This document shows, in pieces, positions 1 to 64,000 of a DNA stretch of 64,000 nucleotides. Source of the DNA: Bacteroidales bacterium (GTDB lineage Bacteria > Bacteroidota > Bacteroidia > Bacteroidales > UBA3824). The position numbers and the translations under genes are program-made. Every line of letters begins with the position of its first letter. The first letter of the stretch is position 1. The notes beneath the pieces were generated by a model. That model was not told the DNA's origin, did no database searches, and saw only the letters and a list, made by a program, of their open reading frames with translations. The stretch spans positions 101,171 through 165,170 of the forward strand of contig JAFPYR010000098.1 of assembly GCA_017412115.1 (NCBI GenBank), given 5' to 3'.

Positions 1-1252
1 CGATTTGGTAAATAGTTATGTACTTGCGCCGCATCGTCAGGCAGACGTATTTGAATTTGCAATTCGCGATTTGGAATTTGCAGCACAAAATCTTCCGGCT
101 ACATCACCAGCTCCGGGTAGAGTAAACAAATATGCTGCAAGTGCTATGTTATCAAGGCTTTACCTTTCGATGGCAGGCGTTACCACAGACGGTATTTACG
201 ATGGCAACAACATCAAAACCGATTTCAACGACGGGCATCGCAACGAGTATTACCTCAACCTTGCCAAAAAAGCTGCTCAATACACAATCGAAAAAAGTCA
301 GTATAAACTCGTTGATAACTATGCCGACCTCTTCAAAATCGAAAACAACAATTGCGTAGAGGATATATTTCAGTTGCAATGGATTGCCGGTTCTACATCG
401 GCCAACGGTTGGGGCTGCAATCAAGACATCACGGCATTTTTCGGCTGGTCTACAATGGTATCCGACGAAACCAACTGGGGCGGCGCCACATGCGTTTCAT
501 GGGATTTGTACGCTGAATTTCACCGCCTTGATACCGAAGACGGATTGTTTAATTTTCATACACTTTTTGCTGACGAAGATCCTGCGCAAGATAAGCGTCT
601 GAAACCTACAATCGCAGAATATGGCAACGAATATCCCGAAATCAATGTTAAAAATGGCGGATATACATACGGCGTTACCGAAAGTGCATCCTCCAACGGT
701 GCTAATATCAAAAAGTATGTGGTAGGTACACACGACGACAATGGCATTAGCTACAAACAATCTTCGGGCGTTAATACCCACATGATGCGTTTGGCAGAGG
801 TTTACCTCAACTATGCCGATGCTGCTCTTGGCAACGACAATTCCACTACTGATGCCACAGCTTTGGAATATTTCAATACCGTAAGAGAGCGTGCCGGAAT
901 ACCCGCTGTATCGCAAATTTCGTACGAAAAACTTCGTCACGAATACCGTCTCGAAACCGCTTTTGAAGGTTTGTATTGGTATTTCCTTGTTCGTAGAGCG
1001 TATTATCATCAGCAAGAAGTAGTAAATTATCTTAATGCTCAAGATAGAAACCGCACCTACAAATACGACGAAACAGAAGGTAAATATATTCAGAGCACCA
1101 ATGCAGGTTCGGGTGTTTTCACGGCCGACAAAGGACGCTTGCTCTTGCAGTATCCCGACACCGAAACTTCCAAAAATCCGGCTTTGAAATCCACTGCCGG
1201 TAGCTGGACTTTTGCCGATAGAGAAGTGGACGAATCTACACTTTTTGATTAA
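1..1252 (+). CDS. SusD/RagB-family outer-membrane glycan-binding lipoprotein, C-terminal ~415 aa (5' end outside window)
   Basis: The reading frame runs off the left edge (ORF 5..1252). SusD-type helical signatures are present (LSRLYLSMAG, MRLAEVYLNYADAALG, RERAGIP, RLETAFEGLYWYFLVRR). It is followed by a surface lipoprotein and a GH10 gene, as in xylan PULs. Confidence 0.85.
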   Translation, partial: DLVNSYVLAPHRQADVFEFAIRDLEFAAQNLPATSPAPGRVNKYAASAMLSRLYLSMAGVTTDGIYDGNNIKTDFNDGHRNEYYLNLAKKAAQYTIEKSQYKLVDNYADLFKIENNNCVEDIFQLQWIAGSTSANGWGCNQDITAFFGWSTMVSDETNWGGATCVSWDLYAEFHRLDTEDGLFNFHTLFADEDPAQDKRLKPTIAEYGNEYPEINVKNGGYTYGVTESASSNGANIKKYVVGTHDDNGISYKQSSGVNTHMMRLAEVYLNYADAALGNDNSTTDATALEYFNTVRERAGIPAVSQISYEKLRHEYRLETAFEGLYWYFLVRRAYYHQQEVVNYLNAQDRNRTYKYDETEGKYIQSTNAGSGVFTADKGRLLLQYPDTETSKNPALKSTAGSWTFADREVDESTLFD

Positions 1253-1275
1253 TCATAAAAATCTGAAAATCAATT

Positions 1276-2688
1276 ATGAACACAAATAAAATAATATATA
1301 TAGCTGCAATATCATCGTTGCTGATGGGCTTTACATCGTGCGAAGACGAAGACGGCAATCCATATCCGGATGGCAACGGTGCAGTGTCGGTGAGCAAGGT
1401 TTTCCTTTTGGATGCTTCCGACACCACAGGACACAAAGAACGCGAAGTAGAATTTGCACGTTTGGGTCAAACCCTCAGATTGGAAGGTTCGGGCTTTGGC
1501 GGCACTACAAAAGTACTTGTAAACGGATACGAAACGTATTTCAACACTGCACTTACCACCGACAATTCCATGATATTTTCGCTTTCGGGTACAACACCTG
1601 TTGCAGGTGCCGACGAAAGTGTTAGAAACAAAATTCAGTTTGTTAAAAGCAGTGGAACGTATTCTTACGATTTTGTAATACGAGCTGCATCGCCCAAAAT
1701 TACTTCAATTTCACCGTCAATACCTAAGCCCGGCGAAACGGTGAAAGTTTCGGGCGTTAATCTCGAAGAAGTTTCAGAAGTAACACTACCCGGCGGCATT
1801 TCAGTTAGCGAAAACATTGTGAATGCACCCGAAGACGAATCGGGCGAGTGGTTTACATTCGTGATGCCCGAAGGCGTTAGCGAAAACGGAACTATCACAA
1901 TAACAGGTGCAAATGGTCAAGCAATTTCGGGTGCATATTTCAATGATTTCGATTGTTTTATCACCGATTTTGATGGCAATGGCGAATTAGGAGGTTGGTC
2001 GGCAACATGGAAAACTGACGATTTGGTAGACGATCCCTTGAATACTGGTCGTGGCAAAGTTGCGATGTTGATACCGCATCTTGGCGAGGCTGATGCAAAA
2101 TACGAAAATGGTATCAATCCGGGCGTTGACCATATCGAATTTTGGGCTACAGCCGGCAACGACAATGCCAACGACGATTGGACACGCATGACGTCAAAAA
2201 TTCCTGCTGAAACATCGCTTACCGAACTTGCTATTCAGTTTGATATTTATGTAGACGGTGTGTGGAACGAAACAGGACAACTCGAAATTTCGCTTGCCAA
2301 CAATTTGAACTCATACGGTTACGGTTCGGCAAACGCATCTGCGGGCAATTCGGGTGTTGTTTCGGGTGCTGCAGTTTGGATTCCTTGGTTCGACAAGTCT
2401 AATCCTGAAGTTTTAACACCGTATACCACAGAAAGTTGGCAGACAGTTACAATTCCGTTCACAGAATTTGGCGAGTTTGCTGACGGCGAGGCTCATACAT
2501 TCCAAGAAGTTATAGATTTAAGAAACTCAAGCAGTTACAAAAACTTCCTTGTATTTGCAAGCAATGCCAACTTAAAATATGGTTCGGAAGAAGGACAAAC
2601 AATTGAGGCAAAGGTTTTCAACACAAAAATTTATCTTGATAATTTCCGTGTTGTTAACACAAAGAGTACAACAGTTTCTGATTTTTAG
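1276..2688 (+). CDS. PUL-encoded surface glycan-binding lipoprotein with IPT/TIG-like Ig domains
   Basis: Lipoprotein signal (SSLLMGFTSC). Two Ig-like stretches (RLEGSGFGGTTKVLVNG; ITSISPSIPKPGETVKVSGVNLEEV). It sits between the SusD-like and GH10 genes, 23 nt after the SusD stop. Confidence 0.7.
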   Translation: MNTNKIIYIAAISSLLMGFTSCEDEDGNPYPDGNGAVSVSKVFLLDASDTTGHKEREVEFARLGQTLRLEGSGFGGTTKVLVNGYETYFNTALTTDNSMIFSLSGTTPVAGADESVRNKIQFVKSSGTYSYDFVIRAASPKITSISPSIPKPGETVKVSGVNLEEVSEVTLPGGISVSENIVNAPEDESGEWFTFVMPEGVSENGTITITGANGQAISGAYFNDFDCFITDFDGNGELGGWSATWKTDDLVDDPLNTGRGKVAMLIPHLGEADAKYENGINPGVDHIEFWATAGNDNANDDWTRMTSKIPAETSLTELAIQFDIYVDGVWNETGQLEISLANNLNSYGYGSANASAGNSGVVSGAAVWIPWFDKSNPEVLTPYTTESWQTVTIPFTEFGEFADGEAHTFQEVIDLRNSSSYKNFLVFASNANLKYGSEEGQTIEAKVFNTKIYLDNFRVVNTKSTTVSDF

Positions 2689-2702
2689 ATTTTTATAATA
2701 AT

Positions 2703-2754
2703 CACGAGAAACGCATAAATCTTAAGAAAAATAATTGTGCGTTTTTCGTGTTTT
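2703..2754 (+). terminator. Hairpin plus T-run after the surface lipoprotein gene
   Basis: cacgagaaacgca (2703-2715) pairs with tgcgtttttcgtg (2738-2750) over 13 bp with one G-U pair, followed by tttt. The loop is large at 22 nt. Confidence 0.45.
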
Positions 2755-2786
2755 GAAAAAAGTCAACATTAAAAACGAATTACAAA

Positions 2787-5081
2787 ATGAAAATAAATAG
2801 AATATTACCTGTTGCAGTATGTGGAGCATTGCTTTTCGCATCTTGCGACGACGACAAAATGGATTGGCACACGCCAGAAGGTCATACGCCAATATCATCC
2901 ATAGATGAAATTCCGCTTTCCACCGATGAGGCTATGGCAAATTATAAGTTCATCAAAGAATATATGGCGGAATATATGCCCGGTGTAACAATCGGACTTG
3001 GACTTGGTGCCGATAAGTTTCTTGAAGATGAACAATATCAAAAAGTTGCCGCCAACAATTTTCAGCAGTTTGTCACTGGCAACGCCATGAAATTTGGTTC
3101 GGTATGCAAGTCAAGCGGAAAATTGGATTTCACCAAAATCGACGATTTCATCGACAAAGCCAAAGAGTTGAATCCCGATGTTAAAATCTTTGGTCACAAC
3201 TTGCTTTGGCACACCCAACAGCCGCAAGTATATTTGAAAAGTTTGATTGCACCTTCATGGGTGGAAGATGGCGGCGGCGATTCTAAGGTCAACAACATAA
3301 ACGCCAACAGCGGATTCGACAATGGTACAACCGGTTATACTGGTCTTTGGGGAAAGTATACCTATGCTGTCGAGGAAGAGGACGGCAACAAAGTCATTCA
3401 TTTCACGATGACAAACGAGACCGCCAAAAACTATGATTCGCAGATGTTTTTTTCAACTGACGAACTTATTGAAGGCGAAACGTATGCATATTCTTTCAAA
3501 TGTAAGTCTGATGTTGGAATTACTGTGCAGTTCATGGGTCAAAATGCAGACTTTTCGGGTTTCTATGGCGAGTCGTACACGACGTCTGCCGAATGGAAGA
3601 CTTTTGAGGGCGAATATACATACACGGGCGAACCGGCTGGAATCACTAAAGTCGGTTTCCAATTTGGTGGCACGCCTGGCAGCAATGTATATTTTGATGA
3701 TTTCCAATTTGGTACACCCAAAAAGGATGCTATGAACAACATTGTTACTAACAGCGGATTCGACAATGGGACAACAGGTTACACTGGACTTTGGGGCAAG
3801 TACAACTATGCTGTTGAGGAAGAGGACGGAAACAATGTTATCCATTTTACGATGACTGACGAGACCGCCAAAAACTATGATTCGCAGATGTTTTGGTCTA
3901 CTGACGAACTTATCGAAGGCACTACTTATGCGTATTCGTTCCGCTCTAAATCCGATTTGGGCATCACGGTGCAGTTCATGGGTCAAAATGCAGGCTTTTC
4001 GGGTTTCTATGGCGAATCGTACACGACGACTGCCGACTGGAAGACTTTTGAGGGCGAGTATACATACACAGGCGAACCAGCAGGAATCACTAAAGTCGGT
4101 TTCCAATTTGGCGGTACGCCTGGCAGCAATGTATATTTTGATGATTTCAAATTTGGCGTCAAGAACGAAATATCAAAGAAAAAACTCATTTCAAAATCAG
4201 GCGTTTACGAACTCAAACCTTCCGACGAAAAGCAAACCGCCCTCCTTACCGCAATGGAGACATGGATTACCGATATGGTATCACACTGTAAGGAGAAAGG
4301 CAATGTAACCGAGTGGGACGTTCTTAACGAGGCAATTGGCGACGATAGCAAAATACGTGGCGTTGACGGTGGTTTTATGTCAGACGACGGACAGCCCACA
4401 GAATCTGAGACCGACGGCTTGAACCTCAACTGGGCATCCGACCATTTCTACTGGGGCTACTTCCTCGGCAAGGATTACGCTGTAAAAGCTTTCCAATTTG
4501 CAAGAGCAGCCGCAGGCGATGATGCAAAACTTTACATCAACGATTACAATCTCGAAACTTCGGATTCTAAACTTGAGGCTCTAATCAATTACGTAAAATA
4601 CATCGACGAGACAAACGGTAGCGCCATTGTTGACGGTATCGGAACTCAGATGCACATCATGAGTTTCAACCCCGACGACACCAAAAATGATGCTGCTAAA
4701 GAAGGCATAAAAAATATGTTTACAAAACTTGCCTCCACGGGTAAACTTGTACGTATCAGCGAGTTGGACGTAGCATTCACTTATACTCACGATGATGAAA
4801 CAAAAGTAAATCCATCCGCAGAACAGCTTCAAGCACAGGCGGATACGTATAAATTTGTGATAGAACAATACAAAGCTATAATTCCGACGGACCAACAAGG
4901 CGGTATTTGCATTTGGACACTCACAGATGCCGACGACGAACATGAATATTGGCTCAAAGGCGACAAACCAAATCTTTTCAACGCAGATTACAGCCGCAAA
5001 CCTGCCTACAAGGGAGTTTGCGACGGTATAGCCGGCAAAGATTTGTCAGCGGAATTCAATGGCAGTCAGTGGAGCAATTAG
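2787..5081 (+). CDS. GH10 endo-1,4-beta-xylanase lipoprotein, catalytic domain interrupted by two tandem carbohydrate-binding modules (CBM4/CBM22-like)
   Basis: Lipobox LLFASC. GH10 motifs lie on both sides of the insert: FGHNLLWHTQQP upstream; WDVLNEA (acid/base Glu region), YINDYNLE, GIGTQMH and ISELDV (nucleophile Glu region) downstream. Two ~148-aa repeats lie between them. Confidence 0.9.
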   Translation: MKINRILPVAVCGALLFASCDDDKMDWHTPEGHTPISSIDEIPLSTDEAMANYKFIKEYMAEYMPGVTIGLGLGADKFLEDEQYQKVAANNFQQFVTGNAMKFGSVCKSSGKLDFTKIDDFIDKAKELNPDVKIFGHNLLWHTQQPQVYLKSLIAPSWVEDGGGDSKVNNINANSGFDNGTTGYTGLWGKYTYAVEEEDGNKVIHFTMTNETAKNYDSQMFFSTDELIEGETYAYSFKCKSDVGITVQFMGQNADFSGFYGESYTTSAEWKTFEGEYTYTGEPAGITKVGFQFGGTPGSNVYFDDFQFGTPKKDAMNNIVTNSGFDNGTTGYTGLWGKYNYAVEEEDGNNVIHFTMTDETAKNYDSQMFWSTDELIEGTTYAYSFRSKSDLGITVQFMGQNAGFSGFYGESYTTTADWKTFEGEYTYTGEPAGITKVGFQFGGTPGSNVYFDDFKFGVKNEISKKKLISKSGVYELKPSDEKQTALLTAMETWITDMVSHCKEKGNVTEWDVLNEAIGDDSKIRGVDGGFMSDDGQPTESETDGLNLNWASDHFYWGYFLGKDYAVKAFQFARAAAGDDAKLYINDYNLETSDSKLEALINYVKYIDETNGSAIVDGIGTQMHIMSFNPDDTKNDAAKEGIKNMFTKLASTGKLVRISELDVAFTYTHDDETKVNPSAEQLQAQADTYKFVIEQYKAIIPTDQQGGICIWTLTDADDEHEYWLKGDKPNLFNADYSRKPAYKGVCDGIAGKDLSAEFNGSQWSN
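3290..4158 (+). repeat. Tandem 444-nt (148-aa) in-frame duplication encoding the two CBM modules of the GH10 gene
   Basis: aacagcggattcgacaatgg... at 3306 recurs at 3750. Both copies end in ggcagcaatgtatattttgatgatttc(c/a)aatttgg. Nucleotide similarity is high by eye, with long identical runs. Confidence 0.9.
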
Positions 5082-5164
5082 TTTTTTTCGGTTTCGTTAT
5101 AACCAATTAAAAACAAGGAAATTGCAAATATCAGAAGTCAAAAATGACAATTTAATAAAAAAAT

Positions 5165-5202
5165 TTCCCGCTATAAAATTTTTTATAGCGGGAATTTTTT
5201 TT
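5165..5202 (+). terminator. Strong rho-independent terminator after the GH10 gene
   Basis: ttcccgctataaaa (5165-5178) and ttttatagcgggaa (5181-5194) form a perfect 14-bp stem followed by a T8 run. An A-run upstream makes it potentially bidirectional. Confidence 0.8.
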
Positions 5203-5218
5203 GTATGAAAATTGTTTC

Positions 5219-5226
5219 TATTTTTG
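5219..5226 (+). promoter_or_regulatory. Candidate Bacteroidetes -7 promoter element (TAnnTTTG) for the 5272-7793 operon
   Basis: tatttttg lies directly after the GH10 terminator and 46 nt upstream of the ATG at 5272. Confidence 0.4.
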
Positions 5227-5271
5227 AAATGTTTTTTTACGCATTTTTGTCAAGAAATACATTATAAAGTC

Positions 5272-5505
5272 ATGCAAATAAATTCAGACAATCCTATATG
5301 GAAAAAACTGATTTTGGGCGAAATACAGGTAACGCTAAGGTATTTAGCTGCCAAAATAGCGTTAAGCCATCTTCAACTCAAAGTCCGAATAGGAAAAAAC
5401 GGATACACCGTAGAAAAAGCTGCTCTTGAACTTTATCAAGTTTACAAGATCGGAGAAAATCTACCTGCCGTTAAAATAGATATTCAAACATTTTTAAACT
5501 GCTAA
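5272..5505 (+). CDS. Hypothetical small protein (77 aa from the internal ATG; the ORF track starts at 5212)
   Basis: ORF 5212..5505. The first 20 codons overlap the promoter-like region, so ATG 5272 (MQINSDNPIW...) is preferred. It ends 12 nt before the next gene. I recognise no motif. Confidence 0.45.
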   Translation: MQINSDNPIWKKLILGEIQVTLRYLAAKIALSHLQLKVRIGKNGYTVEKAALELYQVYKIGENLPAVKIDIQTFLNC

Positions 5506-5517
5506 AAAAAAGGAATT

Positions 5518-6495
5518 ATGGAAAAATACCTTAAAACACCGCAAGAAACGGCTCAATTGATTCTTTCCGGCAGAAAACTTTTACTTGCCGGAAACGAGGA
5601 TTTATTATCCAAACTTCCTCTTGGAGAATGGATTGCAGGAACTTCACCATATTTTATGGATATTGACGGTGGTCAAGTCTGTCAGGATAAAATTTTCGTA
5701 AACGATATTACTGATTTTCAAGAAGAAATATCAATAAAAGTCTATCAGGAAGATACTATCAAAAACATTTATAAAGATGGTTTTGATAATGGTTTTACGA
5801 TTTTAATAATTCCGCCATACAGTAACGTTCATACGGAATTTGCCGTTCATGCTCCTGATTATGAGGATTTTGCAACAAGACCGTTAATGGGTTGGGTTTC
5901 TTGTTATAGTTACTCTCAAGAAAATAAATCCGGCAAAACATTCTTTAAATCCGGCGATTCAGGCTCAAAAACAAATGCCGTGGCAATGCACGTAAAACTG
6001 CCAAAAAACAAATATGCCGAAATGGATTTAATAAATCTTTACACGCAAGGCTGCGGCGATGAAATCATATTTCTTGAAGACGGTTTTACTGCAAAAGAGG
6101 TTTTAATCAACGGCGAAAAACAAAACTTTGCCGAATATATCCGCCAAAAACACATTGATACGACATTGCCGATAGTCGCTAATTATAATTCTGCGATGAT
6201 AAATGTCAGCATCGACAGCCTCAGCGCAAATCAAGTAAACTTGCTTGCTCCCGTTTTCAAAGACGGAACATACCGCTTTGCAAAATCCATTGAAAACGTT
6301 GAAACTGATTTTCAAAAATTCGCCGTAAAAAACAACGTTAATCCCGTATTCGCTTCTATTTGCATTTTGCTGTATCATTACGCTAAACTTCAAGGCAAAC
6401 AATGCGGAAATATTTACGCACCGATAACATACGGTGAAATTTGTTATCAACTTGTAAATCAAACAGTTGTAACATTAGAAATAAAAGACGTTTAA
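5518..6495 (+). CDS. Hypothetical 325-aa cytoplasmic protein, possibly a FIST-like sensory fold
   Basis: Clean ORF with no signal peptide. The C-terminal end (FASICILLYHYAKLQG...APITYGEICYQLVNQTVVTLEI) resembles the FIST_C ending (sC.gR...GfytyGEi....hNqT). The assignment is by eye only. Confidence 0.6.
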   Translation: MEKYLKTPQETAQLILSGRKLLLAGNEDLLSKLPLGEWIAGTSPYFMDIDGGQVCQDKIFVNDITDFQEEISIKVYQEDTIKNIYKDGFDNGFTILIIPPYSNVHTEFAVHAPDYEDFATRPLMGWVSCYSYSQENKSGKTFFKSGDSGSKTNAVAMHVKLPKNKYAEMDLINLYTQGCGDEIIFLEDGFTAKEVLINGEKQNFAEYIRQKHIDTTLPIVANYNSAMINVSIDSLSANQVNLLAPVFKDGTYRFAKSIENVETDFQKFAVKNNVNPVFASICILLYHYAKLQGKQCGNIYAPITYGEICYQLVNQTVVTLEIKDV

Positions 6496-6513
6496 TAGAA
6501 AAAACAAAGAAAA

Positions 6514-7521
6514 ATGCAGTTATCCGATAAAAAATATGCCAAAAGGCTCAGAGATTTTGGTCTGAGCCTTGTCACGAAATACAAAAGCGGTGATAAAATT
6601 ATCGAAAAATCTTCTGAGGCAACACTTAACGAGGATATTGAAAACGGCATACGTCTTGAAAAAAACTATTTGCGCGGCGGAAATTCCGTTTTCAAACTTT
6701 TCAATTTTGACCCGAGAATCAAATACACTTTTATAAATCCTGCAAAGAGAAAAAGTTGCCCGAATTGCGGTGCTGACATTGATTCTCAAAGCGGAGAATG
6801 TCCTTATTGCGGAACTGCTTACAACATGGATTACGAGTCAAAAAATCTCGGCGCAAAATATCACACCGACCTTGTAATGCACTCGGGAACTTACAAAAAA
6901 ATTACGTTAATAATTGATATAATTATCAGTTTTATAATAAGTTACATCTACATCAAAACCACAGGACGAACTTTCAACGGTTGGGATTTTTCCAAAGTTT
7001 TGGTAGGAACAGCACTTTTGTCTTTGGCGTTTTATTACATTTTTTATTATTTGGATTCGTTTTTTATACTCTTGCCGATAAAAATTTACAAAGAAAAAAT
7101 CAATGCCGCTCAAGAAAAATTTTGGGCGGAAAACTCATCTCAAATCAACAAAAATACTTTTTTCAACAATCTCAATTACGAATTGCAAAAGTATTATTTT
7201 GAAGGCGAAAAAACGAAAAACGTTTTGGATTTTGATTTCGTGGATTACACCACAATTTCTAAAGAGGAATTTAACGGAGAAAAAATTATTAATATCGAAA
7301 TTTTGGTACGTGAAGTTTTCATTGACGCCGGCAAAATCAAAAGCCGTCAAAACGATTTGAAACTCAAACTAAAACACGTTAAAAGAGAATATTCCTTGGA
7401 AAATGCGGGCGGAGTTGCCCTAAGATGCAAAAACTGCGGTACTTCGATAGATGCTTTTTTGACTGAATGTCCGAGTTGCGGCACCCGTCAAAACTATCTT
7501 CAAGAATGGTATCTCGTTTAA
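6514..7521 (+). CDS. Double zinc-ribbon polytopic membrane protein, hypothetical
   Basis: There are two CxxC-x(n)-CxxC ribbons: CPNCG..ECPYCG (6757-6810) and CKNCG..ECPSCG (7426-7482). Hydrophobic segments lie between them (ITLIIDIIISFIISYIYI; VLVGTALLSLAFYYIFYYLDSFFILLPI). A possible Tim44/NTF2-like region follows the TM block. Confidence 0.7.
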   Translation: MQLSDKKYAKRLRDFGLSLVTKYKSGDKIIEKSSEATLNEDIENGIRLEKNYLRGGNSVFKLFNFDPRIKYTFINPAKRKSCPNCGADIDSQSGECPYCGTAYNMDYESKNLGAKYHTDLVMHSGTYKKITLIIDIIISFIISYIYIKTTGRTFNGWDFSKVLVGTALLSLAFYYIFYYLDSFFILLPIKIYKEKINAAQEKFWAENSSQINKNTFFNNLNYELQKYYFEGEKTKNVLDFDFVDYTTISKEEFNGEKIINIEILVREVFIDAGKIKSRQNDLKLKLKHVKREYSLENAGGVALRCKNCGTSIDAFLTECPSCGTRQNYLQEWYLV

Positions 7522-7538
7522 AATCAATTATTTTTTTT

Positions 7539-7793
7539 ATGATAACCAAAGACAGCATAGAAACGGCATATAGTTTTTTTCATCAAAAACGTAACGTCTA
7601 TATCCATTCCAAAATGGATTGGCAAAAAGATGACATTGAATACGCTATTTCATCATACGTCGAAACAATGTCAAAAGACCTTTATAATAAAATCTCTCAG
7701 GGCAGAAAGGATTTTCTGCTCTCCCACTCTACTTTTGAAGACGATATTACCTCAGCCGTGGATATTTTAGAAAAAATGTCAGCAAATTTTTAA
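7539..7793 (+). CDS. Hypothetical small helical protein (84 aa from ATG 7539; the ORF track starts at 7467 and overlaps the previous gene)
   Basis: MITKDSIETAYSFFHQ... starts 17 nt after the upstream stop. It is the last gene of the tightly packed operon. Confidence 0.5.
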   Translation: MITKDSIETAYSFFHQKRNVYIHSKMDWQKDDIEYAISSYVETMSKDLYNKISQGRKDFLLSHSTFEDDITSAVDILEKMSANF

Positions 7794-7983
7794 CAATACA
7801 ATATACGTAAATCTTGTATATAACATCAACAATTTTACGGAATATTCTTACATAATTATTGCATATTAATACAATATTTCAATATTATTTTGTATAAATA
7901 TACTATTTTTATAATCATAACTGAATATCAAAAGCTTTATGATAAGATTTTTAAGTAAAACACTTAAAGAAAGACTAAGACTT

Positions 7984-8029
7984 AAAAAAAAAACACCGGC
8001 ACTATCCCTCTTATTAAAATGCCGGTGTT
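7984..8029 (-). terminator. Rho-independent terminator reading on the minus strand
   Basis: aacaccggca (7992-8001) and tgccggtgtt (8020-8029) form a perfect 10-bp stem. On the minus strand it is followed by a ~10-nt T-run (the A-run 7984-7993 on plus). It lies 70 nt downstream of the micro-ORF stop. Confidence 0.65.
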
Positions 8030-8099
8030 AAAAATCAAACATGTGTTTGAAGACTTGTCTATCTGATATATCCATAATCAATATTTACATAACTAATTA

Positions 8100-8240
8100 T
8101 CAATCACGGAATACCAAACTTTCACCTTCAATAGTAAAACTATTTTTACGGTTCTTAAATTCATTGAATTTAGTAACACCGTTAAAAACTGCCATCACAA
8201 CAATAGCAAGCAATACAAAGAATAAAATAGCTGCATTCAT
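8100..8240 (-). CDS. Micro-ORF encoding a 46-aa single-pass membrane peptide (below the 60-aa cutoff of the ORF track)
   Basis: Hand translation of the minus strand gives MNAAILFFVLLAIVVMAVFNGVTKFNEFKNRKNSFTIEGESLVFRD*. It has a hydrophobic N-terminal helix and a charged tail, and is flanked by a -7-like motif (8293-8300) and the terminator at 7984-8029. Confidence 0.4.
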   Translation of the reverse strand: MNAAILFFVLLAIVVMAVFNGVTKFNEFKNRKNSFTIEGESLVFRD

Positions 8241-8292
8241 AATCAAAATCGTTTTTTTAAAAGGTTAATACTAAAGTTTACTAATCACGTTA

Positions 8293-8300
8293 CAAATGTA
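8293..8300 (-). promoter_or_regulatory. Candidate -7 element (tacatttg on minus strand) for the micro-ORF
   Basis: It matches TAnnTTTG about 53 nt upstream of the ATG at 8240 and overlaps the 14-bp palindrome at 8294-8307. Confidence 0.35.
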
Positions 8301-8307
8301 TACATTT
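8294..8307. promoter_or_regulatory. Perfect 14-bp palindrome aaatgtatacattt (possible operator)
   Basis: The sequence is its own reverse complement. It lies in the divergent region between the micro-ORF and the helicase gene. Confidence 0.3.
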
Positions 8308-8438
8308 ACAAAATAAGTACCAAATATTTTTGTATAAATTTATCGTTAAATTGTATTTTTATACATTAAGAATTTTAAAATATTTCCGATTGTAAAAAAT
8401 ATTTGCATTTTGTTGGGGCTATTATAAAAAAATTGTAT

Positions 8439-8446
8439 TAAATTTG
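8439..8446 (+). promoter_or_regulatory. Candidate -7 element (taaatttg) for the helicase operon
   Basis: It matches TAnnTTTG with its 3' end 26 nt upstream of the ATG at 8472. Confidence 0.4.
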
Positions 8447-8471
8447 CGTTGCAAGTATTAAAAAAGATAAT

Positions 8472-11400
8472 ATGATACAACTGAAAGCCGGATATTTCAC
8501 AAACGCAATGGACTCTCTCAGGAGTAATGCTTCTATCGAGAAAAAAGTAAAACTTCTGATGGAACAACTCTCCTATTTCGATTTGGAGAGCAACATCGAA
8601 ATCAAAGACGAATGTTCCGATGCGGCAACCGCACTATTATATAATATAGTCTCAAGAGGTACGCCGACTTATCCTTCGCAATTTATCGAAGATATTCTTT
8701 CAACCACAATCGGCAAAACTCTCAAAAGAATTTCCAAAGACGGAACTATTTTCAGAGAAATTCCCAAACGTGAAGTTCAAGACTTGGTTTTCAGAGCCTT
8801 ACACGTTATAGAACCGAGGCAAAAAGCCGAAAAATCAACCTCTGAAGACCCAAGACTGCAATTCATTTACGATTACATAACCTACGGAGCGGTTTTCTCT
8901 CAAGGCGATTATATTTGGCAATTAGCGGAAATTGACAGAATTTTTTTGAACATTTTTAAATATTCCAAAAAATTCCGCCGCAATTTAAAAGTCCTGAAAG
9001 CAAATCCCGAATATGATTTTTTGAACGAAAAATGCGATTTGAGTTTCAGCGCACCGTATAGCGAAAATACCGCCGATTGTATCACTTACGGTTTCAATCT
9101 TGACGACTCACTCGTTGATACAACGGACTGGATTAGAGAAAATATGATTTCTTCACTGCTCAACAAAATTAACATCACGGGCAGAGTAATTATCAAGAAA
9201 TCAGACATTTTGTCGCACAAAACGGACGAGTTGAATTATTTCACGCAAAATCCGTATTTCGATATTGTAAGAGATAATTATAATTCGCCGCTTTTCAATT
9301 CGGAAGACGGTATTGAAGCCTTGCAGATAGCATTAACACCGCTGGCAATAGCAAGAATCCAAAAAGTAATTCTTGAGGCCGTTAATTCGGGCGCACTTTT
9401 GCTCTCTGCCAAAACTTGGAAAATCGGCGTCATCGAAAGGGACGTTCCGTGCGCTTTTTTGGCATTAGAGGATTTGAAACAACATTTCAACAAGTTTTTC
9501 ACGCTCGAAAACTGCGCCAGAAAATTTCCTAACGTTAAACTCGAAATCTTTCATACTCAGGAATTTGCAGAGACGGAATTAAATCTCCTTTATCAAGGCA
9601 GCCGTGAGGATATTTCGGAGTTTGACGAAAACAAAGAATACGATTTGCTAATTGATATTTCGGTTTTAAGCAGATTTTCGTTCAACAACGAAATTCCCAA
9701 AACGAAGTCGAAAAAATACGCCGTTATCCGTTCGGCAAAATCGCCGTCGGTTCAGACAAAACTTTTAAAGGCAAGTTATATTCATTATGATATAGATTTA
9801 ACGTTTCCGCAAGAGGAGGAAGATGACAACGAGGAGAATTTCAACGAGCAGGAAGATGCTTTGAAATTTTTCTTAAAAAACCTTTTCGGCAAAAACGATT
9901 TCCTTAAAGGTCAGGCAAAAAGTATCAGCGAACTTCTTAACGGAAACAATCTTCTGCACATCTCGCCCCCGGGTACAGGCAAGACATTAATTTCGCTTTT
10001 TGCCTCACTTATGAAACCGGGTTACAGTTTTGTTTTGTCGCCGACGATTGCCGTTATGGATATGCAATTCGATATGCTCAGGGACAGAAAAATCGACATC
10101 GATTATTATCTGAATCCGGCTCTTCAAAACTCTTTGGACAGAGATTTGGCAGCCCGCAGCGTAACGCAAGGCAGAAGTCTGATAACGTTTTTTTCGCCCT
10201 CGCTGATTCACGACCCGTATATCAGAAAAATCTTCAAACAGATTGATTCTAAGGCAATTCCGATATACTACATAATGCTTGACGAGGCGCAAAGAATCTC
10301 GCTGCAAACATCGGATTTCAGACCTTATTATCAGGATATAAAAAACATAATAGCAAAGAATTTTTCCGACGAAAACATCAACACGCTCAGAATCGGTGCG
10401 TTCACTTCAACGCCCGAAAAAAACATTCAAAACGAAATAGTTCAAAAACTTCAAATTGATTGCATTGAGAGTGTTAATGCCGAAAATATCGGAAAAATTA
10501 ACTTATCCGTTCACGAAATTCAGATGAAAGGTGCCGGCAATACTGACGATTTGCAGGCATACGCAAAAAAACTGAAACAAGTTCAGACGGAAAAAATTTT
10601 AACACTGACAAAAAATCAAAATTTAAAAGCGCTAATTTACTCCTTGCAATGTCCTTTCGATAAAAACGAAAACTCACAAATCAGCGGTTTCAAGGCTGAT
10701 TATTACGAAGGCGACATTGTAGAATTAGACCGTCAAATCACAAGTTCTCAAGCACTTGAGGGACGAAGAGCGTTCAAGAATTTCAAAGACGGTGCCTCTA
10801 AAATCCTTGCAGCCTCACGCTCCATTGGAACGGGAATAAGAGTCAAGGATTTAACTGACATTATCTATTTTGAACCGCCGCTTTCTCTTGAAAGTTTTTG
10901 CAGAATGAACGGCAGAGGCAGTTTGGATTCCGAAATTAAAGTAAATCTTCTGCTTAACATTTCGGACAAAGATTTTGCCGGTTTTGAATCCATAAGGGAC
11001 GACAACGGAAAACTTACAACGGCAGAAAACATCACGGCTACGGATTTTGATACGGCTGCTAATCTTCAAAACCTTCTTAATCAAAACCCCGGCCCGGAAA
11101 AAGAAAAAATCATTCTTAAAGAAATTTTAAACGGCGTTTCTTTCCCGCAATATTCTTTAAGACAGATAGTTACTGATGCTGTTTTTAACGAGTTCGGCTT
11201 TGAAATTCAGACCGAAACCGAACCGGCATACAATCCGAACAGTCTGTACATTTATACGCAACAAAAAACTAAAAGTTTAGGCTTTATCAATTTCAAGGAC
11301 AATTCTTTGAATATGCCTGAAATGCAGTACGATAAAGAAATATCGGAAAAAGTTCAAACTTTTATTTTGGATTTGATTAACAATTCCACCGACAATCCTC

Positions 11401-12554
11401 TTGCGTACCTTTCTGTTATGGAAACCGAACAGTCTGCGGAAGAAAACGACGGTATTCAAACAGCTTTGGACGCCGTTATGGAAGGTCAAAAGGCAAAAAT
11501 AATCATACCTTTTTATAATGACGTTTTCCGCGAAGGTGCTCAAATGTTAAATTCAATACTCGGAACGAACGCCTCGGCAACGATTTTAAGACGTTGTTAT
11601 TCAAAGACTTTCAATTATGACGAGTTTGAAAAAATTTTAGCGAAGGATTATGAAATAAGAATTAAAAATCTCGGCGAAGGAATACGCCTGGCTTTCATAG
11701 AATTATACAACAAATTCAGAAACAAGGCTGACACCTTGAGAGCAATTTCAAGGCTCAAAGAAATAGATTTGATTGACGATTATTTGATTAATCCGGCAAA
11801 AGAAGAAATCGAGGTTTATGTTACAAAACATAACAAAGATTTCTACAAAATGAAACTCATGCCCGTTTTGCAAAGAAATTTAACAAGAGAGAAAATGCTT
11901 TTGTATTTTTCCGGCATTGAGGAAGAGAAATTTTTAAGTCTTGAAAAATACACCGACACGCTGATAGATTTTTTCTACACGGAGGTTTATCCGCTTTACG
12001 AAAGGGCGGCAAAAGATTCGGGAAAATTTTTCCGCACCGTTTTGGAAAAACAAAAAGACGGCACTTTAACGCAGGAAGAAATTATGAAAAACCTTCAAAA
12101 CTATTTCGTATCGCGTTATAAATGTGGTTTTGTCTGCGACGAAATTCCCGAAAATGCCGATAAAGTAGACGGAGTTTTGTATCTTATCGACAAGGCGGGC
12201 AGCAATTTAAATGAGCTGACAAGTCTTAGAGAATCCGTCAGCGAAAGCCAAAAAGCAAATTCAACACCGGCTGACAAAATAATGTACGGTTATTGCAAAC
12301 TTTTCACGGGCGCAAACAGCGATTATGAAAACCGTTTTGAGGCTTATCAGTCGATAAGCGAGGGGTTGTCACAAATCAGAGAAAACGAGCCCGAGGAAAA
12401 TTTCATCAACAACCTTGACAGCATTACTGAAAAGATTGCCGGTGAAAATTACGATTTAAAAGAGGAATCTCAAGCCGTACTGTTGATGAAAATTCAGCAC
12501 AACTGGTTGAAACGGTTTAATTCCAAAGTTTTAAAAATTAACGAAAGAAAATAA
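8472..12554 (+). CDS. 1360-aa RecQ-like superfamily-2 helicase with ~490-aa N-terminal and ~530-aa C-terminal regions of unknown function
   Basis: RecQ-ordered motifs are present: motif 0 FLKGQ (~9900), motif I PGTGKT (9969-9986), Ia VLSPTIAVMDMQ, II DEAQ (10281-10292), III AFTSTP, V/VI AASRSIGTGIRV...EPPLSLESFCRMNGRGS (10899-10922). An acidic linker QEEEDDNEENFNEQED precedes the core. No Cys-rich Zn/RQC/HRDC region follows it. Confidence 0.85.
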   Translation: MIQLKAGYFTNAMDSLRSNASIEKKVKLLMEQLSYFDLESNIEIKDECSDAATALLYNIVSRGTPTYPSQFIEDILSTTIGKTLKRISKDGTIFREIPKREVQDLVFRALHVIEPRQKAEKSTSEDPRLQFIYDYITYGAVFSQGDYIWQLAEIDRIFLNIFKYSKKFRRNLKVLKANPEYDFLNEKCDLSFSAPYSENTADCITYGFNLDDSLVDTTDWIRENMISSLLNKINITGRVIIKKSDILSHKTDELNYFTQNPYFDIVRDNYNSPLFNSEDGIEALQIALTPLAIARIQKVILEAVNSGALLLSAKTWKIGVIERDVPCAFLALEDLKQHFNKFFTLENCARKFPNVKLEIFHTQEFAETELNLLYQGSREDISEFDENKEYDLLIDISVLSRFSFNNEIPKTKSKKYAVIRSAKSPSVQTKLLKASYIHYDIDLTFPQEEEDDNEENFNEQEDALKFFLKNLFGKNDFLKGQAKSISELLNGNNLLHISPPGTGKTLISLFASLMKPGYSFVLSPTIAVMDMQFDMLRDRKIDIDYYLNPALQNSLDRDLAARSVTQGRSLITFFSPSLIHDPYIRKIFKQIDSKAIPIYYIMLDEAQRISLQTSDFRPYYQDIKNIIAKNFSDENINTLRIGAFTSTPEKNIQNEIVQKLQIDCIESVNAENIGKINLSVHEIQMKGAGNTDDLQAYAKKLKQVQTEKILTLTKNQNLKALIYSLQCPFDKNENSQISGFKADYYEGDIVELDRQITSSQALEGRRAFKNFKDGASKILAASRSIGTGIRVKDLTDIIYFEPPLSLESFCRMNGRGSLDSEIKVNLLLNISDKDFAGFESIRDDNGKLTTAENITATDFDTAANLQNLLNQNPGPEKEKIILKEILNGVSFPQYSLRQIVTDAVFNEFGFEIQTETEPAYNPNSLYIYTQQKTKSLGFINFKDNSLNMPEMQYDKEISEKVQTFILDLINNSTDNPLAYLSVMETEQSAEENDGIQTALDAVMEGQKAKIIIPFYNDVFREGAQMLNSILGTNASATILRRCYSKTFNYDEFEKILAKDYEIRIKNLGEGIRLAFIELYNKFRNKADTLRAISRLKEIDLIDDYLINPAKEEIEVYVTKHNKDFYKMKLMPVLQRNLTREKMLLYFSGIEEEKFLSLEKYTDTLIDFFYTEVYPLYERAAKDSGKFFRTVLEKQKDGTLTQEEIMKNLQNYFVSRYKCGFVCDEIPENADKVDGVLYLIDKAGSNLNELTSLRESVSESQKANSTPADKIMYGYCKLFTGANSDYENRFEAYQSISEGLSQIRENEPEENFINNLDSITEKIAGENYDLKEESQAVLLMKIQHNWLKRFNSKVLKINERK

Positions 12555-12569
12555 AAAAATACAACTGAT

Positions 12570-13265
12570 ATGAGAGAATTGATTGACAAAGAGTTACTGC
12601 AATTACAGAAAGACCTTGAAAATTTGCAGTCTGCCGCAGAAATGATTTCGCAAGCGGGAACGGCTTCTGACAGCGTAATCAAAGAGGCAAAAAACATTCA
12701 TCAGGAATTTTCTAAAAATTTGGAAAAACTGACGAATATATATCAGCAGTATATTCAGCAGATTAACGAAAAATCCGAGAAAAAGCAAGACGAGATAGGA
12801 AATACTATCAACAAACTCGCCAAAGCATCGGAGGATAGACTCTCTGAACAGGCTAATCTCTTAAAAAACAACGCTCAAGAGGCGTTAAGCAAAATAGAAT
12901 TAGTAAAATCCGTTTATCTCAAACAGACTGAAAAAACGGACAGTTTATTAAATTCTTATTTGGAATTAGCACAAAGCACAACCGAACTGAAAGACAAAAT
13001 TTCGGGCATAGATTTTCCAGCCCGTCTTGACAAAATGTCTTCAGAGGTCAAAGAGATTAGTCAAAAACAAGACAAAAATAATGCTGAAATCGAAAAACTC
13101 AGCAATCTGATAGCACAGGATAAAGCGTTGAAACAAACCCAAAGCAACGGCAAAAGTTTGAAATCCATAAAAGCAATGGTTTGGATTTTGTTCATTATGT
13201 CGCTCCTGACTATATCCGGTCTTGTTTTTATGATGTACAAAAGCGGAATACGATTATCGTTTTAA
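12570..13265 (+). CDS. Tail-anchored coiled-coil protein (231 aa), hypothetical
   Basis: It starts 15 nt after the helicase stop. About 200 aa are heptad-like, K/E/Q/L-rich sequence, followed by a single C-terminal TM segment (AMVWILFIMSLLTISGLVFMMY). There is no signal peptide. Confidence 0.75.
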   Translation: MRELIDKELLQLQKDLENLQSAAEMISQAGTASDSVIKEAKNIHQEFSKNLEKLTNIYQQYIQQINEKSEKKQDEIGNTINKLAKASEDRLSEQANLLKNNAQEALSKIELVKSVYLKQTEKTDSLLNSYLELAQSTTELKDKISGIDFPARLDKMSSEVKEISQKQDKNNAEIEKLSNLIAQDKALKQTQSNGKSLKSIKAMVWILFIMSLLTISGLVFMMYKSGIRLSF

Positions 13266-13294
13266 GTAAAAAAAAGTTCAACAAATAAAAAAAA

Positions 13295-13335
13295 CCGCAT
13301 TTCCTTTTTCCCTTAAAAGAAGTGCGGTTTTTATT
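13295..13335. terminator. Bidirectional terminator between convergent genes
   Basis: ccgcatttc (13295-13303) pairs with gaagtgcgg (13319-13327) with one mismatch. An A-run lies upstream and a T-run downstream. Confidence 0.6.
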
Positions 13336-13340
13336 GTTTT

Positions 13341-14501
13341 TTATTTTTTTGAAACTTCAAAAACTACCATTTCGGGACGGGCGGAAGTCCTAACAGGAGG
13401 TCCCCACGTGCCGTAACCCGAAGTTGTATAAAAATCAGATTTGCCTTTGCGGATAAAACCGTAATCGTTTTCGTAAATACGACTTGTTATCAAAAACAGA
13501 GGCCAAAGTTGCGCTCCGGCATGAGTATGTCCTGAAAGTTCAAGGTCAAGCCCTGAGTTTTCTTCTTCTTCGTAATGCTTGGGCGGCTGATGGTCAAGAA
13601 CGATTGAAAATGCGTTTGTATCAACTGCCTGCATTAATTCTTCAAGCGGTTTTCTTTTCATCTTTGAACGAAAGCTTTGTGAAATATCTTCCCGCCCCAC
13701 AACATAACAATTGAACGGCAATTTTGCAACAGAATCCCTCAAAACAATTACTCCGTTTTTCTGAAGAAATTCATCGGCAAGATTAGCATTTCCAAGCCAT
13801 TCATGATTACCGTTTACGGCATAAATTCCGCAGCCCGTTTTTATCTCCCTTAAAATCTCTCCGACTTTAGAATTTATCACGGGATAAGGGTCGCCGTCAA
13901 AAAAATCACCAGCAATTACCACAAAATCAGGATTTTCGGCATTAATTCTATCCTTCAACCGCGACATAAAACCCTCACAATTAATCATGCCCAAATGAAC
14001 ATCAGAAACCAAAACAAAACGAAAATTCTGCGTAATCGCTTTTTCGGTCTGATATTCAATAGTTTTAAGAACAGGAAATTTAGCGTTAAAATATCCGCAA
14101 ATCAAAACAACGGCTACGATTATGCTCGATACAAGCGAATAGATTTTGGCTTTCTCATCACCAAAAACGTATTTAAAGGATAAGAAATCTGCTTTGAAAG
14201 TAAAAGCATTGATAATCCTGAAAAAATCTATCAGCACAAAAACAATTACAAAGTACATAATTGCAGCCAAAACCCATGAGCCGATATACGTAAAAGGTGA
14301 ACTTAATGCATAAAATCCGCCTTTCTCAAGCAAAAAACCGATAACAAAACTAAAAAAAACTAAGCCGAAACATACCCTCGAAAGTATACCTTTTAATGTG
14401 CCGGCCTCTGCAAGTAACGGTCTGATTCTAAAATAGATATATACTCCGATGAGTATCATAAAAACCAGAACGAAAGCAAAGAAAAAAAACATTGATTTCA
14501 T
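13341..14501 (-). CDS. Membrane-anchored metallophosphoesterase (calcineurin-like)
   Basis: Four N-terminal TM segments, followed by the motifs VSDVHLG, AGDFFDG, GNHE and SGHTHAG. Confidence 0.85.
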   Translation of the reverse strand: MKSMFFFFAFVLVFMILIGVYIYFRIRPLLAEAGTLKGILSRVCFGLVFFSFVIGFLLEKGGFYALSSPFTYIGSWVLAAIMYFVIVFVLIDFFRIINAFTFKADFLSFKYVFGDEKAKIYSLVSSIIVAVVLICGYFNAKFPVLKTIEYQTEKAITQNFRFVLVSDVHLGMINCEGFMSRLKDRINAENPDFVVIAGDFFDGDPYPVINSKVGEILREIKTGCGIYAVNGNHEWLGNANLADEFLQKNGVIVLRDSVAKLPFNCYVVGREDISQSFRSKMKRKPLEELMQAVDTNAFSIVLDHQPPKHYEEEENSGLDLELSGHTHAGAQLWPLFLITSRIYENDYGFIRKGKSDFYTTSGYGTWGPPVRTSARPEMVVFEVSKK

Positions 14502-14549
14502 TTTAAAAAAAATTATCGAAATAAATTTGTCAAAAGTACATTAAAATAT

Positions 14550-14557
14550 TAACTTTG
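14550..14557 (+). promoter_or_regulatory. Candidate -7 element taactttg
   Basis: It matches TAnnTTTG 32 nt upstream of the ATG at 14589. Confidence 0.4.
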
Positions 14558-14588
14558 CACATTCAATTTTCTTAAAATTAATTAAAAG

Positions 14589-15488
14589 ATGAAACCGACA
14601 CTTGTAGTATTAGCAGCAGGAATGGGTAGCCGTTACGGCGGACTCAAACAAATAGACAAATTAGGTCCTTCAGGACAAGCAATCCTCCAATATTCGTGTT
14701 ACGATGCAGCACGAGCTGGATTCGGAAAAGTAGTTTTCGTAATCAGACGCGACATCGAAAAGGATTTTAAAGACGTTATTATTTCAAAAGTTAAAAAATC
14801 AATCAATTGCGAATATTGTTTTCAGGAGAAAAACGATTTGCCGGAAGGTTTTACGCTGCCTGAAACAAGAGAAAAACCGTGGGGTACCGCTCATGCAGTT
14901 TTAGCAGCAAGAAAAAACGTTATGGAACCTTTCGCAGTTATCAACGCTGACGATTTTTACGGAAAAGAAGCATATCAGACAATTGCAGATTACTTCAAAA
15001 CCATGCCCAAAAACATCACAAATCAATATTGCATGGTCAGTTATCCCGTTAAAAACACACTTTCGGAATACGGAACAGTTTCAAGAGGTATTTGCAACAC
15101 TGATTCTGAGGGCAATCTTACTACCGTTGTCGAAAGAACCAAAATTATCCGCGAAAACGGTAAAATCGTTTTCATCGAAGGCGACGAAAAAACCGAAATT
15201 GCTGAAAATACTCCCGTTTCTATGAATTTCTGGGGATTCACTCCAAGTTTCTTCAAACATTTGGAAGATGCTTTCAAAGAATTTCTCAAAGAAAACATCG
15301 ACAAACCAAAAGCAGAATTCCTTATTCCATGGGTAGTTGATAAACTCATTAAAAACAAAACCGCTCAAACCAAAGTTTTGACAAGCGATGCTCAATGGTT
15401 TGGTGTAACTTACAAAGAAGACTGCCCCGCCGTTGTTCAGAAATTCCAAGATTTAACCGATAAAGGTGAATATCCGGCTGATTTTTAG
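14589..15488 (+). CDS. Sugar-phosphate nucleotidyltransferase family protein
   Basis: N-terminal LAAGMGSRYGGLKQ nucleotide-binding loop, plus PWGTAHAV and INADDFYG. Confidence 0.75.
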   Translation: MKPTLVVLAAGMGSRYGGLKQIDKLGPSGQAILQYSCYDAARAGFGKVVFVIRRDIEKDFKDVIISKVKKSINCEYCFQEKNDLPEGFTLPETREKPWGTAHAVLAARKNVMEPFAVINADDFYGKEAYQTIADYFKTMPKNITNQYCMVSYPVKNTLSEYGTVSRGICNTDSEGNLTTVVERTKIIRENGKIVFIEGDEKTEIAENTPVSMNFWGFTPSFFKHLEDAFKEFLKENIDKPKAEFLIPWVVDKLIKNKTAQTKVLTSDAQWFGVTYKEDCPAVVQKFQDLTDKGEYPADF

Positions 15489-15513
15489 TTGATTAACAAC
15501 AATAATTTTCAAG

Positions 15514-15547
15514 AGCGCGAAAAAGATTTTTTTTTCGCGCTTTTTTT
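15514..15547. terminator. Terminator between convergent genes
   Basis: agcgcgaaaaa and tttttcgcgct form a perfect 11-bp stem with a 6-nt loop and a T-run. Confidence 0.7.
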
Positions 15548-15550
15548 ATT

Positions 15551-16603
15551 TCAAAATTTGACATTCAACGTAAAAATATTGGAATTTCTCTCGATAGAAT
15601 TGTCAGAGAAAAAAGTATAATCAAAACCGAAACGAAAAAATTTTACCCCTAAACCAAACGAAGGCCGCATTGAAAATTTTTTACTGATTATTAAATTGTT
15701 GTTTTTCTGAAAATCAGAAAATCCGAAACGCAAAAAAATCATATCGGAATATGAAATCTGAGACCCGAACTTCAAATCCGCCGAAAAATGTTTTGAATGT
15801 ATTAAATAATAAGTGTCAGAATCGAAAAAAGTTTTCACGGCAAAAGCGCACAAAAACTTAAAACCATATAAATTCCAATAATACGATGCGCCTAAATCCA
15901 AAGTAACAGGAGTAATTTCTAAAGAATTTTCCGGCACTGAATTGCCCGTTGAAAGGTATACGGAATCAAATTCGTTTTTGTTTACGCTCCAAAAATCAAA
16001 AGTCGTCGTAACATCTTTCAAAACCATTGATGCAGAAAATTTTTTGTGAGAATAAGTTGCCCCTATGTCAAAACCGAAACCGTAAGCATCAGCAAATTTT
16101 CCTTGATGACGGTAAATCAGTTTCATGGAAGCTCCTAATGAAATTTCAGGAAAAAATTTAAGTTTTCTTGACACATCGAAAAAAAACGCATAATCAGCAA
16201 CCGAAAAATACGAAATCCTTGAATAATCCATATTCCCGTTATCAAAAAGATAAATCGTATTTTGAATATCATCGACCGCAAAACGCACCGCCCCGAAACC
16301 TAAAAAAGTCGAAGTGTCAGCACGAAAAGCCGCCGAAAAAAGTTGCAAAGAGGCAAGGGACGAAAAATAATCGGAATGCATCAAAGAAAAATCCGTTTTA
16401 TAATCTTCAAAAACAAGCCCCGAAGGATTGTTAAAAACCGATTGCGAACCCGAAAACAGCATAAAATCAGCTCCGCCCATAGAAACTCCACGAGAAAAAA
16501 CCGCTGTCGAGAGATAATCGTTAGCGTATTTAACTATTTGTGCATCAGCGTTATAGACGTTAAGAAAAATTAAAAACGCTGTTATGTAAAAAAAAAGTTT
16601 CAT
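15551..16603 (-). CDS. Outer-membrane beta-barrel protein, PorQ/PorV (T9SS-associated, FadL-like) family candidate
   Basis: Signal peptide ending in ADAQ. The N-terminal YLSTAVFSRGVSMGGADF...NNPSGL resembles the PorV/PorQ signature (FL.i..dAR..GMGgA...NPA). The sequence has alternating beta-strand character and a terminal Phe. Confidence 0.5.
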   Translation of the reverse strand: MKLFFYITAFLIFLNVYNADAQIVKYANDYLSTAVFSRGVSMGGADFMLFSGSQSVFNNPSGLVFEDYKTDFSLMHSDYFSSLASLQLFSAAFRADTSTFLGFGAVRFAVDDIQNTIYLFDNGNMDYSRISYFSVADYAFFFDVSRKLKFFPEISLGASMKLIYRHQGKFADAYGFGFDIGATYSHKKFSASMVLKDVTTTFDFWSVNKNEFDSVYLSTGNSVPENSLEITPVTLDLGASYYWNLYGFKFLCAFAVKTFFDSDTYYLIHSKHFSADLKFGSQISYSDMIFLRFGFSDFQKNNNLIISKKFSMRPSFGLGVKFFRFGFDYTFFSDNSIERNSNIFTLNVKF

Positions 16604-16743
16604 AAAAACCGTTAATAAATTTTTACAAAATTAAAAAAAACACGAACTTTGTCCCAATAAAAACGGCAAAATAAAAAGTTTGAATAAAAAAATGGTCTTA
16701 TATTTGCTATTAAAAAAGTACAACAAGTATAGAAAAATAGAAA

Positions 16744-17580
16744 ATGTCGAGATTTATAAGTAAATTAAAATTTGTGCCGAGTCTGTTGACCTGTTCAAGC
16801 GCATTTTGCGGAATAATGGCAACGGTTTTGGCTTTGGAAGGCGAAAAAAGCCTCGTTTATGCAGCATATTTTATTTTGGCTGCTGCCGTATTCGATTTTA
16901 GCGACGGTTTTGCAGCGAGATTGTTGCACGCTGCCTCCGAATTAGGCAAACAACTTGATTCTTTGGCTGATGCAATAAGTTTCGGTGTTGCACCTACTGC
17001 CATAATGTATCAACTTTTAAAACAAGCTCTCCATATAAGCGGCAAAATGTTTGATGCTCCTTTTTGGAAAATCGCAGTATTAATGAGTGCAGCTCTGATT
17101 GCAGTATTCGCGATTTTAAGGCTTGCAAAATTCAACATCGACCCCGAACAATCGCATAGTTTCAAAGGGTTGGCTTCGCCGGCTTGTGCAATTTTCGTTG
17201 CCTCGATAGCTCTGATTGAACCTATGGTTCCTGAAGATTTTTGGATTTTTAAATTGGCGCACGCTATTTGGGAGGTAAATTTCCCCTACAAATTGGAGTT
17301 TGCCCTTATCGGACTTGAGGTTTATGTTTGCCGCAATTGGCATTGGCTTTTACCGATGTGCATTTTTATCGCATCAATGATGATTACTAATTTGCCGATG
17401 TTTTCGCTCAAACTCAAAAACGTTAAATACAAAGAAAATAAAGTGGTTTTCAACTTCATAATATGTTCGGTAATATTGATTATACTCCTCAAATGGATTG
17501 CTATTCCGCTCATTATACTGCTTTATATTTTAATCTCGTTCATACTTTGGTTAGACAGCAGAAAAAAAACGACAAAATAA
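16744..17580 (+). CDS. pssA: CDP-diacylglycerol--serine O-phosphatidyltransferase (CDP-alcohol phosphatidyltransferase family)
   Basis: DGFAARLLHAASELGKQLDSLAD is an exact D-G-x2-A-R-x8-G-x3-D-x3-D motif. The protein is polytopic membrane. Confidence 0.8.
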   Translation: MSRFISKLKFVPSLLTCSSAFCGIMATVLALEGEKSLVYAAYFILAAAVFDFSDGFAARLLHAASELGKQLDSLADAISFGVAPTAIMYQLLKQALHISGKMFDAPFWKIAVLMSAALIAVFAILRLAKFNIDPEQSHSFKGLASPACAIFVASIALIEPMVPEDFWIFKLAHAIWEVNFPYKLEFALIGLEVYVCRNWHWLLPMCIFIASMMITNLPMFSLKLKNVKYKENKVVFNFIICSVILIILLKWIAIPLIILLYILISFILWLDSRKKTTK

Positions 17581-17610
17581 TTTTTTCTTCTTTTTGAAAA
17601 AAGTCTTAAA

Positions 17611-17669
17611 CTAAAAAATAAAACGGAGGCGAAAAAAAATCTGCCCCCGTTTTATTTTTTAGTTTTTTT
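17611..17669 (+). terminator. Rho-independent terminator after pssA
   Basis: ctaaaaaataaaacgg (17611-17626) and ccgttttattttttag (17647-17662) form a perfect 16-bp stem followed by a T-run. Confidence 0.75.
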
Positions 17670-17751
17670 AAATTATTTTTACAGTCCAAAAAATTCAATT
17701 TTCCATTATCAAAACATCTAAGTAATTAAAACACGAAAAAACTTAAATGAC

Positions 17752-18678
17752 ATGAAAAAAATTGCATTATTAATAACGGCTTTAGTGATTATGAATCTTA
17801 GTGCGTGGGCACAAAGAGATACATATTACAACGACGATGAATACGACGGATACGACAATTCCGAGGTCTACAATATCGAAGACGAAGTTTATGACAGCTA
17901 CGAGGTCAGAATCAAAAGATTTCACCGCCCGAGAGTCAGGACTACAGTCTATTTTGACGGACTTTTTACGATTGCCGCAGCATCTGCTATCATAACGGTT
18001 GCCGCAATTCCTGAATATTGGCATCCGCTGTATTATTCGTGGTACAGACCCGTAGTTTATGACCGTTGGCATTACAACTGCGTTCGTCATCATTACTACA
18101 CTTATTCGTACCGTCCGGGTTATTACAGCTGGCACAGTCCGTATTATCATACGTACACGCATTATTACAACCCGTACCGTTACAGAACGTATCATCACAC
18201 CCCTTATTATTATCACAACCCTTACAGACCGTATTACGGCTATAACAGATTCCGTTACGATAGGGACAGATATTATTACAATAGGGACAAATACCGCTAT
18301 GATGATCATCATTATAATCATGGAAATCATTATGACAACAGAAGTCATAATAATGGCAACAATTACAGCAACAGAGGTAATTCTTCACACGGAACAAGCG
18401 GTTATCACTCGTCTTCAAACAACCGTAGCAACAGTAATTATTCAAACAGCCGCAGCAACAGTAGTAATTACTCAAACAGCCGCAATTCGGGACATAATAA
18501 TTCATCGAATTATTCAAACCGCAGCAGTTCCTCTCACGGAAATTCCTCAAGCCACGGCAATTACAATAGTTCAAGCCGGAGTTCTTCTTCGGGTTCAAGC
18601 TCTAAAAGTTCAGGCAGCAATTCCCGTTCGTCAGGAAAATCCTCAACTTCAGGAAGCTCATTCAATTCGCACAGATAG
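17752..18678 (+). CDS. Secreted low-complexity protein: acidic/Tyr head, one hydrophobic segment, Tyr/His/Arg/Pro-rich middle, Ser/Asn-rich tail
   Basis: Signal peptide MKKIALLITALVIMNLSAWAQ. The sequence includes YYHTYTHYYNPYRYRTYHHTPYYYHNPYRPYYGYNRFRY and ...SNSNYSNSRSNSSNYSNSRNSGHNNSSNYSNRSSSSHGNSSSHG. This is the only frame with a signal peptide. Confidence 0.65.
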   Translation: MKKIALLITALVIMNLSAWAQRDTYYNDDEYDGYDNSEVYNIEDEVYDSYEVRIKRFHRPRVRTTVYFDGLFTIAAASAIITVAAIPEYWHPLYYSWYRPVVYDRWHYNCVRHHYYTYSYRPGYYSWHSPYYHTYTHYYNPYRYRTYHHTPYYYHNPYRPYYGYNRFRYDRDRYYYNRDKYRYDDHHYNHGNHYDNRSHNNGNNYSNRGNSSHGTSGYHSSSNNRSNSNYSNSRSNSSNYSNSRNSGHNNSSNYSNRSSSSHGNSSSHGNYNSSSRSSSSGSSSKSSGSNSRSSGKSSTSGSSFNSHR

Positions 18679-18704
18679 TTTTTTTTTCAGTTATAATTTT
18701 TGCA

Positions 18705-19391
18705 ATGTTAAAAAGAAGTTTAGTCTTTAGTGCGCTGATTTACTTATCATTAAGTCTTTCAGCGCAAACTAAACCAAGAATTTCAATTCTTGGGGATTCG
18801 TATTCAACATTTGAGGATTACATTCCCCAAGGAAATGAAACTTGGTATTTTCAAAAGCTTGACACCAACCGCACCGATGTAAACGATGTTCGGCAAACTT
18901 GGTGGTGGCAACTCATTAAAAACGGAGGATTCCTTTTAGAAAAAAATGAATCGTACAGCGGTGCAACAATCTCTTACACCGGCTACAACGATGAAGATTA
19001 TTCTCCAAGATCGTTCATAACACGCCTTCCAAGGCTCGGAAGTCCCGATATTTTACTAATTTTCGGTAGCACAAACGACAGCTGGGCAGGCGTTAAAACA
19101 GGAGATTATTGTTATGAAAATTTTACACGGGGCGATCTTTATTTTTACCGTCCCGCCCTTGCAAAACTTCTAAACGATGCCCTTTGTCGCTATCCCAATG
19201 TTAAAATTTATTTCATCATTAACAGCGAGTTACGCAAAGACATCGTAGAATCAACTGAAACAATTTGCAAGCATTACGGTGTAAAATACATTCAACTCAA
19301 AAACATCGACAAACATTGGGGACACCCAACAATCAAAGGTATGAAAGCAATTTCAGACCAAGTTTCAGAGATTTTAAAGAAAGATTTGTAA
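18705..19391 (+). CDS. SGNH/GDSL-family hydrolase (esterase/lipase-like)
   Basis: Signal peptide, block I ISILGDSYS, GSTNDSW, and a C-terminal DKHWGHP (DxxH-like). Confidence 0.75.
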   Translation: MLKRSLVFSALIYLSLSLSAQTKPRISILGDSYSTFEDYIPQGNETWYFQKLDTNRTDVNDVRQTWWWQLIKNGGFLLEKNESYSGATISYTGYNDEDYSPRSFITRLPRLGSPDILLIFGSTNDSWAGVKTGDYCYENFTRGDLYFYRPALAKLLNDALCRYPNVKIYFIINSELRKDIVESTETICKHYGVKYIQLKNIDKHWGHPTIKGMKAISDQVSEILKKDL

Positions 19392-19397
19392 AATACA

Positions 19398-21533
19398 CTA
19401 CTTCGGATATTCTATCCTTGCGTGATAGATATTCCGAAGTTTTTCTTTAAACAATTCCTTAACCGTATCTATATCCTTGAAAGTCAAGTTCGTATTATCA
19501 AACTGTTTGTTCGCAATCTGATTATTAACGATATTTTCAACAAGATTTCCGATGGTTTCGGTGTCGTATTTTTTCAGACTTCGCGAGGCCGCCTCAATGG
19601 AATCCGCCATCATAACAACCGCATTTTCCTTGTTGATAGGACGAGGTCCGGGATATGTAAATTTTTCATCGACTTTCTCGTCAGGATGTTCTTTTGTGTA
19701 CATTATATAAAAATATCCCGCTTTTGAAGTGCCGTGATGCGTTTTTATAAAATCAACAATCTGTGTCGGCAATTGATATTCTTTGGCAATTTTAACACCG
19801 TTAATCACGTGATTGATAATAATTTCAGCACTTTTTAGGTAATCGAGTTTGTCATGAGGATTAACACCCGTTATTTGATTCTCGGTAAAATACAGCGGTG
19901 AAGATAATTTTCCGATGTCGTGATAAAGCGCACCCGTGCGGGCAAGATGCGGATTGCCGCCGATTTTAAAAATCGCTGCCTCCGCCAAATTAGCAACCTG
20001 CATACAATGCTGAAACGTACCCGGAGCCTCTTCCGCCAAACGCCTTAAAAGCGGACGGTTACTATCGGCAAGCTCTATCAAAGTAACATCGCTCAAAAGT
20101 CCGAACGTCTTTTCAAAAACGTAAATAAGCGGATACGAAACCAAAAGCAAAATACTATTGACTGCCAAAAAAGCAATGTTTTTCCAATTGATTTCGTCAA
20201 TAATTCCCGTATGGAAAAGTTGATAACTGATATAAACCGTTGCGTAAATGCCGAAACAAATCACCGATGTTAAAAAAGTTTGACTTCTGCGATTCATCTT
20301 TTCGTAACTCATCAAAAGGAAATATCCGGCAATAAACTGCATTATAAAATACTCAAACGGATTGTCCATAATGATAGCCACCGCCACACAAGTCGTAATA
20401 TGCAAAAACATACCCGTCCTCGTATCAAAAAACGTTTTTATTATAATCGCAAAAAGCAAAAACGGTATAATCCAAGTATTTACCAAACCATATCTTATAT
20501 TAATACTGATTGATACAATTATAATCGTTATCAGTGATAAAATCAATGCTGAATATTTCGTCTGATAAAAAATCTCCTTTCTGAAAGTCCTTAAAAACAT
20601 ATAAATCAGCATAAAAATCATCACGTAAAAAAGAGCTTGACCGATAAAAATATTTCTATGCCCCGAATTGTTTCCGCTCTGCTCGTAATCCTTGCGCATA
20701 GATTCCAAAATCTGAAACTCCTCTTCCGTAACAACCTCACCTTTATAAATAATGCGCTGACCTTTTTGAACAAAACCGCGCGTTAAAGATACCGAATTGA
20801 GTTTTTCGGTTATAACTTTTTCCGTTGTTGCGGGGTCGTATTCAAGATTTGAGGTTATCCATTTTGTAGGACTCAAATTAGAAATCATGGAATTCATGTT
20901 TCTAAACTCTGACTCCGTCATTTTACCAGCGCCTAAGGTCAAAAAAGAACGGATTTCCCTATTTAGGTAAATATATGCCGTTTTCGTTGTAAAAATCTCA
21001 TTAACAGGTCGTTGCGTTGTAATTCCTTCACAAATAATACAGACGAATTTTTGATTTTCAGAATCTTGAGAATTAGCTAAATCCTGATCGTTTTCAAAAA
21101 CACCGTTGTTGTAAATTTGATTCAAAGAGGTGTAAATCAAGTGTTTTAGCTGATGAAAAATATCTCCGCCGTTTTGCGTTACCGGCAAAGTATCGTGATG
21201 CGAAGAAAATCCGGCATAAAGCGCACTGAAATCATTCAAAAAAATATTCAAATTCTTCAGTTGAACTTCAATATTCTTGTTAAAATATTTTTTTGCGTTT
21301 TTTTGAATTTCATTTTTCTCGTTTTCTAATTCCTGATTGCTTTTATAAATCGAAAAATCAAAAGGTGCAATCAAATTTTCATGTTTCCAAGGACTGCCTT
21401 TCTGATACTCGTATTTGAATTTGCTATCTTTAGGAATAGCGTATAATACTATCATACAAGCAATTACATACAATAAGGCACGAAACGCACCCGCCCAAGA
21501 AAATCGGTTAGATTTATTTTGAATAAATTTCAT
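19398..21533 (-). CDS. 7TM receptor with HD/HDIG phosphohydrolase domain (PgpH-like)
   Basis: A large extracellular N-domain, about 7 TM helices, then HCMQVANLAE and LYHDIGK. ATG 21533 (MKFIQNK) is preferred over 21578 because a -7-like motif lies at 21554-21561. Confidence 0.85.
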   Translation of the reverse strand: MKFIQNKSNRFSWAGAFRALLYVIACMIVLYAIPKDSKFKYEYQKGSPWKHENLIAPFDFSIYKSNQELENEKNEIQKNAKKYFNKNIEVQLKNLNIFLNDFSALYAGFSSHHDTLPVTQNGGDIFHQLKHLIYTSLNQIYNNGVFENDQDLANSQDSENQKFVCIICEGITTQRPVNEIFTTKTAYIYLNREIRSFLTLGAGKMTESEFRNMNSMISNLSPTKWITSNLEYDPATTEKVITEKLNSVSLTRGFVQKGQRIIYKGEVVTEEEFQILESMRKDYEQSGNNSGHRNIFIGQALFYVMIFMLIYMFLRTFRKEIFYQTKYSALILSLITIIIVSISINIRYGLVNTWIIPFLLFAIIIKTFFDTRTGMFLHITTCVAVAIIMDNPFEYFIMQFIAGYFLLMSYEKMNRRSQTFLTSVICFGIYATVYISYQLFHTGIIDEINWKNIAFLAVNSILLLVSYPLIYVFEKTFGLLSDVTLIELADSNRPLLRRLAEEAPGTFQHCMQVANLAEAAIFKIGGNPHLARTGALYHDIGKLSSPLYFTENQITGVNPHDKLDYLKSAEIIINHVINGVKIAKEYQLPTQIVDFIKTHHGTSKAGYFYIMYTKEHPDEKVDEKFTYPGPRPINKENAVVMMADSIEAASRSLKKYDTETIGNLVENIVNNQIANKQFDNTNLTFKDIDTVKELFKEKLRNIYHARIEYPK
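19401..19444 (+). terminator. Hairpin plus T-run terminating the SGNH gene, embedded in the 3' coding end of the convergent gene
   Basis: cttcggatattctatc (19401-19416) pairs with gatagatattccgaag (19424-19439) as an interrupted stem, followed by ttttt. Confidence 0.45.
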
Positions 21534-21553
21534 CTTTCTTTTTTTTAAAAAAG

Positions 21554-21561
21554 CAAATATA
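21554..21561 (-). promoter_or_regulatory. Candidate -7 element (tatatttg on minus strand)
   Basis: It matches TAnnTTTG about 20 nt upstream of ATG 21533. Confidence 0.4.
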
Positions 21562-21643
21562 AAAAAATAATTTAACATTTTATATTGTTTTTTTAAAAAA
21601 AATATACAAACTTTGCGAACAAAGAATTTTTAATCGAACAATT

Positions 21644-23287
21644 ATGAAAAAACGACAGTTACAAACATCAGTTTTATTCCTACTCCTTTTTATGACGGCA
21701 ACAAGTTCCGTTAAGGCGCAAGAAGTCAATATACTCGGTGAAGATGAAGAAAATTGGCAACTCAAAAAAAATGGAACAAAAACTACACTCGAATACAAGG
21801 GCGACAAACGCGTGAAAAGTGTAACCGTTCTGCCAGAATTTGTTGATTTGGGAATTGACGGCATTTGGTGGACAACCAAAAACGTCGGTGCAAAAACGCC
21901 GTGGGCATACGGCAGTTATTTTGCATGGGGCGAAATCGAAACAAAAACTTCATACTCTTGGGATACTTATTTATACGATAAAAATGACGCCGCAGTTTCG
22001 GCTTACGATGCCGCTCGTTATGCCTCAGGCGGAAAATACGAAACTCCATCCCAATCCGATTTTCAAAAACTATACAACGAATGTTATTGGGTGTGGACGG
22101 ATGATTATTTCGGTAAAGGCGTTGAAGGTTATATCGTATACAAATCGCACGACAAGTCAAAGGACAAACAGCTGACAAACAACAGCGGCGATACTTACTC
22201 TTTAATACAGGATACTCATATTTTTCTTCCGGCAGCCGGTTATTATTACAACGACGTGTTATTTGAAGAAAAAACTATCGGTTGGTATTGGACGAACACA
22301 CTCACAGCCGAACAGTCTGACAGAGCATACAATCTGAAAACCACAAATCCTGACTCTGACGATTCTTATCTTTACAACGGATTTCCGGTCAGAGGCGTTT
22401 TGAAAAGTATTTCTCTCAGCCACTCTACAGCCTTAATTTACGTCAATTCCATAAAACGACTTCACGCTAACACCTATCCCGAAGGACAAAGCATAACTTG
22501 GAGCACAAGCGATGCAGAAACAGTTTCTGTTAATACAGACGGCATTATTACCGGCGTTAAAGAAGGAACAGCAACTATCACGGCAACCTTAGCCGACGGT
22601 CATAACGTTACTTGTGAAGTTACGGTTGAAAACGGTCTGCTCCCCGGCATATTCAGTGTATCTGAAAACAAAAAAGTACAATTCACCAAAGGTAATTTGC
22701 AATACAATCATACCAAAGACGATTGGCGGTTTGCAAAAAAGCAGTCCGAGATGTGCCATAAATGGGATGATATAGTCGGAGATTATTACTCAAAATGGAT
22801 AAACAAATGGACAGACTTTTTTGGTTGGGGAACGTGGCTTGAAGGCGGCGAGCCGACTAACATAAATCAAGTCAGCTCTCAATACACTTGGGACGATTCC
22901 AAAAATTCTGTCATCGGTCCCGGGTGGCTGACTCTGAGTCAGGAAGAATGGGATTATCTGATTAACAAACGCACAAATGCTACAAATCTACGGGCATGGA
23001 AAGACGGAGGAATGGTCTTTTTGCCAGACAATAGTACAAATAGTTTCAACGAAGATTTGTCAGTATTGGAAGAAGCCGGTGCTGTGTATTTACCCGCCTC
23101 CGGTCGCCGTCCGGGTGATAACGGCGAAGTACGTGCAATCGGTAACGGCTACTACTGGTCTTCAACAGCCGTTGATGCTAATAATGCCTACGCCTTTTGG
23201 TCGGAATCCAGACCATTCATAGATCCAAAAAATAAAAGAGACCGCTTTCAAGGACATTGTGTCCGCTTAGTGCGCGTTAAACAATAA
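21644..23287 (+). CDS. Secreted protein with two Fibrobacter-succinogenes-major-paralogous (FISUMP)-like domains and a Big_2 Ig-like domain
   Basis: Signal peptide ...SSVKAQ. FISUMP-like segments are WWTTKNVGA...YFAWGE, IFLPAAGYY...GWYWTNT, YLPASGRR...GYYWSST and GHCVRLVR. The Big_2-like segment is TWSTSDAETVSVNTDGIITGVKEGTATITA. Confidence 0.65.
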   Translation: MKKRQLQTSVLFLLLFMTATSSVKAQEVNILGEDEENWQLKKNGTKTTLEYKGDKRVKSVTVLPEFVDLGIDGIWWTTKNVGAKTPWAYGSYFAWGEIETKTSYSWDTYLYDKNDAAVSAYDAARYASGGKYETPSQSDFQKLYNECYWVWTDDYFGKGVEGYIVYKSHDKSKDKQLTNNSGDTYSLIQDTHIFLPAAGYYYNDVLFEEKTIGWYWTNTLTAEQSDRAYNLKTTNPDSDDSYLYNGFPVRGVLKSISLSHSTALIYVNSIKRLHANTYPEGQSITWSTSDAETVSVNTDGIITGVKEGTATITATLADGHNVTCEVTVENGLLPGIFSVSENKKVQFTKGNLQYNHTKDDWRFAKKQSEMCHKWDDIVGDYYSKWINKWTDFFGWGTWLEGGEPTNINQVSSQYTWDDSKNSVIGPGWLTLSQEEWDYLINKRTNATNLRAWKDGGMVFLPDNSTNSFNEDLSVLEEAGAVYLPASGRRPGDNGEVRAIGNGYYWSSTAVDANNAYAFWSESRPFIDPKNKRDRFQGHCVRLVRVKQ

Positions 23288-23325
23288 TACAAAATAAAAC
23301 AAATAATGTAAAAAAATTATAGAAT

Positions 23326-26166
23326 ATGAATAAAATACTTAAACTTTTTTTCATAATATTTATCTTAATGCTTTGTTTCTTAAAGGTTAATGCTCAAACC
23401 TCAGATGCACAAGAGATTTCGATAAAACAAGATGCCCAAACGCGGGAATGGATTGTCGAAAATTCAGGAGCATCCGATGCTATCGTTATTGTTGATTATT
23501 ATGACGAGGTAACAATTCCCGAAAAATTATATCTTTATACGGGAGAAGAAATCACCCCCTCGCCCGTAAAAGCAGATGGCGAAGACCTTGAGGAAACTGA
23601 ATATTCTTACAAAGATAATATAGAAATCGGAGAAGCCGCAGTAAAAGTACTCAACAACGGCGGTGGTACTTTCGATATTAATTTCAGCATCGTTGAAGGT
23701 CTTTTCGAGGCTGAATACGGTGCAGAAAGCTCAAAAACAACAAAAAAATTCGCAACTCTTACAGATGCTCTTGACGAAGAAAATTACATTAATGAAACCG
23801 GTAGTTATCCAAATGAAGTAACACTGACACAAAAAGGCTCTTACACTGCCGATGACGAATGTGAAATTTCAGGAGATAATATTAATTACTTTGAAATTAC
23901 GCTTGGAAATACTGACGGCAGTGCAAAATTAGACATAAAAAACACAACCGTTATAATTAGCGGTGATAATGAAAAAACAGACTTAACCGCCGATTTTAAA
24001 ATAAAAGAAAACGGTAATTTAACCATTAAGGGCGGAAATTATACTACCGATGAAAATTATTGCATTAAAAACGACGGAGGAAAACTAACCGTTTCTGACG
24101 GCAGTTTTTCAGGCATGACGGCTGCTATTTATAACACACAAAGCGACAATATTTTAACAGATGGTAATGCGTTTTACGATGAAAACGGGAACATGATGTA
24201 TTACAAAAAAGACGGAGTAATAATTTTTGAAAAATTTTCAGAAGGAATACTTGTGGATAATGACGCAAAAGCGTTAAAAAAAGTTTTCATAAAGAAAATA
24301 AGTCCCATTGTAGAACCAAATCCGGTAATAGCAGGAAAAAATGCAAACATAAAATTAGAGATTCTATACGCCGGAAATGAAACTTTTACTTTTGAAAATC
24401 AAGAAGGAATTTTCGTTAATTATAAAAGCGGACAATATTACTTAACAACTTCAAGTAACGTTTCTGAACAAAGTTGCACCATAAAAGCAACAAATGCCGC
24501 CACAAAATTTAGGGTTAATGTTATTGACCCGTTTGAAGATTTCTATGATTCCGAAGATTGGAGCAACAAGGACGTTGTATTGACTTACCCCACAAATACT
24601 TACAATTGGGAACTAAACACGCCCGATTTTTCGGACGGCACCATTACAGACGAGGGTGAAAACGAAGTAAAATGTCAAATCCTCGACCAAGAGAAAAACA
24701 TAATTGCACAAACCGACATTTTGGTTAAAATCGACAAAACTCCGCCGGAAGTTTCAGCTAAAGTCAAAAACACTGAAAAATCTTACGATATTCCCTTTGA
24801 AGATTACTTAGCCGGAAATTACTTTTTACGTTCGGGATATAACGCTATTGTAGAATCTTCTGACAAATTAAGCGGTGTTTCAGAAATTGAATATTCCTTC
24901 GACAAAACGAATTTTATCAACTACGACGACACCCCGATTGAACTTCCAAACGGCAGAAATATGCTTTTTTTAAGAGCAAAAGACTTAGCCGGAAACACTT
25001 CGGAAATTTATACGTCTGAATTTTCGGTTTTTCAAGACAGTAAATTTGCGGAAAATTTAGAAAACGAAATCACTTCTGACTCAATTTTTTACTCCTCTGA
25101 AAGTATCTCCGACATGAGTTTTAAAATTAATCTCAACGGTAATACTATCGGAATAATAACTGATACGGTAAACAACGTTTTGAATTTCCCCATAACGGAT
25201 AACAACGTTATAAATATTGGTAAAGAATATCTTGAAACGCTTACACCGGGAGATAACAAACTTTTGGTTCATATCAACCCGCTCGGATTAGCTGAGGCTT
25301 GGGATCAAAATCTTAATCCGGCTGACTTTGAATCTCAAATAATGACAATAAACCTTGACGTAGAATTTGTAGTTAAACCCTCAGGTAAATACAATTTTGT
25401 TTTGGAAACAGACACAGCCATCAAAGCGTTCTGTCAGAATGATAACGTTTTTATGACCTTTGAATTCGACAAAGCATATTCCATTGCCGATTATGTTTCG
25501 ATTGAAACCTTAGGCATTGACAAAGAAAATCCTCAAGACGGCATAAAATTTACTGTTCCGCAAGATGCACTTACCGGAGGTAACGAAAAACTCCCGATTA
25601 CGTTCTTTAAAAACGATTATGAATATCAAGACATAGTAATTTTTCCGGCAGATTATCCTTCCGATAGAAATATTCGCTTGTATGACGATGTTTTGGCTCT
25701 TGACAATTCTGATGATCAATTTGTCAGCGATGCTTACAAATGGTACATGGACGGCAAAGAAATTCAAGGCGAAAACAAACAATTCATTGATTTACTGCCG
25801 TATCTTAGCAACAAAGAAGAACACTTTTTTTACGCTTCAGTTCTCAATATTGAAGGCGACCGTTTCAGGGTTTGCCCCGATGATGATTTTATCATTACAC
25901 CAATTTCTAAGAAAAAGGCTGTAAAAATTAAAACATATCCTAATCCGGCTCAAAGCGGTCATGATTTTTATATCAGTCTTGAAAATTTCGCAAAAGAAAG
26001 TTTTTCGGAAACTGAAATTTTGATTTTCAACCAACTCGGCAGTTTAACAGAAAGAATTACCGAGGTTCAGAAAGAAAACTCCGTAGTTTTATCGAAAGGT
26101 TTTTACAGCGGAGTTGTGGTGTTAAGAGGTCAAAAAGTTTTGAATTTCAAAATTATAGTAGAATAA
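23326..26166 (+). CDS. Large secreted protein with T9SS (Por) C-terminal sorting domain
   Basis: Signal peptide. The C-terminal ~80 aa read KIKTYPNPAQSGHDFYISLE...ILIFNQLGS...GFYSGVVVLRGQKVLNFKIIVE, typical of the T9SS CTD. Confidence 0.75.
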   Translation: MNKILKLFFIIFILMLCFLKVNAQTSDAQEISIKQDAQTREWIVENSGASDAIVIVDYYDEVTIPEKLYLYTGEEITPSPVKADGEDLEETEYSYKDNIEIGEAAVKVLNNGGGTFDINFSIVEGLFEAEYGAESSKTTKKFATLTDALDEENYINETGSYPNEVTLTQKGSYTADDECEISGDNINYFEITLGNTDGSAKLDIKNTTVIISGDNEKTDLTADFKIKENGNLTIKGGNYTTDENYCIKNDGGKLTVSDGSFSGMTAAIYNTQSDNILTDGNAFYDENGNMMYYKKDGVIIFEKFSEGILVDNDAKALKKVFIKKISPIVEPNPVIAGKNANIKLEILYAGNETFTFENQEGIFVNYKSGQYYLTTSSNVSEQSCTIKATNAATKFRVNVIDPFEDFYDSEDWSNKDVVLTYPTNTYNWELNTPDFSDGTITDEGENEVKCQILDQEKNIIAQTDILVKIDKTPPEVSAKVKNTEKSYDIPFEDYLAGNYFLRSGYNAIVESSDKLSGVSEIEYSFDKTNFINYDDTPIELPNGRNMLFLRAKDLAGNTSEIYTSEFSVFQDSKFAENLENEITSDSIFYSSESISDMSFKINLNGNTIGIITDTVNNVLNFPITDNNVINIGKEYLETLTPGDNKLLVHINPLGLAEAWDQNLNPADFESQIMTINLDVEFVVKPSGKYNFVLETDTAIKAFCQNDNVFMTFEFDKAYSIADYVSIETLGIDKENPQDGIKFTVPQDALTGGNEKLPITFFKNDYEYQDIVIFPADYPSDRNIRLYDDVLALDNSDDQFVSDAYKWYMDGKEIQGENKQFIDLLPYLSNKEEHFFYASVLNIEGDRFRVCPDDDFIITPISKKKAVKIKTYPNPAQSGHDFYISLENFAKESFSETEILIFNQLGSLTERITEVQKENSVVLSKGFYSGVVVLRGQKVLNFKIIVE

Positions 26167-26202
26167 AAAAAGGATATTTTTGTTGGTTTTATAAAAAAGT
26201 TT

Positions 26203-26210
26203 TAATTTTG
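26203..26210 (+). promoter_or_regulatory. Candidate -7 element taattttg
   Basis: It matches TAnnTTTG 23 nt upstream of ATG 26233. Confidence 0.4.
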
Positions 26211-26232
26211 TGCCTCAAATTGATTAGAAAAA

Positions 26233-26991
26233 ATGATAAACTTTTTTAAACTTATCGGAAAATTCTTCGTATCGCTTTATATGTGGTACATTATGTTTAC
26301 CATGGCGTTTATAATATTGGTATCACACATTATAGCGTTATTTTTTATAAAACCGGAAAAAATATGCAGCAACGTAAAAAAAATGCTTCAGTTTATGTTC
26401 AAAATCCTTTTCATAAAAGTCGAAGTTGAAATGCCTGAAGATTTCAATTACAATCAGTCATATATCATAATGCCGAATCACATAAGCTTTTTCGACATTC
26501 CCGTTGTATGCTCTACGCTGCCAAATTATACGTTCGGAATAGAGGCTGAAAGTCATTTTTCATGGCCGATTTACGGATATTTTATCCGCAAATACGGAAC
26601 TTTACCCATCAACAGAAAAAATATTTTGAGTTCGTTCCGCACTTTTGAAAAAGCGGCACAAAACATGAAGGAAAAAAATGCGTCCCTTTTGGTTTTTCCC
26701 GAAGGACACCGCTCTGAAAACGGTAAAATTCAGCAACTCAAGAAGATACCGTTCAAAATGGCACAAATCGTAAAAGCTCCTATTCTGCCCGTGGGCTTAA
26801 CAGGTCTTTACGATTTGAGTCCTAAAGGCGGTTTTATCGTAACGCCTAACCGCGTGAAAGTAAAATACGGACGTCCGATTCCCGTTCAAGAGTACGAAAA
26901 TTTAAAACCTGAGGACATTGCTAAAATTGTCCGTCAAAGGATTATCGAACTCTCGGAAGACGACATCGTGCCGGATGAAGAAAAAAATTAA
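26233..26991 (+). CDS. plsC: 1-acyl-sn-glycerol-3-phosphate acyltransferase family protein
   Basis: N-terminal TM segment, the HX4D motif NHISFFD, and FPEGHRS. Confidence 0.8.
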   Translation: MINFFKLIGKFFVSLYMWYIMFTMAFIILVSHIIALFFIKPEKICSNVKKMLQFMFKILFIKVEVEMPEDFNYNQSYIIMPNHISFFDIPVVCSTLPNYTFGIEAESHFSWPIYGYFIRKYGTLPINRKNILSSFRTFEKAAQNMKEKNASLLVFPEGHRSENGKIQQLKKIPFKMAQIVKAPILPVGLTGLYDLSPKGGFIVTPNRVKVKYGRPIPVQEYENLKPEDIAKIVRQRIIELSEDDIVPDEEKN

Positions 26992-27026
26992 ATCAAACTT
27001 TTTTCGTTGTAATTTCAAAAAAAATT

Positions 27027-30000
27027 ATGACAAAAACTTTTCAACTCATATTTTTTTTAACGCTCTTTGCGCTAAAAATTTCGGCGCAAAACTATTACGT
27101 TAAAAAACTAACAACCTCCTTTGGTCTTAGTGATAACTGCGTTGTCAGTATCGCTCAAGACAAAGACGGCTGCATTTGGATTGCAACGGAAGAGGGTTTA
27201 AACCGTTTTGACGGTAATGAATTTGAGAAATTTTTTAAATCCGAGAGAAATCTTAACTCTCTGAGCGGCAACGAGTTGAATTGCATACTCGACGATCCTA
27301 CAGATTCCGTACTCTGGATAGCAACTCAAAGAGCCGGTCTTAACGCATACGATTATTCCAAAGGAAAATTCCGTATTTTCAACGCTGACAAAAACTCGCC
27401 CGACAGCCTTATTTCCGATGCCGTTACCAAAATCACACCGTCAAAAGACGGAAGTATTTGGATTGCAACTTATTGGTCTGGCGTGGATTATTACGACAAA
27501 GAAAATCAAAAATTCATTCATTATAATTCCAATACAATAAAAGACTGGAATCCTGACAATATTTGGACAGTCCTTGAGGGCAGCCATGATGAAATTTTCA
27601 TCGGATATATCCATCAAGGGCTTGGCATATATAACAGAAAATCAAGAAGTTTCAAACTTTTAAAACATATTGAGGGCGATAATGAATCTATTCCCTCAGA
27701 TGAGGTTTTGTCGATTTATGAAGATTTTGACCAAAACGTTTGGGTTGGTACTCGGGCAGGACTTGCGCTTTTGAATCGGGAAACGTTAAAATTCACTGAT
27801 TTCAACGAATTAATAAGTTTAGGAAAAACCGTTTACGATATTAAAATGGCAGAAAACCGCCGTTTATGGGTCGCAATGGAACAGGGCGGAATAGCGATTG
27901 CAGATTTTTCCAAACAAATTTCAACTCAAAACATCGAGGTTTTACGCTTAAAAGAAGAATATTCCGACAAAGGACTTTCCGGCAATTCGGTGCGCTGTAT
28001 CACAACCGACAAAAACGGCAATCTTTGGGCGGGAATTTGGAATGCCGGTCTTAATTTTATAAATCCTAAAGGCAATGTTTTCAGAGGAATTTTTTATTCG
28101 CCCAGAGCAGAAAATCCTTTGGACAAAAATACCAAAAACCTCAATTGCAAAAGTATTCTCTCCGTTACGGGCGACAACGAAGGCAGACTCTGGATCGGCA
28201 CCGACGGTGGAGGAATCAATGTTTTCTCGTTCGGAAAACGCATTGCCGTTTATAATTCCGAAAATTCAGGGCTAAAAAACAATTGTGTTCAGGCCGCATA
28301 CAAGGATTCTAAAGGAAATCTTTGGTTCGGAACTTTTCATGGCGGAATTGCAGTTTACGATTTCAAGTCCCAAAGCTTTCAACCGCTTGCCGAGGGTATG
28401 GATATTAGAGGTTTTTGCGCATACGACGAAAACCATATTATCGTGGCAACAAGTAGCGGCATTCTTTTGGCGGATATTGACAAAAAACAAATCGTCAGCT
28501 CTCATAAACTGCCGCAAAACCTTGTCAGAAACGTTTTAAAAGATAGTTACGGAAATATTTGGGCGGGAACTTTCGGGGGCGGACTTTTCATTTTGGACAG
28601 AGATTTTTCGGTCATAAAACGCTTTGACACCGACAACGGATTTCCCTCAAACACAGTCAATTACATAAAAGAAGATTCTCAAAAGCGCATCTGGGTTGCA
28701 ACAGGTGAAGGTTTGGTTTTCTTTGCCGAACATGAAAATTTTGATTTCAAGGTCATCTCCAAAAAAGCCGGTCTTAAAAATGCTCATATCCGTGCAATTT
28801 CAGAGGACAGATATTACAATATTTGGGTCAGCACCAATAGCGGAATTTCTTGTTATCTTCCTGAATATAAAAAAGTTAGAAACTATGATTCGCATTACGG
28901 CATACCCTCCGGAGAGTTTGCCTCCGGTGCGGTTTTTTACGGCGGTGACGGCGTGATGAATTTCGGCTCAGTAGCCGGTTTGTGCCGTTTTGTCCCAGAG
29001 GAAGTCCTCACCGAAAGAAACACCCCACAAGCCAAAATCGCAAAAATAAAAATTTATCTGCCCGGTGATTTGGAAAGCACTGACAGACAAAACGTTAAAA
29101 TAATTCATAACGCCGGCGGAAAAATCGTCTTAAAACATGACGAAAATAGTTTTGCAATATCGCTTTTTGTTGATAATTACGCACTTAGCAACATCATCGA
29201 ATATGCTACGATGTTGGAAGGCGCGGAAAAAAACTACTACCGCGTAAACGATGCCGAAAACGTAATTTTCAGAAATCTTTCGCCCGGAAAATACATGTTA
29301 AAAATAAAAACACGTTTTATCAGCAAAAATTTTGAAAGCAAAACAACGGATTTAAGGATTATCGTTTTGCCGCCATGGTATCAGACCAAAGCCGCAAATA
29401 CGTTTTACGTTTTGCTGATATTAGGTGCTATCTTCTTGAGTTTCAAGGCTTACAAACGGAGAGTTAATATCCGCGCCCAACTCAAATCCGAAAAAGAAAA
29501 CCGCGAAAAACAAGAGGCTCTCAACGAGGAAAAAATGCGTTTTTATACCAACATTGCGCACGAAATCCGCACGCCTTTGAGCCTTATCGTAGGACCTTTG
29601 GAAGATTTGGCAACCGATACCAAACTCGAGGAGAATGTCAGAAAAAAACTTAAACTCATAAATCAAAGCAGTCAAAAACTTCTCAAACTTGCTAACAACC
29701 TTTTGGATTTGCGCAAAACAGAAACCCGAAACAAAAAACTTTATATCACGCAAGGCATTTTAAATCAAGTAATTGAACAAGAGACTTTGAAATACAAAGA
29801 ACTCAATCGCAACAAAGATTTAGAAATAATTTATGAATGTGAAGAAAACGATTTTGAAATGTTTTTCGACAGACAATGTATTATTACGATTTTGGGCAAT
29901 TTGATAAGTAACTCACTGAAATACACCGAAAAAGGTTTCATCAAAGTATCACTTTCCAAAAGAGGAAATTATGCCGTTATCAGCGTTAAAGATACAGGTT

Positions 30001-31094
30001 ACGGCATTTCCAAAGAGGCGTTGCCGAAAATTTTTGACCGTTATTATCAGGAGCAGGGCACACATCAAGCCTCTGGTACGGGTATCGGACTCTCACTCGT
30101 GAAAAATTTAATAGAACTTCATCAAGGCAAAGTTGAAGTTTCAAGCGTTTTGGGCATAGGAACTGAATTTTTGGTTTCAATACCACTCGAAGGCAAATAC
30201 GAAACCTCTGATAATGAGGAACTTCAAGAAATCATAAAAGATAAAAACCTTGAAGAAAACAACAAACTCGACTCTCAAGAAACAGAATCTTCCAAACCCG
30301 TAGTCTTGTCTGTTGAGGACAATACCGACATTCAGGAATACATCAGAATTTCGCTTTCGCAGAAATATACTATTATAACGGCTCACAACGGCAAATTAGG
30401 AATCCAAGCAGCGTTAGAAAAAATTCCCGACATTATCGTTTCGGACATTATGATGCCCGTAAAAAACGGAATCGAACTTTGCAAAGCCATTAAAAACGAT
30501 ATTCGTACAAGCCACATTCCCGTCATACTTTTAACGGCAAAAGATACGCTCGAAGACAAAACAGAAGGGTACGATGCTGGTGCTGATAGTTATCTTACAA
30601 AACCTTTCAGCGCAACACTTTTGGCAAGCCGTATAGAAAATCTTTTGGAAAAGAAACACCGTCTTAAAGAATTTTTCTCGGCAAAAACGCCAGTAGAACC
30701 CGTTAAAAAGGCAGAGGCAACATTAAAAAACCAAAAAGAAGAAATCATAAAAAGCCTTAACCCCTTAGATGCGGAATTTATAGAAAAAACCGACAAAATC
30801 ATTTCGGAAAACATCGAAAACCCTGATTTCTCGGTTACAATGCTTTGCGAAAAAAATTTCATGTCCACAAGTTCGCTTTATAGAAAATTAAAAGCACTGA
30901 CAGGAATAAGCCCGAACGAATACATCAGAAAAATTAAAATGCAAACCGCAGGAAAACTTTTATCCGAGGGACGGTATTCTATTGCAGAGGTCGCTTTCAA
31001 AGTCGGAATCAGAACGGAAGATTATTTCCGTCAATGCTTTAAAGACGAATTCGGAGTAGTCCCGAGCGAATTTTTAAAAGAGATTTCGCAATAA
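27027..31094 (+). CDS. Hybrid two-component system (HTCS): periplasmic beta-propeller/Y_Y_Y sensor, histidine kinase, receiver, AraC-type HTH
   Basis: Signal peptide. Repeated sensor blades (IWIAT, LWVAT, GLNRFD). TM segment FYVLLILGAIFLSF. H-box NIAHEIRTPLS. HATPase motifs DTGYGI and GTGIGLS. Receiver VLSVEDN...SDIMMP...LTAK. C-terminal AraC HTH. Confidence 0.9.
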   Translation: MTKTFQLIFFLTLFALKISAQNYYVKKLTTSFGLSDNCVVSIAQDKDGCIWIATEEGLNRFDGNEFEKFFKSERNLNSLSGNELNCILDDPTDSVLWIATQRAGLNAYDYSKGKFRIFNADKNSPDSLISDAVTKITPSKDGSIWIATYWSGVDYYDKENQKFIHYNSNTIKDWNPDNIWTVLEGSHDEIFIGYIHQGLGIYNRKSRSFKLLKHIEGDNESIPSDEVLSIYEDFDQNVWVGTRAGLALLNRETLKFTDFNELISLGKTVYDIKMAENRRLWVAMEQGGIAIADFSKQISTQNIEVLRLKEEYSDKGLSGNSVRCITTDKNGNLWAGIWNAGLNFINPKGNVFRGIFYSPRAENPLDKNTKNLNCKSILSVTGDNEGRLWIGTDGGGINVFSFGKRIAVYNSENSGLKNNCVQAAYKDSKGNLWFGTFHGGIAVYDFKSQSFQPLAEGMDIRGFCAYDENHIIVATSSGILLADIDKKQIVSSHKLPQNLVRNVLKDSYGNIWAGTFGGGLFILDRDFSVIKRFDTDNGFPSNTVNYIKEDSQKRIWVATGEGLVFFAEHENFDFKVISKKAGLKNAHIRAISEDRYYNIWVSTNSGISCYLPEYKKVRNYDSHYGIPSGEFASGAVFYGGDGVMNFGSVAGLCRFVPEEVLTERNTPQAKIAKIKIYLPGDLESTDRQNVKIIHNAGGKIVLKHDENSFAISLFVDNYALSNIIEYATMLEGAEKNYYRVNDAENVIFRNLSPGKYMLKIKTRFISKNFESKTTDLRIIVLPPWYQTKAANTFYVLLILGAIFLSFKAYKRRVNIRAQLKSEKENREKQEALNEEKMRFYTNIAHEIRTPLSLIVGPLEDLATDTKLEENVRKKLKLINQSSQKLLKLANNLLDLRKTETRNKKLYITQGILNQVIEQETLKYKELNRNKDLEIIYECEENDFEMFFDRQCIITILGNLISNSLKYTEKGFIKVSLSKRGNYAVISVKDTGYGISKEALPKIFDRYYQEQGTHQASGTGIGLSLVKNLIELHQGKVEVSSVLGIGTEFLVSIPLEGKYETSDNEELQEIIKDKNLEENNKLDSQETESSKPVVLSVEDNTDIQEYIRISLSQKYTIITAHNGKLGIQAALEKIPDIIVSDIMMPVKNGIELCKAIKNDIRTSHIPVILLTAKDTLEDKTEGYDAGADSYLTKPFSATLLASRIENLLEKKHRLKEFFSAKTPVEPVKKAEATLKNQKEEIIKSLNPLDAEFIEKTDKIISENIENPDFSVTMLCEKNFMSTSSLYRKLKALTGISPNEYIRKIKMQTAGKLLSEGRYSIAEVAFKVGIRTEDYFRQCFKDEFGVVPSEFLKEISQ

Positions 31095-31164
31095 ATATTT
31101 TTTTTCATTAATTTTAATTTTTGTTAATCCTGCAACATTTAGAGTTTTTTTACGTCAAAAATAG

Positions 31165-31172
31165 TAAATTTG
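31165..31172 (+). promoter_or_regulatory. Candidate -7 element taaatttg
   Basis: It matches TAnnTTTG 37 nt upstream of ATG 31209. It overlaps the ORF-track start at 31170, which argues against that start. Confidence 0.4.
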
Positions 31173-31208
31173 CAATTAAAAATTTTTTCAATACACAAAA
31201 GAACTAAC

Positions 31209-32264
31209 ATGAAAAGAATTATATTTAGCATAATACTTTTAATCTCTTGTTTTTCAGGCTTTTCACAAGAAAATTTAGGCCCAATCAAATGGCTGACATT
31301 TCAAGAAGCAGAAAAACTTGATTCCACAGAAAACCGCCCTTTCTTAATTGATGTTTACACCGATTGGTGTGGCTGGTGCAAAAGAATGATGGCAACTACC
31401 TTTCAGCACAAACAATTAGCTGAATACATAAACAGTAATTTCTATTGCATAAGATTTAATGCCGAAACCGAAGACACAATTAAATTTTTAGGTAAAACTT
31501 GGACCTCTGACGGAAGAAACAACCGTCTTGCCGTCCATCTGTTAAACGGGCAAATGTCTTATCCGACAATAGTTTACATGGACAAAAAAAAGAACGTTTA
31601 CCCTGTTCCCGGATACAGAGATGTCAAAAATATCGAACCGCTTTTGGTATATTTCGCAGAAGAACTCACCGACAATATCAACCCGGACGAGTTTGAACTC
31701 CTCTACATGCTGAAATATCCCGAACATTACAAAGACAATCTCGCTAAAATTAAAAACGCTAAAAACGATACTTTAGGAAAAATTCAGTGGAAAAGCTTTC
31801 AAGAGATTACTGAATTGTCAAAAGAAAATCCCAAACCGATTCTTATTGACGTTTATATTGATGACAAATACCGCGGATACGTTCCCTACTGGTCGATGAA
31901 CGCCTCTATTCACGAAGGAGTCGTTTTAAAAGACAAAAAACTCTGCGATTATATCAACGAAAATTATTATCCCGTAAGATTTGAGGCTACAACTTTAGAT
32001 ACAATTTATTGGTTTGACCCGCTAAAAGAACACCCGTTCGTTTCATTAGGCGAAAATATGCCAAACCAATTCACAAATGCCTTAATGCATGATAATTACA
32101 AATTCCCGGCAATGTTTTTCTTCGATAAAAAACGCAACTATTTATCGAAAATAAACGATTTTTTCTCCCCGGAATTTTTACTCATAGTCTCTAAATTTTA
32201 CGCAACAGAAGCATACAAAACCCAAAATTTTGAAGCTTTTTATAGGAAAAACGCAAACAATTGA
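31209..32264 (+). CDS. Secreted tandem thioredoxin-fold (DUF255/thioredoxin_7-like) protein; only the first module keeps a CxxC
   Basis: Signal peptide MKRIIFSIILLISCFSGFSQ. Module 1 reads FLIDVYTDWCGWCKRM. Module 2 is a paralogous repeat (ILIDVYIDDKYRGYVPYW) without cysteines. Confidence 0.7.
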   Translation: MKRIIFSIILLISCFSGFSQENLGPIKWLTFQEAEKLDSTENRPFLIDVYTDWCGWCKRMMATTFQHKQLAEYINSNFYCIRFNAETEDTIKFLGKTWTSDGRNNRLAVHLLNGQMSYPTIVYMDKKKNVYPVPGYRDVKNIEPLLVYFAEELTDNINPDEFELLYMLKYPEHYKDNLAKIKNAKNDTLGKIQWKSFQEITELSKENPKPILIDVYIDDKYRGYVPYWSMNASIHEGVVLKDKKLCDYINENYYPVRFEATTLDTIYWFDPLKEHPFVSLGENMPNQFTNALMHDNYKFPAMFFFDKKRNYLSKINDFFSPEFLLIVSKFYATEAYKTQNFEAFYRKNANN

Positions 32265-32335
32265 CACAATTGACAATTGACAATTAACAATTGACAATTG
32301 ACAATTCATAATTGACAATTAATAATTCATAATTC
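32257..32335. repeat. Heptanucleotide tandem array (ACAATTG)n, about 11 units, degenerating to ATAATTC
   Basis: The units read acaattg acacaattg acaattg acaatta acaattg acaattg acaattc ataattg acaatta ataattc ataattc. The array starts inside the last codons of the upstream gene and fills the whole spacer up to rlmN. Confidence 0.9.
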
Positions 32336-32342
32336 AGATAAA

Positions 32343-33365
32343 GTGGAAAAAGATTTTTTGTTCGGAAAAACGTTAGCAGAACTGCAAGAAACGGTTTTAG
32401 AATTAGGATTACCCAAATTTACAGCCAAACAATTAGCCGACTGGCTTTACAAAAAAAATATCACAGAGATTGACCAAATGACCAACCTCTCCAAAAAAGC
32501 AAGAGCATTGTTGGAAGAAAAATTCATTGTCGGTCTAACAGCTCCCGTAAAAGAAACCGTTTCTAAAGACGGCACAAAAAAATATCTTTTTTCTTCAGGC
32601 GAAAACCGTTTCGTAGAGGCGGCTTACATTCCCGACAAAGACCGCGCAACTCTCTGTCTCTCATGTCAAACGGGTTGCAAAATGGGTTGCAAATTCTGTA
32701 ACACCGGCTTACAAGGATTTGCCGGCAATCTCAACGTCAATCAAATCCTCAATCAAATAAAATCTCTGCCCGAAAAAGACAATCTCACAAATCTCGTTTT
32801 TATGGGCATGGGCGAGCCGATGGACAATTTACAAAACATCATGAAAGCCCTCGAAATCTTAACCTCCGATTACGGTTTTGCAATGTCGCCGCACAGAATC
32901 ACCCTCTCTACGGTAGGCATAATGCCCGCATTAAAAGAATTTTTGGACAAAACCGATGTACATTTAGCCGTTTCTGTTCATAACCCGTTCTCTAAAGAAA
33001 GAGCAGAAATAATGCCTATCGAAAAAGCTCAACCTTTAGAAAGAGCATTAATGGAAATCGAAAAACACGACTTCCGCCACCAAAGACGTTTTTCGGCGGA
33101 ATATATTATGATTCAGGGTTTTAACGATACTCCGACTCACGCCCGCAAATTAGCGGAAATCCTAAAAAACATTCCCTCAAGAGTAAATCTTATCCGCTAT
33201 CACGAACACCCCGGAAGCGATTTCAAATCATCCTCCGAAATCAGAATCCGTGAGTTTCAGGAAATTTTGAACTCAAAAAATATTATCACAACCGTAAGAG
33301 CCTCAAGAGGAGAAGATATTTTTGCCGCTTGCGGACTACTGAGCACCAAAGAAATGAAAAAATAA
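32343..33365 (+). CDS. rlmN: 23S rRNA/tRNA (adenine-C2)-methyltransferase RlmN, radical SAM
   Basis: Radical-SAM cluster CKMGCKFC, GMGEPMDN, and C-terminal IFAACGLL. The apparent start is GTG. Confidence 0.85.
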   Translation: MEKDFLFGKTLAELQETVLELGLPKFTAKQLADWLYKKNITEIDQMTNLSKKARALLEEKFIVGLTAPVKETVSKDGTKKYLFSSGENRFVEAAYIPDKDRATLCLSCQTGCKMGCKFCNTGLQGFAGNLNVNQILNQIKSLPEKDNLTNLVFMGMGEPMDNLQNIMKALEILTSDYGFAMSPHRITLSTVGIMPALKEFLDKTDVHLAVSVHNPFSKERAEIMPIEKAQPLERALMEIEKHDFRHQRRFSAEYIMIQGFNDTPTHARKLAEILKNIPSRVNLIRYHEHPGSDFKSSSEIRIREFQEILNSKNIITTVRASRGEDIFAACGLLSTKEMKK

Positions 33366-33452
33366 AAAAATCAAAAAAAAACTTAACAAATACAATACTT
33401 TATATAAAAAAATTGTTATCTTTGTATTGACAATATAAAAAGCACGAAGAAC

Positions 33453-34838
33453 ATGAAAAAAATTTTAACAGCTGCATTGTTGAGCGTGTTTTTGGGAACT
33501 CAAGTAAATGCCCAAAATGAAAAATGGTTTGATGATAAAGGAAAAATTCTTCCGCAATATCTTGATGATAAAGGACTTTTAGCGGACGAATTTTTGCCTG
33601 ATGCATACGAATTTACGTCAATAGAACAGGCTTTGGCTACGCCTGAAAGAGTTATTAAACTAAACCTTGCGGAAAAAGGTCTTACGGAAATTCCTCCGGA
33701 GGTATTCCATTTTCCAAATCTCCAAATTCTTGACCTTTGGGAAAATATGATTACGGAAGTACCCAAAGGAATTTCTCAACTGACAAACCTTCAGTATTTG
33801 GCTCTCAACAACAACAAAATCAGCAAGATTTCTCCTCAAATCGGAGAACTGAAAAACCTTTTGATGTTGGATTTGGAACAAAACGAACTCACAAGTCTGC
33901 CGGAAGAAATTTCTGAATTGGAAAATCTTGCCGACCTTGTTTTGGGCGAAAACAAACTTACTGCCCTACCCAAAAATATCGGAAAAATAACCACGCTGAC
34001 CAACCTTTCGGCTCCGAATAATCAAATCAAAACGCTGCCCGAAAGTATCGGTGGTTTTATGATGCTCCAAAGTTTGGATATCTCTGACAACCAAATCGAA
34101 AAACTGCCTTCATCGGTAAGCGGCCTTCAGACGTTGATGATTTTTGACCTTCACAACAACAATTTGAAAGAACTTCCGGAGGATATTTGCAAGTTAGCTC
34201 AACTGCCTTATCTTAATGTCAGAGGCAACAATCTTACAACTTTGCCAAAAAATATCGGAAAAATGAATTTCCTTCAAATGTTGGATTTGAGCAAAAACCA
34301 TATCGCAATCCTGCCAGCCTCTATCGGCGAACTCAAGATGATTCAGGATTTGGACGTATCAGAAAACGAACTTACAAATCTGCCTAAATCTTTAGGAAGT
34401 TTGTTTTTTATGTCAAAACTGAATTTGGCTGACAACAAAATCTCAAAATTTCCCGAAGTAGGACAATTAATCAACCTCAAAGAACTCGTTCTTGACGGTA
34501 ACAATTTTGAGGCTTTGCCGGCTACGGTTACTAAAATCAGCGGTTTGGAAAAACTTTCTGCCGCTACCAACAATTTGAAAAACTTGCCGGAAGATTTCGG
34601 CAAACTGCTTAAACTTCAGAGCCTTAACCTTAGTTACAACGATATTGACCAAATTCCGCAATCATTCTCAAAACTTGAGAATTTAACAGAATTGAACTTA
34701 GCAAAAAATAAACTTTCCGGTTTTCCCGATATTATGAAAACCTCTAAATTTTTGTCGGTTTTGGACTTATCGTTAAATGAGATAAATGACGGCGAAAAAG
34801 AAAAAATAAAAGCCGCTTATCCGTTTGCAAAACTCTAA
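33453..34838 (+). CDS. Secreted leucine-rich repeat (LRR) protein
   Basis: Signal peptide ...TQVNAQ. About 16 consecutive 23-aa LxxLxLxxNxLxxLPxxI repeats. Confidence 0.85.
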   Translation: MKKILTAALLSVFLGTQVNAQNEKWFDDKGKILPQYLDDKGLLADEFLPDAYEFTSIEQALATPERVIKLNLAEKGLTEIPPEVFHFPNLQILDLWENMITEVPKGISQLTNLQYLALNNNKISKISPQIGELKNLLMLDLEQNELTSLPEEISELENLADLVLGENKLTALPKNIGKITTLTNLSAPNNQIKTLPESIGGFMMLQSLDISDNQIEKLPSSVSGLQTLMIFDLHNNNLKELPEDICKLAQLPYLNVRGNNLTTLPKNIGKMNFLQMLDLSKNHIAILPASIGELKMIQDLDVSENELTNLPKSLGSLFFMSKLNLADNKISKFPEVGQLINLKELVLDGNNFEALPATVTKISGLEKLSAATNNLKNLPEDFGKLLKLQSLNLSYNDIDQIPQSFSKLENLTELNLAKNKLSGFPDIMKTSKFLSVLDLSLNEINDGEKEKIKAAYPFAKL

Positions 34839-34852
34839 AAAAAAGAAAAAAA

Positions 34853-35335
34853 ATGAAAATACGTACCGGATTCGGTTATGACGTTCACCGCCTTCAAGAA
34901 GGACTTCCCTTTTGGTTAGGCGGCATCAAAATAGATCATTATAAAGGTGCAGTCGGACATTCTGATGCCGACTGCCTTATTCATGCAATATGCGATGCAC
35001 TGCTCGGTGCCGCTAACAAAAGGGATATCGGTTATTGGTTTCCCGATACTTCAGAAGAATTCAAAGGCATTGATTCCAAAATTTTATTACAAAAAACCTG
35101 TGATATAATCCGTCAGGCAGGTTATGAAATCTCTAACATCGATTCCACGATATGCCTTCAAAAACCTAAAATTAAGGATTATATACCTAAAATGCAGGAA
35201 ATACTTACCAAAACTGCTCAAGTGGACGGGGATTGTATCAGCATAAAAGCCACAACCGAAGAAAAACTCGGTTTTACCGGCACTGAAGACGGTATCGCTT
35301 GTTATGCCGTATGCCTGATTTTTAAGAAAGACTGA
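34853..35335 (+). CDS. ispF: 2-C-methyl-D-erythritol 2,4-cyclodiphosphate synthase
   Basis: GFGYDVHRL, GHSDADCLIHAICDALLGA, and KATTEEKLGFTG. The length of 160 aa is typical. Confidence 0.92.
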   Translation: MKIRTGFGYDVHRLQEGLPFWLGGIKIDHYKGAVGHSDADCLIHAICDALLGAANKRDIGYWFPDTSEEFKGIDSKILLQKTCDIIRQAGYEISNIDSTICLQKPKIKDYIPKMQEILTKTAQVDGDCISIKATTEEKLGFTGTEDGIACYAVCLIFKKD

Positions 35336-35422
35336 TTTAAAGAAAAAAAAGTCTTAAAAAAAACGCTTTAAGGCATGAATTATGCTGTAAAAAAAGTGGA
35401 TTAAAAAATCTGCTTATTTGAA

Positions 35423-37651
35423 ATGGGATTGACAAAACATAATATTTGCACTTTGCTGTTGGTGCTGTGCTGTTCGTTGTTTTCGTATGCCGAGAATACG
35501 GACTCTAAACAGTTGGACAGCTTGGATGCTAAGTTGCAAAAAAACTACGAATTAGGAGTTAAAGGTAAAGAAAACCTTGAAATTTTACGCAAATTGTATG
35601 ATTTGACAAAAATTTCAGAGCCTTATTTGGCTTTGGAATATGCAGGTCAGGCGATGCAGTTTGCAGTATCAGAATTCAGCAAATCCGTTCAAGCGGAATG
35701 GGCTGAGGCCATTGCCGACATCTATTTTGAACAAAAAGTCTACTATCTGGCAATGGAAGATTATTTCCAAGCCTATTCACTCTATTTGACCGACGGCGAA
35801 TCTGAAAGATCAGCATACGCCTTGCTAAAATACGGCGATACGTATTTTATTCAAAACGTGGAAGACGTGGCAATGAGCAATTACACAAAAGCTGACAGTA
35901 TTTTTATGGTCTGCTCTTGCATGGAAGGGCATGCCGCTGCTATGGACAGAATCGGTCAGGTAGAACTCAACCGCTATCAATACGACAAAGCATTAGCTTT
36001 CTTTAATGATGCCTTGACTATAAGTCAAAACATTAAAAATCAGAAACTTGTGGCGGAAACTTACCGTTACATGGCTTCCGTTTACGATCAAAACGAAGAC
36101 TACGAAAACGAAGAAAAATATCTTAACAACGCCGTAACAAAATATCGTCTTGCCGGTGATAAATACGAAATGGCAAAAACGTATTATATGCTCGGTGAAA
36201 TGCACCTCAAAAACGAGGATTACAACGAAGCGTTTATAATGTTTATGCGCTCTTACAATATTTTTCAGAATTTCGGAAATATAACTTACGTTGCCTCTGT
36301 AAACAACAAATTAGGTCGCATAAGTTATATCAAAGACGATCTTCGCAATGCCGAGAAAAAAGCATTGGAGGCTCTTGAGGCTGCCGATCAAAATCAATGG
36401 CTGAAAGAAAAAACCGAAGCCTTGCTCCTACTTGCCGATATCAACAACAAAAAAGGCAAAATAGAAAGCGCATACGATTATCTTTCACGCTTTACTATTG
36501 CTAACGACTCTTTGTACGAGGCAAAAAAAGCTGAAAGTTTTTCGGAGCTTCAAGTTTCAATCACTACGAAAGACAAGGAAAAAGAACTCGCAATTTACGA
36601 ACAAACATTGCAGAAAAACAAAATCATTACCTCTATTATAATCGCAGTAGCTGCGTTAATAGTATTGTTTATGATTTACGTTTTTCTAAACTCAAGAAAA
36701 ATCAAAAAAGTAAACAACCTTCTTACTACCAAAAACGAGGAAATCAATTCGCAAAAAGACGAAATCTTACGTCAAAAAGAAATTGTGGATGAGTTTAACG
36801 CCGAAATCCGCCTCAGAAACCATGAAATTGAGGAAATTAATCAATCAATTACCTCATCAATCAACTATGCGGCAAGGATTCAGAAAGCATCGCTGCCGCA
36901 CATAGATTTCATTAAAAAGCATTTTTCTGACGGATACGTATATTTTCACCCAAAAGAAATTGTCAGCGGTGATTTTTATTGGTTTTCGGAAGTTAAAACA
37001 CAACGCCCGCCGTCGCTTTTCCGCAGAAAAGATGCCGACGAGGACGAAAGCAACAAACTTATCGTAGCAATCATCGACTGTACGGGACACGGTGTCCCCG
37101 GTGCATTTATGAGTATGTTAGGCGATGCGTTCTTAAATCAAATCGTTAATCTTCAGAAAATTACAGAGCCGGATTTGATTCTCAACGAATTGCATAAACT
37201 CGTAAGGTCTACGCTTCAGCAAGAAACCACTGAAAACAACGACGGTATGGATGCCGCTATTTGCGTTATCGACAAAGCCGCTAAAAAATTAGCCTTTGCC
37301 GGTGCTAAAAATCCGCTTATCATAGTTCAAAACGATAAAGTTGAAAAAGTAAACGGCGATATAAAATCTATCGGCGGAATACAGAAAGAAGACCAAAGAG
37401 TTTTCACAAAACACGAAATAGATATTTCGATTCCGACCACTTTCTATATCTATTCTGACGGCTACCAAGACCAATTCGGCGGCAAAGAAGGCAGAAAACT
37501 CATGGCTAAACCTTTCCGTGATTTGCTGACCTCAAAATATAACGCCCCGTTTGAAGAACAAGAAAAAATGCTTTTTGATTTCTTCAACAAATGGCGTGAA
37601 GAAAGGGTTCAAATGGACGATACAACTGTTATCGGCATTAAGATTTGGTAG
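35423..37651 (+). CDS. TPR-repeat sensor with one TM segment and a C-terminal PP2C/SpoIIE-type serine phosphatase domain
   Basis: Signal/anchor sequence, multiple TPR-like helical repeats, TM IITSIIIAVAALIVLFMIYVF, a coiled coil, and PP2C motifs SGDFYWF, IDCTGHGVPGAFMS, DGMD, SDGYQDQFGG and DDTTVIGIKI. Confidence 0.85.
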   Translation: MGLTKHNICTLLLVLCCSLFSYAENTDSKQLDSLDAKLQKNYELGVKGKENLEILRKLYDLTKISEPYLALEYAGQAMQFAVSEFSKSVQAEWAEAIADIYFEQKVYYLAMEDYFQAYSLYLTDGESERSAYALLKYGDTYFIQNVEDVAMSNYTKADSIFMVCSCMEGHAAAMDRIGQVELNRYQYDKALAFFNDALTISQNIKNQKLVAETYRYMASVYDQNEDYENEEKYLNNAVTKYRLAGDKYEMAKTYYMLGEMHLKNEDYNEAFIMFMRSYNIFQNFGNITYVASVNNKLGRISYIKDDLRNAEKKALEALEAADQNQWLKEKTEALLLLADINNKKGKIESAYDYLSRFTIANDSLYEAKKAESFSELQVSITTKDKEKELAIYEQTLQKNKIITSIIIAVAALIVLFMIYVFLNSRKIKKVNNLLTTKNEEINSQKDEILRQKEIVDEFNAEIRLRNHEIEEINQSITSSINYAARIQKASLPHIDFIKKHFSDGYVYFHPKEIVSGDFYWFSEVKTQRPPSLFRRKDADEDESNKLIVAIIDCTGHGVPGAFMSMLGDAFLNQIVNLQKITEPDLILNELHKLVRSTLQQETTENNDGMDAAICVIDKAAKKLAFAGAKNPLIIVQNDKVEKVNGDIKSIGGIQKEDQRVFTKHEIDISIPTTFYIYSDGYQDQFGGKEGRKLMAKPFRDLLTSKYNAPFEEQEKMLFDFFNKWREERVQMDDTTVIGIKIW

Positions 37652-38270
37652 AAAAATACTTGCAAACCGCTGTAAGCCCGCATTCAGGGCATAGCGGTTT
37701 TCTTGCTTTACAAACATAACGACCGTGAAGAATAAGCCAATGATGCGCCCGTGTTAAAACATCTTTTTCAAAACCCTGTTCCAATTGTTTCTCGGCTTGA
37801 AGCGGTGTTTTGGCGTTTTGTGTCAATCCCAAACGAGCTGAAACCCTAAAAACATGAGTATCTACGGGCATAACTTTAGCACCGAAAAGCACTGAGGCCA
37901 CAACATTAGCGGTTTTAGGACCAACACCGGGAAGTTTTTGCAAGTCATCAACCGTTTTAGGCACTTGACCATGAAAATCCTCTATCAACATTTTCGCTAT
38001 GCCCAAAACGTCTTTCGTCTTGGAATTGGGATACGAAATAGATTTTAAATACGGGAAAATCGTCTCAAAATCAGCATTATAAACCGATTGAGCATCGGGA
38101 AAATCCTTAAAAAAAATTTTTGTAACCTGATTAACCCTTTTGTCAGTACACTGCGCGGAAAGCCTAACAGCAACAAGCAGTTGAAAAGGCGTATCAAATT
38201 TCAACTCCGTTTCCGCAACCGGCATTTTTATAGAAAAATAATCCGTTACAGTTTTATAAAGCTTATTCAT
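37638..38270 (-). CDS. nth: Endonuclease III (DNA glycosylase/AP lyase)
   Basis: HhH-GPD motif LQKLPGVGPKTANVVASV, catalytic-region PVDTHV, and FeS cluster CKARKPLCPECGLTAVC. ATG 38270 (MNKLYK) is preferred over 38318. Confidence 0.9.
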   Translation of the reverse strand: MNKLYKTVTDYFSIKMPVAETELKFDTPFQLLVAVRLSAQCTDKRVNQVTKIFFKDFPDAQSVYNADFETIFPYLKSISYPNSKTKDVLGIAKMLIEDFHGQVPKTVDDLQKLPGVGPKTANVVASVLFGAKVMPVDTHVFRVSARLGLTQNAKTPLQAEKQLEQGFEKDVLTRAHHWLILHGRYVCKARKPLCPECGLTAVCKYFSTKS

Positions 38271-38375
38271 AGTTTTTTTGTTTTTTAACAAAGGTAACAA
38301 AAAAAATAAAACGAACAAAATTTTTAACCGCTACACTTTTTAGTCGGACTTTTTGGAAATGTCAATTTTAAGGCG

Positions 38376-38383
38376 TATATTTG
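38376..38383 (+). promoter_or_regulatory. Candidate -7 element tatatttg upstream of the pseudogene
   Basis: It matches TAnnTTTG 32 nt upstream of ATG 38415. Confidence 0.35.
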
Positions 38384-38414
38384 CAGTGATAAAAAACCCA
38401 AAAAACAAAACACC

Positions 38415-38926
38415 ATGATAAGATATGTCTTAGAAGAACTTTACGAATGGAAAAATAAACCGAATAGAAATAAAATACTTTTATGAACTCCTACCCAAGC
38501 AACCTGTCATAGCTGCCGGCTCACTATTAGGAATAGCAACTCACCAAAACGATAGTTTCCCGGTCGGAAAAGTAGACTTTGTAAATGTTTATCCGCTATC
38601 GTTTTGGGAATTTTTAGAGGCCGTAGGAAAAGGTCAATTCGTAAATGTCATCAAACAACAAAATTGGCAAATGCTTTCGCCGTTTGAAACCCAATTAAAA
38701 GATTTACTACGCCTATATTTTTTCATAGGCGGAATGCCGGAAGTCGTAAAATGTTTTCCCTATTGAAGTAAAAGCCGAAGAAAATTTACAAGCAAAAAGT
38801 TTAAAAATTTTTGTCCAAAAAAATCAGGGACTTCACGGCATAAGATTTTCAATGTCGCCATATAGAGAACAAGAATGGCTGACAAATTATCCGCTATATG
38901 CCGTAAATTGTTTTCAAAACTTATAA
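38415..38926 (+). pseudogene. Decayed AAA-family ATPase (DUF4143-type) gene remnant in three frames
   Basis: Fragment 1 is MIRYVLEELYEWKNKPNRNKILL*, with the P-loop region missing. Fragment 2 (from 38485) is ELLPKQPVIAAGSLLGIA...FFIGGMPEVVKCFPY*. Fragment 3 is IEVKAEENLQAKSLKIF...NYPLYAVNCFQNL*. Together these are the N-terminus, middle and C-terminus of a ~400-aa family, joined by deletions and frameshifts. Confidence 0.75.
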
Positions 38927-38985
38927 AATTTTCCGCCTACTATATTAATTTATTGTTATTTTTACACTCATCTTTCACCCCTTAC

Positions 38986-39049
38986 ATATCATTCAAAATA
39001 CCATAACAAACCGTTCAAGAACGATTTATATGGGCATTTTGAATGATAT
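38986..39049. promoter_or_regulatory. 14-bp perfect inverted repeat pair upstream of the second PUL
   Basis: atatcattcaaaat (38986-38999) and attttgaatgatat (39036-39049) are separated by 36 nt. They end about 30 nt upstream of a -7-like tatatttg (39078-39085). Confidence 0.35.
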
Positions 39050-39129
39050 ATTGTGGATAATGTTAAGTTTTTGCATATATATTTGCGACATAAAAAAAGA
39101 ATCGTTTTTTTTAAAAAATCACACAAAAT

Positions 39130-40695
39130 ATGAGAAAAACACTTTTTAATCCTAAAACATTTATTGCCGCCCTTATGCTCTCGGGCGCAATAATTGCGGG
39201 TTGCGGCGACGACGAAAAAAGTTTCTCTGCCGTAGACAATCAAAACCCAACAATCTCTCTTGAAAACGAAACTATTCACTGGGAGTTTGCAAAAGAGTTC
39301 AGAATAAAAGCTAAAATTGACGATGCTGACGGTATCAAAACAATCAACCTCAAAAATTCTGATTTGTTTCTGAACAATACTATCAACATCTTAAAACTTA
39401 AAGGCTCTGACTGCAAAAGTTATGACCTTGATTACAAATTCACTGCTCCCGATACGCTTAAAAGCGAATCGTTCCCTATCGTGATTACTGTTGAAGACTT
39501 GGTCGGAAATGTTTCTTCGGCTACTTTCACCGCTAATATGGACGGTGATTTCACGAATCCGAAATTCACATCAGAGCCCGGCGACATTATCAACGTTATC
39601 ATGCCGTCGTTCAATCTGAAATTTGCTGTTTCAGACAACAATGTAATTAAGAGAATCACGGTAAAATTCCCCGACTTGAATATTGATGAGGAAATATCAA
39701 ACGATACCAAAGAATATGAATACAAAAAACGTATCGAACTCGGTTCAGAAGACCGCGATTACGAAGGTGTTATTGCTGCATACGACGCTTTTGACAACAA
39801 AGTGGAAAAAGGAATCACAATCTCGAAAGGCGGACTCAAGGACTACGAAAGAATGTATCTCAGCGACGTAAAGAATGAAGCTGACCTGACGACAGACGTC
39901 TGCGGAGTTCCAATGCTTGTTAACCATTCCGGCGAATTTGAATACACGGCTTTTTACTACAACGAAACAGCCGGAACTGAAATCCGCTTTATTCCGCAAA
40001 AAAACTCGTTTGAGCCTATTTGCTTTGGTTTGAACCCGTCAAACAATAAAATTCTGACCCCGGATCCGGACGAAGCGCAACCGATTGTTCTTGACGAAGA
40101 GGGTGTTTATTACAAGATAGTTTTCAATACAAAGCAATACACTTATACCACCAGCACTTACACCCTCGAAGAGGCGATTGATCCGTTGCCGCACGAATTG
40201 GGTAAACAAGAATGGAATCATTGGGAGAAAGGACATTGGGATTCTGAAAATGGAGTATGGATTGACGATGGAGACGAGAAAATAACATGGGATGTTTTCA
40301 GAATAGGTGCGATGACAAACCATCCTGAAGATATTAAGGAAGGATATGAATTTCAGTACAATCCCAAAAATAAACATATTATCCAGATTCTTGGTTTGGA
40401 ACTTGAAGCTGGTTCTTTCAATTTCCATCCTCACATCATACACACAAATGAATGGTGGGATTATGCAAGCTGGAAACCTGAAATGGCAACTAAAAAAGAT
40501 CCTGAAATTTGGGTGTGGAATGGGAAATATACAAAACCGGGTTATAATAATGCGACCACTTCTTATAACAACAATGTAGAAGTAGAAAATCCAGGAGGTC
40601 ATGCGGAACTTACAATTCCTAAGACAGGTAAATATGATATTATTTTCGATATTCACTTGGGGCGTATGAAAATTATTCCTTCTGTATCTAAATAA
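39130..40695 (+). CDS. PUL-associated surface lipoprotein with tandem Ig-like domains, hypothetical glycan-binding protein
   Basis: Lipobox LSGAIIAGC. Two similar ~100-aa beta-rich modules (DADGIKTINLKN.. / DNNVIKRITVKF..). A Trp-rich C-terminal domain. It lies immediately upstream of SusC. Confidence 0.6.
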   Translation: MRKTLFNPKTFIAALMLSGAIIAGCGDDEKSFSAVDNQNPTISLENETIHWEFAKEFRIKAKIDDADGIKTINLKNSDLFLNNTINILKLKGSDCKSYDLDYKFTAPDTLKSESFPIVITVEDLVGNVSSATFTANMDGDFTNPKFTSEPGDIINVIMPSFNLKFAVSDNNVIKRITVKFPDLNIDEEISNDTKEYEYKKRIELGSEDRDYEGVIAAYDAFDNKVEKGITISKGGLKDYERMYLSDVKNEADLTTDVCGVPMLVNHSGEFEYTAFYYNETAGTEIRFIPQKNSFEPICFGLNPSNNKILTPDPDEAQPIVLDEEGVYYKIVFNTKQYTYTTSTYTLEEAIDPLPHELGKQEWNHWEKGHWDSENGVWIDDGDEKITWDVFRIGAMTNHPEDIKEGYEFQYNPKNKHIIQILGLELEAGSFNFHPHIIHTNEWWDYASWKPEMATKKDPEIWVWNGKYTKPGYNNATTSYNNNVEVENPGGHAELTIPKTGKYDIIFDIHLGRMKIIPSVSK

Positions 40696-40730
40696 AAAAT
40701 TATTGTTTGAATAAATAACGATATAAAGAT

Positions 40731-43700
40731 ATGAAAAAAATATTATCATTATTAACGTTAATGTTGATTACCACTTGCCTTTTTGCGCAAAATATCACAT
40801 TAACCGGTAAAGTAAAGGACAAAAACGGTGAAATCCTTATTGGTGCCGTCGTTTTGGAAAAAGGCACAACTAACGGTACTATAACCGACGTTGATGGTAA
40901 TTATATGATTATCATTCCCGCAGATGCCGTTGTAGAATGTTCTATGCTGGGTTTTAGAACAGAATCCATAAAAATCGGTGAAGGTATGACCAAACTCGAT
41001 TTCATACTTCAAGATGATACAAAAGACTTAGAAGAGGTTGTTGTTATCGGTTATGGTACAGCAAAAAAATCCGATTTAACATCAAGTATTTCGTCGGTTT
41101 CGGCTGAAGATGTAACATCTTTTAATTCCGGCAATGCGATGAACGCTTTACAATCAAAAGTAAACGGCGTACAAATCACTTCAACCGGTCAGCCGGGAGC
41201 AACACCGAGGGTTATTATCCGCGGTGTAACCACCGTAAACGGTTCAAATCCACTTTACGTTGTAGACGGTATGCCCGTTGGCGACAACATCAACTTCCTT
41301 AACCCCGAAGACATCGAGTCAATGGAAGTCTTGAAAGACGCTTCGGCTTCGGCTATTTACGGTACAAGAGCTTCAAACGGCGTTGTACTTATTACGACTA
41401 AAAAAGGTAAAAAAGGTCAGGTTCAGTTTCAATTCAGTTCGTCTTTGGGTTTAAGCGTTATCGGCGATCCCGGTATGGCAAAAGCCTCTGAATACGAGAA
41501 AGTTTACAAAACCCGTTACACCAACGACAATCAAGTCTCGCCATACAAAGGCATTAACAACATCACAGATGCGGAAGGCACTGATTGGTGGAATGAAACA
41601 GTTGAAAAATACGCCATAACCCAAAACTACAATATCGGATTTCAAGGCGGAACAGACAATATGATATATTCTGGCTCTTTCGGTTATTACCGCTCCAATT
41701 CGCACTACAACTACGGATACTGGGAAAAATTTACTGGCAGACTCAATGTTGAATACAATTTCTTTAGCGATCATCTTAAAATCGGTACGGAATTCTCTCC
41801 GAAACTCGAGCGTTGGGACGATACTCCTGATTTGATGAGAGCGGCAATGACAATGGATCCAACGACTTCTATTTTTCGCTCGGACTATCAGGAAATTAGC
41901 AACGAATACTCTTGGTATTCACGCTCCAACAACAATAGTGAATGGAATCCTGTGGCAAGTCTCAAACGCATGAGCGCACACTCCGATGAATATGGTCTTC
42001 TAATGAGTCCCTACATCAATATCGAAATTATAAAAGGACTCTCTGTCCGTTCTCAATTTGGAGACAATGCAAGATTCAGAATAACAAATAATTTTGAACC
42101 GTCGTTTTTTATTGACGCAAAAGAGTCAAGAGACGTAAATCTGGCTACAAGAAATAGCAAGATGTGGAATGATTGGAACTGGACAAACACTTTGAATTAT
42201 CAAAATATATTTGCAGAAAGACACAGTCTGAACTTGATGGCAGGTTATACAATGGAGAAATTCGCATATTATTGGCTTACCGGCAGCCGTGATAACATAC
42301 CTTCAAACAACGAAAGCTTGCGTTATGTTACAGCTGGAACAGGCAAAGAAAATGCCGACGGTTCAGATGAATTTTCAACTCTCGTATCATACCTCGGACG
42401 TGTAATGTACAACTTTGACTCTCGCTACTATTTAACCGCAAGTGTACGTTTTGACGGTTCATCTAAATTCATGGAAGGCAACAAATATGCGACATTTCCG
42501 GCGGTAAGTGCGGCATGGAGAATTTCGGGAGAAGAGTTTATGAAATCTCAGAAAATATTCACTAATTTGAAACTACGTTTGGGTTGGGGTAAAGTCGGTA
42601 ACCAGTCTATCAGCAACGATGCATATCTATCAAAAGTAGGTCCTACATACTACGTGGTAAACGGCGAGGTTGTAACTGGTTCTTTAATAAGCTCCACTGC
42701 AAACCCCCAAATTCGATGGGAAAAAGTTGAAGATTATAATATCGGCTTGGATATGGGATTCTTGAAAGACCGTTTGAATGTTATTATGGAACTCTACAAG
42801 AAGAAAACTCACGATATGCTGTTGGAAGAATCCCACATTTTGCTTGCCGGACTTCCAAATTGGGACGGCAGAATCTGGACAAACATCGGAAGTATGGAAG
42901 CAAACGGCTGGGAGCTTTCCGTAAAATGGAATGATCAGGTAAAAAAAGATTTCTCTTATGAAGTAGGAGTAAATCTCTCTGGTGTTAAGAACATAGCGAA
43001 AGACCTTGGTATTTCCGCTCCGATAGAGAGACATGATTTTGGCGGCAGTTTCATCATCCGCAACGAATCTGATGCTGAAATTTCGAGATTCTTCGGATAC
43101 AAATGTATCGGAATATTCCAGAATTGGGAAGATGTTACTTCTTATGCTAACGAACACGGAGAACTGTTGCAGCCGAAAGCCATGCCGGGTGATTTAATTT
43201 TTGAGGACATAAACAATGACGGTGTTATTGATGTAAACGACAGAACATTCATTGGCAACGCTTTTCCTAAACTTTATATGGGCATCAATCTCGGATTAAA
43301 CTATAAAAATTGGGATTTTGCAATGAATTTTTACGGAACATTCGGTAATGATATTTTCAACAAGACCAGAGGCTATTATTCAGGCGTTTCAGGTCAGAAC
43401 GTATGGGCAGGAACATACGACAAAGCTTGGAGTCATGAGGGTCAGGACACAGATATTCCCAGACTCTCATACAACGATGCCAACAAAAACTACAGCACTG
43501 TCAGCGACTGGTTTATTGAGAACGGCTCGTATTTGCGCTGCAAACAAATCCAACTCGGCTACACTTTCCAGTTTGATTATGAAAAAACAAAAATTAACAA
43601 TTTAAGATTGTCGGTTTCGGCTCAGAATCCTTTTACAATTACGAAATACAGCGGTTTTGATCCTGAAACGGCTGCAACCGGATCTGTTACCGAAAGTGGT

Positions 43701-43763
43701 ATCGACAATGTTGCATATCCGAATACAAAAATTTTCTTATTCGGCGTTAATTTAAACTTTTAA
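40731..43763 (+). CDS. SusC/RagA-family TonB-dependent outer-membrane transporter
   Basis: Signal peptide. Carboxypeptidase-regulatory-like N-domain (ITLTGKVKDKNGEILIGAVV). Plug region (EVVVIGYGTAKKSDLTSSIS, ASAIYGTRASNGVVLITTKKG). C-terminal barrel ending ...LFGVNLNF. Confidence 0.93.
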   Translation: MKKILSLLTLMLITTCLFAQNITLTGKVKDKNGEILIGAVVLEKGTTNGTITDVDGNYMIIIPADAVVECSMLGFRTESIKIGEGMTKLDFILQDDTKDLEEVVVIGYGTAKKSDLTSSISSVSAEDVTSFNSGNAMNALQSKVNGVQITSTGQPGATPRVIIRGVTTVNGSNPLYVVDGMPVGDNINFLNPEDIESMEVLKDASASAIYGTRASNGVVLITTKKGKKGQVQFQFSSSLGLSVIGDPGMAKASEYEKVYKTRYTNDNQVSPYKGINNITDAEGTDWWNETVEKYAITQNYNIGFQGGTDNMIYSGSFGYYRSNSHYNYGYWEKFTGRLNVEYNFFSDHLKIGTEFSPKLERWDDTPDLMRAAMTMDPTTSIFRSDYQEISNEYSWYSRSNNNSEWNPVASLKRMSAHSDEYGLLMSPYINIEIIKGLSVRSQFGDNARFRITNNFEPSFFIDAKESRDVNLATRNSKMWNDWNWTNTLNYQNIFAERHSLNLMAGYTMEKFAYYWLTGSRDNIPSNNESLRYVTAGTGKENADGSDEFSTLVSYLGRVMYNFDSRYYLTASVRFDGSSKFMEGNKYATFPAVSAAWRISGEEFMKSQKIFTNLKLRLGWGKVGNQSISNDAYLSKVGPTYYVVNGEVVTGSLISSTANPQIRWEKVEDYNIGLDMGFLKDRLNVIMELYKKKTHDMLLEESHILLAGLPNWDGRIWTNIGSMEANGWELSVKWNDQVKKDFSYEVGVNLSGVKNIAKDLGISAPIERHDFGGSFIIRNESDAEISRFFGYKCIGIFQNWEDVTSYANEHGELLQPKAMPGDLIFEDINNDGVIDVNDRTFIGNAFPKLYMGINLGLNYKNWDFAMNFYGTFGNDIFNKTRGYYSGVSGQNVWAGTYDKAWSHEGQDTDIPRLSYNDANKNYSTVSDWFIENGSYLRCKQIQLGYTFQFDYEKTKINNLRLSVSAQNPFTITKYSGFDPETAATGSVTESGIDNVAYPNTKIFLFGVNLNF

Positions 43764-43796
43764 TTAATGAACAATTGTTTTAAAAACAAAGCGATT

Positions 43797-45419
43797 ATGA
43801 AAAAATTATTAAAATACGGCATAATAGCAACTTTTGCACTAAGCGGTTGCGCTGATGATTTCTTAACGCAAGAAGTGAAAGGAACTCAGATAGAAGACAA
43901 TTATTTTAACAACGAGGAAGAATGTTTAAAACAAATTTACGGTTGTTATGAGGCATTGGACTTTGATAGTTGGTGGCAGATATACAATACATACGTTCTT
44001 GCTGATATATGCACTGATGACAGTTGGATGAATAATACCGGTCAGGACAATTCTGGTTATTATGACCTCGCCACATATCAGGGAAAAACAGACAACAACA
44101 CTATTCTTAATTTTTGGCGCTCCCGCTATCAAGGTATCCGCCGCTGTAATATTGTTTTGGGATTTGTTCCTAACGTTACAAGTATCAGCGAGGAAAAGAA
44201 AAACAGAATAATTGCGGAAGCTAAATTTTTAAGAGCCTATCAATATTTTGAACTTGCAAGAAATTTTGGTGGTTTGCCTTTGATTTTAAGTAAGGAAATT
44301 GTAGACGACGCAAAGAATGTAAAACGCTCTACTTTGGATGAAACATACAGTCAAATTGAAAAAGACTTTTTGGAAGCAAGCGAGTATCTGCCTCTTAGGA
44401 GTCAGACCATAGCTTCAAAAGAGCTTGGACGGGCAACCAAAGGTGCTGCATTGGGTATGCTGGCAAAGACTTATCTATATCACGAAAAATACAATGACGC
44501 AGAAAAGTATTTAGACGAAGTCATAAACAGCGGAGAATACAACCTGCTTGAAAATTTTGAAAATGTTTGGAGCATAGATTACAACAATAGTGAGGAAAGT
44601 CTTTTTGAAATTCAAAATTCAGCAGACGAAGCACATAACACTGGTGAAATGATATCTGTTGTAACCGGTTCAAGGGATGATTTAACTAATGGTTGGGCAT
44701 GGAGCGGACCTACTTCCGATTTGGAAAACGCATTTGATTCGGAAGGGGATAAAATCAGAAAATACTGCACAATCATAAAAAACGGGGCTGTATCTGTTCC
44801 TGGAGAAGATGATAAGAGTGTTTACTATAGGGACAAAGATGACGATGAAAAACTTACCGGTTTTTTAATCGGAGTAAAGGACCACAAATGCGGACGCATA
44901 AACGCAAAGCTTTATATACCGATGGGAAAACGTAACACATCTTATTACGGAGAGGGTTATATTGGCTTGAATTACAGACTTTTGCGTTATGCAGACGTAC
45001 TTTTGATGGCTGCCGAAGTAAAAAATCAGTTAGGCAAAGATGATGAGGCTCAAAAATATTTGAATCAGGTTCGCTCAAGAGTGGAACTTGATGCTGTTAC
45101 TTCGACCGGTAACGAACTAAAAAAAGCTATCCGCAAAGAACGCCGTCTTGAACTTGCTATGGAAGGTAACCGTCTTTATGACATCCGCCGCTGGACAGAC
45201 GACAATGGCAAAAAAGTGGCTTGCAACTTGTTCGGACCTAACGGTTCTTGGGTGATATACAACACACAAATTTCAACAGACGAGTATGAAACTAATAACT
45301 TATTAGAACCACAGGACGAAGGCATCAATTTCAACGAGAACAGAGATTTGCTGTTCCCAATTCCGAATATAGAAATTGAACGCTCAAACGGCGTATTAGA
45401 ACAAAATCCGGGATATTAA
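43797..45419 (+). CDS. SusD/RagB-family glycan-binding lipoprotein
   Basis: It starts 33 nt after SusC. Lipobox FALSGC. Motifs RAYQYFELARNFGGLPL, LRYADVLLMAAE, RRLELAMEGNRLYDIRRW and PIPNIEIERSNG. Confidence 0.9.
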   Translation: MKKLLKYGIIATFALSGCADDFLTQEVKGTQIEDNYFNNEEECLKQIYGCYEALDFDSWWQIYNTYVLADICTDDSWMNNTGQDNSGYYDLATYQGKTDNNTILNFWRSRYQGIRRCNIVLGFVPNVTSISEEKKNRIIAEAKFLRAYQYFELARNFGGLPLILSKEIVDDAKNVKRSTLDETYSQIEKDFLEASEYLPLRSQTIASKELGRATKGAALGMLAKTYLYHEKYNDAEKYLDEVINSGEYNLLENFENVWSIDYNNSEESLFEIQNSADEAHNTGEMISVVTGSRDDLTNGWAWSGPTSDLENAFDSEGDKIRKYCTIIKNGAVSVPGEDDKSVYYRDKDDDEKLTGFLIGVKDHKCGRINAKLYIPMGKRNTSYYGEGYIGLNYRLLRYADVLLMAAEVKNQLGKDDEAQKYLNQVRSRVELDAVTSTGNELKKAIRKERRLELAMEGNRLYDIRRWTDDNGKKVACNLFGPNGSWVIYNTQISTDEYETNNLLEPQDEGINFNENRDLLFPIPNIEIERSNGVLEQNPGY

Positions 45420-45420
45420 A

Positions 45421-45463
45421 ATAATTGACGATTGATAATTGACAATTATCAATCGTCAATTGT
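45421..45463. repeat. Near-perfect 19+19-bp palindrome built from inverted AYAATTG-type heptamers
   Basis: aattgacgattgataattg (45423-45441), a centre nucleotide a, then caattatcaatcgtcaatt (45443-45461). It starts 2 nt after the SusD stop. Confidence 0.85.
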
Positions 45464-45490
45464 CAATTACAATTTAAAAAAGCAAAAGAT

Positions 45491-47230
45491 ATGAAAAAAT
45501 TATCATTAATATTATTGGCAGCAATGACAGTATCGGGCATGGTAGCTTGCGACCGCGAAGAAATAACGCCCAATGATTCGAATACAGCATTAACACCAGA
45601 GGCACTTGCAGCACGCAATAACCAGAAAACCAACGAAACTGGAGACAATAACAACGGTTCTGGCGAGGAAAAAAAAGAATGGAAAATTGTTAATAGCTCT
45701 GACGAGCGTTCTGATGATGAAATTTCTGTTAAAATCAATGCAGGAACAGTTTATCAGACGATCGAAGGTTTCGGTGCATCAGATTGTTGGTTGGGCGAAT
45801 ATGTCGGCAAGAATTACACCGGCAAGGAGAAAATTGCAAAACTGCTTTTCTCTCAGGATACTTTGGCAAACGGAGCGTTGGAAGGTATAGGTCTTTCGAT
45901 GTGGAGGGTGAACCTCGGAGCGGGCAGCGCAGAACAGAAAGAACCCATGTTTGAAACCGCAAAAATGGCGGAATGTTATCTCAAAGACGACGGTAAAACA
46001 TACGATTGGACAAAATGCAAAGGTCAGCAGTTTTTTATGACCGAGGCTAAAAAATACGGCGTTGAAAAAATGCTGTTGTTTTCCAATTCACCGCTTTATT
46101 TTTGGACTAAAAACGGCAAAACATATTCTGAAAGCGGCAAAAATTCAAATCTCGAATCTGATAATTATGAAAAATTTGCCGAATATATGGCTGAGGTTTC
46201 AAAACATTTTAACGAAGCCGGAATTCCTATTGATTACATTTCGCCAGTAAACGAGCCTCAATATAGTTGGAATATTGATAAAGACCATAAAGACAGAAAT
46301 CAGGAAGGCTGCGGCTGGCAAAATTCAGAGGTTGCAACCCTGATTAATCTTCTTAACGACAAACTCGGAGATCAAAAAACTAAAATTGTGATTCCTGAGG
46401 CTGCAAAATGGTCTGCAACATACTCATCTTCCTCTGTTGCGGGATGTAATGACGGTACTTTGAATCAGATTTCTGAATTTTTCGGCAACGGCGACAATTC
46501 CTTAAAGAATTTGACCCACGTTCATAAAGTTGTCGGCGTGCATTCGTATTGGGAAGACAAAGGCTGGACAGAACTTGAATCTTACCGCAAAACTGCATAC
46601 AACGCAGCAGATGCAGCCGGCATCGGACTTTGGCAGACCGAATGGTCTTTGCTTGGAGATTATGGCGTAATTGACGAATATCCGGGTTTGGACGATGCAA
46701 AATACATTGACAACGCACTTTATTTGTCAAGAGTTATTTATTCTGATTTGGTTTGGGCTAACGTTTCGTCTTGGAGTTACTGGACTGTTTTCGGTCAGGA
46801 GCGTTGGAGTCAGAAAAACAGATTTTATCTTATAAAAGTCGGTAGTAATGTTTCTGATAACGTAGATCTTAACGATGAGGACGTATCCACAGGCGGTAAC
46901 TGGGCTGACAACGTAAATCTTTATGTTCTTGGTAATTACAGCCGTTTTATCCGTCCGGGTTACAAACGTGTTGATATGACCTGCGGCAACGATAAATCGT
47001 TCTTCGGTTCAGCTTTCTTATCAGGCGACGGCAATACGCTTGTTATGGTTTACACTAACTTGACAGACTCAAAAGTCAGGATTAAACCTCAAATCAGCGG
47101 TTTTGAAGGTAACACGAAATTCTTGCGTTTCGTAACTGACGAGACAAAGAAACTTGAGCGTACCAACATGAGCGACGGAAATATGGTAATTCCGGCAAAA
47201 TCTGTAACTACAGTGGTTTATTGCAAATAA
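45491..47230 (+). CDS. Glycoside hydrolase family 30 lipoprotein
   Basis: Lipobox SGMVAC. Motifs QTIEGFGASDCW, ISPVNEPQYSW (acid/base region) and LWQTEWS (nucleophile region), with a beta-sandwich tail. Confidence 0.8.
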   Translation: MKKLSLILLAAMTVSGMVACDREEITPNDSNTALTPEALAARNNQKTNETGDNNNGSGEEKKEWKIVNSSDERSDDEISVKINAGTVYQTIEGFGASDCWLGEYVGKNYTGKEKIAKLLFSQDTLANGALEGIGLSMWRVNLGAGSAEQKEPMFETAKMAECYLKDDGKTYDWTKCKGQQFFMTEAKKYGVEKMLLFSNSPLYFWTKNGKTYSESGKNSNLESDNYEKFAEYMAEVSKHFNEAGIPIDYISPVNEPQYSWNIDKDHKDRNQEGCGWQNSEVATLINLLNDKLGDQKTKIVIPEAAKWSATYSSSSVAGCNDGTLNQISEFFGNGDNSLKNLTHVHKVVGVHSYWEDKGWTELESYRKTAYNAADAAGIGLWQTEWSLLGDYGVIDEYPGLDDAKYIDNALYLSRVIYSDLVWANVSSWSYWTVFGQERWSQKNRFYLIKVGSNVSDNVDLNDEDVSTGGNWADNVNLYVLGNYSRFIRPGYKRVDMTCGNDKSFFGSAFLSGDGNTLVMVYTNLTDSKVRIKPQISGFEGNTKFLRFVTDETKKLERTNMSDGNMVIPAKSVTTVVYCK

Positions 47231-47245
47231 TAATTATTTTTTTTC

Positions 47246-47296
47246 ACCACGGAAAACACGAAAAAAGAACTTATTTTTTTTAGTGATTTCCGTGGT
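47246..47296 (+). terminator. Intergenic hairpin (weak terminator or attenuator candidate)
   Basis: accacggaaa (47246-47255) and tttccgtggt (47287-47296) form a perfect 10-bp stem, but the loop is 31 nt and there is no clean downstream T-run. Confidence 0.3.
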
Positions 47297-47314
47297 TATA
47301 TTATAATTAAATCT

Positions 47315-48817
47315 ATGAAAAAATACTTCTTAATATTATCATTATTATTGAGCGGTTGTGCGGAAAAATTCACACAAGAGGCTTTTATCGATGAAGAAAA
47401 AACGTTTCAAACGATAGACGGTTTCGGAGCATCGGATGCTTGGACTATCCGCTATTCGCTGAAATGGCCTGAAAAAACTATAAACAAAGCCGCAGAATGG
47501 CTGTTTTCGAGTGAAACTTTTCAAGACGGCTCGCCCAAAGGTATTGCGTTAAGCATTTGGCGTTTCAACCTCGGCACAGGTAGTGCTTATCAAGAAGATA
47601 AAGCTGAAATTAAGGAGTTTACACGGACAGAATGTTTTTTGATGCCGGACGGAAATTGGGATTTTTCACGTCAAAGACCTCAAGTAAAATTCATGAAAAA
47701 AGCCAATGAATACGGCGTAAAAACATTTGTTGCGTTTTTGAACTCACCGCCTGTATATTTCACACAAAACGGTCTTGCAACCAACACGGGAAGAGGGGGT
47801 AATTTTAATCTCAAAGCTGATTGTTACGACAAATATGCTGATTATATGGCGAAGGCTGTCAAGGGGTTGAAAGAAATACATAAAATAGACATCTCATATA
47901 TTTGTCCCGTCAATGAGCCTGACGGACATTGGAATTGGCAAGGACCGAAACAAGAAGGTACACCAGCCACAAATGCCGAAATTGCAAAAATAACCCGTGC
48001 CTTGGACGAGGCATTAACAAGAGAAAATCTCGAAACAAAAATTCTCGTTAATGAATCCTCAGATTACCGTGCCATGGTCGGCGTTCATCAAACAAATCCA
48101 GACAGGGGATATGCCATTCAAACACTTTTCAATGCAGATTCCTCGTCAAACGTCTGCGGCTTGCAACACGTAGAAAACATGATTGCCGGCCACGGTTATT
48201 GGACAAACACACCTTTGGATTTTATGAAAACAATGCGTGAGAATTTGCGCGATACTCTTGAAAAATTTGCTGTAAAATTTTGGATGACAGAGCAATGCGT
48301 CATGGGCAACGACGAGGAAATAGGCGGCGGACACGGTTTTGATACAACCATGACAACGGCGTTGTATGTTTCAAGATGGATTCATCACGATTTGGTATAT
48401 GCTAACGCTTCATCATGGCAGTGGTGGCGTGCCGTGGGCGAAGACTACAAAGACGGTCTTTTGGAAGACTTTTTGGAAGAGACCTATCAATCGGGAAAAA
48501 TTTTTGACAGCCGTTTGCTTTGGGTTTTAGGCAATTACAGCCGTTTTGTAAGACCGGGCGCAAAGAGGATTTTCTCAAAACTATCCACAGAAGAAACTCC
48601 CGAAGGTTTGATGATGTCATCATTCAAAAACACTGACGGTAGCGTAGTTTCGGTTATTATCAACTATTCCAACCAAGATGAAGCGGTTAAATTTCCGAAA
48701 CAATTATCAGCTGTTTATCTGACAAACGACACTCCCGGCAACAAACTCAAACGCCAAATTGACGTTAAAACAGTTGCCACAGTCCCCGCTAAAAGCGTGG
48801 TTACAGTGGTGTATTAA
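47315..48817 (+). CDS. Glycoside hydrolase family 30 lipoprotein (second paralogue)
   Basis: Lipobox LLLSGC. Motifs QTIDGFGASDAW, ICPVNEPDGHWNW and FWMTEQC. Confidence 0.8.
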   Translation: MKKYFLILSLLLSGCAEKFTQEAFIDEEKTFQTIDGFGASDAWTIRYSLKWPEKTINKAAEWLFSSETFQDGSPKGIALSIWRFNLGTGSAYQEDKAEIKEFTRTECFLMPDGNWDFSRQRPQVKFMKKANEYGVKTFVAFLNSPPVYFTQNGLATNTGRGGNFNLKADCYDKYADYMAKAVKGLKEIHKIDISYICPVNEPDGHWNWQGPKQEGTPATNAEIAKITRALDEALTRENLETKILVNESSDYRAMVGVHQTNPDRGYAIQTLFNADSSSNVCGLQHVENMIAGHGYWTNTPLDFMKTMRENLRDTLEKFAVKFWMTEQCVMGNDEEIGGGHGFDTTMTTALYVSRWIHHDLVYANASSWQWWRAVGEDYKDGLLEDFLEETYQSGKIFDSRLLWVLGNYSRFVRPGAKRIFSKLSTEETPEGLMMSSFKNTDGSVVSVIINYSNQDEAVKFPKQLSAVYLTNDTPGNKLKRQIDVKTVATVPAKSVVTVVY

Positions 48818-48825
48818 TAATTTTT

Positions 48826-48984
48826 GTTCCCTTTAAAAAAAGGGAACCGGAAAACTTTTATATTCGGCTCGCCATGCTCGCCGGATGTCAGCACCGTACG
48901 GTAAGAGCAACCGCGCTGAAAGCGCGAATATAAAAGTTTTTTGGTTCTTTTTTTCAAAAAAGAACGCCCCCGCGGCGAGCGGCA
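48826..48984 (+). repeat. Modular structured intergenic repeat, copy A
   Basis: Hairpin gttccct/agggaac (48826-48847). 16-bp inverted arms aaaacttttatattcg (48851-48866) and cgaatataaaagtttt (48925-48940) enclose a GC-rich core. Hairpin gttctttt/aaaagaac (48944-48965). GC-rich tail cgcccccgcggcgagcggca. The flanking modules recur at 63820-63960. Confidence 0.85.
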
Positions 48985-49002
48985 AAAAAAAACTAAAACG
49001 AT

Positions 49003-51324
49003 ATGATAAAAAAAATACTATTATTATTCTTCGCAGCATTGTTATTAGCAAGTTGCAGCGAGAAAAAGCCTAAGACAGGCACTTTTGAGGTGGGCGACAA
49101 GACGTTTGTGCTCAACGGCAAACCGTTCCTTGTTAAAGCCGCCGAAATACATTATTCCCGTATTCCGAAAGAGTATTGGGAAAACCGCATTCAACTCTGT
49201 AAAGCGTTGGGTATGAACACGTTGTGCATTTACATTTTTTGGAATTACCATGAAATGGAAGAAGGCAAATTTGATTTTTCAGGCAATAAGGACATTGCTG
49301 AATTTTGCCGTCTTGCACAGAAAAACGGAATGTATATCATTGTCCGCCCCGGGCCATACGTTTGCGCTGAATGGGAAATGGGCGGTCTTCCGTGGTGGCT
49401 GCTCAAAAACGACAGCATAAAATTACGCACTCTTGATGCCGATTATATGAACCACGTTGAAAAATTCATGGCTCAAGTCGGCAAACAATTATCTGATTTA
49501 CAGATTACAAAGGGCGGAAATATCATAATGGTTCAAGTTGAAAACGAGTACGGAAGTTATTCTACCGATAAACCCTACGTTTCGGCAATCCGCGACATCG
49601 TAAGGAAATCGGGGTTCAACGAAGTGCCTTTGTTTCAATGCGATTGGAGCAGCAATTTTACGAACAACGCTCTTGATGACCTACTTTGGACGGTTAATTT
49701 CGGCACGGGCAGCGATATTGATGCGCAGTTCAAGAAACTCAAAGAGTTAAGACCGAATACGCCGCTTATGTGCAGTGAATTTTGGAGCGGTTGGTTCGAT
49801 CATTGGGGACGTCCGCACGAGACACGCCCCGCCGATGTTATGGTCAGCGGTCTTGAAGAAATGCTGAGCAAAAATATTTCGTTCAGTCTTTACATGACAC
49901 ACGGCGGCACGACGTTCGGTTTTTGGGGCGGTGCTAACAATCCGGCTTACAGTGCAATGTGTTCGTCTTACGATTATGACGCGCCGATTTCAGAAAACGG
50001 TCAGGTAACGCCGAAATATACGCTTTTGAGGGATATGATGAAAAAATATCTTCAAGAGGGTGAAGTTTTGGCGGAAATTCCTCAACAGATAAAAGCCGTA
50101 AAAGTTCCTGAATTTCAGCTAACGGAGCAGGCGGAGGTTTTTGAAAATCTTCCCGCCGCTATTGAAAGCAGGGACATCAAACCTATGGAAAAATTCAATC
50201 AAGGTTGGGGTTCGATTCTTTACCGCAAAAAACTTGAAAACGACGTTAAAAAAGGTTCAGAAATCAAAATTACAGAGGTTCACGATTATGCTTTGGTTTT
50301 TGCTGACGGAGAAAAAATCGCCGAACTCGACCGCCGCAAAGGTGAATTTTCGTTCGTTTTGAATAAAAAATTGAAAAAAGGCTGCGTTCTTGATATTTAC
50401 ATTGAGGCTTTGGGACGTGTTAATTTTGACAAATCCATTCACGACCGCAAAGGCATTACCGAATCGGTAACTGTCAGCGGCACGGAGTTGAAAAATTGGC
50501 AAGTTTTCTTATTGCCGTTGGATTACGATTTCGCGCTCAACAAAAAATATTCAGAGGCTAAAACCACAAACAAACCGGCTTATTACAAAGGTGAATTTAC
50601 TTTGGAAAAAGCCGAAGACACGTTTTTGGATTTTTCTACATGGGGAAAAGGTTTTGTTTGGGTCAATGGCCATGCCTTGGGCAGAATTTGGGAAATTGGT
50701 CCTCAACAAACGCTTTATATGCCGGGTTGTTGGTTGAAAGTAGGCAAAAACGAAATTGTTGTTCTTGACATTTTAGGCGCAAAAGAAACGAAAGTTCAAG
50801 GTCTTGACAAACCGATTTTGGATATGCTCCGTGTGAGCGTACCGCAGACGCACCGCAAAGACGGCGAAAAACTTGATTTAACGAAAGAAAAACCTGTGTT
50901 TACGGGTTCTTTACAAAACATTGCATCTCCGCAAGTAATTGATTTAGAAAAGCCTTTAACGGGACGTTATCTTTGCATTGAGGCTTTGAACAATTTCTCT
51001 GGCGATAATATCACCTCGTTTGCGGAGTTGGACGCTTTTGACAAAAAGGGCAAACTCATCAACCGCAAAGATTGGAAAGTGGTTTATGCCGACAGCGAGG
51101 AGACCCGTTCGGGCGAATATACGGCGGACAAACTTTACGACCTTCAAGAATCAACGTATTGGCAAACAGTTGATAATGTAGCGTTTCCTCATGCAGTGGT
51201 CATCGACCTCGGCAAAAAAGAAACGTTGAAGTCAATCCGCATAATCCCGCGTCAAGAAAAAGGAAATCCCGGACTGATAAAAGATTTTAGGATTTTTATT
51301 AAAGATACAGAATTTAAGAAATAA
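49003..51324 (+). CDS. Glycoside hydrolase family 35 beta-galactosidase lipoprotein with C-terminal discoidin (F5/8 type C)-like domain
   Basis: Lipobox LLLASC. Motifs NTLCIYIFWNYHE, MVQVENEYGSY (acid/base Glu) and CSEFWSGWFDHWG (nucleophile region). The C-terminus reads ...YADSEETRSGEYTADKLYDLQESTYWQT. Confidence 0.9.
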   Translation: MIKKILLLFFAALLLASCSEKKPKTGTFEVGDKTFVLNGKPFLVKAAEIHYSRIPKEYWENRIQLCKALGMNTLCIYIFWNYHEMEEGKFDFSGNKDIAEFCRLAQKNGMYIIVRPGPYVCAEWEMGGLPWWLLKNDSIKLRTLDADYMNHVEKFMAQVGKQLSDLQITKGGNIIMVQVENEYGSYSTDKPYVSAIRDIVRKSGFNEVPLFQCDWSSNFTNNALDDLLWTVNFGTGSDIDAQFKKLKELRPNTPLMCSEFWSGWFDHWGRPHETRPADVMVSGLEEMLSKNISFSLYMTHGGTTFGFWGGANNPAYSAMCSSYDYDAPISENGQVTPKYTLLRDMMKKYLQEGEVLAEIPQQIKAVKVPEFQLTEQAEVFENLPAAIESRDIKPMEKFNQGWGSILYRKKLENDVKKGSEIKITEVHDYALVFADGEKIAELDRRKGEFSFVLNKKLKKGCVLDIYIEALGRVNFDKSIHDRKGITESVTVSGTELKNWQVFLLPLDYDFALNKKYSEAKTTNKPAYYKGEFTLEKAEDTFLDFSTWGKGFVWVNGHALGRIWEIGPQQTLYMPGCWLKVGKNEIVVLDILGAKETKVQGLDKPILDMLRVSVPQTHRKDGEKLDLTKEKPVFTGSLQNIASPQVIDLEKPLTGRYLCIEALNNFSGDNITSFAELDAFDKKGKLINRKDWKVVYADSEETRSGEYTADKLYDLQESTYWQTVDNVAFPHAVVIDLGKKETLKSIRIIPRQEKGNPGLIKDFRIFIKDTEFKK

Positions 51325-51342
51325 GATTTTTTTTAAAGAATG

Positions 51343-51380
51343 AAAACGGACGGGAAAGTTTTTTACCGTCCGTTTTTTTT
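51343..51380 (+). terminator. Rho-independent terminator ending the PUL
   Basis: aaaacggacgg (51343-51353) and ccgtccgtttt (51366-51376) form a perfect stem followed by a T-run. Confidence 0.8.
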
Positions 51381-51446
51381 ATTTAAGACCATAATGTAAT
51401 TCAAAATTTTTTATATAATTTTGTAAAAAAATTACATTAAAAGAGA

Positions 51447-53213
51447 ATGAAAAATTTTTATCAAAAACGTGCCGAGTTTTATACTCAAGAATACGAAAAA
51501 TACAAAATCAAAGAGCGTAACACTAATATTTTCAGAGGTTTAACATTTCTTATCGGAACTTCACTTGCTATTATTGCCGCAAATTTTTCTTTACCGCTGA
51601 TGTTCGGAATTATTCTGATTTCATTGGTTGTTTTCCTTAGTTTCGTTCAAAAAAATGCCCGTTTCCATGATGAAAAAATTTTTAATTTTCAGATGGCTCA
51701 AATCAATAAAAACGAAATTAAGGCGTTGGACAACGATAATTCAGCGTTCAAAGACGGCAAAGAATTTTTGGACAAAGGACATAAATTCAGTTTCGATTTG
51801 GATATTTTCGGCGACAAATCTATTTTCCAAAAAGTAAACCGCAGTGCAACAAAACTCGGTTATGAATTTTTAGCGGAAAAATTTATCAACCCCGAAAAAA
51901 ACATTTCAAAGATTCTTGAAACCCAAAAAAACTCACAACTATTTGAAAAAGAAGTTGATGCACGTCAAAAATTTATCGTTTACGGCCAAATTTTCGACCA
52001 CGAAATCACCAAAGAAAACATCAAAAATTTATCAGAAGAGGAGTATTTTTTTACGAAAACTCCGCTTTACAAAATTCTTTCTTTCATTCTGATTCCGTCT
52101 ACAATTATAACAATTTTGCTTGCCTCATACGATTTTTTAAGTCCGTACATTCCGCTTGCATTATTTTTGGTGCAACAGTCAATCGTAATGCTCAACAATA
52201 AAAAAACAAAAAAATTCAGCAGCAAAATCGAAGATAATACACAAGCGTTGAAAAAATATTTCCACCTCTTTGAAACCGTTGAAAAAATTGACGCCGTCCC
52301 CGAAAAATTTTCAGAAATCAAAGACAAAAAAATCTCGTTGGCAATGAAATCATTAGCCAACATTGCTCAAAAATACGAACAACGTCATAATTTTATATTC
52401 GCAATTTTCGGTCAAGGCATATTTCTTTATGACATTTTGATGAATTTAAAATTTGAAAAATGGCAAAAACAATATTCAAAAGAGGTTTCAAGATGGTTTG
52501 AAATTATAACAGAATACGACTTTTTGTTCTCTTTAGCAAATTTAAAATTCAACAATCCCGACTGGTGTCTTCCTATTCCAAGCGAAGAGAAATACGTTTT
52601 GGAGGCCAAAAACGCCGGTCATCCGTTAATCAAAAACGAAAAATGCGTCAGAAACGATATTCATTTTTCCACTTGCAATTATCTTATAATCCTAACCGGT
52701 GCTAACATGGCAGGCAAAAGTACCTATCTTAGAACCATAGGCACCAACTTGATTTTAAGTCAGTTAGGAGCGGTTGTCTGCGCTGAAAGTTTCAAATTTT
52801 CGCCCGTAGAACTTTTTACAAGTATCCGTAACAACGATTCTGTTCAAGAGAATCAATCTTATTTTTTCGCAGAATTAAAACGCCTCGAACAAATAATTCA
52901 AAGACTTCAATCGGGCGAAACGTTGTTTATTATCATTGACGAAATGTTAAGAGGAACTAACTCGAAGGATAAACACGAAGGCAGCGAAAAATTCGTAAAA
53001 AAACTTCTCAATTATTCGTGTTACGGCATTTTTGCAACCCACGACATCGGAATCGGAAAACTCAAAGACGTTTATCCGAAAAACGTTGCGGCAAAATGTT
53101 TTGAAATTTCGTTTCAAGGCGACGACCTTATTTTCGATTACAAACTCAAAGACGGAATTTCTCAAAACCTCAACGCATCGTATCTGATGAAAAAAATGAA
53201 GATTATCGACTAA
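51447..53213 (+). CDS. Membrane-anchored MutS-related ATPase (MutS domain V only; no mismatch-recognition domain)
   Basis: N-terminal TM hairpin (FLIGTSLAIIAANFSLPLMFGIILISLVVFL) plus a mid-protein hydrophobic pair. Walker A LTGANMAGKSTYLRTIG, Walker B IIIDEMLRGTNSKD, and ATHD. Confidence 0.8.
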   Translation: MKNFYQKRAEFYTQEYEKYKIKERNTNIFRGLTFLIGTSLAIIAANFSLPLMFGIILISLVVFLSFVQKNARFHDEKIFNFQMAQINKNEIKALDNDNSAFKDGKEFLDKGHKFSFDLDIFGDKSIFQKVNRSATKLGYEFLAEKFINPEKNISKILETQKNSQLFEKEVDARQKFIVYGQIFDHEITKENIKNLSEEEYFFTKTPLYKILSFILIPSTIITILLASYDFLSPYIPLALFLVQQSIVMLNNKKTKKFSSKIEDNTQALKKYFHLFETVEKIDAVPEKFSEIKDKKISLAMKSLANIAQKYEQRHNFIFAIFGQGIFLYDILMNLKFEKWQKQYSKEVSRWFEIITEYDFLFSLANLKFNNPDWCLPIPSEEKYVLEAKNAGHPLIKNEKCVRNDIHFSTCNYLIILTGANMAGKSTYLRTIGTNLILSQLGAVVCAESFKFSPVELFTSIRNNDSVQENQSYFFAELKRLEQIIQRLQSGETLFIIIDEMLRGTNSKDKHEGSEKFVKKLLNYSCYGIFATHDIGIGKLKDVYPKNVAAKCFEISFQGDDLIFDYKLKDGISQNLNASYLMKKMKIID

Positions 53214-56200
53214 TCAACACTTGAGGGCGAAATGCCGAAATGTTTGGTAAAACATCTCGTAAAATATTTCGGGTCGTTGAAACCGACCTCGTAAGCGATT
53301 TCAGAAATATTCATATTGCGTGTGATTTTGTTTTTGATGATTAAATCATGCGCAATTTTCAAACGGTAATTTCTGATAAACTGACCCGCCGTTTGTTTGG
53401 TCAAAGCCTGCATTTTTTTGTTCAACATCGTCTTGGAAACCATCATTGCCTCGGCTAATTCCGAAATATCAAACTCCGAATCTTTATAGTTTTCTTTGAT
53501 GATTTTCAAGGCTTTATCAATAAATTTCTTGTCAGAGGAATCCTCCGGAATATTTAGACTCTCAATATCCATATCCGATTTAAAACGCTGCTGATATTTC
53601 CGGCGGTTTTCTACAAGCGTCAAAATTTTGGCTTTCAAAATTGCCTCGTCAAAAGGCTTGATAATATAATCATCAACGCCGGAGCGGAAACTCTCAAGTT
53701 GTGAATCCCTCGAGGTTTTAGCCGTCAAAATTATAATCGGAATGTGCGAAATGTTAATATCCGCCTTCACTGCCTCTGCTAATTGTTTTCCGTCCATCTC
53801 GGGCATCATCAAATCCGAAAGTATTAAATCAACAGTATGATTTTTAAGCACTTGCAAAGCGTTTTTACCGTCAGAGGCCTCCACAACGGCATACGTATCG
53901 CTAAGAATAGAACGGATATATTTGCGCATTTCAACATTGTCCTCAACCACCAAAACACACAAACGGTATGATGAATCCTCCGGAATTTGATCGTCAATTG
54001 AATCGTCATATTCGTTAACGGAAATGCCTTCGATAATGCTGCTGACAGGGGCTGCCTCTTGAGTTTCAACATTTACCAAAGGTATTTTCATTCTAAAAGA
54101 CGCGCCGTTTTTATGATTGTTTTTCGCAAAAATATCACCGCCCAAAAGATTTGCCAAACGTTTGCAGACATAAAGTCCGATACCCGTACCCTGCTGATTA
54201 ACGGAATAGTTATCGTTTTGATTTTTAGACTGATAAAACGAATTAAAGATTTTTTCAATATCGTCTTTAACAATTCCTTTTCCCGTATCGGAAACACAAA
54301 TATAAACTATATCAGGCTCTTTTAAAACCGCCGCATAAACGCTGATTTTGCCGCCCTCGGGAGTAAATTTCAAAGCGTTGCCGATAAGATTTGTCAAAAT
54401 CTTGGTCATCGCCTCGCGGTCAAACATAATGTACGGATTTCCAAAACGTGAATAACTTAGGATACTAACCTTTCTCTCTTCGGCTAACGCTCTAAAAGGC
54501 AGAATTATATCCTCAAGAAAAGTTAGGAAATTGCCCGGTTTTAAGAAAATAGGCATATTGCCCGATTCTACTTTGCGAAAATCCATCAACTGATTGACAA
54601 GAGACAAAAGATGTTTGGAATTGTTGTTCACAAAATTCAGTTGTTCAATGACTTTCGGATTTGTTGAAAGTTTGAGCGCCCGCTCAATCGGACCGATTAT
54701 CAAAGTTAAAGGCGTTCTAAACTCGTGAGTTATGTTGGTGAAAAATGCAAGTTTATCAACAGTAAGTTCTTGAATTTTTTCCGTCATTTTTTCCATTTGA
54801 TTTTTTTGACGAGAAATTTCTTCGTTTTGACGGAAAAGAATTTCGTTTTGGCGTGAAAGTTCTTCGGATTTGTTTTCAAGAGCCGAAGTCCGTTGATTAA
54901 CTTTTTCTTCAAGGATTTCTTTTTGATGTTTGAGGCTACGTATTCTCCAATGAATCAGCGTATTAACAACAAACAAAGCAAAAGCAGCCACCAAAAGTAT
55001 AAACCACCAACGTTTATAAAAATAACTCGAAACATGAATTTTTAATTCCTTGGGAACTGAAAAACTATTTGCCCCCCAAGCGGTACGAACTTTCAAAACA
55101 TAATTTCCCGAAGGCAAATTCGTATAAAGCGCCGAACGCGAATTTCTTGAAAGAAGATTCCAATCCTCGTCGTAACCCTCTAATTTATACTGATATACCA
55201 CAGCCCAAGGCGCATGATAATTGAAAGTCGAAAAATCGAATTTTACAGTTGTGTTACTCTCGTGAAGATTGATTTCTTCGGCTGAAATAATGTCTGTGTC
55301 CAAAATTGAGGTTTCGCCGGGATAAATATCATGACCGTCAACAGAAAGATTTGTAATAAAAACTTTACTGCTTCCCTGCGTGTTGGAATACCGTTTAGAA
55401 TCTATTTCCACAAGACCATGCATTGCACCGAAATACATTTTTCCTAACTCCTCAGACGAAAAACATCCGTTCCAAAAGAATTGGTTATCACAAAGACCTT
55501 CTTGTTCGTAATAATTCATAATACGTTCTGTTTCAGGCGAATAACAATTTATTCCGTTGCTTGTTGCCACCCAAATGCAATGCGAAAAATCCTCCGCTAA
55601 CTGCGAGACAATATCATGCGAGAGTCCGTTGTCGGTAGTGATAAAAGTATATTTTTCACCGTTATATTTAACTAAACCGTAGCCGTTGATTCCCAAATAA
55701 ATCTGACCCGAAGAATGACACAAAATAAAAGTAATTTTGTTGAGAAAATCGGTTTCGTGTTTATTGCGTTCCGGCATCTGAAAAGTATATTTTATTCCAC
55801 TTTTTACGGTGTTTAAATCCACTGTTAAAAAGCCCGCCGAAGTGCCTAAATAAAGCATTCCGTTTTTGGCGACAGCAGCACCGAGACAGCCGCCGATTCT
55901 TTCCGTTAACGCCCTCGGCAAGGGTTCGGAAAACGTATTAGTGTTATAATCGTAAAAATAAATTCCTGCCGTAGAACCTACCCAAAAGCCGTTATTTATA
56001 GTGTCTTTGATTGCAACGCCCACAAAATGAATATTAACGCCGCTCCTTGGCGCACCCTCCAAAGTTTCGGGATTAACAGTTAAAATTCCGCGTTTCAATT
56101 TCTTGTCAAAAACTGTCAGACCGCCGCCCCAAGTGCCTAAAAGCAGTTTGTCGTCGTCGATTTCAGAAATATAACTTACTGAATTATGGCTCAAACCGTT

Positions 56201-57481
56201 ACGCGTTGTAAAATTTTGAAATCCCGGTTTGTCTTTCTCCTTGAGGCTCAGTCCGCCCTCTATTTGTCCGACCCAAAGATTGCCGAAAGAATCAACATAA
56301 ACCGAATTTATCGCACCCGAAGGCAGTGAAGTTTTGTCAGAAACCGAATTTTGATAATTTTTAATATCAATAAGCGGACGAATCATCATATTAACACCGC
56401 CGCACTCAGTTCCAATCCAAAGGAGTTTGTCATCACAAAGTATGGTATTAACAAAATCGTTATTCAATGATTTATAATCATTTTCTTCGGAAGATTGCAA
56501 AATATGACGAAAATCATCCGTCATGGAATCATAAAAATTAAGCCCCTTTAAAGTAGATACAACGAGTCGCCCTTTGTTGTTGATTTTAAGGTCAGAAATC
56601 AAATTCTGAGAAAGAGATTTTTCGTTGTTTTCGTCGTGAAGATAGATTTTTAAGGTTTCGCTAATAGGATTAAACCTTACTAAACCGTTGTCAGTACCAA
56701 TCCAAAGTTCGTTTTCTTTTTCTATCATGCACTTAATATCGTTACACTCCAATTTCAAAAGGTTGGAATACGGTATAGCGATAAGTTCGCATTTGTCGGT
56801 CTGAATAATTTTGCAAACCACATTATTAATTCCGGCTAACATCTGCCCCTCAAACTCGTACATTGCAGCAATCTGCGAGGTAATTCTTTTTTCAGAACGT
56901 AACGTACTGATTCTCGAGATGTTACCATCGTTATCAAATTCAAATTTCGTTATGGAATTGAGCGAGGAAGCCCAAATGCTGCCTTGAGAATCTTTCACAA
57001 GTTTTATCGTAAGATTTGAAAAAATTCCCGAAACGTCCTCATTTTCTTTCAATATCGGACTTTTTTCATAATTTGAAAGATTCATTATATCAATACCGCT
57101 TTCAGAGCTTATCCAAAGGCGGTTAAAATTGTCTTCAACAACTTTTTTTACGAAATTGCTTTTCAGAGGATATTTACTGCGACTGTTAAAATGCATAAAA
57201 TCATAACCGTCATATCTTAAAAGTCCGCCTCCGACGGTTGCAAACCATACAAAACCTTTGCTGTCCTTGTAAATATCATCTACAAAATTATTTGTAAGAC
57301 CGTTATTAACAGTTATGTAAGAAAACAAATATTTAGCGGCAAAATCATCTTTGGTTTGAGCGCAAATATTTGTTTTAAAGGATATTAAAAATATAATCAG
57401 TAATAAAGGATTTTTTTTCATTGCTAAAACTTTATAAGGCAAATATAATGATTTTAATTGAGGAAAACAAATTTTTTTCAT
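53210..57481 (-). CDS. Hybrid two-component system (HTCS) sensor kinase/response regulator with AraC-type HTH
   Basis: Beta-propeller/Y_Y_Y sensor repeats. TM WWFILLVAAFALFVV. H-box ITHEFRTPLT. HATPase motifs DTGKGI and GTGIGL. Receiver VLVVEDN...SDLMMPEMDG...LTAK. AraC HTH. An alternative start at 57421 (MKKNPLLLIIFLISF) gives a cleaner signal peptide. Confidence 0.9.
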   Translation of the reverse strand: MKKICFPQLKSLYLPYKVLAMKKNPLLLIIFLISFKTNICAQTKDDFAAKYLFSYITVNNGLTNNFVDDIYKDSKGFVWFATVGGGLLRYDGYDFMHFNSRSKYPLKSNFVKKVVEDNFNRLWISSESGIDIMNLSNYEKSPILKENEDVSGIFSNLTIKLVKDSQGSIWASSLNSITKFEFDNDGNISRISTLRSEKRITSQIAAMYEFEGQMLAGINNVVCKIIQTDKCELIAIPYSNLLKLECNDIKCMIEKENELWIGTDNGLVRFNPISETLKIYLHDENNEKSLSQNLISDLKINNKGRLVVSTLKGLNFYDSMTDDFRHILQSSEENDYKSLNNDFVNTILCDDKLLWIGTECGGVNMMIRPLIDIKNYQNSVSDKTSLPSGAINSVYVDSFGNLWVGQIEGGLSLKEKDKPGFQNFTTRNGLSHNSVSYISEIDDDKLLLGTWGGGLTVFDKKLKRGILTVNPETLEGAPRSGVNIHFVGVAIKDTINNGFWVGSTAGIYFYDYNTNTFSEPLPRALTERIGGCLGAAVAKNGMLYLGTSAGFLTVDLNTVKSGIKYTFQMPERNKHETDFLNKITFILCHSSGQIYLGINGYGLVKYNGEKYTFITTDNGLSHDIVSQLAEDFSHCIWVATSNGINCYSPETERIMNYYEQEGLCDNQFFWNGCFSSEELGKMYFGAMHGLVEIDSKRYSNTQGSSKVFITNLSVDGHDIYPGETSILDTDIISAEEINLHESNTTVKFDFSTFNYHAPWAVVYQYKLEGYDEDWNLLSRNSRSALYTNLPSGNYVLKVRTAWGANSFSVPKELKIHVSSYFYKRWWFILLVAAFALFVVNTLIHWRIRSLKHQKEILEEKVNQRTSALENKSEELSRQNEILFRQNEEISRQKNQMEKMTEKIQELTVDKLAFFTNITHEFRTPLTLIIGPIERALKLSTNPKVIEQLNFVNNNSKHLLSLVNQLMDFRKVESGNMPIFLKPGNFLTFLEDIILPFRALAEERKVSILSYSRFGNPYIMFDREAMTKILTNLIGNALKFTPEGGKISVYAAVLKEPDIVYICVSDTGKGIVKDDIEKIFNSFYQSKNQNDNYSVNQQGTGIGLYVCKRLANLLGGDIFAKNNHKNGASFRMKIPLVNVETQEAAPVSSIIEGISVNEYDDSIDDQIPEDSSYRLCVLVVEDNVEMRKYIRSILSDTYAVVEASDGKNALQVLKNHTVDLILSDLMMPEMDGKQLAEAVKADINISHIPIIILTAKTSRDSQLESFRSGVDDYIIKPFDEAILKAKILTLVENRRKYQQRFKSDMDIESLNIPEDSSDKKFIDKALKIIKENYKDSEFDISELAEAMMVSKTMLNKKMQALTKQTAGQFIRNYRLKIAHDLIIKNKITRNMNISEIAYEVGFNDPKYFTRCFTKHFGISPSSVD

Positions 57482-60400
57482 ATCGCATTGTTTTCGGAAA
57501 ATTCGCTGACACGTATGCCGAAAACGGTAATATCATCGGTTTGTTTGCGAGTGCCACGCCATGAAGACAAAGTATTTTCCAAATCAGATTTTTGAAGCGA
57601 AATATCATGTCTTGAAATTCGGGTCAAAAGTTCGGTAAAATCTTTTTGAGAATATTTTCTGTTTTCAGCAATACCGAACTGATCCGCATAACCGTCGGAA
57701 GATAAATATACCATATCGTTTTTACAGAGCGTAAACTCCTGATTTTCAAAACTGTTCTGAATCGGATAAAGTCCTATCGGACATCGTGTAGGTTTCAATG
57801 TTATCAACTTGCCAGACCTACATATAAAAAGCGGAATATTAGCACCCGAATACACTAATTTGTCGGACTGAAAATTCTTGAAAATCATACAAATATCCAA
57901 ACCGTCCCTTAAAATCAAGGAATTGCTCAAGGTTGCAATAATTCTTTTTCTAAGCTCCTCCAACACATCTTTCGGAGTGTAAGTGCGGTATGTTACACCG
58001 AAAATATCATTCAACAAACTTATCGCCAAAACGCTCATCAACGCTCCCGGAATACCATGTCCCGTACAGTCACCGACCGCACAAACCAAACCGTTTGCCG
58101 TTGTGCAGACGTAAATAAAATCACCGCCCACAACATCCCTCGGACTATACAAAATAAAACTATTAGGAATATAATTTGAAATAGTTTCAAACGAGGATTT
58201 GAGCAACGCCTCTTGAATACGTTTTGCATAATTTAGGCTCTCCGTAATGCCGCGGTGATTGGCCTCAATGACATTCTTCTGAACTTTGGTCTGCTCCAAA
58301 GAATTCATAAGGTCTTGAGTTAAAGTATTTAACTGCTGCTCGTGAAGTTTTCTCTCCGTAATGTTGCGGCAAATACCTTCAAAACCGGCAAATTTCCCCT
58401 CATTGTCGGTATAAGCCGTAATCGAAGCCTCGCAATAAATATTTTTGCCATTGCGGTTGCGCATCTTGAAAGCATAATTTTTAACACGTCTTGAATGTGC
58501 CAAATCCGGCCAATTAATGTCGGTATCAATCACGTCAAAGACTTTTTTGCCGACAATTTCATTAGAAGAATTAACACCGATAAAATCGCACAAGGCAGGA
58601 TTAACTTTCAAAATCCTACCCGCCATATCCGTCCTAATATATGCGTCGCTGAAATTAGTTAAAGTGTTTTCAAACTGATTGTTGTTGTCCTTGAGAATTT
58701 GCTCGTAAAGTTTCCTACTGCTAATATCAACCATAAAACCGATGATTCCCAACGTTTTACCGTTATCAGAGAAGGGCACTTGCGATACGGAATACCATTT
58801 ACCGTTGTCATTAACACTGCGGATAAAAATCTCCTGATTAATATAACTTACTCCAGTTTTCAAGATGTCCCAATCCTGTTTTACCATGAGGTCGAACTGA
58901 GAATCAAGCGGAATTTCTTCGGCTCTGCGTCCCGTGATTTTGTCTAATGTTACACCCAAACCATCGGTAAACATCGTGTTAGCCAAAATAAAACGGTTGG
59001 AAACATCTTTCATAAAAATCTTTGCAGGCATGGTCTCAAGCAAAGTTCTCATCTGAGAAAGAGTATTTTTTAAGCGGCGTTCGCTTTTGAGAGCCTCCGT
59101 TACATCGCGGCTCACGCCCAAAAAATCCAAATGTCCGTAAGGGTCGATTATCGTTGAAACAACCGATTCCAACTCCTTGACTTCTCCATTTTTACAAATC
59201 GTTAAACACTTAAATCTATGATTTACGGTTTCGATATTCTCCTTTGAAATCCTTGCCGCACGCTGCAAAATTCTTTCCGTAGAATCCTCAGAAAGAATAT
59301 CGCGAAGATTCATTTTCAAAAATTCCGTCTGAGTATAACCGAGTTGCTGCGAAACGGCTTTGCTGACATAATTTATATCCAAAGTTGTTGCATCAACCTT
59401 CCAAATCATATCGGCGGTATTTTCGGCAATCATACGGTATTTACTTTCGGAATCGGAAAGACGTTTCAAAATCGTTCTGTGTTCGGAAATATCCCTTGTA
59501 ATGGCAATTATTTCGCTGTGTCCGGCAGTATTGTTTTGAGATAATGTTATCGCTAATTCTATATCAAGATAACTATGGTCGTAACATTTTATCTTACAAT
59601 CAAAACGCAAATTGTTTTGAAGTGTCAAAAAGTCGTCGTTTTTTGACATCTTTTGCGAGAAAAAATGTCTGATTTTATGATAAGAAACCTCGTCAAACAA
59701 ATCCGATAACGACATTTTCATAACCTCGGCTTGCGTAAAGCCCAAAAGATTTTTAACGGCGGGACTTACAAAAACGATTTTCTTGAGTTTATAATCATAA
59801 ATCCAAATAACGTCGCTGCAATTTTCAACGATAACAGAATATTTTCTGTTGATTTCCCTTAACTCGTCCTCATAATAGTTTTTCTGTCCTGCATCTTCAA
59901 AAACGGCAGTATAACCCGTTACAAAACCGTTATTTTTTATAGGCGAAAACGTAGAGCTAAGTTTCAAAAGCGAATTATCCTTTCTAATACAATACAAAAT
60001 GCCTTTCCAAGCCGTTCCTGAGGAAAGTCTGCGCCAAAAGTCATAATTAAAAATTGAGGCTCCCGTTTCGTTCACAAACAAAGTAGGCTGATTTTCAATA
60101 AGTTCTTCTTTGGAATAACCCGAAGCGTTTTCAAAACTGCGGTTCGTAAAAGTGATTTTCCCAAGAGGATCAGTCATTATAATTCCGGCATAATTCTGAG
60201 AAACAGCCTCATAAAACGGTTTCAAATCCTTGTCAGAAATTTCATTCGTAACTACTTGAAGCGTAGGCAGTTTGTCGGATTTTAGATCGTTATCTTTTAA
60301 GTCATCACCCTTAACGGAATTAGCTTTGCAAATTATTGAACCCGTAATAAAGAAAATCACCAATCCAAAAACAAAAAATATGATGTAAACTTTGTAGATA

Positions 60401-61092
60401 ATACCTAAAACATGATTGTAATTCTTTGAAAATTCGTAACTTACATAACCGAAAGTTTGTTTTTCGGGAGATAAAAGAGCAAATTTGTAAAGATAATCAT
60501 CGAAACAGAAATTCAACGTATCCTGGCCCATCAATAGTTTGTAACCCTGACCATCGGCAACATTAACACATTCTACTGCAACAAAATAGCCATAATCCAC
60601 GGGTTGCGTTTTGTCGGTTTTTCTAAGCCTTGCCACCATAATAAGATAAACAGAGCCGTCAACCACACTATAATATTTTATAATATTGTGATAATAAAGT
60701 TCTCTGATAAATTTTCCCGCATCAGAAACCAAAACAGAATCCAAATTCGCATTCTCATAATTAGAAAACACAACCTCCCCTACTCTATTCATCAAAGCAA
60801 CCCCCGAAAGATTATAATCATTAACCACAGAATAAACGTTTTGCTCCGCCCAAAGCGTATCATGAGTCTCTATAAGGTCGATTATTTCATCATAAGAAGA
60901 ATAATCGTAAACAATATCCTCTACCCTTTTCTCATGATTCAATATTGTATAAATCAAATTAGACCGTTCCGTTTCGGCAGCGTATGTCTTGATGACTTCC
61001 GTCAGCCACACAAAAAAGAACGATAAAAGCGAAAATATTAATATTCCGACCAATATGATTCTTACTTTTTTCATCTTATTAAAAAAAGTCAT
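57478..61092 (-). CDS. Membrane sensor with multiple PAS domains and a C-terminal PP2C/SpoIIE phosphatase domain
   Basis: N-terminal TM, a periplasmic segment and a second TM (IIFFVFGLVIFFITGSII). At least four PAS-like modules (e.g. GIIMTDPLGKITFTNRSFENASGYSKEEL; MIWKVDATTLDINYVSKAVSQQLGYTQTEF). PP2C motifs GGDFIY, GDCTGHGIPGALMS, DGLD, SDGYADQFG and DDITVFGIRV. Confidence 0.88.
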   Translation of the reverse strand: MTFFNKMKKVRIILVGILIFSLLSFFFVWLTEVIKTYAAETERSNLIYTILNHEKRVEDIVYDYSSYDEIIDLIETHDTLWAEQNVYSVVNDYNLSGVALMNRVGEVVFSNYENANLDSVLVSDAGKFIRELYYHNIIKYYSVVDGSVYLIMVARLRKTDKTQPVDYGYFVAVECVNVADGQGYKLLMGQDTLNFCFDDYLYKFALLSPEKQTFGYVSYEFSKNYNHVLGIIYKVYIIFFVFGLVIFFITGSIICKANSVKGDDLKDNDLKSDKLPTLQVVTNEISDKDLKPFYEAVSQNYAGIIMTDPLGKITFTNRSFENASGYSKEELIENQPTLFVNETGASIFNYDFWRRLSSGTAWKGILYCIRKDNSLLKLSSTFSPIKNNGFVTGYTAVFEDAGQKNYYEDELREINRKYSVIVENCSDVIWIYDYKLKKIVFVSPAVKNLLGFTQAEVMKMSLSDLFDEVSYHKIRHFFSQKMSKNDDFLTLQNNLRFDCKIKCYDHSYLDIELAITLSQNNTAGHSEIIAITRDISEHRTILKRLSDSESKYRMIAENTADMIWKVDATTLDINYVSKAVSQQLGYTQTEFLKMNLRDILSEDSTERILQRAARISKENIETVNHRFKCLTICKNGEVKELESVVSTIIDPYGHLDFLGVSRDVTEALKSERRLKNTLSQMRTLLETMPAKIFMKDVSNRFILANTMFTDGLGVTLDKITGRRAEEIPLDSQFDLMVKQDWDILKTGVSYINQEIFIRSVNDNGKWYSVSQVPFSDNGKTLGIIGFMVDISSRKLYEQILKDNNNQFENTLTNFSDAYIRTDMAGRILKVNPALCDFIGVNSSNEIVGKKVFDVIDTDINWPDLAHSRRVKNYAFKMRNRNGKNIYCEASITAYTDNEGKFAGFEGICRNITERKLHEQQLNTLTQDLMNSLEQTKVQKNVIEANHRGITESLNYAKRIQEALLKSSFETISNYIPNSFILYSPRDVVGGDFIYVCTTANGLVCAVGDCTGHGIPGALMSVLAISLLNDIFGVTYRTYTPKDVLEELRKRIIATLSNSLILRDGLDICMIFKNFQSDKLVYSGANIPLFICRSGKLITLKPTRCPIGLYPIQNSFENQEFTLCKNDMVYLSSDGYADQFGIAENRKYSQKDFTELLTRISRHDISLQKSDLENTLSSWRGTRKQTDDITVFGIRVSEFSENNAI

Positions 61093-61135
61093 AAAATATT
61101 TTCGGTAAAGATATAAATTTTTTAAATAAAAATAC

Positions 61136-61143
61136 TAACTTTG
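61136..61143 (+). promoter_or_regulatory. Candidate -7 element taactttg for alaS
   Basis: It matches TAnnTTTG 30 nt upstream of ATG 61173. Confidence 0.4.
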
Positions 61144-61172
61144 CGCAATAATTTTTTAAGGATTTTTTTAAA

Positions 61173-63797
61173 ATGATGACTTCAAAAGAAATACGCAAAG
61201 CCTTTTTGGATTTTTTTGCGAACAAAGACCATAAAATAGTGCCTTCTGCACCGATGGTCGTAAAAAATGACCCGACTTTGATGTTTACAAATGCGGGAAT
61301 GAATCAGTTTAAAGATATTTTCTTGGGAAACGAACCCGCAAAATATAAACGTGTTGCCGATTCCCAAAAATGTTTAAGGGTTTCAGGAAAACACAACGAC
61401 CTCGAAGAAGTCGGACACGACACCTACCATCACACTATGTTTGAAATGTTAGGTAACTGGTCGTTCGGAGATTATTTCAAAAAAGAAATTATTGATTGGG
61501 CTTGGGAATTTTTGACCGAAGTCGTTAAATTGGACAAAAACAGACTTTACGCCACCGTTTTTGAAGGCGCACAAGACGAAAACCTTTCACCCGACGAGGA
61601 GGCTAAATCATATTGGCTCAAACATTTACCCGCAGAACGCGTTATCATGGGCAACAAACATGACAACTTCTGGGAAATGGGCGCAACAGGTCCCTGCGGT
61701 CCTTGCAGCGAAATTCATATCGACCTGCGCAGCGAAGAAGAACGCAAAAAAGTTCCCGGCGTAGAACTCGTAAATCAATCTCACCCACAAGTTATCGAAA
61801 TTTGGAACTTGGTTTTCATGCAGTTCAACCGCAAGGCTGACGGTAAACTTGAACCTCTACCCGCAAAACACGTTGATACAGGTATGGGATTTGAACGCCT
61901 TTGCATGGCTCTTCAAGGTAAACAATCAAATTACGATACGGATATTTTCCAACCCGTAATTCAGGAAATTGCACGTCTGACCGGCGTAAAATACGGCTCG
62001 TCTGAAGAAACCGACGTTGCCTCAAGAGTTATTGCCGATCATATCCGCGCTATCTCGTTCGCTATTGCCGACGGTCAGCTCCCATCTAATGCAAAAGCAG
62101 GTTATGTAATCCGCAGAATTTTAAGACGCGCTGTTCGTTATGCTTACACATTCTTAAATCAGAGCGAACCGTTTATGTACAAACTTTTGCCGGTTTTCAT
62201 CTCCGTTATGGGAGAGGCTTATCCCGAATTGGTGGCTCAAAAAGATATTATCGAAAAAGTAATGATTGAGGAAGAAACCTCATTCTTGCGCACTTTGGAA
62301 ACAGGTATAAAACTTCTTGACAAGGTTGTAAACAAAGCTAAAAGCGAAAACAAAACCGAAATTGACGGCAAAACCGTTTTTGAACTTTATGACACTTACG
62401 GTTTCCCGCTCGATTTAACGGAACTTATCCTCAAAGAAAAGAACCTGACTCACAATCAAAAAGAATTCGAAGCCGAACTTTCAAAACAAAAAGAACGTTC
62501 GCGTCAAGATGCAAAAATAGATTCTTCAGACTGGGTTGAAATCAATAGTTTTTCAACCGAAGACTTCACGGGTTACGACAACACAGAAGAAGAGGTTAAA
62601 ATCTGGCGTTACCGCAAAGTTGAAGCTAAAGGCAAAACTTATTATCAATTAGTTTTCAACAAGACTCCGTTCTACGGCGAAATGGGCGGTCAAGTCGGCG
62701 ACCAAGGTTATTTGGAATTCTCCGGCGAAAAAACTTATATCACTGACACTCAGAAAGAAAACGGATTATCAATCCACATCGTAAAAGAATTACCAAAGGA
62801 TTTAAACGTTACTTTCAAAGCCGTTGTAAACCAAGAAAAACGCGCCGCTTCGGAGGCTAACCACACGGCAACTCACCTCTTGGACGAAGCTTTAAGAACG
62901 ATACTCGGCACTCACGTTGAACAAAAAGGTTCTTTAGTTTGTCCCGATTATTTAAGATTCGACTTCTCACATTTTTCAAAACTCTCTGACGAAGAAATCG
63001 AAACCGTAGAAAAATTCGTAAACGAAAAAATCCGTCAGGCAATCGATTTGGAAGAATACCGCGATATGCCTATCGACGAGGCTAAAGCCAAAGGCGCTAT
63101 CGCTCTTTTCGGCGAAAAATACGGAGATAAAGTACGTGTCGTAAAATTCGGCTCGTCAGTAGAACTTTGCGGCGGTTGCCACGCTCAAAACACAGGAAAA
63201 ATCGGATTTTTCAAAATCATAACCGAAACCGCTATCGCCTCCGGCGTGCGCAGAATCGAAGCTTTAACCGGCAAAGCAGCTGAAGATTTCGTCAGAAAAC
63301 AATGCGCCGTTGCCTCAGAACTCAAACTCACGTTCAAAGCCAAAACAGAACAAGCAGCTCTCGAGTCTGTAAAAGCATTAATCGATGAAAACGCAGCTCT
63401 GAAAAAACAAATCGACAATTTGGAACACGAAAAATTAGCTTCCGTAAAAGAAAATTTGTTGAAATCATCAAAACAAATCAGCGGTGTTAACGTTATCGCC
63501 GAAATTGTTACCGTAAGCAACAAAGATCTTTTAAAAGACCTCTCGTTCCAACTCCGTCAACAATTAGAAAACTCATACATCGTTCTCGGTGCATTAATAG
63601 ACAACAAACCACTATTGTCCGTTATTATGACTGACAACATCGTCAAAGAACACTCCCTCAACGCTGGCGCAATCGTTAAAGAAGCCGGTAAGGAAATTCT
63701 CGGCGGTGGCGGCGGTCAAGCATTCTACGCAACCGCCGGCGGTAAAAAACCTGAAGGTCTTCAAGCCGCTATTAATAAAGCTGTTGCAATGATATAA
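61173..63797 (+). CDS. alaS: Alanine--tRNA ligase
   Basis: [60 protein letters not shown], editing-domain HTATHLL and CGGCH, and a C-terminal DHHA1-like [14 protein letters not shown]. Confidence 0.95.
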
Positions 63798-63819
63798 AAC
63801 GCCTCATGCCGGCGGGGCA

Positions 63820-63960
63820 GTTCCCTTTTTTAAAAGGGAACCGGAAAACTTCTGTGAGATATAAAAAAGGGAAAGCCTTTAGGGGCTTTCCCTTTTTTAT
63901 ATCTCTTAAAAGTTCTTTGGTTCTTTCTTTCAAGAAAGAACGCCCCCGCGGCGAGCGGCA
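63820..63960 (+). repeat. Modular structured intergenic repeat, copy B (doubles as the alaS terminator hairpin)
   Basis: The flanking modules match copy A: gttccc...gggaaccggaaaactt on the left and aaaagttctttggttctttctttcaagaaagaacgcccccgcggcgagcggca on the right. The core is a different, long near-perfect hairpin (gagatataaaaaagggaaagcc / ggctttcccttttttatatctc). Confidence 0.85.
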
Positions 63961-64000
63961 TTATACCATTTTGCAAAAACTATTATACTAATAGTGGCGG

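What the first reader, a model, noticed from the sequence alone, without database searches (positions are those of the whole stretch)
8472..13265. Giant RecQ-like helicase with two large unassigned domains, paired with a tail-anchored coiled-coil protein: candidate undescribed defence or genome-surveillance module
Seen in sequence. The 1360-aa ORF has a complete RecQ-ordered SF2 core. The motifs are motif 0 FLKGQ, Walker A PGTGKT at 9969-9986 (Lys504), Ia VLSPTIAVMDMQ, DEAQ at 10281-10292, III AFTSTP, and V/VI ...IGTGIRV...CRMNGRGS at 10899-10922.

It has none of the Cys-rich Zn-binding, RQC or HRDC regions that follow the core in housekeeping RecQ. Instead the core sits between two unassigned regions:
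- An N-terminal region of about 490 aa, ending in the acidic linker QEEEDDNEENFNEQED and containing a Rossmann-like strand/helix pattern (WKIGVIERDVPCAFLALEDLKQ...VKLEIFHTQ...YDLLIDISVL).
- A C-terminal region of about 530 aa that is largely helical.

Fifteen nt downstream lies a 231-aa protein. It is almost entirely coiled coil, with one C-terminal TM helix and no signal peptide, so it is tail-anchored. The pair has its own -7-like promoter element (8439-8446) and a bidirectional terminator (13295-13335).

Established knowledge: canonical bacterial RecQ is roughly half this size, and large accessory-domain helicases are core components of several anti-phage systems (Hachiman, Druantia, Zorya).

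Inference: I do not recognise a RecQ-like helicase plus tail-anchored coiled-coil pairing as any named system, so this may be a new two-gene module.
Basis: partly seen in the sequence, partly recalled or inferred. Interest (0 to 1): 0.8.

Follow-up and report, generated by a model that had tools for sequence, protein, structure and literature searches.

The report
Remodelled nuclease-helicase with membrane-anchor partner
This conserved two-gene unit (a giant RecQ-like helicase plus a membrane-anchored coiled-coil protein) belongs to an unnamed family whose intact members carry a DNA-cutting domain and sit among bacterial anti-virus genes, but this copy has lost the cutting and unwinding residues and is still strongly conserved.

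Summary
Both ORFs, every quoted motif coordinate, the tail-anchored coiled-coil partner and the terminator are real.

The pair is a genuine conserved module. The partner lies directly downstream in 49 of 51 non-identical loci. These span Bacteroidota, Ignavibacteriota, Calditrichota and Cloacimonadota, with rare outliers. The family is rare: 56 of 185,579 species genomes, and about 544 clusters at 50% identity.

- The N-terminal region is not wholly unassigned. In intact relatives, aa ~150-250 is a Vsr/DUF559-type endonuclease, so the family is a nuclease plus RecQ-like helicase.
- The window copy is catalytically remodelled. It has lost the nuclease Glu/Asp/His, the DEAH histidine, the aromatic-rich loop, and the motif VI Gln and second Arg. 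It keeps only Walker A and the DE of Walker B.

All its domains are nevertheless under strong purifying selection (dN/dS about 0.07).

Intact relatives sit in defence islands (inside BREX, or next to DISARM, type III R-M, GmrSD, reverse transcriptases). The window copy sits among housekeeping genes.

The best-conserved segment, an "IERDVP" alpha/beta domain, models confidently but matches no known fold or family.

Verdict: an undescribed candidate defence family, and this locus is its non-catalytic, vertically maintained branch. No function has been tested.

The parts
8100..8240 (-). Small divergent ORF of 46 aa (N-terminal TM helix, conserved C-terminus SFTIEGESLVFRD). Possible third, clade-specific component.
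   Evidence: homologous 46-48 aa ORFs occupy the same divergent position in L011, L001/L002, L012, L013 and L014, although the genes further upstream differ. Sequence read.
8439..8446 (+). Bacteroidetes-type -7 promoter-like element TAAATTTG, 25 nt upstream of the ATG.
   Evidence: The motif is present, but the pattern is frequent in this AT-rich window (107 found against 81 expected), so this is weak evidence on its own.
8472..12554 (+). 1360-aa multidomain protein: degenerate Vsr-like nuclease region, IERD domain, RecQ-like SF2 core and C-terminal region.
8919..9221 (+). aa ~150-250: remnant of a Vsr/DUF559/MTES_1575-type endonuclease domain. D189 is kept; the catalytic Glu, Asp and His are replaced (CDLSFSAPY...ITYGFNLDDSLVD).
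   Evidence: 9 of 42 relatives hit PF18741 at 6.6e-8 and PF04480 at 3.6e-7; the window copy hits none. (alignment). (top PDB hit of the intact-member profile is 3HRL, an endonuclease-like protein, matching the IEIDGxQH...RD...GW..R motif, E = 0.53)..
9234..9746 (+). aa ~255-425: the most conserved segment of the family. It has a kinked long helix (L288, P290, R295) and a Rossmann-like sheet with invariant W316, I318, I321, E322, R323, D324, V325, plus D391, D395 and S397. Fold unassigned.
   Evidence: invariant columns. (pLDDT above 90). (no sequence or structure match). (ERD intact in 116 of 123 representatives).
9867..10961 (+). aa 466-830: RecQ-like SF2 core. Walker A GTGKT and Walker B DE are kept. 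The motif II His, the aromatic-rich loop, motif V and the motif VI Gln and second Arg have diverged.
   Evidence: DEAD, Helicase_C; RecQ, DpdF and PsyrT models match the core only and below their cut-offs..
10962..12551 (+). aa 831-1360: family-specific C-terminal region, mostly helical, with a winged-helix-like element at aa ~1049-1118 (nt 11616-11825; conserved R1083, D1087, T1088).
   Evidence: conservation. (AF2 pLDDT 88.1, secondary structure). (no PDB or Pfam match).
12570..13265 (+). 231-aa tail-anchored coiled-coil partner. It has a conserved N-terminal helix (INxELxxLQxEL...), the central motif LLxxYxELAQSTxEL...DFPxRLD, a variable-length coil, and a C-terminal TM helix (aa ~203-225, nt 13176-13244).
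13285..13337 (.). Bidirectional intrinsic-terminator-like hairpin between the partner gene and the convergent metallophosphoesterase gene.
   Evidence: -19.8 kcal/mol, z = -6.3, 0 of 200 shuffles fold as well.

Best explanation
The locus is a member of an undescribed two-gene family.

Gene 1 encodes a protein of about 1350 aa. Its ancestral, intact form is a Vsr/DUF559-type endonuclease, then an invariant "IERDVP" alpha/beta domain, then a RecQ-like SF2 helicase, then a family-specific C-terminal region. Gene 2, often translationally coupled to gene 1, encodes a cytoplasm-facing coiled coil held in the inner membrane by a C-terminal TM helix.

Intact members reside in defence islands. They most likely act as a membrane-tethered nuclease-helicase that engages and cuts invading DNA (inferred).

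The window copy belongs to a rumen Bacteroidales branch in which the nuclease catalytic residues and the helicase coupling residues have been replaced, while the P-loop and Walker B DE remain. All domains and the partner are under strong purifying selection, and the genes sit among housekeeping genes.

This copy therefore cannot work by Vsr-type cutting or canonical RecQ unwinding. It most likely acts as a membrane-tethered, nucleotide-binding, DNA- or partner-binding complex. Its conserved activity would reside in the IERD domain and the coiled-coil interaction. It is either a non-nucleolytic immune sensor or scaffold, or a domesticated cellular function.

Shown: architecture, pairing, distribution, motif loss, selection and genomic contexts.
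Inferred: DNA targeting, membrane tethering of the helicase by the partner, and any immune role.
For: Pairing:
- The partner lies directly downstream in 49 of 51 non-identical loci, with gaps from -98 to +212 nt.
- Three of three distant partner homologues follow a family helicase with an 11-nt overlap.
- No third gene is universally conserved.

Distribution:
- 56 loci in 185,579 species genomes, all MAGs. Most are from the FCB group, plus single Gammaproteobacteria, CPR, Lachnospiraceae and Chloroflexi.
- 544 clusters at 50% identity carry the N-terminal domain, nearly always at the N-terminus of 1250-1450 aa proteins.

Nuclease domain:
- Pfam MTES_1575 and DUF559 match 9 of 42 relatives.
- The motif DF...IEIDGxQH...RD...GW..RI is present in intact members.
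- 3HRL is the top PDB hit of the intact-member profile.

Motif census of 123 representatives: 53 fully intact, 36 with both activities degenerate, 20 helicase-only, 7 nuclease-only. Nuclease and helicase loss are correlated (Fisher p = 5e-10). The ERD triad is intact in 116 of 123.

Window copy: both activities degenerate.

Selection: dN/dS between the window and L011 is 0.067 for the helicase gene (0.04-0.09 per domain) and 0.069 for the partner. Other pairs in the clade give 0.05-0.19.

Defence contexts of intact copies:
- L051: between BrxC and PglX.
- L046: followed by DISARM DrmA/DrmB.
- L039: type III R-M.
- L047: C5 methyltransferase.
- L010 and L067/L068: reverse transcriptase and HisKin-conflict/iREC/TBP-TOTE genes, plus GmrSD in L010.
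- L072: PglZ and BrxL. L073: SNF2, an MmeI-like enzyme and GmrSD. L074: Eco57I-type enzyme, SMC-like ATPase and a Schlafen-like protein. L076: CSD protein, methyltransferase and SNF2.

Housekeeping contexts of degenerate copies: window, L001-L003, L008.
Against: - No experiment exists for any member. The defence role rests on guilt by association.
- Defence-gene adjacency was scored on a limited and partly hand-picked set of loci. No genome-wide background rate was computed.
- In one Bacteroidales clade, helicase-intact copies share synteny with a PD40-OmpA gene and rpoBC. The family can therefore be stably chromosomal even when the helicase is active.
- Walker A/B retention means this copy may still hydrolyse ATP. 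"Non-catalytic" is inferred from sequence only.
- The IERD domain's function is unknown.
- PADLOC-DB is from 2023. A name given to the system later could have been missed.
Confidence: 0.6

Rival explanations
1. One reading: this very locus is an active, self-contained anti-phage or anti-plasmid system whose effector is a fully functional RecQ-type motor.
For: - Walker A GTGKT and Walker B DE are intact, and the motif order is RecQ-like.
- The helicase core matches the PADLOC DpdF and PsyrT models (1e-25 and 2.5e-22).
- The pair is conserved.
- Intact relatives lie in defence islands.
Against: - The motif II His, the aromatic-rich loop Trp/His, motif V, and the motif VI Gln and second Arg are all replaced relative to the family consensus.
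- The nuclease Glu, Asp and His are lost.
- The neighbours are polysaccharide-utilisation and lipid or nucleotide-sugar genes.
- No mobile-element signatures were found.
- dN/dS of about 0.07 and conserved synteny in the clade are atypical of fast-turnover defence genes.
Confidence: 0.2
2. Abortive-infection variant: the large protein is only a sensor. The coiled-coil/TM partner is the effector, oligomerising to permeabilise the membrane (holin-like) when the sensor is triggered.
For: - A single-pass TM with an oligomerisation-prone coiled coil.
- A weak PHROG holin match (E = 0.0067, aa 155-216).
- The system persists in lineages without nuclease or helicase catalysis, as expected if the killing activity lies elsewhere.
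Against: - The TM segment is the least conserved part of the partner, and the extracytoplasmic tail is 0-15 aa.
- The holin match is not significant.
- Intact members retain a nuclease, which is a sufficient effector.
- No toxicity data exist.
Confidence: 0.15
3. Lineage-specific housekeeping factor (DNA repair, recombination or chromosome-membrane tethering) that only resembles defence helicases. The defence-island neighbours of relatives are coincidental.
For: - Housekeeping neighbourhoods with conserved synteny: NIF3, Zn_ribbon_9 and SecDF; rpoBC and PD40-OmpA. The PD40-OmpA gene occurs in 15 loci across two clades.
- Strong purifying selection.
Against: - Present in only 56 of 185,579 species genomes, and scattered across phyla.
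- At least ten independent intact loci are embedded in or next to BREX, DISARM, R-M, GmrSD, reverse-transcriptase or conflict systems.
- A nuclease-helicase fusion with a Vsr-like domain is a recurrent defence architecture.
Confidence: 0.12
4. Decaying relic: the genes are pseudogenising remnants with no function.
For: Catalytic residues of two enzymatic domains are lost.
Against: - Both ORFs are intact.
- dN/dS is 0.04-0.19 in every domain and in the partner, at dS up to about 1.7.
- The IERD domain is invariant.
- The partner is retained.
Confidence: 0.03

Closest known systems
Hhe (Gao et al. 2020 single-gene system: helicase plus Vsr-like endonuclease)
   Same: A helicase fused to a Vsr/DUF559-type endonuclease. 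In Hhe the nuclease Glu is needed for defence (E1731A abolishes activity; bioRxiv 10.1101/2022.06.16.496414). Intact members of the present family have the same DF...E.DG..H signature.
   Different: - From my own knowledge, not tested here: Hhe's motor is an SF1 (AAA_11/AAA_12, DUF4011) helicase with a C-terminal nuclease and no partner.
- Here the motor is SF2 and RecQ-like, and the nuclease is N-terminal.
- There are extra IERD and C-terminal domains and an obligatory membrane-anchored partner.
- No PADLOC Hhe model matched the window protein.
- The window copy lacks the catalytic Glu.
PsyrTA / RqlHI (RecQ-like helicase toxin plus antitoxin) and DpdF of the Dpd 7-deazaguanine system
   Same: RecQ-like SF2 core. 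These are the best PADLOC matches (DpdF 1.1e-25, PsyrT 2.5e-22).
   Different: - The matches cover only the core (aa ~457-847) at low scores.
- NCBIfam DpdF scores 21 bits against a cut-off of 550.
- The partner is a coiled-coil TM protein, not PsyrA.
- No dpd genes are nearby.
- The flanking domains are unrelated.
Zorya (ZorAB membrane complex with a long cytoplasmic coiled-coil tail, plus the ZorC/ZorD nuclease-helicase; PMC11946911)
   Same: The concept is similar: a membrane-embedded component with a long cytoplasmic coiled coil, combined with a soluble helicase-nuclease that acts on invading DNA.
   Different: - There is no MotAB-like stator. The partner has one TM helix and only chance-level matches to ZorA coiled coils (E 0.09-0.96).
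- The helicase is RecQ-like, not Snf2-like.
- The system has two genes rather than four.
Housekeeping bacterial RecQ (TIGR01389 / TIGR00614)
   Same: Motif order 0-I-Ia-II-III-V-VI. Intact relatives have the RecQ-specific DEAHCxSxWGHDFR and QExGRAGRD motifs.
   Different: - Scores are far below the cut-offs (95 against 640; 75 against 220).
- There are no RecQ_Zn_bind, RQC or HRDC matches and no Cys cluster.
- It is about twice the size of RecQ, with nuclease and IERD domains and a membrane partner.
- Its distribution is rare and patchy.

Membership tests
RecQ family helicase (NCBIfam TIGR00614 / TIGR01389) | Whole-protein HMM score at or above the curated cut-off | tested here: not met
   recQ scores 95.1 bits against a cut-off of 640.2. 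recQ_fam scores 74.8 against 219.8. The matches cover only aa 467-826.
RecQ family helicase (NCBIfam TIGR00614 / TIGR01389) | Motif II DEAH followed by the aromatic-rich loop (SxWGHDFR), and motif VI QxxGRxGR | tested here: not met
   the window has DEAQRISLQTSDFR and RMNGRGS. Intact relatives (for example L045 and L036) do have DEAHCVSEWGHDFR and QEAGRAGRD.
RecQ family helicase (NCBIfam TIGR00614 / TIGR01389) | Zn-binding, RQC and HRDC modules after the core | tested here: not met
   no Pfam RecQ_Zn_bind, RQC or HRDC match; no Cys or His between aa 820 and 960. A winged-helix-like element exists, but it could not be tested against RQC.
PsyrTA (RqlHI) | PsyrT-type RecQ-like toxin paired with a PsyrA antitoxin gene | tested here: not met
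   the PsyrT model matches the core only (77 bits, aa 461-829). The neighbouring gene has no PsyrA hit and is a coiled-coil TM protein.
Dpd system (DpdF) | DpdF equivalog score, and other dpd genes nearby | tested here: not met
   NF041063 DpdF scores 21.3 bits against a cut-off of 550; no dpd-type neighbours.
Hhe | Vsr/DUF559-type endonuclease fused to a helicase | tested here: inconclusive
   the domain is present with an intact signature in relatives and degenerate in the window copy. The helicase class is RecQ-like SF2; that Hhe's helicase is SF1 comes from my own knowledge. No Hhe model appears among the PADLOC hits for the window protein.
Zorya | ZorA/ZorB MotAB-like membrane complex | tested here: not met
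   only chance-level ZorA coiled-coil matches (E 0.087-0.96). The partner has a single TM helix.
Anti-phage defence system (generic operational definition) | Enrichment next to known defence genes (defence islands) | tested here: inconclusive
   Met qualitatively for intact relatives: L010, L039, L046, L047, L051, L067, L072, L073, L074 and L076. Not met for the window locus. No background-corrected statistic was computed.
Anti-phage defence system (generic operational definition) | Experimental protection against phage or plasmid | not testable with these tools
No paper describing the pair was found.

The most novel reading that the evidence does not exclude
This would be an undescribed two-gene immune system, found mainly across the FCB superphylum (about 500 clusters at 50% identity). 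In it, a Vsr-nuclease/RecQ-helicase is tethered to the inner membrane by a tail-anchored coiled coil. A large branch, which includes this locus, has lost both cutting and unwinding residues yet is kept under strong purifying selection. That would imply a mechanism, immune or newly domesticated, that needs neither activity. It would centre on the invariant, confidently folded "IERDVP" domain, which matches no known structure.
Probability: 0.35. Interest if true: 0.8.

Novelty: new variant of a known kind. Interest (0 to 1): 0.62.

Why it matters
- If intact members protect against phages or plasmids, this adds a new nuclease-helicase defence family in which a one-helix coiled-coil protein would place the effector at the membrane, where foreign DNA enters. 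It would be a much simpler counterpart of Zorya.
- The family is concentrated in Bacteroidota and allied phyla, including gut and rumen lineages, where defence systems have been characterised much less than in E. coli.
- The correlated loss of both enzymatic activities under strong purifying selection is a natural experiment. It could show what the invariant IERD domain and the partner do on their own, and how an immune module becomes a pseudoenzyme or is domesticated.
- Both the IERD domain and the C-terminal region give confident models with no structural neighbour, so they are candidates for new folds or functions.

Tried and rejected
- Plasmid DNA search with the locus found no match.
- Profile searches of the N-terminal, C-terminal and partner regions against PDB sequences gave nothing significant. 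The partner gave only generic coiled coils.
- Foldseek of both AF2 models against the PDB, and of the N-terminal model against BFVD, gave no hit with E <= 1e-3. There were only scattered weak Rossmann, SIS, methyltransferase and PD-(D/E)xK-like matches. I considered Toprim, PIN, receiver and methyltransferase readings of the IERD domain and dropped them, because none appeared among the structural hits.
- A word-indexed profile search with the N-terminal alignment returned only 5 fragments. The exhaustive phmmer search was informative instead.
I worked around this by aligning window fragments to full-length homologues.
- Two guessed sets of neighbour proteins scanned against PADLOC failed to locate which loci carry the CBASS cyclase/E1-E2 and retron-type reverse-transcriptase hits seen in the pooled scan. 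Those hits stay unassigned to a locus.
- The sigma-70 promoter and simple terminator scans were uninformative for a Bacteroidetes sequence.
- No tRNA, Rfam family or flanking repeats mark a mobile-element boundary.
- Literature searches for a RecQ-like helicase with a TM or coiled-coil partner found no description.
- The pseudogene reading was rejected on dN/dS.


Full report
OBSERVATION

The window holds an ATG-initiated 1360-aa ORF at 8472-12554 (+). A 231-aa ORF follows 15 nt later at 12570-13265 (+).

Pfam sees only DEAD (aa 480-653) and Helicase_C (aa 713-815). NCBIfam RecQ models match the core far below their cut-offs (95 against 640 bits; 75 against 220). PADLOC matches only DpdF and PsyrT models, and only over aa ~457-847.

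The second protein is a coiled coil. Its only database matches are generic helical bundles. It has one C-terminal hydrophobic helix and a short tail.

The TAAATTTG element at 8439-8446 exists, but the pattern is common in this window (107 matches against 81 expected). The hairpin at 13285-13337 is a strong terminator-like structure (-19.8 kcal/mol, z = -6.3).

THE PAIR IS A CONSERVED MODULE

A full-length search found 87 homologues of 1300-1400 aa, down to 23% identity. A scan of one genome per species found 56 loci in 185,579 species. All are MAGs. Most are Bacteroidales or other Bacteroidota, with Ignavibacteria, Kapaibacterium, Chlorobiota, Calditrichaceae, Cloacimonadota and Rhodothermales. 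Single loci come from Competibacteraceae, Beckwithbacteria, Lachnospiraceae and Chloroflexi. L011, a sheep-rumen Bacteroidales MAG, is 97% identical to the window copy.

An HMM of the downstream protein finds a homologue immediately downstream of the helicase in 49 of 51 non-identical loci that have at least 700 bp of downstream sequence. The gaps run from -98 to +212 nt, and many are overlapping stop/start pairs. The two exceptions are L037 and the truncated L061.

The reverse test also holds. Three distant partner homologues on long contigs each follow a 1534-1556 aa family helicase.

All-against-all clustering of the neighbours found no third universally conserved gene.

The partner alignment shows four features:
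- a conserved N-terminal helix;
- an indel-rich coiled coil;
- a conserved LLxxYxxLAxxTxxL...DFPxRLD motif;
- basic residues followed by the TM helix.

FAMILY SIZE AND ARCHITECTURE

An exhaustive phmmer search with aa 1-465 found 544 clusters at 50% identity (417 at E <= 1e-10). Almost all are 1250-1450 aa proteins with the domain at the N-terminus. A few have an N-terminal extension of about 270 aa. The N-terminal region is therefore essentially exclusive to this architecture.

WHAT THE FLANKING REGIONS ARE

AlphaFold2 models are confident: N-terminal aa 1-465 has pLDDT 92.1 and pTM 0.92, and C-terminal aa 831-1360 has pLDDT 88.1 and pTM 0.84. Neither has a Foldseek match with E <= 1e-3 in the PDB, and the N-terminal model has none in BFVD. 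PDB sequence-profile searches were also empty.

Scanning the N-terminal regions of 42 relatives one by one against Pfam changed the picture. Nine hit MTES_1575 (PF18741, best 6.6e-8) and nine hit DUF559 (PF04480, best 3.6e-7). Both are Vsr-like PD-(D/E)xK endonuclease families. The window copy hit nothing.

The alignment shows why. Intact members carry QRxDFxxEFPY...KGIxIEIDGxQH...Q..D..RD...GW...RI at window aa ~186-245. The window has CDLSFSAPYSENTADCITYGFNLDDSLVD, which keeps D189 but has lost the Glu, Asp and His.

A profile of intact members puts 3HRL ("endonuclease-like protein") on top of the PDB, aligned on exactly this motif. The hit is weak overall (E = 0.53). The weak PD-(D/E)xK, VRR-NUC, DUF4297 and Can2 structural hits agree with this reading.

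The C-terminal model contains a helix-helix-helix-hairpin element (aa ~1049-1118; conserved R1083, D1087, T1088). It looks like a winged helix, but I inferred this from secondary structure only. There is no Cys/His cluster for a RecQ zinc domain.

The most conserved segment of the whole family is aa ~255-425, with invariant L288, P290, R295, W316, I318, I321, E322, R323, D324, V325, F365 and D395. It matches nothing known.

CATALYTIC REMODELLING

Column-by-column comparison shows that intact clades have textbook RecQ motifs: PTGGGKS, DEAHCVSEWGHDFR, GMGIDKPN and QEAGRAGRD. The window clade has PPGTGKT, DEAQRISLQTSDFR, GTGIRV and RMNGRGS. Other Bacteroidales clades have lost even Walker A and B.

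I took a census of 123 cluster representatives of at least 1150 aa:
- 53 have nuclease (D-E-D-H) and helicase (motifs I, II, VI) intact;
- 36 have both degenerate;
- 20 have only the helicase intact;
- 7 have only the nuclease intact.

Loss of the two activities is strongly correlated (odds ratio 14.7, p = 5e-10). The E-R-D triad is intact in 116 of 123. The sample is ranked by similarity to the window's N-terminus, so these proportions are not unbiased.

The window copy falls in the both-degenerate class, and keeps only Walker A and the DE of Walker B.

It is not decaying. dN/dS against L011 is 0.067 for the helicase gene (0.04-0.09 in each of four segments, including the dead nuclease and the core) and 0.069 for the partner. 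Five other pairs in the clade give 0.05-0.19, at dS up to about 1.7.

GENOMIC CONTEXT

Intact copies are embedded in defence islands:
- L051 lies between BrxC and PglX of a BREX cluster.
- L046 is followed directly by DISARM DrmA/DrmB.
- L039 follows a type III R-M system (all three).
- L047 lies beside a C5 methyltransferase.
- L010 lies next to GmrSD. L010 and L067/L068 both lie next to reverse transcriptases and HisKin-conflict/iREC/TBP-TOTE genes.
- L072 follows PglZ and BrxL.
- L073 follows SNF2, an MmeI-like enzyme and GmrSD.
- L074 follows an Eco57I-type enzyme, an SMC-like ATPase and a Schlafen/AlbA_2 protein.
- L076 precedes a CSD protein, a methyltransferase and SNF2.
- L007 sits among IS66/rve transposases and a toxin-antitoxin pair.

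Pooled PADLOC scans of 231 neighbour proteins also found a CBASS cyclase with E1-E2, retron-type reverse transcriptases, PDC-S01 and PDC-M16A. I could not assign these hits to loci.

Degenerate copies sit among housekeeping genes:
- The window lies between SGBP-B/GH10 polysaccharide-utilisation genes with DUF6976 and a Zn-ribbon protein upstream, and metallophosphoesterase, nucleotidyl-transferase and CDP-alcohol phosphatidyltransferase genes downstream.
- L001-L003 lie between NIF3/Zn_ribbon_9 and SecDF.
- L008 lies among LptF/G, AnmK and similar genes.

A PD40-OmpA gene is syntenic in 15 loci across two clades. One clade with an intact helicase lies beside rpoBC, with a variable hot spot downstream carrying BrnT and AAA_15/DUF4276.

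There are no tRNAs, Rfam hits or flanking repeats at the window locus.

INTERPRETATION

The family is a nuclease plus RecQ-like helicase with an obligatory tail-anchored coiled-coil partner. Three things make an anti-mobile-element role the best explanation for the intact form:
- recurrent embedding in defence islands;
- a rare and patchy distribution;
- a nuclease-helicase architecture.

By analogy with Zorya (PMC11946911, found) and Hhe (10.1101/2022.06.16.496414), I infer that the partner tethers or regulates the enzyme at the membrane. The RecQ-like motor would feed DNA to the Vsr-like nuclease. None of this is shown.

The window copy cannot use the Vsr site and lacks the residues that couple ATP hydrolysis to unwinding in RecQ. 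That role for the aromatic-rich loop and motif VI comes from established knowledge of E. coli RecQ, not from a test here.

Because all domains and the partner remain under strong constraint, I read this copy as a functional, non-nucleolytic derivative. It would be a membrane-tethered nucleotide- and DNA-binding complex whose key activity lies in the IERD domain and the partner interface. Whether that function is still immune or has been domesticated cannot be decided here. I lean slightly towards domestication, given the synteny and the low dN/dS.

COMPARISON WITH KNOWN SYSTEMS, AND NOVELTY

The locus fails the membership tests for housekeeping RecQ, PsyrTA, Dpd and Zorya. It shares with Hhe only the idea of a Vsr-nuclease plus helicase. 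No model in PADLOC 2023, Pfam 2025 or NCBIfam 2026 covers the N-terminal, IERD or C-terminal regions or the partner. Four literature searches found no description.

I rate it a new variant of a known kind: a nuclease-helicase defence module with an unusual membrane anchor and an unusual pseudoenzyme branch.

Caveats:
- There are no experiments.
- Every member found in the one-genome-per-species scan is a MAG, and the rest are metagenome contigs or MAGs.
- The defence association is not background-corrected.
- Newer defence catalogues could not be queried.

Noticed in passing
window 8100-8240 (-), with a hairpin at ~7995-8030: A 46-aa ORF (MNAAILFFVLLAIVVMAVFNGVTKFNEFKNRKNSFTIEGESLVFRD) with an N-terminal TM helix, transcribed divergently from the helicase. 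Homologous 46-48 aa ORFs occupy the same position in L011, L001/L002, L012, L013 and L014, even though the genes further upstream differ. It may be a clade-specific third component. The mechanical + strand ORF 8041-8268 is probably spurious.
   Followed up: partly
window 5518-7521 (+): A DUF6976 protein (325 aa, E = 1.5e-113) is followed by a 335-aa protein with two zinc-ribbon motifs. Both are of unknown function. They lie just upstream of the module but are not conserved with it in other loci.
   Followed up: no
window 1276-5081 (+): Polysaccharide-utilisation-type genes: an SGBP-B-like surface glycan-binding protein (xyloglucan-binding domain plus TIG) and a GH10 xylanase with CBM4_9 inserts. 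This is consistent with a rumen Bacteroidales origin.
   Followed up: no
L051 15131-21581 and L076 5735-14574: In two unrelated intact loci the pair is followed by a 1256-1411 aa protein with an N-terminal cold-shock domain, then a PglX-like methyltransferase (PADLOC PglX in L051; Pfam N6_N4_Mtase only in L076). L051 has BrxC upstream and L076 has an SNF2 helicase downstream. This recurrent arrangement could be a larger composite system.
   Followed up: partly
L010 14970-23972 and L067 1013-18873: The pair is twice adjacent to reverse transcriptase, HisKin-conflict, iREC, TBP-TOTE and DUF7017 conflict-system genes. This could be coincidence within an island or a functional linkage.
   Followed up: no
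L054, L059, L060 (1650-1750 aa) and L067, L069, L071 (1534-1556 aa): Two subfamilies differ in size. One has an extra N-terminal extension of about 270 aa. The other has an insertion of about 130 aa between helicase motifs III and V. Neither addition has been characterised.
   Followed up: no
L004-L006, downstream of the pair (about 15000-24000): Three metagenome contigs carry the identical helicase but differ just downstream: BrnT toxin, AAA_15 plus DUF4276, and repeated HTH/peptidase_C39 cassettes. A small MazG-like gene is always kept next to the partner, and is found in 9 loci overall. The site behaves as a variable hot spot.
   Followed up: partly
window aa 261-314 of the helicase (nt ~9252-9413): There is a weak match (E = 6.6e-5) to PHROG 29897, a phage protein family of about 109 aa with unknown function. 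It covers the conserved kinked helix just before the IERD sheet.
   Followed up: no
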